A stretch of 64,000 bases of DNA from a virus (lineage: Duplodnaviria > Caudoviricetes), in IMG/VR virus record IMGVR_UViG_3300037743_000134, positions 1 through 64,000 of that record; one strand, given 5' to 3'. The position numbers and the translations under genes are program-made. Numbering within the stretch: position 1 is the stretch's first letter; the number at the start of each line of letters is the position of its first letter. Below are positions 1 to 64,000 of this stretch, piece by piece. Below the pieces are notes generated by a model. That model did not search any database, was not told the DNA's origin, and worked only from the letters and a program-made list of their open reading frames with translations.

Positions 1-80
1 GGCGACGGCTGGCGCGTCGTGCTTATGCCGTGTCGCGACAAGGTAGGCGTTTGGTACGGAGAACCCTTTCCCGGGGCGCC

Positions 81-710
81 ATGATTCCGACCTGGATCGC
101 GTGGTGCGCGCTTTTCTTCGGCGTCGGGATCGGGCTGCTCGTGGCGCTCGTTTGGATTGGGAGCGCAGGCCCGTCATGACCCAGTGCCCCAAGTGCGGCT
201 GCACGCGCATCAGCGGACCGCATTACGAGAGCAATGCGCTGTTTGATTTTCACCAATTCTCCAGCGACCGGCTCCGCTACACCTGCTGCCGGTGCGGGTA
301 CTCCGCGACGCGTCCGTGTCTCGACTCGAGTGTGCCGCACGTGAAGACTCTCGCCGAGATTGCCGAGATTGCCGAGATTGCCGAGATTGCCGAGATGGCG
401 AAGGGCAGGAAGCAGTGACCGACCACGCCCTGTCCTGGGTTCTGATCGCGGTGTGCCTCGTGTGGATCTGCACGCTGGCGGGAGGGACGGGCTGATGGTG
501 CTGGAGCTTTTGCTCAGCGTTGCGTACCTGGTCGTGGCCGGCGGCTTTTTCGCATTCCTTCTGCGCATTGCTCCGGATGGGTACTCCGGGACCTGCGCCG
601 GCATGGCGCTGCTGTGGCCGTTCTTTCTCCCGATATCCATCGGTGTAGCCATCGTCACGAATGCCATTGAGGCACGCGAGCGGCGCCGCTTCGAGGAGCC
701 TCCACCATGA
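81..710 (+). CDS. Four small coupled ORFs: 81-179 (TM), 176-418 (CxxC...CCxC Zn-finger-like), 415-495 (TM), 495-710 (2 TM)
   Basis: ATGA/GTGA/TGATG stop-start overlaps chain them into xis; hydrophobic stretches such as WCALFFGVGIGLLVALVW and WVLIAVCLVWICTL. Confidence 0.6.
353..396 (+). repeat. 9-bp tandem repeat GCCGAGATT x4 plus one partial copy, encoding (AEI)4AEM
   Basis: Read directly at 353, 362, 371, 380 and 389. Confidence 0.95.
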
Positions 711-1081
711 CCCTCTGCACCCGAGCCGAGGCGGCGAAACACCTCCGCGTTTCTGTGCGCGCTTTCGATGCTCATGTGCGCCCCGACTTGACACCTGTGC
801 GCATCGGTCGTCGCGTGCTCTTCCGCCAGGAGGATCTGGACGCATGGGTAGACCAGCAAAAGGATGGCGCCTCCGACAGCGAGGTAGAAACCTCGCGGTC
901 CGATTCACGCACGCGGGTCGACAGGTCGAGCTCAGTACAGGCACCGCTGACCCTGAGCGAGCTGCGCAGATTGCCGCGAGAAAATATTCCGAGGTCGTAT
1001 CAGGAAGGCGCGCAACGCGGCGACTGGCCGCCCATCGTGGGCCCGGAACCCCCCTCGGCGAAGTGGGTGCGCAATGGCTGA
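707..1081 (+). CDS. xis: Excisionase-like HTH protein; C-terminal part overlaps integrase
   Basis: TRAEAAKHLRVS...VRIGRRVLFRQEDLDAWV is a typical Xis/MerR-like winged HTH; lies directly upstream of the integrase. Confidence 0.8.
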   Translation: MTLCTRAEAAKHLRVSVRAFDAHVRPDLTPVRIGRRVLFRQEDLDAWVDQQKDGASDSEVETSRSDSRTRVDRSSSVQAPLTLSELRRLPRENIPRSYQEGAQRGDWPPIVGPEPPSAKWVRNG

Positions 1082-1944
1082 CCTCGTGCGTGGGCTCGCT
1101 CGACGACCGCACGATCGCGGAGTACGCGCGCTACTTCGAGAAGCTGCTCGACCCGTTCTTCGGGACGGCCGAGCGGGTGACAACCGAGAAGGCACGGGAC
1201 TACATCGCGGAGCGCTTGGGGGAGGTTCAGCCGGCGACAGTGACGAAGGAGCTTTCCGCCCTGCGCTCGGCGGTCAAGTGGCACTACGGGGACTCGGCAC
1301 CGGCCGTCCCGAAGGTGAGCAAGCGTGCCACGGGGACGAAGTACGAGAAGCGTCGCAGGGGAGCTCCTACCGAGCTGACATCGGCCGAAGTCCGACGTAT
1401 CCTAGCTTCCATGCCGGAGCGGACCCGAGACGACCTGCCAGCCCGAGCCTTCTTCACGGCGCTCTACGAGACCGCGCTCCGGCCCGCGGCCCTCTGTCTG
1501 CTCTCGGTGCCCGAGAACTACCGCAAAGGCCGGAAGGAGCTCACCCTGGGCCGCGAGCAGGACAAGGCCCGGTGGGGCCGGCCGCTCCCACTGACACCCG
1601 CGGCGCGCGCGGCGCTCGACAGCGCGGCGCCGGCGGCAGGTCTCATCTTCGGCGAGCACCATTGGTGGCGCATCTTCCGGGCTGCGGTTTCGAAGGCGAA
1701 GCTCCCTCCGGAGAAAGCAGCCTCGGTCTGCCCGTACGACTTGCGCCACGCCAGGATAACGCACTGGGTGGACGACGGGGCGAGCCTCACTGGGGTTCAA
1801 TATCTTTCAGGCCACAAGCTGCTCGCGACGACCACCAAGTACGTCCGGCCGAGCCTCCGGGCGGCCATGAGGGTTGTAGGGAAACGGGGACTCCGTGCCC
1901 AGACCAAGAAGCGCCGCAGGGCGTTAAAGAAGCTCGATTCGTAG
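844..1944 (+). CDS. int: Tyrosine recombinase/integrase (start re-assigned to ATG 844)
   Basis: AGGAGG about 10 nt before ATG 844; catalytic motifs ETALRP (R), YDLRHAR, LSGHK and TTKY (Tyr). Confidence 0.92.
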   Translation: MGRPAKGWRLRQRGRNLAVRFTHAGRQVELSTGTADPERAAQIAARKYSEVVSGRRATRRLAAHRGPGTPLGEVGAQWLTSCVGSLDDRTIAEYARYFEKLLDPFFGTAERVTTEKARDYIAERLGEVQPATVTKELSALRSAVKWHYGDSAPAVPKVSKRATGTKYEKRRRGAPTELTSAEVRRILASMPERTRDDLPARAFFTALYETALRPAALCLLSVPENYRKGRKELTLGREQDKARWGRPLPLTPAARAALDSAAPAAGLIFGEHHWWRIFRAAVSKAKLPPEKAASVCPYDLRHARITHWVDDGASLTGVQYLSGHKLLATTTKYVRPSLRAAMRVVGKRGLRAQTKKRRRALKKLDS

Positions 1945-2284
1945 TCACGCGATCGGAAACTTCTTCTGATGCGGGCTTCGATAAGCGCGGCAGTTTCGAG
2001 CCTGTAGCAAGCGCCCCGGGGAGCGAAAACGGCTCGTGGCCCCCAGATTACTGGGAAGCGTTCCCTAATACGCTAGAGCAGTGGACTGAAAAGCCGGTAG
2101 TCAGGGTCTCGCAAGCGGTTGAGATTGCTCGGGAGGGCGGGAATCCAGCTGCATCCGGTGTGACGGATAGTGCGCCGAGTGACGCTGGCGTCCGCTGGGT
2201 GCGTAGCAGAATCGTTACATCCGCCCGCACCCGCGCCTTCCGCGCGGCGGCCTGGCGCCATTTCCAGCGACGGGCGGTGGCGCC

Positions 2285-4499
2285 GTGAAAACCTTCGGAG
2301 ATACGTCGCTGCTGGAGCTGTACGCAGCTCTGCGAGAGCGTGGCCTGGAACTGGAGGGTATCCATGACGTCGCGCTGAAAGCCGGGAAGCAGCACATCTC
2401 GATCCAGGTTTGGAAGGACGGGAGGTGTCGGCTCTACGAGGTTTCCTTCGGAGACCCACTGGGTACCACTCTGGATAACATCGCGCTGGACGCGAAAAAG
2501 AGGGCTCCGTCGTGACCGTCGCGGTCCGCCGCATCAGCCGCGCGATGGTAGACCACCTCGCGTTCATTGCTGCGCTTGACAATCCGCCGTTTGTCCAGCT
2601 CCGGCGCGGCGACCACTGGGAAAACCAGCGCACGCATGATGCCTTGCTCCGACGCGAGCTCATCGTCGTCGACGCCGAGGGCTACACCCACCTAACGCGC
2701 GCCGGGGTTGACGCGCTAACCGCCCGCCCCGTAGCGCAACCCGAGCCGACGACGGGGGCCCGGTGATGGCCTCCTGCCCCTACTGCGGCCGCTCGTGCAC
2801 GTGCGCGACACTTTGGGACGAGTACGGCACGCCAAGACAGACACACGTTGCGTGCCCACGATGCGGCGAAGCGGACGAGGTCGGCTCGCATTTCGATAAC
2901 GCCTGGTGCTGTTCGTGCAGCTGGCGCGGCTCGTTGACGGCTATGCGGCGCCCCGCTCGCTCAGCGGCGCAACCCGAGCCGACGACGGGGGTCCGCAGCC
3001 GCCTCCCGCCTCGGAATCGGGGTGCAGCCGTGACGTACCTGATTGGACCCGTGCGCATGTACGACGTGCCGCGCCACCAGCGGGCGCCCGTTAGCACGTT
3101 GCCGTTCACGCCGCGCGTCGTGTCGAGGTGGGCCGTTGTCGATCTCGACGCCATCGTCTCCGGGCTGCGTGCCGTGCACGGGACGCTAGCATCCCCCGCT
3201 CGCGCAGTGGCTCAACCCGAGCCGACGACGGGGGTGACCGGTGTGTGACGATTGGGATGACGGCGAGCCGCCGGACGTCTGGGTCCGTGAATGGCGGCGA
3301 GCCCGCAAGGAGCACGAGTGCTGCGCCTGCGCGGAGGCAATTCGTGCCGGCGAGCGCTACCACCTGACGCGCCAGCTCTTCGAGGGCAGCTGGGACGAGT
3401 GGAAGCACTGCGCGCGGTGCTGGGCGATCTGTGAAGCGTTGTGGGCAAGCGGGCGCGACTCCATTGAGTACGGGCTCAACTGCGGCGAGCTCTGGGAGCG
3501 ACCTCCGCCGGAAGTGGAGCGGCTCGCGTTTCTGACTCGCGAGGAAGCCCAAGCGTTGCCGACAACGAGGTCCCGGTGATGCACTGGCCCAGCTTCGCAT
3601 TCGGCGCCTCCGCCACAGCCCTCGTCGTGCTGGCCATCGAGATTGCGTGCTGGGTCGCGCGGTGGAGGAAGACGTGAGCGACGACGCAGTTTTGGAGGCG
3701 CTGCTCCGAGCCAAGGCTCGGGTCGGTCGAGGTTGGATCAAATGGTCCTATCGCAACGGCGACGACGTATGTGCGCTTGGTGCAATTGGCGCGCATTCCG
3801 GTGTCGCCTATCCCATGTTCCTCGATTGCGAAATGTATCTTCATCGAGCGCTAGCTGCCGTTGGTACGCGCGCCAGGGGGCTCGGTATCGGCGGGTTCAA
3901 CGACTGGCCGTCTGTTGAGCAGCGCCACGTGCTCGGATTGTTCGACTGGGCCATGCAGCTGCGGCGCATCGACTTGGCGAGAGGTGACAAATGAGCTTTC
4001 ACCGCATCGTGCCATCGGAGTGGCCGTTCCAAGCGGCGCATCGAGCCAGGCAGAAACGGCGCAGGCTGTGTATCTGCTGCCCGAACAAAGCCGCACCGGG
4101 GCGCGTGCGGTGCGTCAGGTGCCTCGAAGTGCAGCGCACCTGTGAACGACGGCGGCGCATCGACTTGGCAAAGGCGAAGCCATGACCGCGAAGGCGAAGC
4201 GTGCGAGCCCGACCAGCCTCGAAGTGTTCAAGGCCGAACGCGCCGCGAACGGACGCCTTGCGCTGTTCTGGGAACGCACCCGACGCATGCGGGCAGAGCT
4301 CCAGCGTTTCAGTGACCTTTTGGAGCTCGAGCTGCTCATCACCATTAAGGCAGAGCTATCCGAGTTCCGTTCCGTTGAAGCGAAGCTAGCCTACATCGAC
4401 GGGCACCGGGGCTATCTGACGTTCGGTCAACGGGCCGCGCTGGAGCGGTACATAGGCGCTACGGACAAGCCCCGCCGCGCGCGAAAGGGACGCAAGTGA
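2285..4499 (+). CDS. Cluster of small coupled early ORFs (2285-2515, 2512-2766, 2763-3248, 3241-3579, 3579-3677, 3674-3994, 3991-4185, 4182-4499), several Cys-rich Zn-finger-like
   Basis: GTGA/ATGA overlaps; CxxC pairs in 2763, 3241 and 3991 ORFs; 3674-3994 has a GW...C.LGAI...FND pattern that I recall from DUF6197-like phage proteins. Confidence 0.6.
2734..3581 (+). repeat. Dispersed repeat CAACCCGAGCCGACGACGGGGG at 2737, 2970 and 3213, plus a degenerate copy at about 3558
   Basis: Three identical 22-mers read directly; GCCGACAACGAGGTCCCGGTGATG (3558) matches GCCGACGACGGGGGCCCGGTGATG (2745) at 21/24. Confidence 0.92.
3961..4169 (+). repeat. 18-bp direct repeat GCGGCGCATCGACTTGGC (3961-3978, 4152-4169) at the 3' ends of adjacent ORFs
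   Basis: Exact match; both copies encode RRIDLA. Confidence 0.9.
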
Positions 4500-5023
4500 T
4501 GATCCCTCAACACCTGTCACTCACAAATGAACACCCGACACCTGAGCACGTTGTCCTCGCCGCGCGCCGGACGCTGGGAGCATTCGACTTGGACCCAGCC
4601 TCATCCGTGGCGATGAACGAACGGATCGGTGCCTCGCGCTACATCGGCTTGCCCGACGACGGACTCAAGCACTCCTGGCACGGGCGCGTATTCCTGAATC
4701 CTCCAGGCGGGCTCACGCCGAAAAAATGGAAGGTGCGTTACGCGACGCGATCGAACGCTACAGCTTGGTGGCGCAAACTCGCGGAGGAGTACGCCTCACA
4801 TCACGTAACGGCTGCCGTATTCATCGGTTTCACGCTGGAGCTGCTGCGGTCGGCACAGGGCGGGAAATGGGCGCACCCGTTCGACTTCACGATTTGTGTC
4901 CCGAGTGAACGTCTCTGTTTCGCTGGCGACGATCCGACGCACGCGAACGTGATCGTCTATCTCGGTCCCGACGTGGATGTGTTCGAACGGGAGTTCTCGT
5001 CGATAGGAAGGGTGAAACGATGA
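4496..5023 (+). CDS. Phage DNA N6-adenine methyltransferase (Dam-like), motif IV variant NPPG
   Basis: FDLDPAS (SAM-binding) and DGL...W.GRVFLNPPG motifs. Confidence 0.8.
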   Translation: MMIPQHLSLTNEHPTPEHVVLAARRTLGAFDLDPASSVAMNERIGASRYIGLPDDGLKHSWHGRVFLNPPGGLTPKKWKVRYATRSNATAWWRKLAEEYASHHVTAAVFIGFTLELLRSAQGGKWAHPFDFTICVPSERLCFAGDDPTHANVIVYLGPDVDVFEREFSSIGRVKR

Positions 5024-5748
5024 AATCCCTCGTCTGGCACGAAGACAACGACGCCGGCATCGACGCGCAGGAGCTTTACGAGCTGCTGCGCACCCACGGC
5101 TTTGTCGACGAGAGCTGGCTAGTGGTCGACGCTGACACTGCGCGTCGGGTGGGCGAGCTCGCCCGAGACATCATGGCGGAGATCAGGGCGAGCGAGGGCG
5201 AGCGGGCGTATGCGGCCACGTGCAAAGACGCGGACCGCGATGCACAGGAGCGCGGAGATGACTCGCATGATCCCTGAGCATCGTCCCGCCGTGGACTACA
5301 TGGCGATCCTCAGCGGCGCGATCGCGCGGGCGGCGGAGAGGCTAGGTCTCACTCCGGAAGATGTCGCGCTCGACGCAATCGAATACCTCGACACCCACGA
5401 GGAAGCAGACTGGGGCTGCGTAGCCGCTTGCGCCGAAATGGTGCGCGAGCGGCTGCGCAAAGCAGCCAAGGAGCCGACGCCATGAGCCGCCCAGCGAATC
5501 CGCGCTTTTCGATCTCGAGGCGGTGGACGCCGGAACAGAAGGAGCGCGACCCGGAGGACGCGCCGGGGCAGCGCTATCGTCTGGAATTTCGCGCGGGACC
5601 GACGGCTTGGCGCACGTACGGAACGGTGCCGAGTCTGTCACGGGCCAAGCGTAGTGCCGAAGCGTACGAGGGAGAGATGCGCGCGGTGGATCTGCGCACG
5701 AAGGAAGTCGTCAAGGTTTGGTCGGGGGGACGGGAGGTGCCGCGGTGA
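5020..5748 (+). CDS. Three small hypothetical early ORFs (5020-5277, 5267-5485, 5482-5748)
   Basis: Overlapping stop-start junctions between the methyltransferase and VRR-NUC genes. Confidence 0.55.
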
Positions 5749-6077
5749 GCGAAACGCAATTGTCCAAAGCCATCCGCGACGCACTCGCGACCATGGGCGT
5801 CTGGGTGATCCGTTCGCAGGTCAAAGGCCGCACCGGAAAGCGCAGCGTGGCCACCGGTGAACCAGGTCAGCCGGATCTGTACTTGCCCGCGCTGAACGCA
5901 CACATCGAAGTGAAAGTCGGCGGCGGCAAACTCAGTGCAGCGCAAATCGCCTGGCACTCACGCGCTGCAAAGCACGGCGTGCGCGTTGCTGTTGTCCGGA
6001 CGGTGTCTCAAGCCATAGGCATCGTACGTATGTGGAAACACGAAGTTACTCACGAAAGAAGTATGGGATGGCGCTAA
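5745..6077 (+). CDS. VRR-NUC / PD-(D/E)xK nuclease (resolvase-like)
   Basis: GQPDL...IEVKVGGGKLSAAQIAWH motif; GTG start overlaps the upstream stop. Confidence 0.8.
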   Translation: MSETQLSKAIRDALATMGVWVIRSQVKGRTGKRSVATGEPGQPDLYLPALNAHIEVKVGGGKLSAAQIAWHSRAAKHGVRVAVVRTVSQAIGIVRMWKHEVTHERSMGWR

Positions 6078-6757
6078 AGGATATGATCGGGAAAACATGC
6101 GGTCGTCTCACGGTCATTCGATACTTTGATGTCACCGGAAGACGCATGCATCGTTGGCTGTGTCAATGTGAATGCGGTTCACAGACGGTTGTGCGTGGCT
6201 CAGAGCTGCGCACGGGCGGCATACGTTCCTGTGGGTGTCTGAAACGCGAGCGTACGAAAGAGATGCTGCCGATTATGCGCGCGGCTCAGTGGGGTGATCG
6301 CGTAGCAGCATTCCACGCGAAGTATGAGCGTGGCGATGGTTGTTGGAAATGGAAAGGAGGGCGCACGACTGGTTATCCAGGGCAGCTAGGCGGATACGGA
6401 GTGTATCATATGCTCGGAGAAAAACGTGCGCATCGGATTGCGTGGCGCCTCGCTTATGGCCCCATACCGAAAGGCATGTGTGTTTGCCACAGGTGCGACA
6501 ATCCGTCATGCGTTAACCCGGAGCATCTATTCCTGGGGACCAAGGCGGAGAATAACGCCGATAAGCAAAGCAAGGGGCGAGCCGTTATTTTGAGTGGTGA
6601 GCGTCACGGTAATAGCAAGCTAACCGCCGCCCAATTGGAAGAACTTGTGGCACTTCGAGGCAACGGCAAATCACTTGGTTACTTGGCCTCTAAGTTTGGG
6701 TTGTCCAAGTCCTCCATTTCGGCCCGATTGCGACGCATTGTCGCGAGGCAGTTATGA
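6068..6757 (+). CDS. HNH homing endonuclease (HNH_3-type) with N-terminal GRLTV...WLCQCECG motif and C-terminal HTH
   Basis: AHRIAW..YGPIPKGMCVCHRCDNPSCVNPEHLFLGT. Confidence 0.9.
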   Translation: MALKDMIGKTCGRLTVIRYFDVTGRRMHRWLCQCECGSQTVVRGSELRTGGIRSCGCLKRERTKEMLPIMRAAQWGDRVAAFHAKYERGDGCWKWKGGRTTGYPGQLGGYGVYHMLGEKRAHRIAWRLAYGPIPKGMCVCHRCDNPSCVNPEHLFLGTKAENNADKQSKGRAVILSGERHGNSKLTAAQLEELVALRGNGKSLGYLASKFGLSKSSISARLRRIVARQL

Positions 6758-6845
6758 TCTGGAACACTGACACGGTGCGCAGTCAGTCCGAGGCCGTGAA
6801 GGTGGTGCGTATGTGGATCGCGGAGAGCAGGCGAGGTGCGGCGTG

Positions 6846-7283
6846 ATGCGTCTAACCTACTACGACACGAGCTACGGACTGCGGCGACGCTACCGTCGCC
6901 AGTGGGCTCAGCTCGTGGCAGTCGTACGCGCGCTGTTGCATCGGCGTTGCGAATTCTGCTTTGGTCCAATCGACGTTCGTGCCGGTACGCGAAACCGCAA
7001 GCGCAGCATTCGATTCTGCTCACATGCTTGCTCGAAGATGCATTGGGCGGAAGAGCACGAGACTCAGCATGGAAACCCAAGCAGTAACGCGAGTCCAACA
7101 CCCCAACCTTTCGGCCGAGCTGGAAGCGGCGCGCGGTCCAGTGTTGTGCGCAATCGCGCGCGGCGTGTTACCGGAAAGTCTCCAAACAAAAAAGCCTCGG
7201 GAACGGCTGTTACCCGTCCCGAGGCCAACCTCGAACTTCCGTTGGTGCGAAAGGGAGGTGCGGTTTGCATGGACGAAACCTAG
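6846..7283 (+). CDS. Hypothetical Zn-finger protein (CEFC...FCSHAC)
   Basis: TGATG coupling to the upstream mini-ORF 6754-6846; Cys motifs. Confidence 0.45.
   Translation: MRLTYYDTSYGLRRRYRRQWAQLVAVVRALLHRRCEFCFGPIDVRAGTRNRKRSIRFCSHACSKMHWAEEHETQHGNPSSNASPTPQPFGRAGSGARSSVVRNRARRVTGKSPNKKASGTAVTRPEANLELPLVRKGGAVCMDET
7188..7225 (-). terminator. Rho-independent terminator on the minus strand
   Basis: 12-bp stem (GCCTCGGG+ACGG / CCGT+CCCGAGGC, 1-nt bulge) with A6 at 7188-7193, i.e. a U-tract on the minus strand. Confidence 0.65.
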
Positions 7284-8158
7284 AGCATGATCAAGCCGCG
7301 ACATTCGTTCAGAGGCGAAACGCCTCAAAAAACGAGCCTATTGATGCGGTTTGCGCCATGGCCATGAACGGCAATCCGGGCGACGCAGCCGTGGCATGCC
7401 TTATCGAAGGCAAAACTTATGCGCGCAACGTTGGCCAGATGAGCAACTGCCGCGCGGCAATTTTTTCAGTGGAGCTACCGCTCGATATCATGCCGAGCGT
7501 GACGTTCCGGCTCATTCATTGTTCCGGCGTAAGCGGACTGGGCGAGCATCGTAAATACATTGGGCATCGTGACGACGATGTCTGCGCGCGTGTCCTAGCG
7601 AAGCTGAAGAAAAGTCAGCTAGTGTTCGTTCGCAAGGAACAGGACAAGCGCTATCCAATAGCAAAAGCAGCCGCGAAACGGTGCCTCGACAGTGGCTGTG
7701 ACACCTGGACTCCTTCTCCGCTTGAGACCGACGATGCGCTATCGAGCATGATTGAAAACAAAGCCGCTACGCGCACAGAATCACCCGTCGAATCCGACCT
7801 ATTCTGCGCTTTGCGTAAGTGGTTTCCAGAGGCGTCGACGTATGCACCTGACGAGGCTCGCCAGTGGTACCGAGTGCCAGCCTTGTCGGGAGCTTTTGGC
7901 GTCCTGGTGCCACAGCTGAAAGTGGGCGAATACCGCGCCGACTTCGCCGTCGTTTCGGACTCGGCACAGCTTATTGTCGAGGTCGACGGGTACGCCTATC
8001 ACGACACGACGCGCGACCAGCTCGAACACGACAGGCAGCGCGACCGCTATCTGATGCGAGCCGGCTGGCGCGTCGTGCGGTTCACCGGACGCGAGGTACA
8101 TCGAGATCCGGACGCTTGCGCGCGCGAGCTAATCGAAACGCTCAAGGGCATCGAATGA
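7265..8158 (+). CDS. DUF559/Vsr-like PD-(D/E)xK endonuclease with unknown N-terminal region (true start uncertain)
   Basis: C-terminal ESPVE...YRADF...IVEVDGYAYH...DRQRDRYLMRAGWRVVRFTG. Confidence 0.8.
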   Translation: MHGRNLEHDQAATFVQRRNASKNEPIDAVCAMAMNGNPGDAAVACLIEGKTYARNVGQMSNCRAAIFSVELPLDIMPSVTFRLIHCSGVSGLGEHRKYIGHRDDDVCARVLAKLKKSQLVFVRKEQDKRYPIAKAAAKRCLDSGCDTWTPSPLETDDALSSMIENKAATRTESPVESDLFCALRKWFPEASTYAPDEARQWYRVPALSGAFGVLVPQLKVGEYRADFAVVSDSAQLIVEVDGYAYHDTTRDQLEHDRQRDRYLMRAGWRVVRFTGREVHRDPDACARELIETLKGIE

Positions 8159-9012
8159 GCAGCTACACCAAGCTTTTCCGCAGCATCATTCATTCGACCA
8201 TCTGGCGGGCCGACGACTCGACACGCCTTGTGTGGGTGACGATGCTCGCGCTCGCGGACCGCGACGGGATGGTCGAGGCCTCGATTCCGGGCCTCGCCGA
8301 CGCTGCGCGCGTGACCGTCACACAGTGTCACGCTGCTCTTGTGACACTGCTCGCGCCGGACCATTACTCGCGGTCCCAGGAGGACGAAGGGAGACGGATC
8401 CGGGAGGTTCCGGGGGGCTGGGCCCTCGTCAACTACGTTGCCCACCGGGAGCGGTACGGCAAGGAGGAACGTCGCGAAAACGCACGAGAAAGACAGCGTC
8501 TTAAGCGCGAGCGTGACCGTCACGCAAAGTCACAGCCGTCACGCGCTGTCACGAAAAGTAACATATACGCAGAAGCAGAAGCACAGAGAGAACCCCCTAC
8601 CCCCTTGCCCGACGTGCCGAAGGCGCAGGCGCCCGCTCGCCGCGACCTGATGGCTCTGAGCTTGAACCCGCTGCGCGCCGACGTGCTCGAGCTCCACGCC
8701 GCCTACCGCGCCGCGTTCGGTCTGGCGCATCACAAGCTCACCGGCTCGACCGACGTGAACGCGCTGCATCTCTCGGACGCGATCGACACGCACGGACTCG
8801 CGGCTTGTTTGCTAGTCCTGCGCTACGCGCCCGAGGACGGCATGGTCAGCGGCAAGGCGGACGAGCGCGGACAGAAGCACGAAAAAATCTCATACGTCTT
8901 CGGCAATCCGGACACGTTCGCGAGAATTCTACGCGCTGCCGAAAGCCGCGAAGGCAAGGCGTCTAACCAGGTTTCCGGGCGTGAGGCAGCAGCAAGGGCT
9001 CGAGAACTATGA
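8155..9012 (+). CDS. Phage replication initiator (lambda O-like position, N-terminal wHTH)
   Basis: MSSYTKLFRSI..STIW...VWVTMLALADRDG N-terminus typical of phage replisome organisers; central iteron-like repeats; precedes the helicase. Confidence 0.75.
   Translation: MSSYTKLFRSIIHSTIWRADDSTRLVWVTMLALADRDGMVEASIPGLADAARVTVTQCHAALVTLLAPDHYSRSQEDEGRRIREVPGGWALVNYVAHRERYGKEERRENARERQRLKRERDRHAKSQPSRAVTKSNIYAEAEAQREPPTPLPDVPKAQAPARRDLMALSLNPLRADVLELHAAYRAAFGLAHHKLTGSTDVNALHLSDAIDTHGLAACLLVLRYAPEDGMVSGKADERGQKHEKISYVFGNPDTFARILRAAESREGKASNQVSGREAAARAREL
8513..8590. promoter_or_regulatory. Putative replication origin iterons inside the initiator gene
   Basis: GTCAC at 8519, 8529, 8538 and 8548, GTAAC at 8558 (about 10-bp spacing), followed by an A-rich GCAGAA-repeat tract. 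Confidence 0.5.
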
Positions 9013-10910
9013 GCGCGCCGACGATCACGTTCTGGCGCAACCTGCTGGACCCGGAGGGCACGGAGCGCGTACTCGAGTGGGAGGCGCTGTTTGCGCGGTT
9101 CGAGCGCGTTGAACCGTTCCGCGGGCAGGACGAGCACCCGGGCTGGAGCCCTGCGAAGTTTTCGCCCTGTCGTCGCGGCCTGGAGAACGTCAAAAGCGTT
9201 TTCGCGGTCTGTCTGGACTACGACGGCGGCGAGCCCATCGACGCAGCACGAGCCGCCTGGCTTGGCTACCGCGGCTTTCTGCACACGACCCGTAAGCACA
9301 CATCCGATGCGCACCGGTTTCGCGTCATCCTGCCGCTCGTGCGCCCGGTCTCGCCGTACGAATTCGCTGCGCTGTGGCGAAGGGTCAACGCGCACGCCGG
9401 CGGCAGGCTGGACCCATCGCCGAAGGACCCGAGCCGGTTTTGGTTCGTGCCAGGCGCTGGCGATCACGAGGGCGCCGAGTATCGCAGCGAACGTTGGGAA
9501 GGCGCGTTGCTCGACCCAGACGAGTGGCTTTGCAAGCCCGAGCCAGCGCAGCCGCAAGCGCAGCGGAGCGTGCACGAAGACGCAACGGCACTCGAGCGGC
9601 GCGCGATTGCGTACATCGGCAAGATGCCAGCGGCGCTCAGTGGCAGCGGCGGACACAAGGCAACGTGGCAGGTAGCGCTGGTGCTAGCGAAAGGTTTCAA
9701 CCTCAACGAGCAAGCGACGCTGCGCATTTTGCTCGACCACTACAACCCACGATGCGAGCCCGCGTGGAGCGAAAAGGAACTCACACACAAGGCAAAGCAA
9801 GCGCAGAAGGCACGGACGCCAGACGGTTTCAAACTCGACGACGAGCGCGAGTGGACGAGCCAAAGTCGCGGATGGTCGGACGACGTCCCGCACGATGACG
9901 AGCCGCCGCCGGACTTCGTGGAAGATGAGCCGCCGATGCGCGAGCCAGGCGACGACACCAACGAGAAGACCAACGGCGCAGCGGCGACGGTGTCAGCTGT
10001 CGAGCGTTACGGTTTTCTGTCGATGCTCGACCTGATGCAGCAGGTTGCCGAGGAGCTCAACAAGCCTCGCCCACGGACCGGAGCACGCACCGGCAGCATT
10101 GATCTCGATGATGCGATCGGAGGCTTTCGTCACGGCAACGTGACCGTGTTTGGAGCCAAGCGCGGCTTTGGCAAAACCAGCTACGGCAACCTCGTCACCA
10201 GTCTCGCCATGCCGGACATCAACGTGCTCATGTTTGCAGGCGAAGACGCCGCGACCATGTACGGCAAACGTTTCCTTGCCGCACGCGCTAACCTGAACGC
10301 GATGCTACTGCGCGACTACCGGTGCAACCGGGACGACTGGCCACGCATTACGCAAGCGCTGACAGATGCGCCACGAAATCCGTTTTTCGTACGCTGCGCA
10401 GGGAAGCCGATCGAGTGGGTAGCAAAAGCCATCCGTGATGTTTCCAAAGAGCAGCGCGTCGACCTCGTGATCGTCGACTACCTGCAGAAGTTTCGCACCG
10501 CGAAGAAGCTGCAGGACCGACGCAACGAAGTGACATACGTCACGGCAACGCTACAGGACGCGATCAAAACAGCAGGCGCGGCGGGGCTCTTGTTCTCGCA
10601 GCTCAAGCGCACCGAGCGTCTCGAGCCGGACGTCGAGGACCTGAAAGAGAGCGGCGACATCGAGGACATGGCTGACCACATCCTGCTCGGCTGGAAGGTC
10701 GACGCGAACGGATCGCAAAAGCATGCGCAGCGTTTCATCAAGCTCGCCAAGAACAAAGACGGCACGGAGGCGAGCGAGGTGCAACCTGTGCCGATGCCGT
10801 GGAACGTGCGCACCGCAAACTTCGAAGAACAGAAAGCGCCGTTCAGCGAATTCGAGGACGGTTTCCAGGACGGTATGCGCGACTTTGACGATGAGGCTCG
10901 CTACCCATGA
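9009..10910 (+). CDS. Primase-helicase fusion: AEP-like primase, primase C-terminal domain and DnaB (SF4) helicase
   Basis: N-terminal VCLDYD / HTT..H...RFRVILPL; middle GGH.AT..VA...N.RC.P.WSEKEL..K; C-terminal TG..DLD..IGG, Walker A GAKRGFGKT, DnaB-type VIVDYLQ, LKESGDIE..AD. Confidence 0.85.
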   Translation: MSAPTITFWRNLLDPEGTERVLEWEALFARFERVEPFRGQDEHPGWSPAKFSPCRRGLENVKSVFAVCLDYDGGEPIDAARAAWLGYRGFLHTTRKHTSDAHRFRVILPLVRPVSPYEFAALWRRVNAHAGGRLDPSPKDPSRFWFVPGAGDHEGAEYRSERWEGALLDPDEWLCKPEPAQPQAQRSVHEDATALERRAIAYIGKMPAALSGSGGHKATWQVALVLAKGFNLNEQATLRILLDHYNPRCEPAWSEKELTHKAKQAQKARTPDGFKLDDEREWTSQSRGWSDDVPHDDEPPPDFVEDEPPMREPGDDTNEKTNGAAATVSAVERYGFLSMLDLMQQVAEELNKPRPRTGARTGSIDLDDAIGGFRHGNVTVFGAKRGFGKTSYGNLVTSLAMPDINVLMFAGEDAATMYGKRFLAARANLNAMLLRDYRCNRDDWPRITQALTDAPRNPFFVRCAGKPIEWVAKAIRDVSKEQRVDLVIVDYLQKFRTAKKLQDRRNEVTYVTATLQDAIKTAGAAGLLFSQLKRTERLEPDVEDLKESGDIEDMADHILLGWKVDANGSQKHAQRFIKLAKNKDGTEASEVQPVPMPWNVRTANFEEQKAPFSEFEDGFQDGMRDFDDEARYP

Positions 10911-10978
10911 CCCCCTGCGCCTCCCCGACCTGCCAGTCCGCGCCGCCGCACGCGCAGCTACGCTAAAATGGATCAGTA

Positions 10979-11632
10979 ATGAAAACAGTCACTGAACAGT
11001 TTGAAGACAAGTATTGCCCAGAACCGAACACCGGCTGCTGGCTTTGGTTTGGCGCTACGAGGAACGGGTATGGAGCATTTTTGATACGTGGGCATCGCAG
11101 TCAAATTCCGGCTCACCGTTGGGCATATGAACATTTCGTTGGGCCGATACCCGAAGGGCTAACGCTGGACCACTATCGGCTCAACCCTGGACCGAGAAAT
11201 GCGCCGTGCAGTCTGGTGTGCGTTAACCCGGAACACCTGGAGCCTGTTACGCGCAGCGAAAACTCTAGGCGCAACTGGTCCAGAATCGTGCTCGTCAAGG
11301 TTACGCTAGGACAGGCCGCAGAGATCAGAGAACGCCTGCTTCAGGGACAGCGTCAGATCGACATAGCCCGAGAGCTTGGAATCTCGAAGCAGACCATCTC
11401 CGCGATCAGCACGGGAGTAAGACGGTTCGGAACACTGGGTGAGCCAGGTAGCTTTTCTAAGGGAAAAGCGGCCGGTGAACGCAACGGGAGAGCCAAACGA
11501 GTGGACGTGAACGGCATCCGCGCCGCACGGGTCGCAGGGACCTCCTTTCGCGAACTGGCGAAGATGTTTGGCGTCAGCAAGACGCAGGTTCAACGGATAG
11601 TGCGCGGAGATAATTGGCAGATCAGGACATAG
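10979..11632 (+). CDS. HNH homing endonuclease (HNH_3-type) with two C-terminal HTH motifs
   Basis: CWLW.G....GYG...AHRWAYE..VGPIPEGLTLDH...CVNPEHLEPVT. Confidence 0.9.
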   Translation: MKTVTEQFEDKYCPEPNTGCWLWFGATRNGYGAFLIRGHRSQIPAHRWAYEHFVGPIPEGLTLDHYRLNPGPRNAPCSLVCVNPEHLEPVTRSENSRRNWSRIVLVKVTLGQAAEIRERLLQGQRQIDIARELGISKQTISAISTGVRRFGTLGEPGSFSKGKAAGERNGRAKRVDVNGIRAARVAGTSFRELAKMFGVSKTQVQRIVRGDNWQIRT

Positions 11633-14545
11633 TGAAAGCGATGACCAGTTCAGGATGTGAAGCGCCGGAATGCAAAACGGTCAATCCGATAAACCTCTGG
11701 ACCATCGGGCCACTCGTCAAAGGCGGCGGGACGATCCTGCTCTGTGGACCATGTTTGGCCCTATGGTGCGACTCGAAAGGCGCGAAGCCGCGCGAGCCGA
11801 TGGAGGTGCGGCGGTGACGACCATGCGGGCGCACTCAGATTGTCTGCGGGACGTGTGCTGCGTCGAAGGGCTGCGGTACCTCGGCGAACTCCCGAACGAC
11901 CAGCATGCGGACCCGGGCTGGCGACACGTGCGGCTCGACATTCGATGGATGGGCGGCACTCTCTCGAAACGCATCCGCTACTGTCCGTTCTGCGGCTCGT
12001 CGTTTCGGGAACCGTTGCCAACGAGTGAACTCGCGTCGATGCAACAAGACGCACGCGACGCCATACGCGAAGCGAAAGAGCTCGGCGCGCAGCTCGACGA
12101 AATCAGCCGCCAGAAAGCGCGCGGGGTGCGGCGGTGAGCTTACACGACATCCACTTGAGCTGGCTGACGCCATCACAGTGGCGGTACGGCAGAGTGACGG
12201 GCGTAAACCCGTGGCGCGGATGGGTCGCCGGGATCGAGCGCGAAGGTAAGATCGTGCGCTTGCGATTGCTGGGGCTGGTTGTTTCTGTCGAGGCCCGCAC
12301 ATGAGCAACACAACCGACGCCGACCTACTCCGCCGCGTGCTCGATCGCGACACGGAGATTTGCGAAACCGATAACGACCGCGCGCTGTACGTCAACGAGC
12401 GCGAAGCATTCATCTCGATGCTGACGCAGGTCGAGCGCTACGAGCTCACCGCGAAACAGAGGTCATGGTTGGAGGCCGCCGCCGTTCGCCTGGGCGTGCT
12501 CGACGTAGCGCCGGCCGCGAACGTGTTCTCGAGCCTGCCGCCAGCGGAGCAGCAACGGCACAAGGAGCGCGCGGCGAGTGTCGTTTTGCCGTGGGAGCGG
12601 CCTGGTTTTCGGCGTGCGTTGAAGCCGCCAGGTAGAATGTGATGCCTAACATCGTCACCACAAAACCAAAGCGCAGCTGGTTCATGTCGCTCGTACGCGA
12701 TCCATTCACGCTACAGGTCGAGTTCGTCGTGCCGCTCACGCTCCCGAGGCACATGCGCATCGTGAAGAAAACGAGGCACAGTTACCTGCGCTGCAAGTGC
12801 GGCTGCGAGCGGCGGGTTACGCTGTACTGGGCAGGCAAGATGCGCAACGGGAAACTCGTCGGACGGAAACGCCGCGCGGCATGTATCGGCGCGGTGACGT
12901 GGGCACGCGATCACGTGTGCAGGTCGGAGGTCTGATGGGTGACATCGTGGAGCTCGCCGCCGCCCGCACGCGCCGATCAAGTGGCGACTACATCGAGTGC
13001 CGCTTGGGCGACGAATGCATCGAGATCGTGATCTACAAGCGCGGCGGCGTGCATACTGTATTCGACATGTCACCCCGTGGTGCCGCTGCGTTTGCGCGCG
13101 GACTGTTGGCGCTTGCGGCGAGTGCCCGCAACGAAAGCCGCGAGCCATGAGCAACGCCCGCAATCACCTCGAGTCCCTGTTCGCGCAGATGCACGAGTCC
13201 CAGCTACGCGAACAATTGCACAAAGAGGAAAAAGCGAAACACGAAGCGGAGATTGCGCGGCTCATGCTGGAGCACGTGACGAAACATCTCGAGCTGCCGG
13301 ACATCGAATGGCCGGGGGTTAAATCATGAAACCAAGCGACGAAGTCCCGAAGCTGACTGTCGGAGGCGAACTCGACCTGAGACTCGACGGCCCGGACATC
13401 ACGACGTTGGCGTATGAGACTCCGCCGTTGACGATGACGATCAGGCAGCCCGAGCCGCGCCAGTTGCGCATCCCGCCGCGCGTGATGGAGATCGCGAAGA
13501 AGCACACGCCGGAGGGCCAGGGGTACATCAGCGATAGCGAGTTGGTTTACGCGATGCTCGAGTATCTGTGCGAGATGGAGGAGCGGAAACCATGAAACCA
13601 AGCGAACAGATCAAAGCGGCCGCGCGTAAGTTTTTCATCGTCACGTTTACCGGTACGACAGACGACAATGTGCGCCACCTGCACGGGATCAACGACGCGC
13701 TGCTCGTCTACCTCGACGAGCTCGAGGAGCGCGTGCGGAAGCTCGAGGCGAGGGCGAAAGGGAACGCGAGGCCGTGACGGAAAGCACCAAGCACGTCTGG
13801 CTCCAAGACGAAGCACCGAAGGTGACCGTCGTGGCTGACGAACTCGGCATTAGGCTCACCGTGCGCGACGGCGAAACGGTCTGGCTCGGTCACTGGGAAG
13901 CTGTAGAGATCGGCATCGAGCTGATCCAATGCGCAGAGCGCACGCGACACGTTGGGGCTTGGGCGCAGAGCGAGACGAAAGGGAGGACAGACCCATGACC
14001 CCAGTCAACAAGCTCGCGTACATCGCCGAGCTCCGCGAGTCGCTCAAGCGGGCCCGCACGTGCGGCGAGTGTAGGCATTGGCTCGGTCTGGCAGCGGAGC
14101 CGCATCATACCGTGCTCGAAGGTCACTACATCTGCCTGGCCATCACGCGCGCGTCTGTGCTGCCTCACGTCCCGAATCGGACGCGCCGTGTGCTGGCGCG
14201 TGGTCTTGATGGACAAGAGGCGCAGGTGTTCACGCGACGCGACTTCGGTTGCACGCTCTGGCAGAAAAGCGAACCGGACAGCGAGGCGGCGGGGACGAAG
14301 GGATTGCCATGAGCGCCGCCAAGGTCCGCCGCAAGCTGACGCGCATCCAGCGGGAGCGGCATCGCGACCGAGTCATCGGAGATCTGGCCACGTTTACGAA
14401 GGCAGACATCGAAGCCATGCGCGGCAAGCCCAAGCTGTCGACGCGCATAACAGACTACGCCGGCACGAAGAAGCACGCCGGGTACACGAAGTTCAGCATC
14501 GGGGCGATATTCAGGGCGGGTAAAACGAAAACGCCCGGCTTGTGA
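11632..14545 (+). CDS. Cluster of about 13 small coupled hypothetical early ORFs (e.g. 11641-11817, 11814-12137, 12134-12304, 12301-12642, 12642-12935, 12935-13150, 13147-13329, 13326-13595, 13592-13777, 13774-13998, 13995-14312, 14309-14545)
   Basis: Continuous chain of ATGA/GTGA overlaps; several CxxC motifs; no family recognised. Confidence 0.55.
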
Positions 14546-14594
14546 CCGGGCGCTCTCAAGTCGCTGTGGCGGCGTACTTGAGAGGAAATCCTAC

Positions 14595-15398
14595 ATGGCA
14601 AACGCGATCCACGCAACCGACACGCCGCGCGTCAGTCTCCGCCACCCGACCGACTCCGCCGAGCTCCGCTGGTACTTTTCCCATGGCGGACTGGCAGTTT
14701 TCCAAACGAGCACGTTCGGTTCTCAGCTCGAGCGCATGCGCATGTTCGCCTATGGCGGACGGACGTGCGAGCCATGCGCCGGGCTCGGGTTCGTGCCGAG
14801 CAAACCCGACGTCTGGCGGGCTGCCACCGAGCGCGAACGCGAGCTGCTTTCGTTCGTGGGCATCAACGCCGACGAGCTCGTGCCGCCGCTTGCGGACCAG
14901 GTTTGCAAACCGTGCGGCGGGCGCGGCTGGCAACCGTCGCAGAGCCGGACCAATGCACGCGCGCCCCTGACGGCGCGTCCACGGGGCTCCAGCGTAAAGG
15001 GCAAGCCGGGCGGCGTGGACGTCGGCGAGGTGAGCCTGGCTCGACTGGGAGCCGTCACGGCTCGCCTAAGCCGCATCTCGGCCGAGCACCGGCTGATACT
15101 GGACGCTTTCTACTCGCCCAGCGGTGGCGCCTTGGTGGCCCTGTACGAGGTCACGCCGGCCGGGAAGACGCTGCTCCGCCGGAACTCGCAACGACTCTCG
15201 CCGAGGCAATTCTTCGAAAACGAATCGGCTGCGCAGGCGGACAAGCACGATCGCCAGCGAGGAGCGCTGCTCGAGACCGCGGAGACGCAGGCGGCGGAGA
15301 TACACCGCGAGGCGTGCGCAGCGTGGGAGGCTACGCGGCACAGGGAAGCCCGGGACGTCCGTGCGCTGGCCCTTGCCATGCTGGGCGACGAATCGTGA
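14595..15398 (+). CDS. Putative late-gene regulator (Q-like position) with DnaJ-type CxxCxGxG zinc-finger motifs
   Basis: GAGGA RBS; CEPCAGLG and CKPCGGRG; last large early gene before the late operon. Confidence 0.45.
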   Translation: MANAIHATDTPRVSLRHPTDSAELRWYFSHGGLAVFQTSTFGSQLERMRMFAYGGRTCEPCAGLGFVPSKPDVWRAATERERELLSFVGINADELVPPLADQVCKPCGGRGWQPSQSRTNARAPLTARPRGSSVKGKPGGVDVGEVSLARLGAVTARLSRISAEHRLILDAFYSPSGGALVALYEVTPAGKTLLRRNSQRLSPRQFFENESAAQADKHDRQRGALLETAETQAAEIHREACAAWEATRHREARDVRALALAMLGDES

Positions 15399-15829
15399 CG
15401 CCGACGGTGCAGTGCTCGCTGATGACCCTGCGCCAAGCCGAGGTATGGCTCGGAATGCGTCCTACGGCCAAAGGGCGCGGACTGCTGCGTGTGCTCATCG
15501 CCCGCGAAAAGGAGCTCGGCAAGCCGATCCTCGTGCGGTCTCGGGGCAAGCGCCGGATCGGCCGCTACCGGGTCTCGCGCGGCGCCCTCCGGCGGCACTG
15601 CCGGCACCTGTTGCCGTCCAAGGTGGACGAACTGCGCGATAGGTTTGCCGAATTCCTGCGCGGCGTCGACGAACGCATCGAGACCAGCGTGACCTCGCAC
15701 GTGGCCGAACACGTCGATCCGCAGATCGAGGAGCTGTGGCATAGGGACGAAGTGCAGGCCGAAGCGATCAAAGAGCTTGCGATCAGGCTAAAACGCATGG
15801 CCGAAGTGGCCGCGAATAATGGGACGTAG
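15395..15829 (+). CDS. Putative HTH DNA-binding protein with C-terminal coiled coil
   Basis: MTLRQAEVWLGM...RYRVSRGALRRH resembles an Xis-like wHTH; GTGA coupling. Confidence 0.45.
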   Translation: MTPTVQCSLMTLRQAEVWLGMRPTAKGRGLLRVLIAREKELGKPILVRSRGKRRIGRYRVSRGALRRHCRHLLPSKVDELRDRFAEFLRGVDERIETSVTSHVAEHVDPQIEELWHRDEVQAEAIKELAIRLKRMAEVAANNGT

Positions 15830-15846
15830 TGGGACGTGATGGGACG
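15820..15846 (+). repeat. TGGGACG x3 at exact 10-bp period
   Basis: Copies at 15820, 15830 and 15840. Confidence 0.9.
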
Positions 15847-16052
15847 CTTTGAGCACGTCCTATGAGAGCCACGCGCCTCGCGCGGGGTGCCTGTTCGATG
15901 CTCACCTCCGAATACACGCGCCGCATCAGCGCCGGCCGAGAGCCCGTCATCCAGCCGAAGCGGCAACGCACGCACGCCGGACGCGCCCTCGTGGCCAGCA
16001 TCGCCGAGCGCATCGAAGCGAAGGCCGCGCGGGCGAAACGCAGGGCGGCAGC

Positions 16053-16745
16053 GTGATACGGGTCAAAATCGACGCGAAGAAAGCGCTCGAAGACCTGCGC
16101 AGTTTCCGCAAAAAGGCCGTGCCCTACGCGCTCCGAAACGCGGTCAACACGGCTGCCTTCGAAGGCCGCAAAATCTGGCAGGGCGAGATCAAGCGCTCGT
16201 TCACGCTCCGCAACCAGTTCACGACGCGCTCGATTCGCGTGGAGAAAGCGCGCAACCCGCGCATGATCATGGCCGTGCTCGGCTCCGTGGCGCCCTACAT
16301 GGCGAAGCAGGAAGAGGGCGGCACCGTCAGGGGACGTAGCGGCAAAAAGGCGATTCCTGGACCCGTAGCGGCTGGGCAAAGGCCTGGCGCAAAGCGCACG
16401 AGGCTAGTCCGTGCAGGGTTCAGACTCGGCGCAATCAAGGTCCCTAGGCTCAGGACGGGAAGCCGTATCCAACGCAACGCTGTGGCGATTGCCATGGCCA
16501 AGCGTAGGGGTCAGAAGTTCGCCCTGTTGCAACGCCCCAAGGGGGGCAAAGGGCTGTTTCTTCTTGGTGGAGGAAAACGCAAGGCCTCTACCAAGCTCCT
16601 CTACGACGTGAGCCGAAGTTCAGTGCGTGTGCCCGCAGCACCTACGCTCGCACGCACGATGCATCGCATGAACGCACGCACACCAGCAATAGTGCATGCA
16701 GCAGTACTGAAAGAGCTGAGACGCAACAAGGTTTTTGGATACTGA
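16053..16745 (+). CDS. Lambda gpZ-like / minor tail completion-like protein upstream of terminase
   Basis: Basic protein with A...A.N.AAF..R......F..R..FT.RSI.V.KA pattern; GTG 16053 overlaps the stop of small ORF 15898-16056. Confidence 0.55.
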   Translation: MIRVKIDAKKALEDLRSFRKKAVPYALRNAVNTAAFEGRKIWQGEIKRSFTLRNQFTTRSIRVEKARNPRMIMAVLGSVAPYMAKQEEGGTVRGRSGKKAIPGPVAAGQRPGAKRTRLVRAGFRLGAIKVPRLRTGSRIQRNAVAIAMAKRRGQKFALLQRPKGGKGLFLLGGGKRKASTKLLYDVSRSSVRVPAAPTLARTMHRMNARTPAIVHAAVLKELRRNKVFGY

Positions 16746-16957
16746 GCACCTACATTCACGAAGTGCCTATATTTATGCTTGTTTCACGTTCGAAACGAAG
16801 CGAAGCATGATGTGCATTGTGAATGATGCGAAATAAGCTTGTTTTTGGCTGCGAAACGCAAAGGTACTGTGGAAAACCACTACGCCGTGTGCGCGTTTGA
16901 TTGCGACGTGCCCAATATCCCGACATTTTGAGGTTCTTTCAGATTTGAAATCGTCCG
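16746..16957. other. AT-rich intergenic region, candidate cos/packaging site and late promoter
   Basis: Only long AT-rich gap, directly before the terminase small subunit of a lambda-GpA-type system; contains imperfect inverted repeats. Confidence 0.45.
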
Positions 16958-17611
16958 ATGCCACACCTGATTTCCCGGTCGGCATTCGCGCGCCTGGCCG
17001 GTGTAACCCCCGGGGCCATCACGGTTGCCTGCCGGGGCGAGCTCGGAGCGGCTAGTCACGGTGACAGAATCGATACCGACCACGCGGCGGCGCAAGCCTA
17101 CCTCGAGCGAGTGAGCACCCCGGACCCTGCTCGGACCGGGAGCCGCAAACGACGCCCAACCCGTCCCGGGCCCAAGCCCTCGCGCCGACCGAATCGCGAC
17201 AGGCAGGCCGAAGCGGTAGCCGAAGCCGGACCGCCCTCGGACGATATCGAGAGCTTTGCGGAGATGACCCTCCGTGAACTCGTCGAGAAGTTCGGGACCG
17301 ACCGGCGCTTCCGGGACTGGCTCGATGCGCTGAAAAAGCTCGAGGACATCCGCGGCGCGCGGCTCGACAACGACGAGACCGAAAAGCGGCTCATCTCGTT
17401 CGAGCTCGTCCAAACACACATCCTTGGGCTCGTAGACTCGGCGTTTCGCCGGCTCCTACGGGACGCCCCGAAGACGGCCGCGCTACGAGCTCACTCGGCG
17501 GTGCGGGCGAATGCCTCCGTCGAGGAAATCGAGCGTCTCATACGCGAGATCAACTCGAGCCACATCACGCACCTGAAGGCTCGCGCGACGCGCGTGCTGC
17601 GCAATGTCTGA
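16958..17611 (+). CDS. terS: Terminase small subunit
   Basis: N-terminal HTH (ISRSAFARLAGVTPGAIT) and Nu1-like C-terminal helices; overlaps the large subunit start. Confidence 0.8.
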   Translation: MPHLISRSAFARLAGVTPGAITVACRGELGAASHGDRIDTDHAAAQAYLERVSTPDPARTGSRKRRPTRPGPKPSRRPNRDRQAEAVAEAGPPSDDIESFAEMTLRELVEKFGTDRRFRDWLDALKKLEDIRGARLDNDETEKRLISFELVQTHILGLVDSAFRRLLRDAPKTAALRAHSAVRANASVEEIERLIREINSSHITHLKARATRVLRNV

Positions 17612-19589
17612 GCTGTGGCGTGAGCGCTTCGAGCGCCAGCAACGTGAGCGGCTGGCCGACGCATTCGATAACCTGACGGCCGAGCTCGTCATCAAACGCC
17701 CGAGCGAATGGGCCGAGAGCAAGCGCTACTTGCCGCCCTCGGTTACGTCGCTGCCGGGGCTCTACAGTTTCAACGTCGCGCCGTACGTCCGAGAGATCCT
17801 CGACTGCCTCGCGGCGGACTCGCCCATCCGCGAGGTAACGTGGATGAAGGGCGTCCAGATCTGCGCCACGACGGGCGTGCTCGAGAACGCGATCGGCTAC
17901 TACATAGACGAGATTCGGCACTCGCCGATCATGCTCGTCACGGCGGACGACGCGCTCGCGAAGCTCCGTATGGAGTCCTACGTGACTCCGATGCTGCATC
18001 ACTCGGAGCTGGCGCACCTGATCAAGTCCAGCGACGAAAAGAATACGCGCAAGACCGGCAAGACCGAGAAGCGCATCGAGTGGGAGGGCGGCGGCTTTCT
18101 CATTCCGTTTGGCGCGCAGAGCGCGAACAAGCTCCGGTCGATCTCGATCGAGGTTTTGCTGCGCGACGAAATTGACGGCTGGCCAGACGTCGTTGGCAAA
18201 GACGGCGACCCGATCAAGCTCAGCGCGGACCGCACGGCGGCATTCGAAGCGTCGCGCAAAATACTCGACATCTCGACGCCGCTCGTCAAAGGTCAGTCGA
18301 AGATCGAGCAGCGTTTCCGTCGAGGTGACCAGCGGTACTACTTCGTACGTTGTCTCAAGTGCAACTTCGCGCAGACGCTGCGCTGGCGGCACCAAAACAA
18401 CGAAACGGGCGAAGTAACCGGCATCTCGTGGGAGCTCGATAACGGGCGCCTTGTGCCGGACTCGGTGCGCTACCTGTGCCAGGAGTGCGGGCACCCGCAC
18501 ACTAACGACGACAAGACGCGGCTGCTCTCGCCGGAGCACGGCGCCGAGTGGATCCCGACGGCGGAGCCCGCGGACCCGTACCATCGCAGCTACCATCTGA
18601 GCGCGCTCTACTCGCCCGTCGGAATGCAGACGTGGGCGGCGTGCGTGCACAAGTGGCTCGACGCATGGGACGTTGAGCGCAACCGAGCCAAGGACCTCGG
18701 TCAGCTGCAGGTGTTTTACAACAACGTTTTAGGCGAGCCGTTCGAGCTCCGCGGCGAGAAGCTGCGTTTCGAAAACGTCTCGGCGCATCGGCGGAGCTAC
18801 TACTCCGGCACGATCCCAAATCAGTTTGCGGCGCAGTTTTGCGGTAGCCCCGTGCTGCTGCTGACGTGCGCGGTCGACGTGCAGAAGCATTGTCTCGCCG
18901 TCGCCGTCTTCGGCTGGTGCAAAGACCGACGTGCCATTCTGGTCGATTACTGGCGCTTTGAGGGCGAGACCGAAAAGCTCGAGGATCTCCACACGTGGGG
19001 CAAGCTGCGGAAGCTCATCGAGTCGCGTGAATACACGGCAGACGACGGCAAAAAATATCGCATCATGCTCACGCTCATCGACTCGGGTTTTCGGGCGGAT
19101 GACGTGTACCGGTTCGCGGAGGAGTACGTAGCCGGCGTCTATCCGGTGAAGGGACGCGACGACTCGACACGCAACGCGCGCGACCGCGAGTTCTCGGACT
19201 TCAAAACGCCGATGGGCACGATGGCCTACGGCATCTTCGTGGGTTTCTACAAGGACCGCTGGAGCGCCGCGCTTCGTCGCTCGTGGGACGGTTTAGGGCT
19301 GCAGCCACAAGGACACTTCAACGCGCCGGTCGACACGACAGACAAGCAGCTCAAAGAGCTGACGGTCGAGGTCAAGCGCGAGAAGATCGAAAAGACTACC
19401 GGCAAGCGTCTCGGTTTCGAATGGCATCGCCCTGGCGGCGCTGACAACGAATTATGGGATTTAATCGTATACAACAACGCGGCGCTCGATCTAGTGGCGC
19501 ACGACGTCTGCATTCGGCAGCAGGAAATGGCATTCGTGAACTGGGTCTACTTCTACGAACGATGTAGCGAGGGCCTGTTTTTCAGCTAG
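17604..19589 (+). CDS. terL: Terminase large subunit (lambda GpA family)
   Basis: WAE..RYLP, MKGVQICAT (Walker A variant of K.AQ.G.T), DEIDGWP, STP...G.S.IE, GDQRYYFV.C..C, AVDVQ. Confidence 0.96.
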   Translation: MSELWRERFERQQRERLADAFDNLTAELVIKRPSEWAESKRYLPPSVTSLPGLYSFNVAPYVREILDCLAADSPIREVTWMKGVQICATTGVLENAIGYYIDEIRHSPIMLVTADDALAKLRMESYVTPMLHHSELAHLIKSSDEKNTRKTGKTEKRIEWEGGGFLIPFGAQSANKLRSISIEVLLRDEIDGWPDVVGKDGDPIKLSADRTAAFEASRKILDISTPLVKGQSKIEQRFRRGDQRYYFVRCLKCNFAQTLRWRHQNNETGEVTGISWELDNGRLVPDSVRYLCQECGHPHTNDDKTRLLSPEHGAEWIPTAEPADPYHRSYHLSALYSPVGMQTWAACVHKWLDAWDVERNRAKDLGQLQVFYNNVLGEPFELRGEKLRFENVSAHRRSYYSGTIPNQFAAQFCGSPVLLLTCAVDVQKHCLAVAVFGWCKDRRAILVDYWRFEGETEKLEDLHTWGKLRKLIESREYTADDGKKYRIMLTLIDSGFRADDVYRFAEEYVAGVYPVKGRDDSTRNARDREFSDFKTPMGTMAYGIFVGFYKDRWSAALRRSWDGLGLQPQGHFNAPVDTTDKQLKELTVEVKREKIEKTTGKRLGFEWHRPGGADNELWDLIVYNNAALDLVAHDVCIRQQEMAFVNWVYFYERCSEGLFFS

Positions 19590-19598
19590 AATCTAAGC

Positions 19599-20489
19599 GT
19601 GGCAATCGGCGTCTGTTGGGACGGTCACGAATACACGGTGGGCAACGGGTGCCCCGTATGCGCGGTGAACAGAAACCGCGAACGTTACCGTCCGAAAGGA
19701 CGCGGCAAGAAGCAAAAGACATGTCCGAATGGGCATGTGTACTTGTCGGGCCAGGGGTGCGTGGTCTGCGCGCGGGCGCGCTCCAATGAGCGCAGGCGTG
19801 CAGCGTCGCGTGCCCGTAGGCGTGCCCTACCGGAAACAAAAACGTGCCGACGTGGGCACACGTACAAGCCGGGCAAGGGCTGCTACCAATGCCAGCTTGC
19901 ATATTACGCCGAACGCAGACGGGCCGATCCAGAATGGCGCGCTCGCGCCAATGAACGTGGCCGCAAGTATGAACAGCGGCGATATGCCTTAGATGCGGAA
20001 CACCGTGAGCGCCGCAAAGCTCGCGCCAAGCAAAAATGGTGGTCCGACGAAGAGCATCGCGAAAAGGCGAAGTCCAGCGCGAAAGAACGCAAGAAGCAGT
20101 ATCGCTCAGACCCCGCATTCCGCGCAGCACAAGTGCGGGCTGAACGGGTGCGCCTTGATGCCATCTACGAGGACGCCGGGCGCCACGCGGCGCACCGCGA
20201 GAAACAGCGCTGGCGCAATCACATCAGACGCGCTCGTGTAGCGGGTACCGATTCGCCTGGCGTAACCAAAGAAGAGTGGGCAGCAATATGCGCGCGCTTC
20301 GCGAATGACTGTGACGAGACGATCTGCGCGTATTGCAAAAGCCGACTCGCGGATACCATCGACCACGTCGTTCCAATTGCGCGAGGTGGGCGCGATGCAC
20401 CCGACAATGTCGTGCCAGCGTGCAAGAGCTGCAACAGCAGCAAGAACGCCAAGCTTCTGAGCGAGTGGAGACAGACCGCCGCTCTATAA
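19599..20489 (+). CDS. HNH endonuclease with three N-terminal CxxGH...CxxC repeats
   Basis: C-terminal CAYC...TIDHVVPIARGGRD..DNVVPACKSCNSSK. Confidence 0.9.
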   Translation: MAIGVCWDGHEYTVGNGCPVCAVNRNRERYRPKGRGKKQKTCPNGHVYLSGQGCVVCARARSNERRRAASRARRRALPETKTCRRGHTYKPGKGCYQCQLAYYAERRRADPEWRARANERGRKYEQRRYALDAEHRERRKARAKQKWWSDEEHREKAKSSAKERKKQYRSDPAFRAAQVRAERVRLDAIYEDAGRHAAHREKQRWRNHIRRARVAGTDSPGVTKEEWAAICARFANDCDETICAYCKSRLADTIDHVVPIARGGRDAPDNVVPACKSCNSSKNAKLLSEWRQTAAL

Positions 20490-20513
20490 ACGCTCAACAC
20501 GGAGGCCCGCGCC

Positions 20514-20777
20514 ATGGCATGCGAAGATGACACGGCGTGGCTAGAGGCTCGCCTCGCGAAAACGAAGACGCTGATTGAAGCGTACGAGGACGCGATCCTG
20601 CAGCTCTCGACGGGCGCGGTGCAAAGTTACCAGCTCGACACCGGGCAGACGCGGCAGTCGGTCACGAAGCAGCAGCTCTCGCAACTGCGCAACACGCTCG
20701 AAGGGCTCTATGCATTGTACGCAGCGCTACGCGCACGGCTCTGCGGAGCGGGCGTCATCGTGCGCCCGGTTTACTAA
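20514..20777 (+). CDS. Head-tail joining protein (gpW-like)
   Basis: GGAGG RBS; YEDAI..L.TGAVQSY.LDTGQTRQSVT; sits between terminase and portal. Confidence 0.8.
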   Translation: MACEDDTAWLEARLAKTKTLIEAYEDAILQLSTGAVQSYQLDTGQTRQSVTKQQLSQLRNTLEGLYALYAALRARLCGAGVIVRPVY

Positions 20778-22454
20778 ATGGGCTTCGCAGACGATCCGAT
20801 GTGGCGCGCGTGCTTCGGCAGCATGCCGAGCAAAGCGGTCGACACCTCGCCGCCCACAGTCGCGGTCTCGCAGCTGCCAGCGGTGCGCTACGGCTGGGAT
20901 ACCGGTGAAAAGTTCCCCGGTGGCATCGGTCCCGTAAACCTGCTGTGGCCCGATTACTGGACATTGCGCCAGCGGTCTGCGGAGCTCTACGAACGCAACC
21001 TGTACGCGCGAGGCTTGATCCGCTGCCTGATCACAAACGAAATCAACACGGGGCTGCAGCTCGAGGCAACACCCGAAGAGGTGATTCTCGGCGTCGAGGA
21101 GGACGGGCTCGCCGACTGGTCCGAGACCGTCGAGAATCGCTTTGCGCTCTGGGCCCGTGACGCGCAGCTCTGCGATCACAACGAACGGCTGAGCTTCGGC
21201 GCATTGCAAGCGCTCGCGCGAACCGAGGCGCTCGTGGTCGGCGATGTGCTCGTCGTGATGCGGCAGGACCAGCGTACACGCCTACCGCGCGTGCAACTGA
21301 TCGGCGGCTCGTCCGTGCGCACGCCGATGGACGCCAAGCCGGCCAACGGCAACCGCATCGAGCATGGAGTCGAGCTCGACGGACAGCGGCGACACGTAGC
21401 GTATTGGATCACTCAGGAAGAAAAGGGCGGGCAGCTCGCGTCGAAGCGACTCCCTGCATTCGGCGAGAAGAGCGGCAAGCGTATCGCGTGGCTACTCTAT
21501 GGCACAGACAAGCGGCTCGATGACGTGCGCGGCAAGCCGCTGCTGTCGCTCGTTCTACAGAGTCTCAACGAAATCGACCGGTATCGCGATGCGACGCAAC
21601 GCAAGGCTGTCGTCAACAGCATGCTTGCGATGTTCGTCAAAAAAACCGAGTCGAACATGGGCACGCTGCCGATTACCGGCGGCGCGGTACGGCGCGGCAT
21701 AGACGTCGCGATCGACACGTCCGGCAAGCGTCGCGAATTCCGCACAGCCGAGCATATTCCTGGTCTCGTCCTCGACGAGCTGCAACACGGCGAAGAGCCG
21801 GTAGCGTTTCAGGTCAACGGTACGACCGAAAACTTCGGCACGTTCGAAGAGGCGATCCTGCAGACGATCGCATGGGCGACGCAGGTTCCGCCCGAGATTT
21901 TGCGCAAGGCTTTCTCGAGCAACTACAGCGCGAGCCAAGCAGCGGTCAACGAGTTCAAAATGTACCTGAACCAGACTCGAACCTGGTTCGGCGAGACGTT
22001 CTGCCAGCGCATTTACGAAGAGTGGCTCGTCGCCGAAGTGCTCGCGCAGCGTATCGAAGCGCCAGGTTTTCTCGAGGCATGGCGCGACTGGAAGCTGTTC
22101 GACAAGCTGGGCGCCTGGACGCATGCGGATTGGTCCGGGCACATCAAGCCGTCCGTCGATCTGACAAAGCTTACGGGCGGCTATGACGCCATGATCGCCA
22201 TGGGCGCCATCACTCGCGCCCGCGCGACGCGCGAGCTAACCGGGACGAAGTTCTCCAAAAATGTGCAGCAACTGAAGCGCGAGAACGATCTCCTCGCCGA
22301 AGCCAACAAGTCGATGGTCGAACTCGAGAAGCCGCCGGCACCGGCGAGCACGGACGAGCCAGGCATCGACGACGAGCCGATCGACGAAGAGGACGACGAG
22401 GAATCCGCAGCCGCCAACGTGCTGCCGTTGCGCCGTGGTCAACAAGGAAACTGA
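20778..22454 (+). CDS. Portal protein (lambda family)
   Basis: LRQRS..LY..N.YARG...G.GL...RG.PLL..V...L...DRY..A...A...NYSA pattern. Confidence 0.95.
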   Translation: MGFADDPMWRACFGSMPSKAVDTSPPTVAVSQLPAVRYGWDTGEKFPGGIGPVNLLWPDYWTLRQRSAELYERNLYARGLIRCLITNEINTGLQLEATPEEVILGVEEDGLADWSETVENRFALWARDAQLCDHNERLSFGALQALARTEALVVGDVLVVMRQDQRTRLPRVQLIGGSSVRTPMDAKPANGNRIEHGVELDGQRRHVAYWITQEEKGGQLASKRLPAFGEKSGKRIAWLLYGTDKRLDDVRGKPLLSLVLQSLNEIDRYRDATQRKAVVNSMLAMFVKKTESNMGTLPITGGAVRRGIDVAIDTSGKRREFRTAEHIPGLVLDELQHGEEPVAFQVNGTTENFGTFEEAILQTIAWATQVPPEILRKAFSSNYSASQAAVNEFKMYLNQTRTWFGETFCQRIYEEWLVAEVLAQRIEAPGFLEAWRDWKLFDKLGAWTHADWSGHIKPSVDLTKLTGGYDAMIAMGAITRARATRELTGTKFSKNVQQLKRENDLLAEANKSMVELEKPPAPASTDEPGIDDEPIDEEDDEESAAANVLPLRRGQQGN

Positions 22455-22457
22455 ACG

Positions 22458-23702
22458 ATGTGGCTCCTGAAACAGGAAGTAGCCGAAGAGCTGCGTCGCG
22501 TTTGGAAGCGCGATGACCCGTCTACGGCTACTCAACGCGCTGAGTTCGTCCAGCGGCGCGAAGCGGAAGCCGCTGCCGGCGACCCGCGAATCTTGCAACG
22601 CGACGGCGAGAACGCCTCGATCAACGTCGAGGGCGTGCTCACAGAAAAGCCTGACTTCTGGGCATGGCTGCTCGGCGGCGGGAACACGACCTATCGCGAC
22701 ATTCGCACGGCGCTCGCGATTGCGGGGCAAGATCCGACAGTCAAGCGCGTGACAATGAACATCGCCAGCCCCGGCGGCCGGGTCGACGGATTGTTCGAGA
22801 CGCTCGGCACGCTCGAGGCGTTTCAGAAACCGATAACGGTTCGGTCGTCACTTGCCGCATCGGCGGCCTACGCGATCGCAGCAGTGGCAGGCCGCATCGA
22901 GCCGACGAATGCCGCGGCCGAATTCGGATCGATCGGTGTTGCAGTGACGTACCTCCACATGGAGGAGCTCATCGACATCACGAGCACCGAGGCGCCCAAC
23001 AAGCGACCGAACCCGAGCACGGACGAAGGCAAGGCAGTCATCCGTGAACATCTCGACGCTATTCACGATCTGTTCGTTGACGCCATCGCGCGCGGGCGCA
23101 GCCGCACGACCGGCGAGAAAATCACCAAGGCGAACGTCAACGAGACCTTTGGTCGAGGCGGAGTGCTACTCGCGGGCGACGCGAAGAAACGCAAGATGAT
23201 CGACAAGGCTCCGCCGGCCGCAGCACGCGGCGCGCGAGCCGAAGACAACATCACCCCGGACGCCGCCGGCGATCCGGCGCAACGCTCAACAGATTCACCC
23301 GCCACCGGCGGGGTTCAACCGCCGAGGAAAAAGCCCATGACCAAAGAAGAACTCAAGTCGCAACATCCCGAACTTTACGCCGCGCTGCTCGAAGAGGGAC
23401 AAGCGACCGGCGTCGCCCAGGAACGCAAGCGCGTCATGGCGCACCTGAAGCTTGCTGCAGCCACGGGTGCAACCAAGGTAGCGCACGACGCGATCGCATC
23501 TGGCGCGAGCACAATGGACGAAGAGGTGCACGCCGATTACCTCGCGGCCGGCATGAATCGCCGTGACTCCGACGCGCGCCAAGACGACAGCGACAAGGCC
23601 GGCAAAGCACTCGAGTCGGCCAAAGCAGCGCCGGAAACCGAGGGCGGAAGCCTGATCGACATCTTCGCCGCCGATCTGCCGCCGAAGAAAAAGGCGAGCT
23701 GA
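22458..23702 (+). CDS. S49-family prohead protease with C-terminal scaffold; probable nested scaffold start at ATG 23337
   Basis: IASPGG.VDG, AASAAYAIA, GSIGV motifs; in-frame GAGGA...ATG-TKEELKSQHPELY at 23337 (lambda C/Nu3-like). Confidence 0.88.
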   Translation: MWLLKQEVAEELRRVWKRDDPSTATQRAEFVQRREAEAAAGDPRILQRDGENASINVEGVLTEKPDFWAWLLGGGNTTYRDIRTALAIAGQDPTVKRVTMNIASPGGRVDGLFETLGTLEAFQKPITVRSSLAASAAYAIAAVAGRIEPTNAAAEFGSIGVAVTYLHMEELIDITSTEAPNKRPNPSTDEGKAVIREHLDAIHDLFVDAIARGRSRTTGEKITKANVNETFGRGGVLLAGDAKKRKMIDKAPPAAARGARAEDNITPDAAGDPAQRSTDSPATGGVQPPRKKPMTKEELKSQHPELYAALLEEGQATGVAQERKRVMAHLKLAAATGATKVAHDAIASGASTMDEEVHADYLAAGMNRRDSDARQDDSDKAGKALESAKAAPETEGGSLIDIFAADLPPKKKAS

Positions 23703-23790
23703 AGGGCTCGTTAGACACGCGCGCCTAGCGCAATCACCGCGCGCGCCCGCGGCGCCGCACCGCTCCATCTTTTGATCAAGGAAAAGACCC

Positions 23791-24204
23791 ATGGCCAACA
23801 TGACCGTTACGGACATCGACACCGGCGACCTCGAATTCGACGAGTGCGAATACGAGGACGGCGTCGTCAACTTCTCGGGTGCCGATACTCTTGCCCGAGG
23901 AACGATCCTTGCGCGCCACAGTGGCACGCTCAAGTTCCAGATCTTCCAGAAGGGCGGATCGTCGAACGGCAACGGGACGCCTGTAGCCGTGCTCTCACAC
24001 GAGCTCGTCGCAACTGCATCGGGCGACTTGCCGTGCCGCGCGATCGTGCATGGCGATGTCAACGTGAACCGACTGATCATCGACGCCGATGGCGACGCTT
24101 CGAACATCGACGCCGCGGTTCGCGACCAGCTGCGCGACTACAAGATCACTCCGGTCGACGTGAAGCAGAACGCAGGCGCGTTGTTCACGGACGAAGACTC
24201 CTGA
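23791..24204 (+). CDS. Head decoration protein (gpD-like)
   Basis: GADTLARGTILAR...PVAVL pattern; lies between protease and capsid genes. Confidence 0.8.
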   Translation: MANMTVTDIDTGDLEFDECEYEDGVVNFSGADTLARGTILARHSGTLKFQIFQKGGSSNGNGTPVAVLSHELVATASGDLPCRAIVHGDVNVNRLIIDADGDASNIDAAVRDQLRDYKITPVDVKQNAGALFTDEDS

Positions 24205-24296
24205 TCGCGGCGTAGCGCGCGACACAACCATAACGACTTGCGGAGGCGTGCCCGTCTCCGACGGGACGACTCCATCCACAACAAGGACACCAAGAC

Positions 24297-25382
24297 ATGT
24301 CGGACGCAAGCACCACGCGAATGCTCGAGGCGTACATCGAGCGCCGTGTTTCGCCCCAACTTTTCCTCTCGAGTTTCTTTCGCACGAGCCCCCGGAGTTT
24401 CCACAACTCCGAGCACGTCGAGGTCGATATTCGACGGGGCGAGCCGTACCTCGCGATTCCCGTGCAAAGCGTTACCTCCGGTGCGCGCAAGCACGAGGTG
24501 TCGCTGTACACGAACAAGAAATTCACGCCGCCCGTGTATGACCTCGAGGTCAGCATTTCGGCATGGAGCACGAGTCAGCGCCAACCGGGCATTACTCCTT
24601 TCCAGGATGTGAATTTTCGGCAGGCCGCAACGGACGAGGCCTTTCGCTCGCTCAACGAGCTCGAGGACATGCTCCGCCGCGCAGTCGAACTGCAGGCGTC
24701 GCAGATCTTCCAGACGGGCGTTGTCACGCTGACCGACGCGGCCAGCGCGACGATCTACACGCTCGACTTCCAGGCGCGGCCTTCGCACTTCGTCATCACG
24801 ACGCCGTGGGCGGCCGACGGCTCGACCGGCGATCCGCTGGGCGACATCGAGTCAATGGGCATCAAGATCCGCCGCGACGGAAAGATGAACGCTACGGACT
24901 TGGTCCTTGGCACGAGCGCGATGCAGCGCCTTTTGGCTAACGACGAGGTCAAGGCGCGCTTCGATAATCGTGGGCTCGTTGCGCTCACGGAGATTCGCCC
25001 GGTATCGCGTCCAGACGGAGCTACGTTCTACGGCACGGTCGTAGTCGGTCACTACCGCTACAACCTGTGGATGTACGACGGGTACTTCATCGACCCGGCA
25101 ACGCTCGAGCCGACGCCGTACGTTGGCGACACCAACGTCATCATGCTGGCCGAGCAGGGTCGTCGCGATCTGACCTTCGGATCGATCCCGATGTTCATGC
25201 CTCCCGACGCGCGCGCCGCGCAGTTCCTGCCGGCCCGCATGTCGAGCGTCGAGCAAGGCTTCGATCTGACCACGAACATTTGGGTTTCCCCGGACGGCAA
25301 GCACTTGCACATGTCGGCCGGCACCCGGCCGCTGTGTGTGCCCACCGCGCTCGACACATTCGGCACGCTCACGGTTGCGTGA
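24297..25382 (+). CDS. Major capsid protein (lambda gpE family)
   Basis: FLSSFF..., VEVDIRRG...A, E.QASQI..TG, terminal SAGTRPLCVP. Confidence 0.92.
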   Translation: MSDASTTRMLEAYIERRVSPQLFLSSFFRTSPRSFHNSEHVEVDIRRGEPYLAIPVQSVTSGARKHEVSLYTNKKFTPPVYDLEVSISAWSTSQRQPGITPFQDVNFRQAATDEAFRSLNELEDMLRRAVELQASQIFQTGVVTLTDAASATIYTLDFQARPSHFVITTPWAADGSTGDPLGDIESMGIKIRRDGKMNATDLVLGTSAMQRLLANDEVKARFDNRGLVALTEIRPVSRPDGATFYGTVVVGHYRYNLWMYDGYFIDPATLEPTPYVGDTNVIMLAEQGRRDLTFGSIPMFMPPDARAAQFLPARMSSVEQGFDLTTNIWVSPDGKHLHMSAGTRPLCVPTALDTFGTLTVA

Positions 25383-25903
25383 TGGTGACGAACCGTGAGC
25401 TGCGCGAACGCGCCGAAGAGCTCGCGGCGGAGCTTGGCATCGAGATCTCAACGGACCGCATGAACCATGTGGCTCTGACGGAGCTCGTTGCCAGGCTCGA
25501 GGGCCAACGGGAAGCCAAGGGCACGGACGCGCCAGTTACGCCGGCAGCCACCGGGGCGGTGCGTGCCGCTCCGGCGGCAGACGAGCGCGCCGTGCCGGTG
25601 GCCAAGCCGCGTCCCACGGTCGAGCGGAAAGCCGCCGCCAAGCCCGCGCCCACGCTTACGGTCGACGGAGCAGCGGACGCAGCCGAGGGCGGGCTGCCAA
25701 AGCCCAAGCCGCCGCAGCCGGAAGCCAAGCAGCGCTACCCGTACACGGTGGCACCGGGCAAGACGATCCAGTGCCCGCGCGGCGACATCCGCGCCGGCCG
25801 CGAGATACGCGCGCGAGACCTCGTCTACGACACGAAGGACATCGCAAAGGGCGAGAAAGCCCTGGCGGAATTCGTGGCGCGCGGCGTGGTCGTAAGGGCC
25901 TAA
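25382..25903 (+). CDS. Small Ala/Pro-rich head-associated protein with N-terminal helical hairpin
   Basis: TGATG coupling to the capsid gene; ELRERAEELGIE-like N-terminus. Confidence 0.55.
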   Translation: MVTNRELRERAEELAAELGIEISTDRMNHVALTELVARLEGQREAKGTDAPVTPAATGAVRAAPAADERAVPVAKPRPTVERKAAAKPAPTLTVDGAADAAEGGLPKPKPPQPEAKQRYPYTVAPGKTIQCPRGDIRAGREIRARDLVYDTKDIAKGEKALAEFVARGVVVRA

Positions 25904-25904
25904 C

Positions 25905-26318
25905 GTGGGCCTGCGCGATATCGCCGCCGCCGATCTGAAAACGATCGTCGAAGACACGAATGACTTCGGCTGGCCCATCAAGATCACGGCGCCCAACGGC
26001 AGCAGCGCCGATCTGGTTGGGCTCTCGACCGACATCTCGCAGACGATCGATCCGGAGACAGGGCAAGCCGTCAGCGGACGCACCGCATCCGTGACGCTCG
26101 TCATTGCGACGCTCGAGACCCAAGGCATCGGCCTGCCGCATGCAGTGTCCGATCCGAAGGCGCGACCGTGGGTCATTCGATTCGATGACATCAACGGGCA
26201 CCCGCATACGTTCCGCGTGCTCGAGGCAATGCCGGATCGCGCGGCGGGGTGCGTGGTCTGTTTGCTTGACGCATACAAGCCGAATGCTCCGGACATCGTA
26301 TGGCCGCTCGGATCTTAG
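25905..26318 (+). CDS. Head-tail joining/adaptor protein
   Basis: Position; FG.PI.ITAP.G....GL..DI...IDP.TG..VSG pattern. Confidence 0.7.
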   Translation: MGLRDIAAADLKTIVEDTNDFGWPIKITAPNGSSADLVGLSTDISQTIDPETGQAVSGRTASVTLVIATLETQGIGLPHAVSDPKARPWVIRFDDINGHPHTFRVLEAMPDRAAGCVVCLLDAYKPNAPDIVWPLGS

Positions 26319-26998
26319 AGCTCATCGACAAGAGCGATAACTTCGAGCTTGTCCGCGATGAGATTGCCGCGATCCTGACGCTTGAGTCAGAGAACCAGCA
26401 GACGCTTGCTGCCGCGGCGAGCGAAGAAGCGCGGCTCTGGAAGCTCCGTGTTTTTGCCGAACGGTCGACGCCGTGGAGCGAATGGGAAAGCTCTCCTGAG
26501 CAAGCGGACCAATCGCCGATCGTCAACGTCTGGTTTGATAACGCCACGATCCAACTAGGCGCGAGCGACATCGTTGAGCGTCAGCGGCACGAGGGCATTT
26601 TCAACATCGACTGTTACGGGTACGGCGTCTCGGAAGAAACCGAAGGCGAATACGAAGGCGAGCTCTGGCACACGCCAGGCGACGAGCGCGCCGCCCGCGA
26701 AGTGCAGCGAGCGGCTCGCCTCGTACGCAACATTCTCCACGCCGCCGCCTATACGTATCTCAACATGCGTGGCGTCGTCGCACGCCGGTACGTGCAATCG
26801 ATCAACGCATTCCAGCCGGCGATCGGCGACAAGCCGGTCCAGCGCATACAGGCCGTGCGCCTCGCGCTGCACGTCGAGTTCAACGAATTCTCACCGCAGA
26901 TCACGGGTCAACCGCTCGAGTTGATCTCGCTCTTGGTGAAACGAAAAGAAACCGGACAGCTCTACTTCGCGGCCGAATACGGCGACGAGGATAGCTAA
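26300..26998 (+). CDS. Tail completion/terminator protein (Mu gp37-like position)
   Basis: Lies between adaptor and sheath; acidic beta-rich protein. Confidence 0.6.
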   Translation: MAARILELIDKSDNFELVRDEIAAILTLESENQQTLAAAASEEARLWKLRVFAERSTPWSEWESSPEQADQSPIVNVWFDNATIQLGASDIVERQRHEGIFNIDCYGYGVSEETEGEYEGELWHTPGDERAAREVQRAARLVRNILHAAAYTYLNMRGVVARRYVQSINAFQPAIGDKPVQRIQAVRLALHVEFNEFSPQITGQPLELISLLVKRKETGQLYFAAEYGDEDS

Positions 26999-27010
26999 GG
27001 AATCACCACC

Positions 27011-28489
27011 ATGGTTGACGCATCAGCAGTAGCGCGCGTGCTCGGCATCGCGACGGAGTTCAAAGACCTGCGCGCCGGCAGCGTGTTGTTTCTGCCGCAA
27101 CGCATCGCTGTGTTTGCGCAAGGCTCGAGTGCCGTCACGTACAGTACCGCCAAGCGCCAAGTCACGAGCGCCGCGGAAGCGGGAACCGTCTACGGTTTCG
27201 ATTCGCCGATCAGTCTCATCACGCGCGAGCTGTTGCCGGTTAACGGCGATGGCGTCGGATCGATTCCTGTGACGATCTATCCGCTCGAGGACGGCTACGA
27301 GGGCGTTGCCGCGGCGGGCGACATCACTCCCGGCGGCACCGCCTCGAAGGCGTCAGCGTTTCGCGTGCGCGTGAGCGGGATTCTGTCCAACGAGTTCGTG
27401 GTGCCAGCGGGTGCCGTCAACGTGGCGAACACGATCGCGGCCATGGTCACGGCCATCAACGCCGTGCTGCACATGCCGGTGACGGCGTCGGACGGGACGA
27501 CGAAGGTCGACCTCGATGCGACGTGGGCCGGCCCGACCGGAAACGATCTGGTCGTGGAAATCATTGGCGACCTGAATGGCGTGACGTTTGCCATCACGCA
27601 GCCGGTTGGCGGACTCGTCGACCCGGACATCACCGACGCGCTCGCGCAGATGGGCAACGTCTGGGAAACGATGGCGATCCAAGCGACGAGCGGCGTAACG
27701 GCAATCATCGACGAATTCCAGGAGTTCGGCGAAGGGCGTTGGGGAGAGCTCGTACGCAAGCCGCTGGTCATTTTCTCGGGCGCCACAACCGTCGATGCAA
27801 GCTCTCTCGTTTCCCTCGGCAATACCCGCAAAGACGATCGCATCAACAGCGCGCTTGTTGCGCCCGGTTCGGTCAACCTGCCCTTCGTCGTAGCGGCCCG
27901 CCAGCTCGCGCGTATCGCGAAGGTCGCAAACAACAACCCGCCGCGTGACTACGGCAGCCAGAAGGCAACCGGTCTGTTGCCCGGCGACGACGGCGATCAA
28001 TGGGATTACCCGACGCGCGACATGGCAGTCAAGGGCGGGATATCGACGGTCGAAGTGCGCGACGGTGTCGTCAACGTCTCCGACGTCGTGACGTTCTATC
28101 ACCCGGACGGCGAGGAGCCTCCCGCGTATCGGTACGTTTGCGACATCGTGAAGTTGCAAAACATTATCTTCAACATCGACCTACTCTTTGCGAACGAAGA
28201 GTGGGACGGCGCGCCGCTCATCCCGGACGACCAGCCAACGGTCAACCCGTCCGCGCGAAAGCCGAAGTCGGCGAAGGCGTTGGTTAACGGCCTGCTCGAT
28301 AACCTCGGCCTGCAAGCGATCATCAGCGACCCGGCGACGGCGAAGGCGAATACGACCGCGGTCATCAATTCGGGCAACCCGAAGCGGCTCGACATCGAGG
28401 TGCTCGTGCAGCTCGCGGGCAACACGAACATCATCAGTGTTGGGCTGAGCTTCGGCTTCTTCTTTGGCTCACAAGCCGCGGTTGCCTGA
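27011..28489 (+). CDS. Contractile tail sheath protein (Mu gpL-like)
   Basis: SAVARVLGI.TEF...LPQRIAV.AQG, AA...FG..SP, TFYHP.GE.PPAYRYV.DIVKLQNI. Confidence 0.93.
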   Translation: MVDASAVARVLGIATEFKDLRAGSVLFLPQRIAVFAQGSSAVTYSTAKRQVTSAAEAGTVYGFDSPISLITRELLPVNGDGVGSIPVTIYPLEDGYEGVAAAGDITPGGTASKASAFRVRVSGILSNEFVVPAGAVNVANTIAAMVTAINAVLHMPVTASDGTTKVDLDATWAGPTGNDLVVEIIGDLNGVTFAITQPVGGLVDPDITDALAQMGNVWETMAIQATSGVTAIIDEFQEFGEGRWGELVRKPLVIFSGATTVDASSLVSLGNTRKDDRINSALVAPGSVNLPFVVAARQLARIAKVANNNPPRDYGSQKATGLLPGDDGDQWDYPTRDMAVKGGISTVEVRDGVVNVSDVVTFYHPDGEEPPAYRYVCDIVKLQNIIFNIDLLFANEEWDGAPLIPDDQPTVNPSARKPKSAKALVNGLLDNLGLQAIISDPATAKANTTAVINSGNPKRLDIEVLVQLAGNTNIISVGLSFGFFFGSQAAVA

Positions 28490-28570
28490 GCGCGTCTGAA
28501 CCAACCCGATAGCCGCTGAGCGCGCGACGCGCTGCCGGCGCAACTCCCTTTCAACGAAGGACGAACGCAC

Positions 28571-28951
28571 ATGAGTGTCGGCGGATCGATCGAATCGGTC
28601 ACGATCAAGGGTCGCACGTTTGCCGTTGCCGCAGACGCGGACGCCGCTCGCCAGCTCGGCGGCGCGTCAGCAGAAGTGCTGGCGAACGGGGACGGAACCG
28701 CGCGCATCGTGAAGACCAAAATTCCGTGGTTGATTAGCGGACTCGCACTCGTCATCAACAACGTGCGCGGCGACCTCGAGTTCCTACAGGAGATCGCCAA
28801 CGGCTCCGTCTTCGTTGCGTGCGACATCACGTTTGCGGACGGCACGACGTATCAGGGCCAAGGCACCGTTACCGGGGAGCTCCAGGCCGGCAGCCAGAAC
28901 GCGACTGCCGAAGTCACGCTCTCAGGCGAAGGTCAGCTCACGAAACAGTGA
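28571..28951 (+). CDS. Tail tube protein
   Basis: Follows the sheath; GGSIES.TI.GR.F.V.AD...GDGT.R...P pattern. Confidence 0.85.
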   Translation: MSVGGSIESVTIKGRTFAVAADADAARQLGGASAEVLANGDGTARIVKTKIPWLISGLALVINNVRGDLEFLQEIANGSVFVACDITFADGTTYQGQGTVTGELQAGSQNATAEVTLSGEGQLTKQ

Positions 28952-28994
28952 TATAACCGTCCCGAAAATGAAGGCGCCGAATGGGCCTCTTACA

Positions 28995-29036
28995 AGCCGT
29001 CGCCGCAACACGCAACCCGTGCCGGCGACGGCTTTT
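28995..29036 (+). terminator. Rho-independent terminator-like hairpin after the tail tube gene
   Basis: AGCCGTCGCCG (28995-29005) / CGGCGACGGCT (29023-29033), 11-bp stem followed by TTTTA. Confidence 0.65.
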
Positions 29037-29046
29037 ATGCATTTGA

Positions 29047-29054
29047 GCTATAAT
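29047..29054 (+). promoter_or_regulatory. -10 box GCTATAAT 8 nt upstream of the HNH start codon
   Basis: Perfect TATAAT at 29049-29054 in GC-rich DNA; GTG at 29063; no Shine-Dalgarno. Confidence 0.6.
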
Positions 29055-29062
29055 TCCGGACG

Positions 29063-29884
29063 GTGAAAGTCTGTCGCAGGGGACATCGGTATGTCGTGCA
29101 ACAGCGGTGCCCGGAGTGTGCGCGGGCGCGGCGCCGCGCGTGGTACGAGCGCAACAAAGAGCGGACTCTTCGGACCAATAAGAAATGGGCAGCCGCAAAC
29201 AAAGCGAAACGGAAAGCGCAACAACGGCGCGAGCACGAGAAAAACGCGGCAGCGTACAAGCGACGCACGCAGGAGTGGCGGCAGAAGAATTCTGAACGAG
29301 AAAAGACGACGCGGCGCCAAAGACGAGCGCGGCTCACATTGAAGCCGCCCGCAAAGAGCGTATGCATACGAGGGCACTCCCGCGTTGTAGGTTTGGATTG
29401 TCCGGAATGTACCAAGTTGCGCATGCGCAAGCGCGGACCGCGCATTCAAGAGCAAGCGAGGCGGACGACCAAAAGGCTTGGCGATATTGACGCGGTGCGC
29501 GCTAAGGAGCGAGCGTGGTACGCGGCGCATCGCGAAGAGAGTTGCGCTTCAGGGCGCGCTTGGCGAAAACGCAATAAAGACAAGACACGGCTAGCGCGAC
29601 AGAGGCGCAGGGCTCGCCTTCGGGGCGCCGGTTCGCCTGGCGTGACGCCTGCCGAATTGGAGGCATTGGTGGAGCAGTTCAATGGCTGCTGCGCGTACTG
29701 CGGAAAGCCCGGCACGACGATCGATCATGTCGTGCCGCTTTCAAAGGGTGGCCGCGACGAAATCGCCAATGTGCTCCCCGCGTGCAAGCCATGCAACTCG
29801 AGCAAGAACAACAGAGACTTATCAGAATGGCTAGCCAGCAAGGGCTACGCGGACCCGCGCGACAAGCATCGATTGAGTGCATAG
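29063..29884 (+). CDS. HNH endonuclease with two CxxGH...CxxC repeats
   Basis: GCCAYCGKPGTTIDHVVPLSKGGRDEIANVLPACKPCNSSK. Confidence 0.9.
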   Translation: MKVCRRGHRYVVQQRCPECARARRRAWYERNKERTLRTNKKWAAANKAKRKAQQRREHEKNAAAYKRRTQEWRQKNSEREKTTRRQRRARLTLKPPAKSVCIRGHSRVVGLDCPECTKLRMRKRGPRIQEQARRTTKRLGDIDAVRAKERAWYAAHREESCASGRAWRKRNKDKTRLARQRRRARLRGAGSPGVTPAELEALVEQFNGCCAYCGKPGTTIDHVVPLSKGGRDEIANVLPACKPCNSSKNNRDLSEWLASKGYADPRDKHRLSA

Positions 29885-29885
29885 C

Positions 29886-30590
29886 GTGATCGTCCTAGCG
29901 GCGCTGGCAACGATACCATCGCGTGCGCACTTGCTGCCGCGTGTGCTCGCCTCGCTGCGCCCACAGGTGGACCGACTGCACGTCTATCTCAACGGCTACG
30001 CCAGCGTCCCTGAGTGCGTACGGGAGCTCGCCGACGAATATGTCCAACATGCGGACAACCGCGGGGCAGAGGCAAAGCTGCACTGGGCAAATACGCACGA
30101 CGGACTTTATTGTTCGTGCGATGACGATCTCGTATACCCACCTCGGTACGTTGCCACAATGGTCGACGCCGTCGCACGGTGGGACGGCCGCGCGATCGTC
30201 AGTGCACACGGGCGCGTGTATCTCGGCGCGCCGAGCGGTTGGCATAACGTCGCACCGAATAGCATCGGCAACGTGCACAAGAACGTTCCATTTGGCCGAT
30301 GGATAAATCACGCCGGCTCGGGCGTCATGACCTGGCAAACGCGGCACGTGCACATACCAAGCGAATTCCCGGAGCGCAATCTCGTGGACGCGCAGATCGC
30401 AACGTGGGCGCAACGCGCGCGCGTGCCCATGTGGCTCGTACCGCATCCGGCGCGTTGGTTGCAAGCGCTCGCCTACCTCGACGCTAAGGGAATCTTCAAA
30501 CAGTCGCAGCTCGATGGTCACAAGCGGCGCTCCGAGATCATTCGACGCCACGGCGTCGAGCACGGCTGGCAATTGTACGAGCTAACGTGA
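29886..30590 (+). CDS. GT-A fold glycosyltransferase
   Basis: ATIPSR...SLRPQVDRL.VYLN and DxD motif in SCDDDLVYP. Confidence 0.8.
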   Translation: MIVLAALATIPSRAHLLPRVLASLRPQVDRLHVYLNGYASVPECVRELADEYVQHADNRGAEAKLHWANTHDGLYCSCDDDLVYPPRYVATMVDAVARWDGRAIVSAHGRVYLGAPSGWHNVAPNSIGNVHKNVPFGRWINHAGSGVMTWQTRHVHIPSEFPERNLVDAQIATWAQRARVPMWLVPHPARWLQALAYLDAKGIFKQSQLDGHKRRSEIIRRHGVEHGWQLYELT

Positions 30591-31867
30591 CGCTACAGCG
30601 CTGGGATGTAATCAATGAGCTGCTCGGTCTGACGACTGAGAGGCGCTACCTCGAGATCGGCGTGCAGCGCGGCATCTGCGGGCGCAAAGTGCGTGCGCCA
30701 GAAAAGTGGGGCGTCGATCCTGATTACGCATCGAGCGCGACGCCCTACTACACGCGTATGGCGCGGCTCACTTCGGATGCATTCTTTGCTCAGCTAGACC
30801 CGCAGCAGCGCTTCGACGTTGTGCTCGTCGACGGATTGCACCACGCGGACCAGGTCTTACGCGACGTCGACAACGTGCTGGCGCATCTGGCGCCGGGCGG
30901 GTTCATTGTCTTGCACGATTGCAACCCGCTCAGCGAGATAGCTCAGCGGGTGCCGCGCGCAACTGGCGTGTGGAATGGCGATTGCTGGAAAGCTATGGTT
31001 GCGCTGCGGCAACGTGGCGACGTCGAAGCGTTCACGGTCGACACGGACCACGGCGTCGGTATCGTGCGCAAACAAGCGAACCCCGGGCCGCTCCGGGACG
31101 TGCCGGCAGAGCTGACTTATGTCGTGTTCGAGGCGGACCGAGAACGATTGATTGGTCTCGTTGCTCCGCAGAGCTGGCGCGAGAGACTTGGCACGTGCTC
31201 GGGACTTGGGCGTGTCGTTGTGGTGTCAGCGATCCTTGGCCGCCGCGACGACGGGTGCGAGCTGCCCAAGGCGCACGACGTCGACGACTACGTAATGTTT
31301 TCGGACGGGCCTCCGCCAGCAGGCTGGCGCCACGTAGCGACGCATGCGGGCGCGGACGCGCGCGCGACAGCTCGACGAATCAAAACTCTGGCGCTGGAGC
31401 TTGAGCAAATCGCCGACGCCGACGTGGTTGTGTGGATCGACGGACGCATCAGGCCCACGGGCAGAGCGCTGCGGCCGCTGCTACGCGAGGCTTTGCGAGA
31501 ATCTGACATCGCCTCATTCCCTCACCCCTGGCGCAATTGTGCGTACGCCGAGGCCCGCGAATGCGCCAGGCTTGGCCGTGCGCCAGTAGAAGCGCTGCAC
31601 CGGCAGACGGCGGCGTACGAAGCCGAGGGCTTTCCGCGTGACGCCGGCCTGTGGAACACGATGGCCCTGGCCCGCAGGCGCACGCCTGCGATGATTGAAT
31701 TCGGCCGTGCATGGTGGGCCGAGATCGAGCGGCACACGCAACGCGATCAGGTGTCGCTGCCTTATCTGCTTTGGCGACATGGCATCACGTGCGGACGGCT
31801 CGGGAAGGACATCTACCGCAAACAGTCGAATCCGTATTTCGAGCGCGGACAGCATCGGCATGCGTGA
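30587..31867 (+). CDS. Fusion of class I SAM methyltransferase (Methyltransf_24-like) and DUF616-like glycosyltransferase
   Basis: YLEIGVQRG, FDVVLVDGLH, GGFIVLHDCNP; C-terminal VWIDGR, HPWRNCAYAEA, WWAEI....RDQVSLPYLLW. Confidence 0.85.
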   Translation: MTLQRWDVINELLGLTTERRYLEIGVQRGICGRKVRAPEKWGVDPDYASSATPYYTRMARLTSDAFFAQLDPQQRFDVVLVDGLHHADQVLRDVDNVLAHLAPGGFIVLHDCNPLSEIAQRVPRATGVWNGDCWKAMVALRQRGDVEAFTVDTDHGVGIVRKQANPGPLRDVPAELTYVVFEADRERLIGLVAPQSWRERLGTCSGLGRVVVVSAILGRRDDGCELPKAHDVDDYVMFSDGPPPAGWRHVATHAGADARATARRIKTLALELEQIADADVVVWIDGRIRPTGRALRPLLREALRESDIASFPHPWRNCAYAEARECARLGRAPVEALHRQTAAYEAEGFPRDAGLWNTMALARRRTPAMIEFGRAWWAEIERHTQRDQVSLPYLLWRHGITCGRLGKDIYRKQSNPYFERGQHRHA

Positions 31868-32816
31868 GATTTTCAAAGCGAGTCTCGCTGCGCTTACGGA
31901 ACCGATCCGCGGACTTCGCGTTTTACTTTTCGGTTTCTCGGGTCCCGGGTTTCCTGGTGGCAACGGGCGAATCGAAGCAGTCGACTGGCTGCCGCAAGCC
32001 GGGCTCGAAGTTACCTACTCGAACGAGCTAGATCCCGAGCTCGAAGAAAAGCTGTCACGCCACTACGACGTTTCGGTCATCTGCAACACGCGAGCCGGAG
32101 CCGTGCTCGGATACGATCGGCGCGTCTGGACGAGCGCCACCGAGTCCGTGTGGTGGTTTTGGGATTTGCGCAACGGGGAAGTCGGAGCTCCACTCCGCGG
32201 CCGACCGCGGCATGTCTTTCTGTCGTACAACGGGCGCTGGACGTCACCGTCCGGCACCGTCTACGAGCCGCGACAATGGGCCCATGCGCTCGGCGCTGCG
32301 GTCCACTACTGCCCGCAGGGTGCACCGCTTCGCGAGCCCGTGACAGTGCCGGACGCGCCGCGCGTCCTATTCGTGGGCGACCTCGCGAATTCAACATACC
32401 ATCGCGGCCGGCGTGAGATGTGCTCGGCATTGGGCGCCAAGGTTCTGAACGCGCGCGACCGCAACGCGCGGCTCGCCATTGAGGCGCAGATGCCGGGCCT
32501 CTATTCGAGCTCGCGATATTGCCTGAGCATGTCGCCGCTCGCGCCTGGGTACACGAGTGTCCGCTCGTATTCGATTCTCGCATGCGGCGGGCTGATGCTG
32601 CTCCACCGGTTTCCCGGAGCTGACGAGATTTTCTCGGACGGTGAAAACGTGATCCTGTTTGACACCGCCGAGGAAGCGATCGCTCGGGCAGCTGGCCTGG
32701 ACGCCGACCCGGAGGAACGGGTGCGCATCGCAGCGGCAGGTAGATTGCTCCACGCGACGCGCCACACCGTCGCGCATCGAATCATTTCGATCTGCCGAGA
32801 GGTCACGGGTTGCTGA
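31860..32816 (+). CDS. GT-B glycosyltransferase (CgeB / Glycos_transf_1_2-like)
   Basis: C-terminal YTSVRSYSILACGGLML....FSDGENVILFD...R.RIAAAG...HT..HR. Confidence 0.85.
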   Translation: MREIFKASLAALTEPIRGLRVLLFGFSGPGFPGGNGRIEAVDWLPQAGLEVTYSNELDPELEEKLSRHYDVSVICNTRAGAVLGYDRRVWTSATESVWWFWDLRNGEVGAPLRGRPRHVFLSYNGRWTSPSGTVYEPRQWAHALGAAVHYCPQGAPLREPVTVPDAPRVLFVGDLANSTYHRGRREMCSALGAKVLNARDRNARLAIEAQMPGLYSSSRYCLSMSPLAPGYTSVRSYSILACGGLMLLHRFPGADEIFSDGENVILFDTAEEAIARAAGLDADPEERVRIAAAGRLLHATRHTVAHRIISICREVTGC

Positions 32817-33451
32817 CCGTTGCGACGGCGATCTTCGGTCCTGACTATGAGCTACACGAGCCGCTACATTCCTGGCCGGGGTGCCGTTTCGTTTGCTTTA
32901 CCGATCGCCACGATCTGCGAGCGCGTGCGTGGAAAATCGTCATCCAGACACATGAGCTCACGCCACGCCGGAGCAATCGTCACATCAAGGCGTTGCTTCA
33001 TCGGTACGTCACGGGACCAACCCTCTACCTCGATGCCGAATTTCAAATCACCGAAGACCCGCGCCCGTGGGTCAACGCCGCGCTGAGCCGACACTGCTGG
33101 GCAGCAACGCGGCACCCGCAGCGCGACTGTCTTTTCTCCGAGGCACGTTACTGCTTGCGGAAGAAATGCACGAGTTCGCCGGTCGAGCTGGCCGCGCAGA
33201 TTCAACGCTACCGACTTGCCGGAATGCCGGAGCGTTTCGGACTCTGGGCGGGCGGCATCCTGGCCCGGCGCGGCGATCATCAGAGTGAGCAGATCGGCGA
33301 AACGTGGTGGAACGAAATCAGCCACGGCGCCGAACGTGATCAGATCAGTCTGCCATTTGTAGCGTGGTGTCTCGGGCTGCACCCGGCAGATATCCCGGGC
33401 GCCTACACATCGTTGCCCGGCGTGCTCAGGAAAAAGCGTGCAGCCAAGTAA
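32810..33451 (+). CDS. DUF616-like glycosyltransferase
   Basis: TAIFGP.Y, FVCFTD, YLDA, RHPQRDCLFSEA, WWNEI....RDQISLPFVAW. Confidence 0.82.
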   Translation: MLTVATAIFGPDYELHEPLHSWPGCRFVCFTDRHDLRARAWKIVIQTHELTPRRSNRHIKALLHRYVTGPTLYLDAEFQITEDPRPWVNAALSRHCWAATRHPQRDCLFSEARYCLRKKCTSSPVELAAQIQRYRLAGMPERFGLWAGGILARRGDHQSEQIGETWWNEISHGAERDQISLPFVAWCLGLHPADIPGAYTSLPGVLRKKRAAK

Positions 33452-33993
33452 TGGACTTTGACAAGTACCGCCGGCTCGGCGACTACCATTGGCGCGAGTA
33501 TGCGCGGCCGACCGTATATCGCGCGTACGTGGACGGCCTGCGCGACTGGGTCAAGGGCTCGGCGATTCTGGACGTGGGCGCAGGCGACGGACTGATTGCG
33601 TACGTAATCGGCGCCACAGGGATCGAACTAGACCCGATCGCGGTAGCGCTCGCGCGGTCTCACGCGGTCGACGTAATCAAGGGCGACGCGGGCGCGTTAC
33701 CGTTTCCCGCCGCGTCATTCGATACGGTCTTTCTCGGCGACGTAATTGAGCACCTCGAAGACCCGCTGCCCGCACTGCTCGAGGCGCGGCGCGTGCTGCG
33801 CAACGACGGGACGCTCTACGTCACAACGCCCCCCGAGCACACGCCGGTGCGCCCATACCACTATCGGGAATATACGCCGGACTCGTTACGCGAAACCGTC
33901 GAGCCGCTGGGGTTCGAACTCAGTGCGCCGATGTTCACGCGACACGATCGCATCCACGCAGCATTTAGCAAGACGTCCCATGCCGTTCGGTGA
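33451..33993 (+). CDS. Class I SAM-dependent methyltransferase
   Basis: ILDVGAGDG, GIELD, GDAGALPF...SFDTV...VIEHL, GTLYVTTP. Confidence 0.92.
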   Translation: MDFDKYRRLGDYHWREYARPTVYRAYVDGLRDWVKGSAILDVGAGDGLIAYVIGATGIELDPIAVALARSHAVDVIKGDAGALPFPAASFDTVFLGDVIEHLEDPLPALLEARRVLRNDGTLYVTTPPEHTPVRPYHYREYTPDSLRETVEPLGFELSAPMFTRHDRIHAAFSKTSHAVR

Positions 33994-34576
33994 CAACTGG
34001 CGCAAACAGGGTCCCGAATATTGGGACGCGATGGCCGCGCGCTGCGCCGACCTGCCGTTTAATGATCTGCTTAGGTCCGAAGTCCTTGTGTGCGGATCTC
34101 TCATCGAGATCGGCTGTGGCGGCGGACACCTAGCGCAGGCGTTATTCGCGGCCGGCTACCACGGCACGTATTGGGGCTGCGACATCTCGCCGGCCGCAGT
34201 CCAAGCGGCGCGCGCACGACTCGGCCCGGACGCTATCGTAGCTGTCGGTCAGTTCGAGCAGCTCTCTTGGATAGACACAGTCCCGCGCGCGGAGCTCGTC
34301 ATAGCCCGGAGCGTCATTCAGCATCAGGAGCACTGGTTGCCGTTGGTCGATGCTGCGCTACGACATGCGCCGCGCGTTGTTCTCGGCGTCAGCCGGGCGA
34401 TCTACTTCAAGCCGACCGGCGAGCACTACGTGCAGAAGCGCGGCTCGTTCTTCGACGTGTGCATTTCGCTCGAAGCAATGGAGCGCGAGGCATCACAAGC
34501 GGGCATCGCGTGCAGCTTCCGTCATGTCGACGGACGGCGCGGACCCGAAGTCGTGATCGCGCTTACGAGGGCGTAG
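33980..34576 (+). CDS. Class I SAM-dependent methyltransferase
   Basis: LIEIGCGGG and YWGCDISPAAV. Confidence 0.85.
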   Translation: MPFGDNWRKQGPEYWDAMAARCADLPFNDLLRSEVLVCGSLIEIGCGGGHLAQALFAAGYHGTYWGCDISPAAVQAARARLGPDAIVAVGQFEQLSWIDTVPRAELVIARSVIQHQEHWLPLVDAALRHAPRVVLGVSRAIYFKPTGEHYVQKRGSFFDVCISLEAMEREASQAGIACSFRHVDGRRGPEVVIALTRA

Positions 34577-34605
34577 CGCGTGGCACTCGTGCTAGAATAC
34601 ACGAC

Positions 34606-35457
34606 GTGAAGCGGGCACCCAGAAGCGAAGAGCAAAAGCAGCGGGATCGCGAGTGTGCAAAGCGCTGGAAAGAACGTAACAAGGGTAGAGCAAAGGCTGC
34701 TCGGAGACGCTGGGTGCTAGCAAACCCAGAAAAGGTAAGAGCACAGAAGCGGCGATGGTATGCGCGGCACCGCGAGGAATGCCTGGCCTACCTAAAGAAA
34801 CGCTACGCTGCGGTTCCCGAAAAAATCAAAGAGAGTGTCCGACGCACCCGGGCGAGCAAGCTGAAGAGGGCGAAGGCGCGCAAGCATCTGGAGAAGAGGC
34901 GCGCGTGGCGAGACAAGAACCGCGAAAAAATACGAGCGCAGCAGCGCGCACGTTACGCAGCGAATCCGGCGAAGTACAAAGCTCAGCAACGGGCAATGCA
35001 TGCCGCACATCCGGAACGGAAACGCTATGCGGCCAAGATGTACAACGCGGCAAACAGCGAGCGCAAAAAGGCATATTACAGGGAATACAATTCCAAGCAC
35101 GCCGCGAAAAAATCGCGGGCATCGTTGCTGTGGCAGCACGCGAATCCTGAAAAAGCCAGGCTACAAAAGAAGCGTGCCATTCATAAAAGGCGAGCTCTGC
35201 TGAGAGATTCAGGGTCCACCGGCTTCACATCGGCGCAGTGGTTATCACTGGTGGAGCGCTTCGGTGGATGCTGCGCTTACTGCGGGAAACCTGGAACCAC
35301 CATCGATCACGTTGTACCCATCGCGGCCGGCGGACGCGACGAGATCAGCAATGTTCTTCCCGCATGCAAAAGCTGCAACGCGAGCAAGGGAAACAAGGTC
35401 CTGGCAATATGGCTTGCACAGAAAGGCTACGTGGACCCACGTAGCAAAGCAGCGTAA
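34606..35457 (+). CDS. HNH endonuclease, paralogue of 29063-29884 (start GTG 34606)
   Basis: GCCAYCGKPGTTIDHVVPIAAGGRDEISNVLPACKSCNASK; TGCTAGAAT 7 nt upstream of the start. Confidence 0.9.
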   Translation: MKRAPRSEEQKQRDRECAKRWKERNKGRAKAARRRWVLANPEKVRAQKRRWYARHREECLAYLKKRYAAVPEKIKESVRRTRASKLKRAKARKHLEKRRAWRDKNREKIRAQQRARYAANPAKYKAQQRAMHAAHPERKRYAAKMYNAANSERKKAYYREYNSKHAAKKSRASLLWQHANPEKARLQKKRAIHKRRALLRDSGSTGFTSAQWLSLVERFGGCCAYCGKPGTTIDHVVPIAAGGRDEISNVLPACKSCNASKGNKVLAIWLAQKGYVDPRSKAA

Positions 35458-35459
35458 GC

Positions 35460-36002
35460 ATGTTAGTGACGGCCGTTCCGTTTGATGTCGAGCGCAACTT
35501 AGGCAGAGCCTACAACCAAACCATGGCCCGTCTGCTGCCGGGCGATTGGCTCTGCGGGATCGACCACGACGTCGCATTCACGACAAAAGACTGGTTTCCG
35601 CAACTGCTCACGGCCATCGAATCGAAGCCCGACGCCGGCTTGATTACTGCGGTTACCAATCGCATAGGGCGCCGAGAACAGGTCGTTCCGGGTGCGCCGG
35701 CTGGTCACGACATGCTTGAGCATCGAGCATTCGGAGCCGCACAGCGCGACCGTTACGGTGCAGCACTAGAGGATATTACGGACGGTCCTGTCATCAGCGG
35801 CCTTCTGATGTGTTTGTCGCAACAGACGTGGCGCGCAATGGGCGGCTTCGCCGATGGGATGATGGGCGTCGACAACGAAGCCCATCGCAGTGTCCGCCGG
35901 ATAGGTAAGCGCGTTTACCTCATGCGGGGTCTCTATCTCTGGCATCTTTATCGCGCGGACGGCATCGGTCACACAAACGCACCGCGCGCGAAACGTAAGT
36001 AA
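35460..36002 (+). CDS. GT-A fold (family 2-like) glycosyltransferase
   Basis: NLGRAYN..M, DxD motif in IDHDVAF, ISGLLMCLS..TW...GGFADG..GVDN. Confidence 0.8.
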   Translation: MLVTAVPFDVERNLGRAYNQTMARLLPGDWLCGIDHDVAFTTKDWFPQLLTAIESKPDAGLITAVTNRIGRREQVVPGAPAGHDMLEHRAFGAAQRDRYGAALEDITDGPVISGLLMCLSQQTWRAMGGFADGMMGVDNEAHRSVRRIGKRVYLMRGLYLWHLYRADGIGHTNAPRAKRK

Positions 36003-36015
36003 AGGCAGGGCAACA

Positions 36016-36432
36016 ATGGCAGGCAAGGTAGTCGCCACGGAAGTGGCGGAGCAGGAGTTCGCGCGCTTTCTCGAGGCAATGGATCTCGCGGAGAAGTGCG
36101 ACGCGAAAGGCCTCGACGTCGAGGACGCGAAGTCTCTCACCGACGTGAAGCGCACGATCATCAGCGCAATGGAGCGCGGCAATCTCGTGGTCGACGACAA
36201 GGGCCAGCCGGTCTACACGCCGAAGGCTGGCGACAACCGAAACCCGATCACGTTTCACGAGCCGACGGGCGCCGACCTCATGGCGATCGATCAAGCCAAG
36301 AAGAGCGAGGACATGAAGCGCGCGTTTCAGTTACTCGGCGCGGTCACAGGCGAAACGCCAGCGCGATTCGCGAAGATGCTCAACCGTGACATCGTCGTCT
36401 GTCAGGCAATCTTCGCACTTTTTTTAGGCTAG
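36016..36432 (+). CDS. Tail assembly chaperone (G-like)
   Basis: Immediately precedes a slippery site and the tape measure gene. Confidence 0.8.
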   Translation: MAGKVVATEVAEQEFARFLEAMDLAEKCDAKGLDVEDAKSLTDVKRTIISAMERGNLVVDDKGQPVYTPKAGDNRNPITFHEPTGADLMAIDQAKKSEDMKRAFQLLGAVTGETPARFAKMLNRDIVVCQAIFALFLG

Positions 36433-36659
36433 AGGTCCGCACGCTGCTCGTGCGCGGCGGCTATGACTGGAAGCTCGAGCCGCACCGCGAGACCGGCGTA
36501 GCGACGCACACGCTGCCGAATGTCTACGGCGAGATGATGCTCCAGGTCTGCTCGGACTATCCCAACGCGCCGCCAGCGCGGACGATGACGCTGAGCGAGA
36601 TACGGTTTTTCTACGAGGGCTTGCGCGCAGGTTTGCGCAAGACAACAAAGCCAAAGTGA
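36420..36659 (+). other. Programmed -1 frameshift (T TTT TTA, 36420-36426) giving a GT-like extended chaperone ending at 36659
   Basis: Heptamer lies two codons before the G stop; the -1 frame is open to 36659. Confidence 0.85.
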
Positions 36660-36662
36660 CGC

Positions 36663-38699
36663 ATGGGCAAGTTTTCAATTAAGGCGCTGTTCAGCGGCGA
36701 GGATAAGGGCGTCGGGCGCATCATCTCGAAGATTGAAGGGCGACTCTCGCGGTTCGCGAAGGGCGCCACCGTGGGTTTCGGCTCGAGCATGAAAAAGGTT
36801 CTCGGCGCCGTCGGCGCTGGCGTCGTCGGCGCCGGCATTGCTGTGGCGGGCGCAGCCACTACGGCAGCGATTGCGCTCAAAGACGTGATCGAGACCGGCG
36901 TCGATTTCGAAAAGACCATGATCGGCGCGGCGGCAAAGTTCTCGCCTGCGTTCCGTCAGGGCACAGCAGAGTTTGCCAAGCTCGAAGCGGCCGCAAAGAA
37001 GATCGGCGAAACGACTGAGTTTTCCGCATCGCAAGGCGCGGCCGGTCTCAAGGATCTCGCAAGCGCGGGCTTTACATCGACGCAGGCGATCGCGGCACTG
37101 CCGCGCATCGTCGACCTTGCAACCGCTGCCGAAATCGAGCTCGACGCGGCGAGCAACATCGCAGCGAAGTCACTCGGTGCGTTTGGTTTGATGAGCGACG
37201 ACGCTGCTCAGCTCGGCGCCAACCTGACGCGCATCACCGACGTCATGGCGCGCACCGCAGACGCAACCGCGTCGAGCATGGAGGGCCTATTCGAGACCAT
37301 CCAAGAGGGCGCGCCGGTCGCGAAGGCCGCGGGCGTTTCGCTCGAGACGTTTATGGCGCTCGCTGGTCAGCTCTCGCAAAGCGGCATCGAGGCGAGCGTC
37401 GCCGGTACGACACTCAAGAACGCAATGCTCATTCTCGCTGCGCCTACCGGCACAGCCGCGAAGGCGCTGAAAAAGCTCGGCATCCAGACGAAGGATTCGA
37501 AGGGCAATATGAGGGACATCATCGATGTCCTGGGTGAGCTCCAGACGAAGACGGCCAAGATGGGCACGGGTCAGAAAGCCGGCGTGCTCGAGGAAATCTT
37601 CGGCAAGATTCCGATCGCTGGCGTTACATCGTTGCTCGATGCGGGATCGGAAAAGCTGCGCGGCTTGCGGGGCGAGCTTGAAAAGTCCGGCGGCTCGACC
37701 GCGCGCATGGCGGGCATCATGCGTGATGCGACCGCTGGCGATCTGAAAAACTTCTCGTCCGCCATCGAATCGGTCAAGCTCGCCGTCTTCGACGTCGTGA
37801 AGGGACCGCTCAAAGACGTCGTCAGGAGCGTTACGGAATGGATGCGCGCCAACAAAGAACTGATCGCGGCGAGCATCAAGTCGTTTCTCGATACGATGAT
37901 CGAAGGCGCCACATTCGTCCGCGACAACTGGGGCACCATCGCGCCGATCCTGAAGGGCATTGCGATTGTGATCGGCGTGCTTGTCGCTGGCGCAACGCTG
38001 CTGTTCGCTCCGTTCTACGCCGTAGTCGTGGTGGTCGGGCTGCTAATCGGCAAGCTCGTGGAGTTCGGGGCATGGGTGATTTCGCTAAAGGGTTTCTGGT
38101 CTGCGTTCGGGAGCTTCTTTGTTGGGCTGTGGGAAATGATCAAGGGCGTCTTCGTCGGCGTCGTCGAGTTCCTTGTGGGTCTCGCGACGCTTTGGGTGGG
38201 GACGTACATGTCGCTCTGGTCTCCGTTTGCGCCGTTCTTCTCTGGACTGTGGGAAGGCATCAAGAGCATCTTCTCCGGCGCGTGGGACTTCATCGTCGCG
38301 GCAGCATTCGTTGTGCGCGATGCCTTTATGGCTGTCTGGGCACCGCTTGCGGGATTCTTCTCGGGCTTGTGGCAGGGCATCGTGGACACGTTCAACACGG
38401 TCGTTGGCCCGATTGTCAAAGTGATCGGTGGCGTGATCGACAAGGTCCGCAGCATCGGACGCGGGACACTCGGCACGGAGACCGCGGAGGGCGAGTCGCC
38501 TGCGCCTGGCGCGGTGCCCGGCACGACACCACAGAAACAAGTCATCGCTCCCGGCGAGCGCGTGGCCAAGAGCATCAGCGAGAGCACGACCAGGGGCGAG
38601 GTTACGGTCAAGGCAACGAAGGGCACCGAGGCCAAGGTCAGCAAGCCCATGAGGGGACCCGGCGTCGGCCTGCGGGTCTCGCCCTCGGGCGCGTTCTGA
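36663..38699 (+). CDS. Tape measure protein (TP901-family core)
   Basis: FEK.M....A...F..LE.AA..IG.TT.FSASQ.A.G...LA.AG; Trp-periodic C-terminal repeats. Confidence 0.95.
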   Translation: MGKFSIKALFSGEDKGVGRIISKIEGRLSRFAKGATVGFGSSMKKVLGAVGAGVVGAGIAVAGAATTAAIALKDVIETGVDFEKTMIGAAAKFSPAFRQGTAEFAKLEAAAKKIGETTEFSASQGAAGLKDLASAGFTSTQAIAALPRIVDLATAAEIELDAASNIAAKSLGAFGLMSDDAAQLGANLTRITDVMARTADATASSMEGLFETIQEGAPVAKAAGVSLETFMALAGQLSQSGIEASVAGTTLKNAMLILAAPTGTAAKALKKLGIQTKDSKGNMRDIIDVLGELQTKTAKMGTGQKAGVLEEIFGKIPIAGVTSLLDAGSEKLRGLRGELEKSGGSTARMAGIMRDATAGDLKNFSSAIESVKLAVFDVVKGPLKDVVRSVTEWMRANKELIAASIKSFLDTMIEGATFVRDNWGTIAPILKGIAIVIGVLVAGATLLFAPFYAVVVVVGLLIGKLVEFGAWVISLKGFWSAFGSFFVGLWEMIKGVFVGVVEFLVGLATLWVGTYMSLWSPFAPFFSGLWEGIKSIFSGAWDFIVAAAFVVRDAFMAVWAPLAGFFSGLWQGIVDTFNTVVGPIVKVIGGVIDKVRSIGRGTLGTETAEGESPAPGAVPGTTPQKQVIAPGERVAKSISESTTRGEVTVKATKGTEAKVSKPMRGPGVGLRVSPSGAF

Positions 38700-38700
38700 C

Positions 38701-40026
38701 ATGCCCGACCTTCGCGAAGCCGCCTACACGTCGCCGCACGGGACGCGCATCACCTTTCACTACGAGGACGTCAGCCGCGAGACAACCAAGCGCGGGACGG
38801 CATTCGAATTCCCAGGCGTTGACGATGCGTACGTCCAGCACAAGGGCCACAGCTCGCGGCGCTACCCGCTGCGCTGCATTTTCTGGGGCGAGATCCACGA
38901 CCAGCTTGCGACGTCCTTCGAGGCGATCCTTCTCGAGTCCGGTATCGGTCGGCTCGAGCATCCGCTTTACGGCTCATTCGACGCCGTTCCGTTCGGCGAC
39001 ATCACGCGCCGCGACGACCTGAAAAACGAAGCGAACCAAACGATCGTCGAGGTCACGTTCTGGACCACGATCCCGGCGCTCTATCCGCAAGCCGGGCAGA
39101 ATCCGCAGAGTGAGATCCTCACGGCGCTCGACGACTTCGACATTGCGCAGGCGCAGCGCATCCAGGACGCAACGGATCTAGCGGGCGCGCTGAATCAATC
39201 CAACGCCAAGGCCACGACCAAAGGCATGGTCAAGAGCACGGGCGCAGCGCTGAAAAACAGCGCCCGCGCCGGCACGAGCGTGGGGCGCACGTTTGCCGGT
39301 CTGCAAAACGAAATCACGATCGGTATCGACGTTCTCATCACCGACCCGGCGACACTCGTCGCGAAAGTGACGGAGCTCGTACGCACGCCCGCGCGCGCAT
39401 TCGTGTCAGTGCGGCAGCGGCTCGATGCTTACGCGGCGCTGGCGGCAAGCATATTCGCCTCGCCTGCCGGGCGGCCCGCGGATGCGCTCGTAAGCGGCAC
39501 CGCGCTCGCGACGCGCACGACGCAGATCGGGAATGACTTTCACTTCGCTGACGTGTTCGCGTTGAGCACGCTTGCTGGCAGCGTGACGGTCGCAACGCGC
39601 GAGCCGCTCGACGACGCGGGACGCATCGTGCGCGGTCCAATCTTTCGCACCAAGCCCGAGGCGCTCACGGCAGCCGAGCTCATCCTTGCGCAGTTCGACG
39701 ATGTAGTCGCTTGGCGTGACGGCTGCCTCGAAGCGCTCGAGACGATCCCTGGCGTGCACCGCTATCAGGTCGACACTGGCGAGGCGTATCAGGCGATCCA
39801 GTCCGCCGTAGCGCTGACCGTGGGCCGGCTAATTGAGATCAGTTTCTCTCTCGTGCCAGAGCGCCGCATCGTGCTCGACCGGCCGCGGACCATCATCGAC
39901 CTGTGCGCGGAGCTTTACGGCGAGGTCGACGACAAGCTCGACTTTCTCATTGCGAGCAACCAGTTGACGGGCAGCGAAATCCTCGAGCTCGAGCGCGGCA
40001 AGTCGATCTTGTACTACCCGGACTGA
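38701..40026 (+). CDS. DNA circularisation protein (Mu gpN-like)
   Basis: LREA.Y..P.G....F.YE...R....FEFP..D..Y.Q..G...RRY, G.L.HP.YG. Confidence 0.88.
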   Translation: MPDLREAAYTSPHGTRITFHYEDVSRETTKRGTAFEFPGVDDAYVQHKGHSSRRYPLRCIFWGEIHDQLATSFEAILLESGIGRLEHPLYGSFDAVPFGDITRRDDLKNEANQTIVEVTFWTTIPALYPQAGQNPQSEILTALDDFDIAQAQRIQDATDLAGALNQSNAKATTKGMVKSTGAALKNSARAGTSVGRTFAGLQNEITIGIDVLITDPATLVAKVTELVRTPARAFVSVRQRLDAYAALAASIFASPAGRPADALVSGTALATRTTQIGNDFHFADVFALSTLAGSVTVATREPLDDAGRIVRGPIFRTKPEALTAAELILAQFDDVVAWRDGCLEALETIPGVHRYQVDTGEAYQAIQSAVALTVGRLIEISFSLVPERRIVLDRPRTIIDLCAELYGEVDDKLDFLIASNQLTGSEILELERGKSILYYPD

Positions 40027-40277
40027 GCGCTACGGATCTGATCGTCGTGACGCAATAGAGAACCAAAAAGCGCATTCAATGTCTCTTGAGCTTTGCTCAA
40101 TTCGGACAATGCATCCTCGTTGGTGCCGGCAAGGATATGTGCTCGGACGGCGTCGAGCTGGGTCCGTGCAGTGACTGTTATCCATTGCTGCAGTAATCGT
40201 TCGCGAGCAAGGCGTTCCGGATCGTCGCGCCAGGTTTTGTAGGCATCAACCATTATTTTCGTGCTCGTGTCTGACAT
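40014..40277 (-). CDS. Small antisense moron protein of unknown function
   Basis: 87-aa helical ORF filling the gap between gpN and gpP; more AT-rich; TGGTATATT 7 nt upstream of the ATG. Confidence 0.6.
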   Translation of the reverse strand: MSDTSTKIMVDAYKTWRDDPERLARERLLQQWITVTARTQLDAVRAHILAGTNEDALSELSKAQETLNALFGSLLRHDDQIRSAQSG

Positions 40278-40303
40278 GACGCGAAATATACCACAGAGCG
40301 ACG

Positions 40304-41377
40304 ATGGCCGAGCAACGCGCCGAGCAAGTCTCGCTGCTCATCGACGGGCAACTGTATTCCAAGTGGACCGAGATCGAGATCAAGCGAGCGATCGATAGCT
40401 TTTCGACCGTCACGTTTTCGGCTCCATTCGAGCCCGACCGGTCCGACTTTCGCGACACGTTCCGGCCGTTCACATTCAAGCCGATCGAAGTCCGCATCAG
40501 CTCGATAGGCGTAGAGGGCCAAGACTTCACGCTGTTTCGCGGGACCATGATGGGCGTGCACCCGCGTGTGGACCCGGGCTCGAGCGTTGTCGAGGTAACT
40601 GCCTACGCGCTTCCGGGCGTGTTGGAAGACTGCACCATGCCGGGCGCGTCGGTGCCGTTCGAATTCCAGAAGCTCGGGCTACGCGAGATAGCGCGCGCGT
40701 GCTGCCTTCCGTTTGGCATCGTCGTTTCGTTCGCCGATGACGAGGGCTCACCGTTCGACAAAGCGAAGCTCGAAGAAGACCAAAAGGTACTGGCTTTCCT
40801 GACGGACCTCGCGAAACAACGAGGCATCGTTATCACGAATACGACCGAGGGAGAGCTCCTGTTCTGGCGCAGCGTGGCGCCTGGTAATCCAGTGGCGCAG
40901 CTCGTCGAGGGCGTGCCGCCGCTCACCGCCGTGACGTCAAGCTACGAGCCGCAAGAATACTTCTCCGAGATCACGGGGTTCGCGTCCGCCAAGCGCGGGC
41001 GCGCGGGCAGCAAATACACGGTGCCCAATCCGCACGTGGCCGGCGTGTTCCGGCCAACGTCTTTCAAGCTCGAAGATACGGACATAGGCGACGTGCCCGC
41101 AGCGGTGCGCGCAAAACTCGGACGCATGTTTGCCGGCATGTGTGCCTATTCAATCGATGGCCTGCCGACATGGCGCACGCCAGCGGACGATTTGTTCGGG
41201 CCAAATACGACGCTGCTGCTGACTGCGCCCTCGGCCATGGTGTACGCGGAAAGCGAATTCCTGATCCGCGCGGTCACGTATCGGCAGACCGCCGAAAGCG
41301 AGTCGTGCTCGCTGGAGCTTTGCTTGCCGGGTGCGTTCGACGGAAACATCCCCGAGGTTTTGCCGTGGGTCGGGTAG
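40304..41377 (+). CDS. Baseplate hub / tail protein (Mu gpP-like)
   Basis: VSLLIDG..Y..WTEI.I..., LEDCT, F..L....KQRG...T....G.L. Confidence 0.88.
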   Translation: MAEQRAEQVSLLIDGQLYSKWTEIEIKRAIDSFSTVTFSAPFEPDRSDFRDTFRPFTFKPIEVRISSIGVEGQDFTLFRGTMMGVHPRVDPGSSVVEVTAYALPGVLEDCTMPGASVPFEFQKLGLREIARACCLPFGIVVSFADDEGSPFDKAKLEEDQKVLAFLTDLAKQRGIVITNTTEGELLFWRSVAPGNPVAQLVEGVPPLTAVTSSYEPQEYFSEITGFASAKRGRAGSKYTVPNPHVAGVFRPTSFKLEDTDIGDVPAAVRAKLGRMFAGMCAYSIDGLPTWRTPADDLFGPNTTLLLTAPSAMVYAESEFLIRAVTYRQTAESESCSLELCLPGAFDGNIPEVLPWVG

Positions 41378-41925
41378 CCAAGGTCATCAGCACCGAGCGC
41401 GACGCCGACGGCGCGTTGAATGTCCGTGTCGATCCGGGCGGCGGGGCGGGCACATCGGTGCCGCACTTCGGCGACGTCGGCGACGACAGCGTCCCGCTTC
41501 CTGGCGACTACGCCGCGATCGAAGACTCGGCGGGCGCAGGCGCCGAGCAAGTCACTGGCTACCACGATCCGAGAAACGCTGGCGTCGGCCTGCCTGGCGA
41601 GGTCAAGAAGAACGCCCGCAACGATGACGGCGAAATCGTCGGCTACGTCTGGTTGCAGAAGACCGGCGACATAGAAATCCGCGCCCTGAACGGTGCACGG
41701 ATCAGGTTCGTTACGGACGGCCCCGTCGAGCTCGTCAGCCCCAACGTGCTCATCAGCGACGCCGCGGGCGCAGGTCTCGCGCGCGTGGGGGATCTGATCG
41801 CCGGGACGGTGCACGCGCTCAGCGCCTCACCGGGTGCACCGATCGTCCCCGGTCCACCGGTACCCGGCGGCGGCGTCCCATTCGTCGGGCAAATCATCAG
41901 CGGCTCGACGAAGGCCAAGGCGTGA
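41365..41925 (+). CDS. Baseplate spike (Mu gp45/gpV-like) with PAAR-like C-terminus
   Basis: Position after the hub; G...S.P.PGD N-terminal OB-like region; C-terminal LARVGD...GQIISGS. Confidence 0.7.
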   Translation: MGRVAKVISTERDADGALNVRVDPGGGAGTSVPHFGDVGDDSVPLPGDYAAIEDSAGAGAEQVTGYHDPRNAGVGLPGEVKKNARNDDGEIVGYVWLQKTGDIEIRALNGARIRFVTDGPVELVSPNVLISDAAGAGLARVGDLIAGTVHALSASPGAPIVPGPPVPGGGVPFVGQIISGSTKAKA

Positions 41926-41926
41926 A

Positions 41927-42982
41927 GTGGCTCTGTCGTTCGTCGGCTCCGTCCCCGTGGGCGTCGCCAATGTCGGCCTGACCGCCTCGGTCGCAGGCCT
42001 GACCGCCGAGCTCACGAAACTACAAGCCGAGGTCACCGCGCTCACTCCGGCTGTCGCTGGACAGGTGCAGGTCACCGCAAACTTTCCTCCGAACCCGGCC
42101 CTATTCGCGACGGCTCGGCTCGGCTGGCTCGACCCGCTCACAATGGCGGCCGCGTTCGGGCAAATGGTCACGGCGGGCGCTGGCGCAAACGTGGACATCG
42201 CGGCCAAGCTCGGCACCGTGACCGCGCAGGTCGAGCTCGTAGCGGCCCTCGTGGCACCCATCGAACTCGGTCTCGCGGCGCCCGGCATTGTGGGGTGGAG
42301 CTACGCTGGGCGCGCGTCGCGATTCGGTCTCGAGCTCGAGCGATTCGCATCGCCAGGCTTTGGGCGGTTTGCGGCAACAACCCAAGTCCGCGGCGTCATC
42401 ATCGCGACCGAGGACTTCGCATCGTGGCAGGCGTTCGCCGAGGGCTTCGAGACCGGGACATCCGCCATCGCCGAGGCAGTGGCCGACGTGCTCTCGTTTC
42501 TCGGCGCCAAGGGCGGCGGGCAGTGGAACCTCGGAACAGCGAGTCTGTTTGCCAGGATCAGACTGTTGCTCTCGGAGCTCCAGGCTTTGCAAGCGACGCT
42601 CGAGGCCAACATACAGGTCACGCTCGGGCTGAATCTCCCGGACGTACCGGCACTCTTCGACCTCGGGATCGCCGTGGACTTCGATGTAGCGCTCGATAAT
42701 CTCGTCAACGTCCAGGTGGATTTGACCGCGGCGCTCGGGGATCTGCAGATCAAGATCGACGCGCTGCTCGCGCTGATAGCCGACATCGATGCGCAGCTCG
42801 CATTCGGCGGGCTCGCGGTCTGGACGTACGAGGGAGCGGCCGGAGACATCGGCAGCGAGTTACGCAGCGCAATCGCCAGCGGCGTGCCGGGTGGCAGCGG
42901 CGCGAATGCGACGGCGTACGGTGTGGCGCTCGCGGGAACGCCGGGTGCGCTGGAGACTTTTGGAAATGTGTTGCTGACATGA
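41927..42982 (+). CDS. Hypothetical helical protein with internal two-fold repeat
   Basis: LSFVG...N.G....EL..LQA...QVT...P..PALF recurs as LSFLG...NLG...ELQALQA...QVT...PDVPALF. Confidence 0.6.
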   Translation: MALSFVGSVPVGVANVGLTASVAGLTAELTKLQAEVTALTPAVAGQVQVTANFPPNPALFATARLGWLDPLTMAAAFGQMVTAGAGANVDIAAKLGTVTAQVELVAALVAPIELGLAAPGIVGWSYAGRASRFGLELERFASPGFGRFAATTQVRGVIIATEDFASWQAFAEGFETGTSAIAEAVADVLSFLGAKGGGQWNLGTASLFARIRLLLSELQALQATLEANIQVTLGLNLPDVPALFDLGIAVDFDVALDNLVNVQVDLTAALGDLQIKIDALLALIADIDAQLAFGGLAVWTYEGAAGDIGSELRSAIASGVPGGSGANATAYGVALAGTPGALETFGNVLLT

Positions 42983-43185
42983 CCGTTGCAGAACTCATCG
43001 AAGCCTTGCGCGCTTTGCCACAGGAAGCGCGGGTCATGTTGAGCTACGACAGCGAAGGGCAAGTGGTTCCCATGCAGACCGCTTGCATCCAGACGAAGAC
43101 AGCAAGCGTGCTGGCTGAATGGTATCGCGCAGAGCTCGGTTTCAACGAGGGCGACACGATTGTGATCCTCGAGATGGAGGGATGA
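42979..43185 (+). CDS. Small hypothetical protein (MTVAELIEALRALP...)
   Basis: ATGA coupling; common small phage ORF type. Confidence 0.55.
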   Translation: MTVAELIEALRALPQEARVMLSYDSEGQVVPMQTACIQTKTASVLAEWYRAELGFNEGDTIVILEMEG

Positions 43186-43186
43186 C

Positions 43187-43630
43187 GTGACCGACATCCG
43201 GATCTTCCAGGCCGACGACGGAGGCGACATCGAATGGATCGCCGGCCAGGCCGTCATGGACGACGGGCTGGAGTCGTCGGTCTACCTGTCGCTTTTTGGC
43301 GGCAACTCGGACGACAGTGGGCTCGAGGCGGACGACGCCAAGCAATTTTGGGGGAACCTGATCGAGCCCGACCCCGAACGTCACTACCGCAGCGCGACGC
43401 AGTTCCTACTCGACACGTTGCCGCTCGTGCCGGCGAACCTGATCCGGTTTCGCGACGCGGTGAACCGTGATCTGGCGTGGATGACGAGCACGGGACTCGC
43501 GCAATCGATCGCCGTGACCGTGACGATTCCGGCGCTCAACACCGTGGGCATCGCGATTGATTTCGTCATCGACGACGCTGAGTTTCACTACGTTTTCACC
43601 GCCGCGGCGCGCGCGCGATTGCAACAGTAA
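43187..43630 (+). CDS. Baseplate wedge protein (Mu gp46-like)
   Basis: DDGLES.VYLSLFGG...FWGN...DLAWM. Confidence 0.85.
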   Translation: MTDIRIFQADDGGDIEWIAGQAVMDDGLESSVYLSLFGGNSDDSGLEADDAKQFWGNLIEPDPERHYRSATQFLLDTLPLVPANLIRFRDAVNRDLAWMTSTGLAQSIAVTVTIPALNTVGIAIDFVIDDAEFHYVFTAAARARLQQ

Positions 43631-44805
43631 TGGCCCTCGACTCGCCTACCACGTCAGAGATATCTGACCAGATCATTGCGGGTCTGCAGGCGTCGATCGG
43701 TCAGACGATCCCGATCCTGCCAAAGTCTTTCGCGCGCGTGCTCGCGAAGGTGCTCGCGGCTGTCTTCATCCTGCTCTACAAATACGCCGGCTTCATATTT
43801 TTGCAGCTGTTCGTGGCGCACGCTTCGATGCGCGAGACCACGATCAACGGAACCCAGGTCAAGCCGCTTGTCGTCTGGGGCCAGCTTATCGGCGTCGGCG
43901 ATCCAACGGTCGCCACACAAGCCGAGCTCGTCATTGATGTCACAGTAACCAACCAAACCGGATCGCTCGCCGCCGGCTCTCTGCTCATCCGCTCGGCGAC
44001 CGGCATCGTCTACACGACGATCGCAGCGGTACTACTCGACGCGCCTACCGTGCAGGCCACGATGCGCGCGGTCTCCGATCAGGACGGCGGTGATGGCTCG
44101 GGCGTTATCGGCAACCTCGAGGCGGACGACGTCGTATCGTTTGCCAATCCACCGCCCAACGTCGCGACGGACGCGGTCGTAGTTTCGCAGGCTGTCACCG
44201 GGGCAGACGGTGAGCTCGAGGCGGACTACCGCGCGCGCATCCTGCAACGATTCCAAGCCAAGCCGCAGGGCGGCGCGTATGCCGACTACCGCGAGTGGGG
44301 CGAGGAAGTCGCAGGCGTCCTGAATATCTACCCGTACACGGGGCAGCTGCCGGGCGAGGTCGATGTGTACGTCGAGTCAACCGTGGCGATCGACCCGGAT
44401 GGCATCCCGACGCAACCGATCCTCGACGACGTGTTCGACGCCATCGAGCTTGACGACGCTGGGCTCGCCTCACGGCGTCCCGCAAACGCAGCTGTGAACG
44501 TCTACCCGATCACGCGCGCGGAATTTGACCTCACGATATCGGGGCTCGACCCGGAAACGGCAGAGCTGCAAACCGACATCGAGACGGCGGCCGACGAATA
44601 CTTGCGCTCGCGCGAGCCATTCATCGTTGGCTTGTCCGTTCTGCCGCGCAAGGATCGGATCATCACGGCCGAGCTCGGTGGCATTGTCGCCGGCATTGTG
44701 CACGCGGCCGGCGCTACGGTGACGACGGTCACGCTGACACCCGGGCCGGCTCACACGCTGTCGCCCGGCGAAAAAGCGAAGCTTGGAACGACGACGTACA
44801 TCTGA
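43630..44805 (+). CDS. Baseplate J-like protein (Mu gp47)
   Basis: GADGE...YRARIL.RF...PQGGA.ADY..W...V.GV. Confidence 0.92.
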   Translation: MALDSPTTSEISDQIIAGLQASIGQTIPILPKSFARVLAKVLAAVFILLYKYAGFIFLQLFVAHASMRETTINGTQVKPLVVWGQLIGVGDPTVATQAELVIDVTVTNQTGSLAAGSLLIRSATGIVYTTIAAVLLDAPTVQATMRAVSDQDGGDGSGVIGNLEADDVVSFANPPPNVATDAVVVSQAVTGADGELEADYRARILQRFQAKPQGGAYADYREWGEEVAGVLNIYPYTGQLPGEVDVYVESTVAIDPDGIPTQPILDDVFDAIELDDAGLASRRPANAAVNVYPITRAEFDLTISGLDPETAELQTDIETAADEYLRSREPFIVGLSVLPRKDRIITAELGGIVAGIVHAAGATVTTVTLTPGPAHTLSPGEKAKLGTTTYI

Positions 44806-44813
44806 GAAATGAT

Positions 44814-45716
44814 ATGGCTCTCGACCTAACAGTCACCTATTTCGGACAAGTCACGAGCGGTGACGCTGGCTATCCATTTGGGAAAGCCAAAAACGTTGTC
44901 GTGCCTGGGGACGGCGGCGGGACGCCATGGGAGCAGCAACTCGTCAACGACTGGTTTGGATTCTTCCAGGGCTTGCTCGACGGAGCCAGCATCACGCCGA
45001 GCGGCATCCCCGACACGGTCCTCGCATCAGACTACCTCGACGCCCTCGACGCACGCATCGACGCGCATGTCTTCGATGGGCTTGTCGTCACCAGCGGCGC
45101 GACGATCACTGGCGGTGCCACCATAGTGGGCGACGTCACGCTCAATAATAGCCTACTCATCGGCGGCAACATAACACTCTTGGGCGCACTGGTCGTGACG
45201 GGCAACGTGACGCTCGGCAACGCAGACACCGATGTGTTGACCGTCGAGGCAGGGTCGCAGTTCAACGCGAGCGCGACATTCGCGGATGACATCTTGGTGC
45301 CGAGCACCCTAGCCATGTCGGGCGTCATGACCGTCACGGCCGGAGCGGTTGTGCTCGTCGATCCAGGGGTCACATGGACACAGGGATCGCGAATCGCCCT
45401 AAGCGGTGTCGGCCACATCCGAGAACGGCTGATCGATGGCGCGGACGCCGATTCGGCGTACGGCATCGAGGATGCCGACATCATCGTGTTCAGCAGTGGC
45501 ACGCCACGCACGTACACGCTGAATGCAACAAGCGCGAGTAGCGGCGACAAGATTACGATCATTCACAAAAGTTCTGCGACGCTGACTGTGGCTGGTCTCG
45601 CAGCCGGCGGAACTCAAGCCATGCGCAACCAGAGTTCAGGCGACGTGCGCGTGATGACGTTTCATTACCAGACGGGAACCGGCTGGCTCAAATCCTTGCA
45701 GAGCTTCGTTCCGTAA
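44814..45716 (+). CDS. Tail fibre protein (Mu gp49-like N-terminus)
   Basis: YPFGKAKN...GTPW....ND.FGFFQ.LL..A.ITPSG.PDT...SDYLDAL, then beta-rich repeats. Confidence 0.75.
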   Translation: MALDLTVTYFGQVTSGDAGYPFGKAKNVVVPGDGGGTPWEQQLVNDWFGFFQGLLDGASITPSGIPDTVLASDYLDALDARIDAHVFDGLVVTSGATITGGATIVGDVTLNNSLLIGGNITLLGALVVTGNVTLGNADTDVLTVEAGSQFNASATFADDILVPSTLAMSGVMTVTAGAVVLVDPGVTWTQGSRIALSGVGHIRERLIDGADADSAYGIEDADIIVFSSGTPRTYTLNATSASSGDKITIIHKSSATLTVAGLAAGGTQAMRNQSSGDVRVMTFHYQTGTGWLKSLQSFVP

Positions 45717-45717
45717 C

Positions 45718-46131
45718 TCAAATTGGTGGCACTATACATGTGCCTTCGCACACGCCCGGATCGACGCAGCGTGTGCCGTTCTGCCAGTCGGCGTCATTGA
45801 ATGGGGCGTCGTATTCGTCGACATGATGACAGACGCCGCGGCAATTGAATCCATCCACGCAGCCGCCGCCGTCGGTTCTGTATAGATCCTCAGCATCGCC
45901 AAGCGCATCTGCTGCGGCGCCAGCGTCCGCACCGGTCGCGTCCGCCTGCGGCGCATCCAAAGCGACGCCCTGATCGGTGAGACCGGCATCAACCGATGCG
46001 CCAGTGTCGCCACTAGGCGCATCGGCTGAACCGTCGATGCCGCCACTATCTTCGTGGTCCGACGCCTGCAGCGTGACGTGACTCGTGCATGCCGCGAGCA
46101 ACGCGAATCCCAGTAGCGCAGCCCGTCTCAT
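45718..46131 (-). CDS. Antisense moron: lipoprotein with DAG-rich linker and Cys-rich C-terminal domain
   Basis: MRRAALLGFALLAAC signal with LAAC lipobox; six Cys in the C-terminal region. Confidence 0.7.
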   Translation of the reverse strand: MRRAALLGFALLAACTSHVTLQASDHEDSGGIDGSADAPSGDTGASVDAGLTDQGVALDAPQADATGADAGAAADALGDAEDLYRTDGGGCVDGFNCRGVCHHVDEYDAPFNDADWQNGTRCVDPGVCEGTCIVPPI

Positions 46132-46604
46132 TCGGCCAACTCCCAGCCGCCGCATCGCTTCGTCGAAAACGCCTTGTCGGTTTTCTTGATCGTGACGATC
46201 GCTGGGCCGCTCTCGATTTCGTTTGCGACGACGTCGCTCAATTCACCGGAGAGTCCGCGCAGCCGCGACCAGTAGCAGCCCGACTGAGCATCAACGTTGC
46301 CGCGGTACGTTCCAGGCACGATGTCCTTGCCGACCAGAAACGTCCCGTCGCCTGGCATCTTGTTTGCGGGACCGACAGGCTCGGGCGGCGCGACCGGTTC
46401 AGGTTCCGGAGCGGGCTCAGGCGTAGGCGCCTGCGCCAGAATTTGCGCGGCCGGCTCCGCGTGTACGACGGTACTCTTCTGCGGACCGATGGCGGCACCG
46501 ATTGCAGCGAGACCGCCGCACATCAAGAGCGTCGCTACGACGCCTCCGCCAAGTATCCAGGGCCAGCGTGGCTTTGATTTTGCTGTTACGATTGTTGGGC
46601 TCAT
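46128..46604 (-). CDS. Antisense moron: single-TM protein with PE linker and GDGTFLVGKDI.PGTY extracytoplasmic domain
   Basis: GGAAGG RBS; TM WPWILGGGVVATLLMCGGLAAIG; CYW.RL...CG.W domain. Confidence 0.75.
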   Translation of the reverse strand: MSPTIVTAKSKPRWPWILGGGVVATLLMCGGLAAIGAAIGPQKSTVVHAEPAAQILAQAPTPEPAPEPEPVAPPEPVGPANKMPGDGTFLVGKDIVPGTYRGNVDAQSGCYWSRLRGLSGELSDVVANEIESGPAIVTIKKTDKAFSTKRCGGWELAE

Positions 46605-46762
46605 GGGAGTCACCTTCCTGTGGGCGTGGGCCTCACCGGTGTGAACGACCGGCGGGGCCCTTTCGTTAGGGGCTCGTACGCAGGAGGCATGGTCGATCTT
46701 CCCCTGCCGCGCAACCGCTGCGCGCCTGAGCAGCGAACTTTCAGCACGAATACGGGTGTTGC

Positions 46763-47548
46763 GTGTCCCTCTGGCTCAGAATTTATCAGCACCTTTTGCC
46801 GTCAGGTTCCGCCTGGCGCATCACGATCGCGAAGACGCTGCGCTCGTTTTTCGAGGGTCTGCAGGAGGGTCCGGACGAGGCCAAGGACTTCGTTGACGGT
46901 GTCTACGGCGATGCGTTTCCCGAGACGACGCGCGAGCTCGCCGAGTGGGAGAAACAATTCGGACTCGACGCTACCGGCAACGAGGCAGCACGTCGTGTCG
47001 CGCTTGCCGCAGCATGGGCGGCGCAGGGCGGACAGTCGCCGCGCTACCTGCAGGACATGGTGCAGGCCGCTGGGTTCACCACGCTCTTCATCCACGAGTG
47101 GTGGTCGAGCGGTCCGAATCCGTACGTAGCGCGTGACCCTCGCGACTACACGACGCAACCGCTGATCGGTAGCGTGCAGTGCGCAGGCGATGCATTCCAG
47201 TTTGCCGGTCAGCCGCAGTGCACGGGTTTCGACGGCAACGGGATTCCGCTAGACGGGCAGCCGCAGTGCAATGCTTTCCTGGCAAACAACCCGGGCTACC
47301 TCGTCAACAAAGATCTAACTCCGCGCGCGCCGCCGCCGGTACCAGACGATCCCGATTACTGGCCCTACTTTCTCTACTGGGGCGGCGAGACGTTTCCAGA
47401 TCGCATTAGCATCCCGCTCGAGCAGCGCGACGCGCTCGAGAAGCTGCTGCTGAAACTCTGCCCGATGCAGCAGTGGCTCGTGCTGCTCGTCGACTACGAG
47501 GCCGGCGCTGGCATCTTCGACGACACGTTCGACTTCACGTTCAACTGA
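46763..47548 (+). CDS. Baseplate protein (Mu gp48/YmfQ-like)
   Basis: HLLPSG.AW...FP.TT..L.EWE.QFGL...GGQSP.Y....LL.LCP. Confidence 0.85.
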   Translation: MSLWLRIYQHLLPSGSAWRITIAKTLRSFFEGLQEGPDEAKDFVDGVYGDAFPETTRELAEWEKQFGLDATGNEAARRVALAAAWAAQGGQSPRYLQDMVQAAGFTTLFIHEWWSSGPNPYVARDPRDYTTQPLIGSVQCAGDAFQFAGQPQCTGFDGNGIPLDGQPQCNAFLANNPGYLVNKDLTPRAPPPVPDDPDYWPYFLYWGGETFPDRISIPLEQRDALEKLLLKLCPMQQWLVLLVDYEAGAGIFDDTFDFTFN

Positions 47549-47562
47549 CCGAGTAACACACC

Positions 47563-49026
47563 ATGACCGTTGTTGACCGCGACGCAGCGCAAGCATCTGC
47601 GATTCAGATCCGCGACGAGACCGGGACTGCGCTTAACACCGCGACCCGTGTCGGCACGGCGTTTCTGAATCTCGCCGACTCGTGCCTATTCAGTGGCGCA
47701 GCTGCGGATCTAGAAGATCGCACGATCACGGTAGAGTCGGTAGGCACCGGCGCTGCCGCCGGCCTCGTCATCCACAACCCGACCGCGGCAGGCGTAGGCG
47801 CGCCGCAATACTCGCCCGGCCTCGTGCTCCAAGGCGAGGGCTGGGAGACAACCGGTGGCACCCGCCGCGAGGTGTACGCGCGGCCGCAGGTCCGCGGCAT
47901 TCAGGGCGCGAGCGTCGTGCCGCAGTGGGCGCTGGCACTTGGCTCAGCAGCCGAGGGAACGACGCCGGACGCAGCCTCGCTGACGACTCGTCTGGTATTC
48001 GACCAGACGCAGCTGACGCTGACGACCGACCCCGCGTTCATCGTTTCCTTTGCCGGGTTCGTTGTCCTCAAAACGCAGTCCGGCAACGACCTGATCATCG
48101 GCTCCGCCGGCAACGGGCCCGAGACGATCGTGCTCGACACGCTCGACAACACCGGCACGATCTCGCTGAACATCGGCGGCGTCACCGGGCTGCTGTTAGA
48201 CGAGACTACCGCGGATTTTCAGGACAATGCGATCGTCACGACGGGTAATCTTGATCTAGGTATCGCCAGCAAGATTCGTTTCGGCGCGACGCCTATCGAT
48301 GCGATTTTTGCGGACGGTAGCGACAATCTTCTCATCGGCAAATCTGGCGCGAACGGCGTCACCGCGATTGGCTACGACGTAAAGACGGGCGGGTCGCATA
48401 TCTTCAGAGTCAATGCGGTTGATCAACTGACGATTGGCGGCACGACGGTCGACGCGCAGAACAACGACATCGTCACGACGGGCAACGTCACAGCGGCGAA
48501 CCTTGTCGCCTCGGCCAACCTCGCCCTTGGCGCTGCGAGTGTAATCACATTTGACTCGACGCCTACTGGAACGCCGATAGCGGCGATGTTCACGGATACC
48601 GCAGAGAATCTGTATCTCGGCAGCGCGGGCGCGAACGGCGCAACGTCGATCATCTACAACGTCAAGACGGGCGGGGCGCACAGTTTCTTCGTCAACGGCG
48701 TCGGCACGGGAACGCACAACGAGAACGGTCTATTCCTGAACGGCTTCGCGCTGGAGCTTTCCGCGGGCGTGAACGTCAACGCCAGGATCATCGGCAACGG
48801 CGAGGCGATGATCGGCCTCAACATCGCGGCCAGCGGCGTGCGGAATCTGGCGTTGTTCAACGACGGCAGCGCTGGCATGCAGTCGATGGACGGTGGTGTC
48901 TACATCGCGAATGCGGTCGCCGCCCCGACCGGCAATCCGAGCAGCGGCGGGTATCTGTACGTCGAGGCCGGCGAGCTCAAATACCGCGGGCCGAGCGGCG
49001 CGATCACATCAGTGGGAGCAGCATAA
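47563..49026 (+). CDS. Tail fibre-like structural protein with internal repeats
   Basis: Beta-rich; repeated GANG.T.I.Y.VKTGG.H.F.VN unit; C-terminal GGYLYVEAGELKYRG. Confidence 0.65.
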   Translation: MTVVDRDAAQASAIQIRDETGTALNTATRVGTAFLNLADSCLFSGAAADLEDRTITVESVGTGAAAGLVIHNPTAAGVGAPQYSPGLVLQGEGWETTGGTRREVYARPQVRGIQGASVVPQWALALGSAAEGTTPDAASLTTRLVFDQTQLTLTTDPAFIVSFAGFVVLKTQSGNDLIIGSAGNGPETIVLDTLDNTGTISLNIGGVTGLLLDETTADFQDNAIVTTGNLDLGIASKIRFGATPIDAIFADGSDNLLIGKSGANGVTAIGYDVKTGGSHIFRVNAVDQLTIGGTTVDAQNNDIVTTGNVTAANLVASANLALGAASVITFDSTPTGTPIAAMFTDTAENLYLGSAGANGATSIIYNVKTGGAHSFFVNGVGTGTHNENGLFLNGFALELSAGVNVNARIIGNGEAMIGLNIAASGVRNLALFNDGSAGMQSMDGGVYIANAVAAPTGNPSSGGYLYVEAGELKYRGPSGAITSVGAA

Positions 49027-49690
49027 TGGCCGCAGGTGACGTAAGAAACGCGAGCACCAAGAGAGCACGCCCGCAAACAACCGACGACACGCCGACCGTC
49101 GTGTCCGCGTTGACGTACGCAAGCGTCCCGGATCTGACGTTGGTCGGCGTGCTTATTACCGGCGTTGCGCAGCGCACGGACGCGCCGGGCCTCGGAGCTT
49201 TCTACATCCACCATCGAGCTCGCGCTCGACGCTACGACGCTGACGGAACCGATCCGGGTTTAGTCGTGCTGTCGGGCGCAGACGACACACTAAACGTTAC
49301 GGTTGGCGCCGGGACATATGCGATCGCCGTCATCGTCAGCACAAACGATCTGCAAGTGCAGATCACAGGTGACCCAGGGGAAACCCTGCGCTGGATCTTG
49401 AAGGTCGAATACGAGTTAGTCGAGGAGACAGTCGACGTGGCGGCGGCGTGATCGCGAGCAGACAAGGCAAGGGAAAAACCATGCAACCAAAACCACCGAT
49501 GCTTCTCCTCCCGCAACCGGTAGCGCAAGCGCTGGTGAACTACCTGCAGGAGCAGCCGTTCAAACACGTGCACCAGCTCATCGGCGCGCTGATGCAGCTG
49601 CAGCCTGCGCCGGAGCCAGCCGCGAAATCCGAGCCCGCCAACGGCGCCGAGAAACCTGCGGACGAGCAGGCCGAGGCGTCGGCGAACTGA
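49026..49690 (+). CDS. Two small tail-associated proteins (49026-49451, 49481-49690)
   Basis: Coupled ORFs in the fibre region; the second has a V..L...PFKHVHQLI pattern. Confidence 0.55.
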
Positions 49691-49713
49691 CCACGCTTTA
49701 GAAAACCAATCCC

Positions 49714-51912
49714 ATGGCACTGATCAACGATCCGGACGACCTATTCCAGGGCGCGACCACGGCCGTCACGGACGCCGTTTGGGGCACTCCTGCCGGCATG
49801 GTCGTCGCCATTACGTCGGCTGGCGCTGGCCTGCCTGCTACCGCGGCGGGCGACTTCTTCGAGGTCCGCGACCACAGCCAAGCAGTCAATAACGGGCTCT
49901 ACCAGGAGAGCGGTGGCACACCGACGACGAGTTCGATCACAGCGACGAAGGTCAGCGGCTCGGCGCCCGTTGCGGCGGGCTCCGAAGCCGTAACGACGCT
50001 CGGCAACACGACGACGAAGAAAAACATTTTCTACGACACCGCTGCTCGGCGTGTGTACCTCGTCGAGCAAAATGGACTCAGCGCGGACGGTGTGCTTGGG
50101 CAAACCGTCTACAGCAAGATGATGATCGACTGGAAGGACGACGCCTTCCTGATCGCGAATGCCCCGTTTCCGATGCTGTGCATCGACGCCGACGCCGGCA
50201 AGTACCTGATCGGCACGGACGCCTCGGGCAATTTCAGCGGCTGGAACTGGGCCGACAATCCGACGCACTCGATCCGTACGCGCAAGCTGCTGCGCTCGAT
50301 GGGCTGGAGCGAGGTCGACGCCAATGGGATTGTCAAAGCGATCTATCCCGGCATCGTATCGCTGGGATCGTTCGAGGATCCAACGAACGACCTCGCGTAT
50401 TACCAGTTCGGCAACGATACGACGGTCAACGACACGGTCGACTTCGATTTCGCCGGACCCGTCAACGAGGCGATCAAAACCTTCGAAGAAATCGGCAACC
50501 CGCCGACGTGCACTTTCGCAACGTCCAGCACGATCACTCGCGCGTCGGGCTCGTTCGTCACGGACGGGTACAAAGTCGGCGGTCGCGTCACGGTACGCGG
50601 GTCGTCGACCAACGACGGCACGTATCTGTTGACTGCAGTTGCGGCTACTACGCTGACCGTAACAGGGACGCCATTCGACACGGGCGCGGACGCGGCCGCG
50701 CAGCTCGCTGTCGACAACCTCAACGCCGTGACGTTGCGTCTGCGCATTCGCGACGCCGACCCGAACGGCAAGACGTTTAGCCAAGCAAACCTGGCGTCCG
50801 GCGGCGAAACCGTCCTGAGTAACCGGCTCTTCAAGTTCCCGCTGGCAAACGCAACCGACCTCAAGATCGAAGCCAGCGACGCCACGATCGACGGCAGCGC
50901 GCCCTACACGGGCATGTCGATCACGTACTACGCGACGCCGCAATCACTCGGCGGCAGCGGCGTCCTCGTCGGCGGCCCGTACAATTTCGGGATCGTAATC
51001 GACGCGAACGACGGCACGAATCAAGAAGTCTACGAATGGATCCAGCGCCAGCTACGTAAGTCGACGGACATCGACGCCGACGCGGACGTCGGCATCGGCC
51101 GCACGCTGGACGGCTTGATGCGTTTCGTTGGCGAGCAGCTCGAAGTCGGTAGCGCGGACGGCGGCTTGTCGTTCCCGACGAACCCGGACGGCGGCGGCTC
51201 CGGCGTTTTCATCTCGAATCTGAACGCCGCGAGCAAAAACTTTACGAGCTTCTACGACAACACGCCGGCCGTACGTTTCTTCCCGGTCAGCGTACCCGTT
51301 ACGCTCGATTTCAACGTGACGCTCGAGGGCGATACGCTCGCCAAGTTTACGCTCTTTTTCGACCGCACGATTCGCACGTCCGTGACAGACCTCGTTATCA
51401 CCGCGGGCACGGGTGCGAACGGGACAATCACGAGTGCCGGCAGCAACCTCCCAAACAATGCGGAGCTGACCGCGGGCGACTACGTGCGCATCGTGGGACT
51501 CACGGGCGGCAACGCCGCAATGAATGGCATCTACCAGATCACGACGGAGACCACGCCGGGCGCATCGTGGGCGGTCACGCGCTACGACGGCACGACCATC
51601 ACGACTACGTCGTCCGCTACGGCGAATGTGGACCAGCATCCCGTTGACTCACCGGACGCGATCATCGTGAATGATGACCTGGCCGCCGATGTGACCGGTC
51701 TAATCAGTGGCACCGACTTTAGCTTCTCGTTCGACTATTCCAACAACGTACAAGGCGGGCGCACGTCAAATACGGATGCACAGGTGCTGTGCAAAGCGAT
51801 CGGGCAGGAATCGGCGCAGTACGCGCAGAGCACGGTGCAGACGATTCAGTCGGGCGTTGCTCTGACGATACCCGTGGTCGCGCAAACCGAGCGCAACTTC
51901 GCCAATCCATGA
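49714..51912 (+). CDS. Large Thr/Gly-rich virion structural protein (732 aa)
   Basis: Beta-rich composition, high-GC codon pattern, located in the tail operon. Confidence 0.65.
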   Translation: MALINDPDDLFQGATTAVTDAVWGTPAGMVVAITSAGAGLPATAAGDFFEVRDHSQAVNNGLYQESGGTPTTSSITATKVSGSAPVAAGSEAVTTLGNTTTKKNIFYDTAARRVYLVEQNGLSADGVLGQTVYSKMMIDWKDDAFLIANAPFPMLCIDADAGKYLIGTDASGNFSGWNWADNPTHSIRTRKLLRSMGWSEVDANGIVKAIYPGIVSLGSFEDPTNDLAYYQFGNDTTVNDTVDFDFAGPVNEAIKTFEEIGNPPTCTFATSSTITRASGSFVTDGYKVGGRVTVRGSSTNDGTYLLTAVAATTLTVTGTPFDTGADAAAQLAVDNLNAVTLRLRIRDADPNGKTFSQANLASGGETVLSNRLFKFPLANATDLKIEASDATIDGSAPYTGMSITYYATPQSLGGSGVLVGGPYNFGIVIDANDGTNQEVYEWIQRQLRKSTDIDADADVGIGRTLDGLMRFVGEQLEVGSADGGLSFPTNPDGGGSGVFISNLNAASKNFTSFYDNTPAVRFFPVSVPVTLDFNVTLEGDTLAKFTLFFDRTIRTSVTDLVITAGTGANGTITSAGSNLPNNAELTAGDYVRIVGLTGGNAAMNGIYQITTETTPGASWAVTRYDGTTITTTSSATANVDQHPVDSPDAIIVNDDLAADVTGLISGTDFSFSFDYSNNVQGGRTSNTDAQVLCKAIGQESAQYAQSTVQTIQSGVALTIPVVAQTERNFANP

Positions 51913-52358
51913 TGCGCGACTCCGTCGGCATCTGCTACGCCTACTCGACGCACGGTTACTACCGCACGCAGTGGCTCTGCAATGTCACGGCATTTGCTCC
52001 GACGCTGACTTTCGAGCGCGGACTTCCAGACGACGTTGCGAATCCCGAGGGCATCATATCGGTGCGTACCGCCGAGGACCTGCCGCGCGATCACGAGCTC
52101 GTCGTGCTCTCGCCGCTCACGGCTCGCATTGTTCGCCCGACGATTGCGCTGCAAGACTTCGAGCACCCGGCGCGCGCGGTCTATCTGTTCGGCTCCGACA
52201 TGACGTTTCTAAGCGAGGTCGAGCTCGGCGGGCGTGTGCCGGATCACGTGGTCTATGTGCCAGTGGCGAGCCAACGCGAGTGCGACGAGGTCTACTCGTT
52301 CGTGATCGGCGCGCTCGTGCTCTATGACCGCTCGCAGAGGCGCTCGTGGCGATCCTAG
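51909..52358 (+). CDS. SPOUT (SpoU/TrmH-like) methyltransferase-fold protein
   Basis: LQDFEHPARAVYLFGSD...DHVVYVP......GALVLYDR matches the C-terminal knot region of SpoU-family proteins. Confidence 0.65.
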   Translation: MMRDSVGICYAYSTHGYYRTQWLCNVTAFAPTLTFERGLPDDVANPEGIISVRTAEDLPRDHELVVLSPLTARIVRPTIALQDFEHPARAVYLFGSDMTFLSEVELGGRVPDHVVYVPVASQRECDEVYSFVIGALVLYDRSQRRSWRS

Positions 52359-53974
52359 ACAACCGCACGCTGATCAACGCGGCCGACGCAACGACGAACT
52401 GGACGAACGTTGCCGGCGTGGCGGCGGGCGTGCTCGACGTCGACACGTTCACGCAGGGCACCGGATCTATCACGTTCAATCTTACGAGCGCTATCGAGGG
52501 ACTGCTATACAACATCGGCTCCACGGTCGACCTCACGGGTCAGCACATCTATGTGTGGTTCAACTGCGCAATCGCTGGCAAGCTGGACACTCAGGCTGGC
52601 GGAGGCGTGCGTGTGCGATTCGCCGGGCCCACCGCCACGAACTTTTTCGAGGTGTTCGTCGCGGGCTCGGACACGTACACGGGCGGGTGGAAAATGTTCG
52701 TGGTCGACGTCGACGCGGCGGCGGCTGCGCCGGACGCCACGGGCGGCACGCCGCCTGCCAAGACCGCGATTCAGCGTGTCGGGGTTGTCGGCGATACAGC
52801 CGGTTTCATGTCGAAAAAGGCCGACAACTTCTGGGTAGACGCGATCTGGCGTCTGCCCGCGAGCACGCCCGGAATTCGCGTCGAGGGTCGCAACACGGGC
52901 CCGGTGGACTGGACTTGGTCGGACATCCTCGCCGCGTCCGTAGCGGGAGGCTGGGGGACATGTGTGCCAGGTCCCGGCGGATCGTTCGTCGTCAACACGC
53001 CGATCCGGTTCGGCGCAAACGACGCGGTCGCGCACGGCTTCGACGACGCCAACGTCATCGTACTGTGGGACAACCAGCCCGTAGCGGCAACGCTATACGG
53101 ATTCGAAATCGTCGGCGGCAGCAGCACTCAGTCATTCCGCGCGGGCGTCAAAACGGGCACGGGCGACGACGCAACGGGCGGGCAGGGTTGGGTTATCGCG
53201 GCAGACGCGGACGGCGCGCGCTGGTACCTCGACGCAGACGATGCCAACATCGACGCCTGCCAGCTCTACGGCTGCGTTTTTCAGCACGGCGCCGCATTCG
53301 AGCTCGACAAATCATCCAATGAAACCATCTCGTGCCAGTTCGTCGACTGCTCAAGCGCGCGCGTCGACAACTCGCTCTTTCTCCGCTGCAACGTCATCGA
53401 CGCCAGCACAACGGACGGGAATCCGTTTCTCACGACGGACGACCTGGGCGACGTACGGTTTTGCTCGTTTGAATTCAGCGACGGACACGCTGTGCTGCTG
53501 ACAACGCCGCTCGTCACGCCGCAGACCAGCAAGGGCAATCTCTTCACCGGCTACGGCGGCACGCCCGGATCCAACGGCACACCGTCGAGTGGCTCCAACG
53601 ACGCGGCAATCCACAACAACGCCAGCGGCGCGATCACGATCAACGTCACAACCGGCGGCAGCACGCCATCGGTGCGTAACGGCGCGAGTTCCACAACCGT
53701 CGTCAATAGCAACGTTGCGGTCACCGTCACGCCGCTTGCTACGGGCTCAGAGGTCCGCGTGTATCTGACGGGTACGAGCACCGAGGTGGACGGCATCGAG
53801 AGCAGCACAGGATCATCGTTCACGTTCAGCGTGGGATCGGGCGTCGCTGTGGACGTCATCGTGCTCAACTACAGCCCCCCAAAGATCCCCGTGCGCATTC
53901 AAAATGTGAGCTTCGCCGCGGACCAGAACCTCAATCCATTTCAGCGCAACGACGTGAACTTCGTGAACCCGTGA
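52346..53974 (+). CDS. Structural protein with beta-helix-like segment (possible tailspike)
   Basis: Periodic Cys/hydrophobic pattern (CQFVDCSS, CNVID, CSFEFS); C-terminal Ig-like region. Confidence 0.55.
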   Translation: MAILDNRTLINAADATTNWTNVAGVAAGVLDVDTFTQGTGSITFNLTSAIEGLLYNIGSTVDLTGQHIYVWFNCAIAGKLDTQAGGGVRVRFAGPTATNFFEVFVAGSDTYTGGWKMFVVDVDAAAAAPDATGGTPPAKTAIQRVGVVGDTAGFMSKKADNFWVDAIWRLPASTPGIRVEGRNTGPVDWTWSDILAASVAGGWGTCVPGPGGSFVVNTPIRFGANDAVAHGFDDANVIVLWDNQPVAATLYGFEIVGGSSTQSFRAGVKTGTGDDATGGQGWVIAADADGARWYLDADDANIDACQLYGCVFQHGAAFELDKSSNETISCQFVDCSSARVDNSLFLRCNVIDASTTDGNPFLTTDDLGDVRFCSFEFSDGHAVLLTTPLVTPQTSKGNLFTGYGGTPGSNGTPSSGSNDAAIHNNASGAITINVTTGGSTPSVRNGASSTTVVNSNVAVTVTPLATGSEVRVYLTGTSTEVDGIESSTGSSFTFSVGSGVAVDVIVLNYSPPKIPVRIQNVSFAADQNLNPFQRNDVNFVNP

Positions 53975-53977
53975 CCC

Positions 53978-55594
53978 ATGGCCGACGTCGTCACATTCGA
54001 TCCGGATAACCTCCGCATCATCGAGATCAGCGCGGGCGGCGATAACGAGCTCAGCGTCGTCGAGATATATAGCGAATGGAAGGACTGGTTGCTCGCAGAT
54101 CCCGCACGCCTCGCCTATCCGCAGGCCATGCGCTACGTGGGCGGCGACGCGATCAGTCCCACACAAGACCTCGGCTCGACGTTCTTCCTGCTGAACGGCT
54201 GGCGCATCCGACCCGCGGAACTCACACACAAGCTGACGCTCGTTGGGAATCTGTTCACCGATCCGGCGGGTGAGAGCGTGTTCGTTCCGACACTCGCCGC
54301 GTTCAACGTCAACACGGAGACGCGCGTTTCCAATCTCGTGGACGCGGTCCTCGTCAATTCGGCTGAGATCCAGTTCGCCAGTTTTGAAAACACAGTTGCG
54401 GTCGACGTAACGTCCGTGTTCTCTGGCGCGAGCTACCCCAATGGAACGCGCCGGCAACCCGTCAACAACATGACCGACGCGCTCGCGATCGCCCAGGCGC
54501 GCGGGATCGGGTCGTTTCTGATCCTATCGAGCATGACGCTGACAGGTGTCGACGTCTCCGAGATGGTGCTCGACGGTCTCAACCATGGTGTGACGCTTAC
54601 CGTGGATGCATCGGCGGACGTCCAGAATTGCGGGTTCAACAATCTTACGCTTCAGGGCACGTTCGACGGCGCAACGCACGTGCGGGACTGCTTCGTTATG
54701 GATGTGGACATCATCCATGGGCATTTGACGCGGTGCTCGTTGATGGGCGCAATAGCTCTGAGCGGCACCGGCGATCTGCTCATCGACAATTGCATCGACG
54801 GCATGCCAGGGCTCGGCGTTCCGTCCGTGGACTGTGGCGGCGCGGGTAGCTCACTGAATATACGCGGCTACCATGGAGGCATCGCGCTCACGAATAAGAC
54901 CGGGGCAGAGGATTTCTCAATCGACTTGGTAGGGCGCGTACTTCTCGATGCCACGATAACGGGCGGCTCGATCATCATTCGCGGCATCGGCCACATCGAG
55001 CTCAACAGCGCAACCGCTACGATAATCGATTCGGACCTCGTCAACCCGGCGCTCGTTGCGGCGGAGACCGACACTGTACTGACGACCGCGCACGGCACCG
55101 GCTCGTGGCAGAGCGGCGCGGGCGGACTCACGGTGCAAGACATCGTCGACGGCGTCCTCGATGAGCCGACGGCGTCGCATCTGGCAGCCGGCAGCGTCGG
55201 CGAAAACGTCAACCGTCTCGATGCTGCGGTTACCTCGCGCAGCTCACATACAGCCAACAACGTGCGCGACTCAATCCTGAGCGACTCGACACCGTTTCAG
55301 GGTGCGCGTATCGACGCCGCCGTCAGCTCGCGAGCGGCGCCCGGTGCCGAGATGGCGTTGACATCGACGGCCGTTGCCGGTGCCGTGCTTGCGATTTGGG
55401 CGCGCGTGATATCTGGCACCACGACCGTCGAGCAAGCGATTGACGAGCTGCACAAGCTGCGTGGGCTTGATCCTGATAACCCGCTGCTCGTCGACAAAAC
55501 GAATCAGCGCATGCGCGTTCCATACGACGGCTCGATTATCGACATTCAGGGCACGCCCGATGGCGACGACGAAACGTTCCAGCGTCTGACCTAG
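53978..55594 (+). CDS. Structural protein with beta-helix-like central region
   Basis: N-terminal YSEWKDW...GGD...FFL.NGWRIRP block; GT..QPVNN..DA..IA lead-in to helix-like repeats. Confidence 0.6.
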   Translation: MADVVTFDPDNLRIIEISAGGDNELSVVEIYSEWKDWLLADPARLAYPQAMRYVGGDAISPTQDLGSTFFLLNGWRIRPAELTHKLTLVGNLFTDPAGESVFVPTLAAFNVNTETRVSNLVDAVLVNSAEIQFASFENTVAVDVTSVFSGASYPNGTRRQPVNNMTDALAIAQARGIGSFLILSSMTLTGVDVSEMVLDGLNHGVTLTVDASADVQNCGFNNLTLQGTFDGATHVRDCFVMDVDIIHGHLTRCSLMGAIALSGTGDLLIDNCIDGMPGLGVPSVDCGGAGSSLNIRGYHGGIALTNKTGAEDFSIDLVGRVLLDATITGGSIIIRGIGHIELNSATATIIDSDLVNPALVAAETDTVLTTAHGTGSWQSGAGGLTVQDIVDGVLDEPTASHLAAGSVGENVNRLDAAVTSRSSHTANNVRDSILSDSTPFQGARIDAAVSSRAAPGAEMALTSTAVAGAVLAIWARVISGTTTVEQAIDELHKLRGLDPDNPLLVDKTNQRMRVPYDGSIIDIQGTPDGDDETFQRLT

Positions 55595-55603
55595 CCGTAG
55601 CCC

Positions 55604-55924
55604 ATGGCATTCACGATTGGCAGTGCTGGATTGCTCGGCGTTTCGCCGTTCACGACTTTCACGGACGGTTACCTACTCGGCGACGCGGATCTGGTCGACG
55701 ACGTTCCGTTTCTCGACTTCCCGGCTGTCTCAGTCTCCGCACTCGCCAGCATGGCGGCGTCCAGCACGGCAACTGCAACGGCTGGCAGCGTGCTCTCGCC
55801 AGAGGCAACCGCGGCAGGCGTGACCGTCGCACCCGCCACGATCGCCGCAAGCACACTCAAGCCTAGCGCTGCGTCAGCGTCCGCTGCCGTTCGCACTGCG
55901 TCCGCCACAAGCAAGCTCATCTAA
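55604..55924 (+). CDS. Small Ala/Thr/Ser-rich structural protein
   Basis: Coupled ORF in the tail region. Confidence 0.5.
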   Translation: MAFTIGSAGLLGVSPFTTFTDGYLLGDADLVDDVPFLDFPAVSVSALASMAASSTATATAGSVLSPEATAAGVTVAPATIAASTLKPSAASASAAVRTASATSKLI

Positions 55925-56961
55925 TGGCCGTCTACCAAATCTTTCGCGGCGACACGCGCCGACTCAATCACGCCGTTACGCGACGTGACGAGGACGGTGT
56001 CGCGCAGGCTGAGAATTTGGCCGGCGCGTCGCTGCTGTTTACGGCCAAACGGAACAAGTCGGACACATACGCGCAGGCGATCATCAAGAAAACGACGGCC
56101 GTTGACGAAGGAATCACGATCACCGACAGCGCAGGCGGCCTTGCGCAGACGTTGATCCTGCCCGAGGACACGGTCGGGCTGACCGCACGCACCGTGCTTT
56201 TCTACGACCTCGAATTGCAGACGGCACTCAATGAGGTTGAGACGGTCGAGTACGGAACGATCATCGTCGAGCTTGATATCACCGACTCGACCAGCCCCGT
56301 CGGCCCACCCGCCGCGCCGCCCGATCCGATAACGCCTGGCGTGTTCCTGCAGCACGATGGGACGTCGCAAGTCTGGAGCACGTGGACGCTACCCGAGGTC
56401 GCGCCGCTTGTCGGCGACATCAACAAGGTGCTCACCGTTACCGCTGCAGGCGTGGTGACGGCGCAGTCGCCGGCAGCCCAGCTCACCGCCCCCGCAAACC
56501 CCGCCGACGACGACAAATACGCGATCGCGTCCGGCGGCGACCTGGTCTACCTGGCCAAACAGGCGCCGCTAATAATCTCATTCGGCGCGGTCGGCGTGAT
56601 CAACGGCACGGGGTACATGTTTCCCGGCGGCGCCGATAGCGTCTCGGTGCAGCAGAGTGCGACGAGCACGCAGGAGTACCCGATGCCATTCGCCGGCACG
56701 GTGCTCGGGTTTTACGTGATCCACAACACGCCCGCCGGCTCGAGCAGCGTCGTCTATACCGCCGAGCTCGATCAGATCGCGCAGGCCATGACGGCAACGC
56801 TGGCGAGCAACTCTGCTGGGCCCACCGCCGGGACGACGTTTTCGAATCCATTTGCATTCACGGCGGGACAGCGCGTTCGTGTCTCGGCGCAGACGACGGC
56901 GAACGTGACGAATCGTCCATTCGTTGCGCTTGCCGTGCGCGTTGCGTTGGTGAATCCGTAG
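55924..56961 (+). CDS. BppU-like N-terminal domain protein with C-terminal beta domain
   Basis: IFRGDT..L...NL.GA.LLFTAK...GITITD..GG....LFYDLEL...VET...G.I.V..DIT. Confidence 0.65.
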   Translation: MAVYQIFRGDTRRLNHAVTRRDEDGVAQAENLAGASLLFTAKRNKSDTYAQAIIKKTTAVDEGITITDSAGGLAQTLILPEDTVGLTARTVLFYDLELQTALNEVETVEYGTIIVELDITDSTSPVGPPAAPPDPITPGVFLQHDGTSQVWSTWTLPEVAPLVGDINKVLTVTAAGVVTAQSPAAQLTAPANPADDDKYAIASGGDLVYLAKQAPLIISFGAVGVINGTGYMFPGGADSVSVQQSATSTQEYPMPFAGTVLGFYVIHNTPAGSSSVVYTAELDQIAQAMTATLASNSAGPTAGTTFSNPFAFTAGQRVRVSAQTTANVTNRPFVALAVRVALVNP

Positions 56962-57041
56962 CTGAGCCCGCACTGGATCGTGGCGTAGTGCCGGTAATCC
57001 CCTTGCCTCGGCGCAACGCCACGACCTTGTGCGGGCTGCAG
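56962..57041 (+). other. Long interrupted stem-loop between the last tail gene and the holin-like gene
   Basis: AGCCCGCAC/GTGCGGGCT, TCGTGGCGT/ACGCCACGA and GTGCCG/CGGCGC are nested complementary segments. Confidence 0.75.
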
Positions 57042-57059
57042 AGCTTTGGAGATCAAATC

Positions 57060-57377
57060 ATGTTGTCGAAGATCTGGGAACGAATAACCAACGAGCCTGC
57101 TCTTATCCTCGGCGCTGTACAGGCTGCACTCACGCTCGCTGTCGTTTTCGGGATGAGACTTTCGGAATCGCAGATCGCAGCCGTGCTCACGTTCTCGGGT
57201 GCATTGCTTGCCTTGTTGACGCGGCAGTTAGTCGTGCCCGTTGGCAGGTCTGACGCGCTCGCCGCCGTTGCGCTCGAGACCGGTCGACGGATGGGACACT
57301 CGGAACGGCCGCCGATGCTGCCGTCTGCGCCCGTCGTCGACGACAAGCCGCCACCGCCGCCGCAGGCAGCAGAGTAG
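57060..57377 (+). CDS. Holin-like 2-TM protein
   Basis: GGAGA RBS; EPALILGAVQAALTLAVVFG...QIAAVLTFSGALLALL; first gene after the tail module. Confidence 0.65.
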   Translation: MLSKIWERITNEPALILGAVQAALTLAVVFGMRLSESQIAAVLTFSGALLALLTRQLVVPVGRSDALAAVALETGRRMGHSERPPMLPSAPVVDDKPPPPPQAAE

Positions 57378-57385
57378 GAGCAACC

Positions 57386-57790
57386 ATGTTGCGTAGAATC
57401 GCAGACGCTATCCGGCGTTTTCTCGCTCCCGGCTGGGGACCACCGGAACAACACGTATTCGTCGTGGTACTGACGCTCGTCGCGTTCGGTGGCACAGCCT
57501 GCTCCGGCAGCCTCGAGACCGCCCGCGCCCAGCCCAAGCTCGGCGCGTCGCCGGCAACGGCAGAGAGATGCGAGGAGCTCGATGACCGCAGGACGCTGTA
57601 CGGCGGAGCCGCAAAGGCATTCGGCGTGCTCGGCGGAGGGGCCGGCTTGGCCACTGTCGCCACGGATGACGAGAGCCTACAGACCGGCCTGGCCATCGGC
57701 GCGGCTGCCAGCGCGGCGCTTGCCGTTGGGGCGCTGTACGTCGCCGAGGGTAGCGGAGAATCTTGGGCGAGAGAGTGCGCGGCGCGGTGA
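57386..57790 (+). CDS. Membrane/lipoprotein-like protein (possible spanin component)
   Basis: AGGAG RBS; hydrophobic segment ending GTAC; two C-terminal hydrophobic helices. Confidence 0.5.
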   Translation: MLRRIADAIRRFLAPGWGPPEQHVFVVVLTLVAFGGTACSGSLETARAQPKLGASPATAERCEELDDRRTLYGGAAKAFGVLGGGAGLATVATDDESLQTGLAIGAAASAALAVGALYVAEGSGESWARECAAR

Positions 57791-58545
57791 GCCTCGTAAA
57801 CCGCCTCCTGCGGCGTCCGGGACTCGGGTGCCTCCCTGACCCAGCGGACCCTCGCGATCGCCCTCTAGACGCGCTCCTGGGCGCCCTGGCGAGCTCCGCG
57901 CCCCCGTCAAGCGCGAGCGTCCGGAGCCCGTTCGTGGGACCGAAGAATCAGGGCCCTACTTCGTCTTGTACGGGAATGGCCTGGGCGCAGGCAGTCCGCA
58001 CGACGTTGCTCCGTCGCGGCGTCGGGTGCCCGGAGCTGAGCGCGCTGTTCAGTTACTACGCCGGCCGCGCTGAGTGGGGCGGGCAGCGCAAGGACTCCGG
58101 CAGTCACCTACGTAGCGCCGCTAAGGCGATGATGCGTTTCGGCTGCGCATCCGAGGCTGCCTGGCCGTTCGACTCGCTGCGGGTCAACAAACAACCGACG
58201 TTTTCCGCGTTTCGCAGCGCCCACGATCTGCGCGGCTTGCGGGCGTATGCACGTATCGCGGATGGTGACGTCGATGGCGTGCGGCGTGCAATCGCGGCTG
58301 GGCATGCGGTTACTGCTGGCTGGAAGATAGACAGAGCATTCCAGCTTCACGACGGCAAAGGTGTGCTCGATGTTCCGCGCGGGCCGATCATCGGAGCTCA
58401 TGCCTGGGTTTTGGAAGACTACGCGTCGGATGGAACGTTTGGTCTGATCAATTCGTGGTCGGAGCGATGGGCGAACGCTGGACGGGCACGAATGACGGAA
58501 GCATTCGTGGCACAGGCGCGGGACATGTGGACATGCGCGGCTTAA
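57787..58545 (+). CDS. Papain-like (C1) cysteine protease
   Basis: G.LPD..DPRD N-terminus; NQG..SSCTG (Gln, Cys), GAHA (His), INSW (Asn). Confidence 0.88.
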   Translation: MSLVNRLLRRPGLGCLPDPADPRDRPLDALLGALASSAPPSSASVRSPFVGPKNQGPTSSCTGMAWAQAVRTTLLRRGVGCPELSALFSYYAGRAEWGGQRKDSGSHLRSAAKAMMRFGCASEAAWPFDSLRVNKQPTFSAFRSAHDLRGLRAYARIADGDVDGVRRAIAAGHAVTAGWKIDRAFQLHDGKGVLDVPRGPIIGAHAWVLEDYASDGTFGLINSWSERWANAGRARMTEAFVAQARDMWTCAA

Positions 58546-59096
58546 CGAACATGGCGCCAGTTTCTCCGAAGGAGAATGAGGCTGATCGCGGACCTGCTGA
58601 CTCCAAACCTCATAGCGAGATCGATTCCGCTCACTGTTGCGGCCAAATCTCGAATGAGGCTGACATCCTCCACGGTGAGTTTCGCATTAAAATTGCGCTC
58701 GCCACGCACGCCTCGCGAGCGCCCTTTGCGTGCAGCGTCACGGTTGTTGTCGACGGCTGTACCAAGGAAAAGGTGCTCGGGATTCACGCACGGCGGATTG
58801 TCACAACTGTGAAGCACCCACATGCCAGGTGGGACAGCGCCGAATGCCAGCTGCCAACTAAACCGGTGTGCGCGATGCTCCCTACCGGACTTGCCGTAAC
58901 CATCCTTGTCTCGACTCCCAGTCCAGAGCCAACAGTCACCGGTCTTGTCCACTTTTGCCCAGAAGCGAGGGCCATTGAGCTTGTGGATACACGGTCGCGA
59001 ACAAAAGCTCCCGCGGCCGTATCGCAGCTCACGGGGCGCCACCCAAAACTCTGCTTCGCATCCTTGGCAAATGCGCCGTATCTTCGTCGTGCTCAT
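58542..59096 (-). CDS. HNH homing endonuclease (HNH_3-type), antisense in the lysis region
   Basis: CWLWTG..DKDGYG...AHRFSW...G.VPPGMWVLHSCDNPPCVNPEHLFLGT; AGGAGG RBS; stop codon overlaps the protease stop. Confidence 0.9.
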   Translation of the reverse strand: MSTTKIRRICQGCEAEFWVAPRELRYGRGSFCSRPCIHKLNGPRFWAKVDKTGDCWLWTGSRDKDGYGKSGREHRAHRFSWQLAFGAVPPGMWVLHSCDNPPCVNPEHLFLGTAVDNNRDAARKGRSRGVRGERNFNAKLTVEDVSLIRDLAATVSGIDLAMRFGVSRSAISLILLRRNWRHVR

Positions 59097-59176
59097 GGGA
59101 CTCATCCTCCTGTGGGCCACGTGCCCGGTCGTGTAGCAGCGACGCGGGCACACTCACTTTATAGCACAGAGGGCAC

Positions 59177-59452
59177 ATGCTCGGAGTTCTGATTGCGTGT
59201 CTGTTGCTCTGCTCGTGCGACTTTCGTGAGCCCGTCGGACCGCAGCCCAACCCCTCGGCGTGTGCCGACGCATGCGCGACGCTTGCTCGCCTCGGATGCG
59301 AATCGGCTAAGCCAACGGACGCTGGCGCGGACTGTGTCTCTCGGTGCCGTAACATCGAGCTGAGCGGGACGATCACAAGCTGTCCCGCGCAAGTGGCGCG
59401 TGCGGAAACGTGTGAAGAGGCAGATTTCGCGAGCTCGTGCGAGGCGCCATGA
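59177..59452 (+). CDS. Cys-rich lipoprotein (possible o-spanin)
   Basis: MLGVLIACLLLCSC lipobox; multiple Cys in the mature part. Confidence 0.65.
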   Translation: MLGVLIACLLLCSCDFREPVGPQPNPSACADACATLARLGCESAKPTDAGADCVSRCRNIELSGTITSCPAQVARAETCEEADFASSCEAP

Positions 59453-59833
59453 TGTTCATCTTCTGGGTCTCGCTGAGCATCGTGATCGCCGTGTACGCGT
59501 ACGTCTTCTGGCCGATGCTCTTCGGGAAACGACGATGACCGAGGACCCCACGTGGGCGGAGTTCTTCCGCTCGCTGCTCGAAACCCTGTTAGCGCTCGCG
59601 ATCGTGGCGCTGTTTTTCGGACCGGTGATGCGATGACTGCTCAGCTTGCCCAGCGTGCCGTCCTGGCGTTGCTCCGCACGTTGCTCGAGGCAGTGCCGTC
59701 GAGTGAGCGCTCGGCGTTGCTCATGGATCTCTCGAGCGCATGCCTAGCTTTGCTGAAAGAGCATCAGTCTCCCAGTGGACTTTTTCGGATGGACCTTCCG
59801 CCACCGGATGACTCGGAGAAAAACGGCCAATGA
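59449..59833 (+). CDS. Three small coupled ORFs (59449-59538 TM, 59535-59636 TM, 59633-59833)
   Basis: ATGA overlaps; hydrophobic helices. Confidence 0.55.
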
Positions 59834-60633
59834 TCGGGCAATGGGTCCCCGCAGTCCGCACGCCTGCCGCACCGTTCGACGTGGCGCGCGCGTACGGCAG
59901 AGTACTGACCGACATCCTGGGCAAGGTACAGCCGATCACGATTGCGATCGTGCACGCCCATGGAGCTTTCGAGACCGGCAACTTCGCGTCATGTTGGTGC
60001 CACGGACCAGGCAACATCAAGGCCAGTGCCAAGTGGACCGGACTTTTTACAACGATCAAATTGAACGAGTTGCTCGAACGCGACGGCAAGAAAGTCTACA
60101 TCTGGTTCGACCCGGTTCTGGGCGAGCTCATCAGCAAGAACGGTCCAGCTCGCTATCCTGACAAGCCGCGCACGAACCCCGATGGTCACGAGCAATGCCG
60201 CATGCGCGCGTTTCTCACACTCGCAGATGGCATTCGTAACAAGATCGAGTTTCTTGCCAAGCCTCACTGGCGTCCCGTGCTCGAATTCGCGATCAAGGGT
60301 GACCCGGCCGGTTACGTGCACGGTCTCGCGGAGCGCACTTACTTTACTGCTCGAGAGGCACCCTATGCTCGCGGAGTCATCTCGTTGACAAAAAGCCTGT
60401 TGCCGATCGCGACGAAGGCCGCCATGGAACCCGAGCCTCTCCCGCCCGAAGAAGACGAGCAGCTTTGTCGAGACATGGCCGAGTGCCATCGCTTCGAGCT
60501 CCCGGAGTGGCTACGCAAGCGCGTCGCGCAGATCACTGCCCTGACCGCGTCCGAGATGTGGGACGCAGCCGCCGAAGACATTCGCAGGGGGCGCGATGCA
60601 GCTGTAAGGGGTGACGGAGACGACGACACGTGA
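59830..60633 (+). CDS. Putative endolysin, GH73/FlgJ-like lysozyme-fold glycosidase with acidic C-terminal extension
   Basis: AH.AFETG (catalytic Glu position), GNIK, MRAF.T..DG, YFTA...Y (YxTD-like). Confidence 0.65.
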   Translation: MIGQWVPAVRTPAAPFDVARAYGRVLTDILGKVQPITIAIVHAHGAFETGNFASCWCHGPGNIKASAKWTGLFTTIKLNELLERDGKKVYIWFDPVLGELISKNGPARYPDKPRTNPDGHEQCRMRAFLTLADGIRNKIEFLAKPHWRPVLEFAIKGDPAGYVHGLAERTYFTAREAPYARGVISLTKSLLPIATKAAMEPEPLPPEEDEQLCRDMAECHRFELPEWLRKRVAQITALTASEMWDAAAEDIRRGRDAAVRGDGDDDT

Positions 60634-62467
60634 CCGACGACGACAACAAGCGCGAGTCCGAGCCTGCGACGCTGCCGCCCGCGAGCTTGACCACGCCTAG
60701 TCCGGATATCGCGATCCGCGAGTCGGACCCAGACATGGTGCTGGCAAACGCGCCGCCGCACATCCAACTGACCGTGCGCGAATTGCGAGAGACTCGCGAG
60801 CTGATCAACAAGCGCGAGGCTGCGGCACTCGAGCGCGAGATAGCCGAGCAGAAGCGCGCCGATGTGCGCCACGACGATGCGCAGCAGTTGCAAAAAGAAC
60901 TGCTTCAATTACCGATGCTAAAGATTGCATTGGGAAAGGTCGAACGCCTGCTCGAGCAGCTGCGCCGGGAACTCGTCACGACCCGAAAGGATATTGGTCA
61001 TACGGTGGCGCGTATTGATCTGCTGGACGTGCGGATGGATGATCATCACCAGCGGATCGTGGCGATCGAGGCACACGTGGGGGTAGCGCCGGGCCTGGCT
61101 GACGATGATTCGTCGACCGAGTCACCTGTGCCGCCGGAATCAGACCCATGAGCTTCACCGGTCTCGACCGCATCATCGCCGGGCTCGAATGCGGCGACGC
61201 CACTGCCGTACAGGATGCGCTTGCCGTGTTGCATGTGCTGGCCAGAGTCGAGGTTGTCCCGGGTTTCGGCGTCGAGGAGTACTCGGAAGAACTCGAGCGG
61301 CTCACGCACAGCGTCCTCGCGTTTCAGTGCGCTTGTGCGCAGGCACAGTGTCGCCTCGCGCTGGACCGGGCTCGTCACTATCGCGCTGAGCTCGAGCAGC
61401 TGCGCGAATCCAATCGCGATCTGCCGACATTGCCATCGCCGAGGGACGAGGCGCCGAACGAGCCGACGATACCATCGCCTCCGCCGCCTGGGCCCGAGTC
61501 GGCCGATGGCGCCTGAGCCGCCGCGCAAACGTGTGCTCGGTATCGAGGTGCGCGAGGAGGTCGACGACGAGGCCTCGCGACGCAGGCAGCTCGACAGCGA
61601 AAGGGCCGCCGAGCGCCGGTCACGCGAGATGCAGCAACGCCTGCCGCGCGTGTTTCCGCCGCCGGTGCCCAAGCCGGAATATCAGCGATCCTACACGCCG
61701 CTAGATATGCCCGTCGTCGAGCGCGGGCCGCTGCCTGAGTACACGCCGCGCCGATCGTGGCTTCCGCAATCACGGGTGCCCTCGTGGGCTTTGGGACTCG
61801 CGAGCGTGATCTCCGCCATCAGCGGAGCCATCGTCGCCGTACTGATTGCGCTTTCGACGCGCGCGCCAGCGGCGAAGCCTGCCGAGGTCGTGCGTGTGAG
61901 CGGAGAGGCGCGCGACCGCGACCGAGAACAGAATATTTTCCTCGCCGCAAGCCGCGAAGATCAGTTGGTTAAGGATCAGATCATTCTCGCTTGGATCTGC
62001 GCGCAGAACTCGAACGTGCCGGTCGCGCGAAACGTCGAGTGTCCCGATATTCGATGCGAACCGACCCCCGTGCTCAAGGACGGGAAAATAATTCCAAAAG
62101 CCATGGCATGTCGCACCGAGGTCGCATGGCCATCCGTGCGGTTGGCACCGAAGCCATGAGCGCTCGCTGGAAGTGCAGCCGCTGCTCGCGAGTCAAGCTC
62201 TACCTCGTCGAGGAACCCATCGTCCTGTCCGACTCTCCGTTTGACGCCAACGCGGCGCCGACGCGGGTCGTGACGGTGTGCGTAGAGTGCCTGCAGGCGC
62301 GGTGGCGACGTCAGGGATTTTGCGAGCTGTGCGGGGCGCTCCCGCATCGCGTGCTAGGTGTCGACGGCGATGCCTGCCGTGTCTGCGGACTCGTGCACCA
62401 AGACGAAGAGCCGTCGCGACCGGGCGGCTGGAACGTAAGCCCGCTCTCATTCTTTGAGCTCGAATAA
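60630..62467 (+). CDS. Four hypothetical late ORFs: 60630-61151 (coiled coil), 61148-61516, 61506-62159 (single TM, Cys-containing C-terminus), 62156-62467 (Zn-finger)
   Basis: Coupled overlaps and composition only. Confidence 0.55.
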
Positions 62468-62488
62468 GCCACCGAAAGGACCGAACCC

Positions 62489-62641
62489 ATGTCGCTTGTC
62501 ATTATGATTCTGATCCTCGTCGCCATCATCTTGCTCGCGGCCGTCGCACCACGGCCTATCGCTTGGGTCGCCCTCGGACTGGCAGTGATCGCGCTATTGC
62601 TGGTCGTGTTGGGAGGCTTCAGCGTCACGCTGGGCCGATGA
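62489..62641 (+). CDS. 50-aa two-TM membrane peptide
   Basis: GAAAGGA RBS; MSLVIMILILVAIILLAAVAPRPIAWVALGLAVIALLLVVLGG; too short for the ORF track. Confidence 0.6.
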   Translation: MSLVIMILILVAIILLAAVAPRPIAWVALGLAVIALLLVVLGGFSVTLGR

Positions 62642-62749
62642 TGCCCATCCCTGCGAGCCTCTCGCGGGACGACATACGCGCGTGCCTACGCGCCCGTGTT
62701 GACAGCGCCCGGCCCGCTACGTAATCTCTCGCTACCACCCTCGCTCGTC

Positions 62750-62784
62750 AGCCTCGCTGGTCTCACGACTGGCGAGGCTTTTTT
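62750..62784 (+). terminator. Rho-independent terminator ending the late operon
   Basis: AGCCTCGC-TGGTC-TCAC-GACTG-GCGAGGCT stem followed by a T6 tract. Confidence 0.8.
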
Positions 62785-62788
62785 GCGT

Positions 62789-63620
62789 CTACGGGCTCAG
62801 CCTGGGGCGCGTCCGCTGTTTGCCCCAACCGAGTCCGGCATTCCAACGGTTTCGGATCATCCAATCGGCCGCGTCGAGCTCCGTGAGAATGCCGACCGGG
62901 TCGCGCAGCAGCACGGTCAGCCGACCGTTGTCGTAGCTTTGCCACGGCGGCGCTGACAGGGATACTGGCAACCGACAATCACATAGGACCGGCTCGGCCA
63001 TACCGTCACGCAGGACGCGCACTGGGAACGGCTCCTCGTGACACCCAGTGAGTGGCGGCAGGAGGCAGACGCAGCCCCAGCCGTCGAGCGAATAGCCATG
63101 CTCGGCGGCCCACCGGTGCGCCACGGAGAGCAGCTCGTGCTCGAGGTCTGTCAGTCCTTCGAGGCTGACGGCCTGCATCATGTGCGAATCGAGAGCGCTC
63201 GTGACGTACGAGGCCAGGGACGGGTCAGTCGTCGACATTCTCGAGCTCCATGAGCCGCTCGTACACCCGATCCCGCTCCCGTATCCGCCGCTCGCGCTCG
63301 CTCGGCTGCATGTGCTCCTCGGGCTCGTAGATTTCTTCGTTGAGCACGTCGAGGCGTGCGCGGAGGGTTTCGATGGTTTCGGTCATCGTCTCATCCTTTC
63401 GGGGCCGCTCGCCCCGGGCCTGCTCGCGATAGCTCACGGGCAGGGCCGGCGGCAGTCAGCGCTCAACAGGATCGCCGGTCCGCATGTCGCGCACACGTGA
63501 CGGCCAGCCATCGGCTCGTTCAAGCTGCGCCGCACGCAGCGCCTCGCGCTTGCTCGCGTACTCACGTACGCCGTAACGGGTTTTGACGGAGTATCTCACG
63601 GGATTGCTGGGTTTGTTCAT
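62789..63620 (-). CDS. Three small leftward early ORFs (62789-63238, 63225-63386, 63456-63620)
   Basis: AAGGA-type RBS before the 63620 and 63386 starts; converge on the terminator. Confidence 0.55.
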
Positions 63621-63760
63621 TTGGTGTCGTCCTTCGCATGCCGCGGGCTGCGGCGTCGATGGTCCGGGTAGATGCACGCGGCGTACCAAACTATCGCACT
63701 CGCGTAACGCGGCTAAGTGCTTGATCCCAGGTGCGCGATTGCGTAGCACAGGTTACACTG

Positions 63761-63780
63761 ATGCGTAACAGGTTACGCAT
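63761..63780. promoter_or_regulatory. Palindromic operator-like site ATGCGTAAC-AG-GTTACGCAT
   Basis: Perfect 9-bp inverted repeat; degenerate second copy 20 bp away (ACAGGTTAC at 63748 and 63768). Confidence 0.6.
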
Positions 63781-64000
63781 TCCGGGTAGTAGCCTTCACA
63801 CGTGGCCGCCCTCCGCGCCTGGCCTCCGGGGGCAGTCTCCGGAGTCTCTCGGCGGCGAGCTTGGGGTGCCTGGCCACGACCCTCTGCAGCGTAGACGTAG
63901 GCACGTCCAGCGCTTTAGCGGCGGGCTCGAGCCGCCACGAGTGGGCCACGAGCGCCTCACGGACAGTAGCGAGCTCCTCGGTGGCATGGCGGGCCCAGAC
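63773..64000 (-). CDS. Partial Fis-type HTH protein (truncated by the window edge; not in the ORF track)
   Basis: The minus frame starting at 64000 reads ...VREALVAHSWRLEPAAKALDVPTSTLQRVV...NA-stop, matching the Fis/HTH_8 pattern. Confidence 0.65.
   Translation of the reverse strand, partial: VWARHATEELATVREALVAHSWRLEPAAKALDVPTSTLQRVVARHPKLAAERLRRLPPEARRGGRPRVKATTRNA

Follow-up and report, generated by a model that had tools for sequence, protein, structure and literature searches.

A conserved seven-enzyme glycosyltransferase/methyltransferase cassette in the morphogenesis operon of an uncultured contractile-tailed phage as a candidate virion glycosylation module

Results

The window, the whole stretch of 64,000 nucleotides that was analysed, belongs to an uncultured, contractile-tailed phage related to Gammaproteobacteria phages. 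Its tail tube and tail assembly chaperone genes are 7,064 bp apart (Table 1). Two cultured relatives, Shewanella phage SppYZU01 and Aeromonas phage AeroV_348, have these genes 100-155 bp apart, and the spacing is 0-200 bp in 21 of the 29 informative IMG/VR relatives. These distances confirm the first-pass annotation, according to which two normally adjacent tail genes are split here by about 7 kb, and, relative to most relatives, the block between them is an insertion. The annotation had also described seven tightly coupled genes. Seven glycan enzymes are encoded, but the interval holds nine genes, two of them for HNH endonucleases (PF01844). Likewise, genes overlap by 1-14 nt, but the coupling is interrupted by the two HNH genes and by a strong hairpin at 28994-29033.

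This hairpin, in the spacer between the tube gene and HNH1, folds at -44.8 kcal/mol (z -4.28), and none of 200 shuffled sequences folded equally well; comparable hairpins are found 3' of the tube gene in AeroV_348 and in the relative L012. The spacer also carries GCTATAAT, 8 nt upstream of the GTG of HNH1. In other relatives the tube-chaperone junction hosts unrelated morons, so position alone is weak evidence.

The head is lambda-like, with a GpA terminase, a lambda portal, an S49 protease, a gpD-like decoration protein and a gpE-type capsid. The earlier label "Mu-like-tailed" applies to the baseplate only, where Mu-like domains do occur. Among cultured phages, its nearest relatives have Shewanella, Aeromonas, Vibrio and Acinetobacter as hosts, and we found no support for the myxobacterial host previously thought probable.

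Table 1. Position of the cassette, its borders and the candidate acceptor gene in the window
Feature	Position	Strand	Basis or remark
gpD-like head decoration protein, 137 aa	23791..24204	+	phrog_49 'head decoration', E 2.5e-10
Tail tube protein	28571..28951	+	upstream border; phrog_4699, E 1e-34
Intergenic spacer	28952..29062	+	12-bp GC-rich hairpin and T-tract, about 28994-29038
HNH endonuclease 1 (HNH1), 273 aa	29063..29884	+	PF01844, E 1.2e-12
GT-A no. 1, 237 aa, homologous to GT45 (KfiA, PmHS2 GlcNAc-T domain)	29877..30590	+	fold and profile
Methyltransf_24 + TOD1/MUCI70 (DUF616) GT-like fusion, 426 aa	30587..31867	+	Pfam
CgeB-like glycosyltransferase, 318 aa, Glyco_trans_1_2	31860..32816	+	PF13524, 72.5 bits (cut-off 25)
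Stand-alone TOD1/MUCI70 (DUF616) GT-like protein, 213 aa	32810..33451	+	PF04765, 36.5 bits
Class I SAM methyltransferase, 180 aa, Methyltransf_11	33451..33993	+	PF08241, E 9e-18
Class I SAM methyltransferase, 198 aa, Methyltransf_12	33980..34576	+	PF08242, E 1.3e-10
Nine-codon mini-ORF	34580..34609	+	34540-34640 compared directly with L004 15820-15920
HNH endonuclease 2 (HNH2), 283 aa	34606..35457	+	PF01844, E 8.9e-12
Minimal GT-A glycosyltransferase (GT-A no. 2), 180 aa	35460..36002	+	fold, PHROG
Tail assembly chaperone	36016..36432	+	downstream border; PF10109, 28.8 bits

Pfam and PHROG profiles, together with structure prediction of both GT-A proteins, upheld the earlier domain inventory: five glycosyltransferase (GT) domains (a GT45/KfiA-like GT-A, two DUF616, one CgeB-like GT and one minimal GT-A) and three class I methyltransferase domains, one of which forms a fusion with a GT domain. 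By profile and fold, the block encodes a module for building and methylating glycans, and points neither to DNA-base modification nor to unrelated folds.

GT-A no. 1 has no Pfam match. Its AF2 model (pLDDT 96.6) retrieved 8viw (E 1.6e-18, TMq 0.82) and 5z8b (E 1.6e-16) in Foldseek, and its family profile matched the PDB sequences of PmHS2 (E 1.7e-27) and KfiA (E 2.6e-21). With the GT45 alpha-1,4-N-acetylglucosaminyltransferases, namely E. coli K5 KfiA and the GlcNAc-T domain of Pasteurella PmHS2, it has in common the fold (TMq 0.82), profile-level homology (E 1e-21 to 1e-27) and the DDD metal/nucleotide motif, residues D82-D83-D84 being invariant. It differs from them in sequence (about 20% identity) and in lying in a phage morphogenesis operon without a heparosan partner (KfiC or a GlcA-T domain). 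We predict that it is a retaining UDP-HexNAc transferase.

The fusion protein consists of an N-terminal class I SAM methyltransferase (PF13578, 52.2 bits, cut-off 26.3) and a C-terminal TOD1/MUCI70 domain (PF04765, 29.0 bits, cut-off 21.4), and is 59-72% identical across seven relatives, with numerous invariant columns. The ATG of the CgeB-like gene, at 31860, overlaps the upstream stop. The stand-alone TOD1/MUCI70 protein matches phrog_26101 glycosyltransferase (E 2.7e-19), its nearest Atlas clusters being viral TOD1/MUCI70 proteins of about 200 aa. For the Methyltransf_11 protein, PDB sequence matches are generic class I methyltransferases, including a D-glucose O-methyltransferase, and every NCBIfam match falls short of its cut-off; the Methyltransf_12 protein is 91% identical to its counterpart in L004, the closest relative.

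GT-A no. 2 scores below the Pfam threshold, its GT-A fold being recognised by Foldseek and VIA from an AF2 model with pLDDT 93.9. Foldseek returned ppGalNAc-T2 (E 2.9e-5), and VIA 38 chains at Z>=8, of which, among the matches listed, nearly all are GT-A enzymes, for example K4CP (Z 10.8) and STIV A197 (Z 10.7). The protein also matches phrog_14179 glycosyltransferase (E 8.7e-19), and D35, D37, D138 and H162 are invariant. Like A197, a minimal viral GT-A of comparably small size (rmsd 3.3 A, 135 residues aligned), it has a DxD and a C-terminal His; A197 is an archaeal virus protein, and at 10% identity the likeness is one of structure.

None of the seven proteins contains a 19-mer above a KD hydrophobicity of 1.6 or a membrane segment; judged by hydropathy, all are soluble. 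The reported lack of nucleotide-sugar synthesis genes extends to the whole 78-kb genome, where Epimerase, NTP_transferase and DegT are absent. By contrast, the notion of a "complete assembly line" was not borne out: cassettes of relatives add sugar-tailoring enzymes (a DegT sugar aminotransferase, an NDP-sugar 4,6-dehydratase/epimerase, a sulfotransferase or a GT2), and the donors must come from the host.

HNH1, which also matches several PHROG HNH and endonuclease VII families, is 41% identical to its paralogue HNH2 overall and 71% over the final ~78 residues, including the HNH core. It is missing at the tube junction in L004, L012 and L018, and HNH2 is missing in L004. The latter relative, whose sheath is 91% identical, has all seven cassette genes in identical order at the tube-chaperone site, free of HNH genes. 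HNH2 lies within the first codons of the GT-A no. 2 gene: the mini-ORF is the stranded original start of that gene, GTGGCACTCGT, with GCTAGAAT behind it; the stop codon of the mini-ORF overlaps the GTG of HNH2, and a replacement ATG is provided beside the insert. Because L004 has the set without HNH genes and HNH2 sits inside the last GT's first codons, both HNH genes are, on this comparison, later selfish insertions that broke no cassette gene. They resemble free-standing phage HNH homing endonucleases in their HNH motif, in the existence of a very close relative lacking both copies, in insertion exactly at gene borders with intact neighbours and in having paralogues elsewhere in the genome. 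Their long basic N-terminal regions fall into no assigned family, and the homing role is putative, read from sequence.

The set of seven genes is found again in about ten uncultured relatives, its order kept across many of them and all seven genes intact. With dN/dS of 0.12-0.21, all seven are under purifying selection. The cassette lies 3' of the tube gene in L004, L012, L018, L075, L082 and L159, 3' of the capsid gene in L006/L080 and 3' of the tape measure gene in L078 and L194; in every carrier it is confined to the head-tail morphogenesis (late) operon, at these three sites. In HNH-free L004 the stop codon of the tube gene and the start codon of the first GT gene overlap in GTGA, an arrangement that couples translation of the cassette to that of the tube gene.

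Of the cassette genes, only the GT45-like one is also found by itself at this site; it had no match in 50,697 deposited phage records, and the methyltransferase-DUF616 fusion had only partial weak matches in deposited phages, none of them in mycobacteriophages. The earlier remark that no description of such a cassette was known agrees with our search of deposited phage records, none of which has it. Genes for remote GT45-like family members are immediately 3' of a major head protein gene at 13 or more of 90 loci (three lineages) and immediately 5' of the head protease gene at 23 of 96.

The gpD-like decoration protein ends in the tail ...FTDEDS (codons at 24184-24201). Such an acidic or Pro-rich tail with a terminal Ser is present in all nine distinct phages that carry a multi-GT cassette and in none of the 15 that lack one, a co-variation that amounts to only one (well-supported branches) to three phylogenetically independent contrasts. 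In L083, which has the GT only, the decoration protein ends in Ala. The C-termini of tube, capsid and sheath do not co-vary with the cassette. The exposed acidic, Ser-ended tail is our best candidate for a glycan acceptor.

Discussion

We consider it somewhat probable (about 55%) that the seven enzymes form an ancestral, late-expressed cytoplasmic module that builds a methylated sugar chain on one of the phage's own virion proteins. This reading is favoured because the enzymes are soluble, the cassette was ancestrally coupled to the tube gene and sits in the morphogenesis operon, the GT family recurs beside head genes, and the decoration tail co-varies with the cassette. KfiA and PmHS2, however, use glycan rather than protein acceptors, which counts against a protein acceptor, although that of GT-A no. 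1 may be a protein. It also counts against the reading that, in this phage, the hairpin and HNH1 now stand between the tube gene and the cassette.

The cassette could instead modify a host surface glycan or protein (LPS core or an O-unit bound to its lipid carrier on the cytoplasmic side, EPS, pilin or flagellin), serving receptor masking, superinfection exclusion or the release of progeny that would otherwise stick to debris. Serotype-altering phage GTs are well known (cited in PMC12619734), the closest characterised relatives of the first GT make capsular polysaccharide, the junction is a moron hot spot, and the terminator-like hairpin and a -10-like element upstream of the block make expression apart from the late operon conceivable. 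We nonetheless find this unlikely, given that the seven proteins lack membrane segments and gave no match to polyprenol-phosphate glycosyltransferase, flippase, polymerase or exporter families (Pfam, PHROG, NCBIfam), that the coupling in L004 leaves no room for a promoter, that the cassette relocates only within the morphogenesis operon and that the GT family repeatedly adjoins head genes in unrelated phages. Lower still is the chance that the product is soluble and non-virion, be it a free methylated oligosaccharide, a glycosylated small molecule or a modified non-structural phage or host cytoplasmic protein. All enzymes being soluble, the weak similarity of the Methyltransf_11 protein to the mycofactocin oligosaccharide methyltransferase MftM and the candidate status of the virion acceptor would suit such a product; the persistence of the cassette within the structural operon, where it occupies three alternative sites, the association of the GT family with head genes in other lineages and the co-varying tail of a virion protein speak against it.

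Glycosylation of phage DNA, as a sugar hypermodification of a hydroxylated pyrimidine protecting against restriction, seems very improbable. Many phage GT-A and GT-B enzymes do glycosylate 5hmC or 5hoC, and their clusters can be near structural genes (Pyle et al., bioRxiv 10.1101/2023.12.21.572611; Lee et al., PMC13326640). Yet no enzyme making a hydroxylated DNA base was detected in the complete 78-kb genome: a thymidylate-synthase homologue and a C5 cytosine methyltransferase are both absent, with positive controls detected, and there was no Tet/JBP match, in a search whose control was also silent. The sole DNA methyltransferases found are N6/N4 and Dam-like, and three O-methyltransferase-type enzymes with five GT domains far exceed known DNA sugar pathways.

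Modification of a virion protein has two precedents. Virion glycosylation is known from mycobacteriophages, among them Che8 and members of cluster O such as Corndog (Freeman et al. 2023, as reported in PMC11600133, PMC12363180 and PMC12619734). In cluster O, an O-methyltransferase and three GTs modify capsid and tail tube (PMC11600133), with mycobacteriophage glycans located at C-termini (PMC12619734). Our phage likewise has tandem GTs adjoining predicted O-methyltransferases, and the acceptor proposed here is, as in those particle proteins, an exposed C-terminal tail. It differs in GT families, in its larger set (five GT and three methyltransferase domains), in its contractile tail, lambda-like head and Gammaproteobacteria-phage kinship, and in a candidate acceptor that is the decoration protein rather than capsid or tube. 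In chlorovirus PBCV-1, A064R (two GT domains and a methyltransferase domain) and A061L (a methyltransferase) add two O-methyl groups to the capsid glycan (PMC9614988). There too, soluble virus-encoded cytoplasmic GTs include a methyltransferase-GT fusion, accompanied by a small (~200 aa) class I methyltransferase that adds the second O-methyl group. PBCV-1, a giant virus of eukaryotes, carries N-linked glycans on its major capsid protein, and the likeness is one of domain make-up.

On the virion-protein reading, host nucleotide sugars and SAM would serve as donors for a short O-methylated hetero-oligosaccharide built on a particle protein, most plausibly at the Ser-ended acidic tail of the decoration protein. 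The GT45-like enzyme may start the chain or add an early alpha-HexNAc, and the other GTs would lengthen it. The fused and the two small methyltransferases would then cap sugars with O-methyl groups, mirroring A064R plus A061L. Such a glycan may shield the particle or change its adhesion; among phages, we found a methylated sugar chain built on the particle itself documented only for mycobacteriophages.

Organization of the tube-chaperone interval

The 78,265-bp IMG/VR virus record, of which the window is the first 64 kb, is rated complete by CheckV. Between its tail tube and tail assembly chaperone genes lies a gap of 7,064 bp occupied by nine plus-strand genes, seven enzymes and two HNH endonucleases (see table). 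The seven-gene glycosyltransferase (GT)/methyltransferase cassette described here by the first-pass annotation is therefore present in full, but the interval also holds the two endonuclease genes, which went unmentioned. The domain inventory it proposed (two GT-A, two DUF616, one CgeB-like GT and three class I methyltransferases) was borne out by Pfam, structural models and Foldseek. Both DUF616 domains and the CgeB-like domain exceed the curated Pfam gathering thresholds, and all three methyltransferase domains are of the Rossmann SAM-binding type and above the Pfam thresholds. A sugar hydroxyl is the putative methyltransferase substrate, as supported by the context, namely the fusion of one such domain to a GT domain and the neighboring GTs. 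In NCBIfam, none of the five GT-domain proteins (four GTs and the methyltransferase-DUF616 fusion) found a match, and every match of the cassette methyltransferases was below cut-off. PDB sequence searches with the fusion, the CgeB-like GT and the 180-aa GT, using single sequences and profiles, returned nothing informative.

Features of the tube-chaperone interval and related loci (window positions unless stated)
Feature	Position	Strand	Match or remark
gpD-like head decoration protein	23791-24204	+	phrog_49
Tail tube	28571-28951	+	phrog_4699
Post-tube hairpin	28994-29033		
HNH1	29063-29884	+	PF01844, E 1e-12
237-aa GT45-like GT	29877-30590	+	no Pfam match
Methyltransf_24 + TOD1/MUCI70 (DUF616) fusion	30587-31867	+	PF13578, 52.2 bits; DUF616, 29.0 bits (cut-off 21.4)
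CgeB-like Glyco_trans_1_2 protein	31860-32816	+	Pfam, 72.5 bits (cut-off 25)
Second DUF616 (TOD1_MUCI70) protein	32810-33451	+	Pfam, 36.5 bits (cut-off 21.4)
Methyltransf_11 protein	33451-33993	+	PF08241, 65.1 bits
Methyltransf_12 protein	33980-34576	+	PF08242, 42.3 bits
Nine-codon mini-ORF	34580-34609		
HNH2	34606-35457	+	PF01844, E 9e-12
180-aa mini-GT-A	35460-36002	+	Glycos_transf_2 (GT2), sub-threshold, 17.3 bits (cut-off 23.3)
Tail assembly chaperone	36016-36432	+	PF10109
Third HNH paralogue	19599-20489		3' of terminase gene
HNH_3/His-Me finger endonuclease	58542-59153	-	
HNH_3/His-Me finger endonuclease	66968-67690 (genome)	-	4969-5691 in contig L034

The 111-bp spacer following the tube gene contains a strong hairpin with a T-tract (z -4.28), and similar post-tube hairpins are found in the cultured Aeromonas phage AeroV_348 and in the cassette-bearing relative L012. 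This element looks like an ancestral attenuator lowering downstream expression rather than the boundary of a moron. A simple promoter scan of the block detected nothing above chance; the -10-like boxes 5' of the HNH genes were spotted by eye only.

The two GT-A enzymes

No Pfam or NCBIfam model matched the 237-aa GT. Its AF2 model, computed from a 40-sequence alignment that also served for the profile, reached a pLDDT of 96.6, and a Foldseek search of the PDB retrieved the GlcNAc-transferase domain of Pasteurella heparosan synthase 2 (PmHS2; 8viw, E 1.6e-18, TMq 0.82) and E. coli KfiA (5z8b, E 1.6e-16), with the next families at only E ~1e-7. The profile of the 40 homologues matched the same two enzymes among PDB sequences (PmHS2, E 1.7e-27; KfiA, E 2.6e-21), and D82, D83 and D84, which form the DxD metal/nucleotide-binding motif, are invariant in all 40. 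Because of the fold match, the profile matches and the invariant aspartates, we regard the protein as a GT45-type relative, and we predict from model and sequence that it is a retaining UDP-HexNAc transferase. In its own record, the protein is annotated by a public gene call (P0003) of only 143 aa, 60% of its length, and is thus truncated there.

The 180-aa protein is one of a large family, with 914 representatives at E<=0.001, which occur alone or as modules of multidomain proteins and in which D35, D37, D138 and H162 are invariant. Its AF2 model (pLDDT 93.9) is a compact GT-A domain; polypeptide GalNAc-transferases rank first in Foldseek (E 3e-5), and an all-against-all structural search listed, at Z 8-10.8, chains that are nearly all GT-A enzymes, among them STIV A197, a minimal viral one. 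According to the model, the protein is thus of GT-A fold despite its GT2 score below threshold. In a scan of genome contigs, the homologues of the first GT were all at <=35% identity and came from many phyla.

HNH genes as later invaders

The closest relative, for which we use the contig handle L004 (tube 98%, capsid 99% and sheath 91% identical), has the same seven genes in the same order in its tube-chaperone interval, without either HNH gene. There, the first GT begins with a GTG that overlaps the stop codon of the tube gene (GTGA), and the sequence where the Methyltransf_12 gene meets the last GT is TAG-cgc-GTGGCACTCGTCACAGCG. At the same border, the window keeps TAG-cgc-GTGGCACTCGT, followed by GCTAGAAT and HNH2, and a new ATG 3' of the HNH2 stop restores the last GT; the HNH2 junction is resolved to the nucleotide. 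The nine-codon mini-ORF is a remnant of the former start of the last GT, cut off from its gene, and it ends in a stop that overlaps the GTG start of HNH2 (ACGTGA), so HNH2 could be translated by coupling to it rather than from a promoter of its own. Judging from the comparison with L004, both HNH genes are later invaders of the cassette.

HNH1 and HNH2 are 41% identical to each other, and the HNH cores of these two and the third paralogue are 57-71% identical. All three genes start with GTG, have GCTAnAAT 7-8 nt 5' of it and lack an obvious Shine-Dalgarno sequence, and the cassette of relative L075 likewise contains an HNH gene. They resemble free-standing HNH homing endonucleases in their motif and in their presence/absence polymorphism at exact junctions between close relatives, homing being putative here. 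Two further endonuclease genes are of another type (HNH_3/His-Me finger); the 78-kb genome therefore has at least five free-standing endonuclease genes. The genomes of relatives are ~43 kb.

Distribution and mobility of the cassette

A synteny search for relatives without the block upheld the view that the tube and chaperone genes are normally neighbors: they are adjacent in the cultured Shewanella phage SppYZU01 and in AeroV_348 and, among the 29 IMG/VR relatives that were informative, in 21. A different branch of the lineage (L027, L028 and L030) carries at this junction a reverse-strand moron of 1.2-1.6 kb (e.g., L030 11869-12990, minus strand) that is unrelated to the cassette and encodes, among other things, a small HTH protein of the Fis type. 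The junction is a hot spot for insertions, and the position of the cassette there proves little on its own.

The cassette or a variant of it is found in about 10 distinct uncultured relatives at three sites: 3' of the tube gene (L004, L012, L018, L075, L082, L159), 3' of the major capsid gene (L006/L080), and between the tape measure and baseplate genes (L078, L194). Three phages have the GT45-like gene alone 3' of the tube gene (L022, L083, L084), and L074 has it with one extra GT2 gene. Variants add a DegT sugar aminotransferase (L075) or an NDP-sugar 4,6-dehydratase/epimerase (L082), or have a sulfotransferase in place of one methyltransferase (L018). Since these accessory enzymes are specific to sugar chemistry, the cassette is a glycan pathway.

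Relative to L004, all seven cassette genes have a dN/dS of 0.12-0.21. Their dS is 0.9-1.6, except for the Methyltransf_12 gene (0.47), far above that of the capsid (0.19) and tube (0.46) genes; cassette alleles have therefore been exchanged between phages. The comparison with L004 also shows a mosaic boundary across 28571-38699: proteins from portal to tube are 85-99% identical, those of the cassette 63-91%, the chaperone 70% and the tape measure 29%, before identity returns to 94% at a DNA-circularisation-like baseplate protein.

By tblastn against 50,697 deposited phage records, the GT45-like GT was unmatched and the fusion protein obtained partial, weak matches only. The mini-GT-A, a DUF616 protein and a Methyltransf_24-type domain co-occur again in distant viral contigs (L167, L168, L175-L180, L187, L271) in a different order (GT180, DUF616, ..., methyltransferase), and PHROG 26101 is a 407-aa fusion of DUF616-like and mini-GT-A parts. 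The N-terminal methyltransferase domain of the fusion is by itself very common in aquatic metagenomes (L196-L271; ~40% identity, >312 confirmed relatives), with the motifs VWNGDCW and DGLHHA[DE]Q. In the cassette-free relative L154, a 455-aa protein with a concanavalin-A-like lectin domain (Laminin_G_3; 3034-4401) lies between the head-closure and tail-terminator genes and may be a sugar-binding virion appendage.

Destination of the glycan

The glycan could in principle be built on the host envelope, on DNA or on the particle. Unlike Gtr/O-antigen seroconversion systems, the cassette is without membrane-embedded transferase, flippase or polymerase components: no hydrophobic segment was found in the seven proteins (maximum KD19 1.57), and none of them matched lipid-carrier transferase, flippase, polymerase or exporter families in Pfam, PHROG or NCBIfam. 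We demoted DNA sugar-hypermodification after a search of the complete genome found no ThyA homologue (PF00303) and no C5-methyltransferase (PF00145), with positive controls for both, and no match to PF12851 (TET/JBP), for which the control was equally silent. Among relatives, the cassette has moved within the morphogenesis operon only. In at least 13 of 90 loci, involving three separate capsid families, a remote member of the GT45-like family (157 confirmed in IMG/VR, 25-46% identity) lies immediately 3' of a major head protein, and in 23 of 96 loci one immediately precedes the head maturation protease; others adjoin nucleotide-sugar epimerases, UDP-glucose dehydrogenases or methyltransferases.

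Solubility, gene content, and the operon and head-gene context together speak for an acceptor that is cytoplasmic and produced during late infection, and a particle protein is the simplest such candidate. A virion protein is thus our best-supported candidate for the glycan target, with a probability of roughly 0.55. As for the earlier proposal of an assembly line for a methylated oligosaccharide, the enzyme content supports it well, while the virion as its target is the best-supported option that we infer from context. The statement that nucleotide-sugar synthesis genes are missing holds across the genome, so the sugar donors come from the host.

A candidate acceptor on the head decoration protein

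We compared structural proteins between cassette-bearing and cassette-free relatives. The C-termini of tube, capsid and sheath are alike in both groups, and we rejected them as mycobacteriophage-like acceptors on this ground; the conserved QNAT of the tube is likewise found in cassette-free phages. The gpD-like decoration protein behaves differently. In nine of nine distinct phages with a multi-GT cassette, it has an acidic or Pro-rich extension of 4-8 residues with Ser as its last residue (...FTDEDS in the window; PQPEPIES, PQPGGDS, IPAEDS, PQPEPEGS, PQDTVDS, PQPTESDS and PQPDDLDS in relatives), whereas in all 15 cassette-free relatives it stops earlier, at Q, A or D. Among the three GT-only phages, the last residue is Ser in two (NPQS, DNQS) and Ala in the third.

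The association between tail and cassette is perfect in these raw counts but weak on the capsid-protein tree, where it comes down to a single independent contrast on well-supported branches, or three if all branches are counted, and is not statistically established. The decoration-protein alignment was too variable to scan with, and a single-protein scan yielded only 6 new loci. We also looked in a second lineage (285-aa capsid family) for a link between GT presence and a Ser/Thr-rich capsid tail, and there a close relative lacking any GT in the 4 kb downstream has kept a similar tail. In lambda, the gpD C-terminus lies exposed on the surface and accepts fusions. Our literature search found no paper on a phage-glycosylated decoration protein. 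We consider the decoration-protein tail a specific lead to a candidate acceptor, and one that is cheap to test.

Two observations concern other forms of this protein. The decoration protein of the GT-only phage L083 (~4270-4945) has an inserted domain of ~100 aa and the Ala end, the sole exception to the pairing of GT and terminal Ser. In two relatives known from short contigs, L156 and L158, it ends in ...DNS without an extension, and Pfam-less ORFs of 703-706 aa lie near the neck genes.

Relation to known systems and implications

By analogy, virion glycosylation in mycobacteriophages would be the nearest functional precedent. In cluster O, an O-methyltransferase gene is followed by three GT genes, and capsid and tail tube are modified (PMC11600133); the glycans are located at C-termini (PMC12619734), and Che8 and Myrna also glycosylate their virions (PMC12363180). 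The likeness consists of phage GTs and a methyltransferase encoded among or near structural genes. The cassette differs in that the GT45-like GT and the fusion, the two proteins searched, have no mycobacteriophage match. For the abundance of methyltransferases, the nearest mechanistic precedent would be the chlorovirus PBCV-1, where A064R unites two GT domains and a methyltransferase in one protein, the terminal rhamnose of the capsid glycan receives a second O-methyl from the small methyltransferase A061L, and both are soluble cytoplasmic enzymes (PMC9614988). With both systems the cassette has the logic in common and not the sequences: its GT families are others, its enzymes more numerous and its phage of a different type.

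With considerably less assurance, we suggest a broader scheme, which we regard as possible though doubtful. The GT45-like family, found beside head genes in many lineages, and the portable seven-enzyme module would place an O-methylated oligosaccharide on the terminal-Ser tail of the decoration protein, as part of a widespread and unnoticed self-glycosylation. By hopping between late-operon sites and swapping aminotransferase, dehydratase and sulfotransferase genes, the module would generate differing glycan coats, a kind of phage serotype system.

Within the literature searched, virion glycosylation by phage-encoded enzymes is documented for mycobacteriophages only, in which it reduces recognition by antibodies; further documented examples come from giant viruses and archaeal viruses. 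If the cassette acts in the same way, a function would be at hand for a GT family that is absent from Pfam and numbers hundreds of members, and for the short viral DUF616 and mini-GT-A families. A concrete acceptor, the short C-terminal tail of the decoration protein, would be named and testable in E. coli without phage culture, and the pair of tail and enzyme could be used as a tool to display defined glycans on phage particles. Should the cassette glycosylate the virion, self-glycosylation would not be peculiar to actinobacteriophages; environmental phages with lambda-like heads would have it as a modular, mobile trait.
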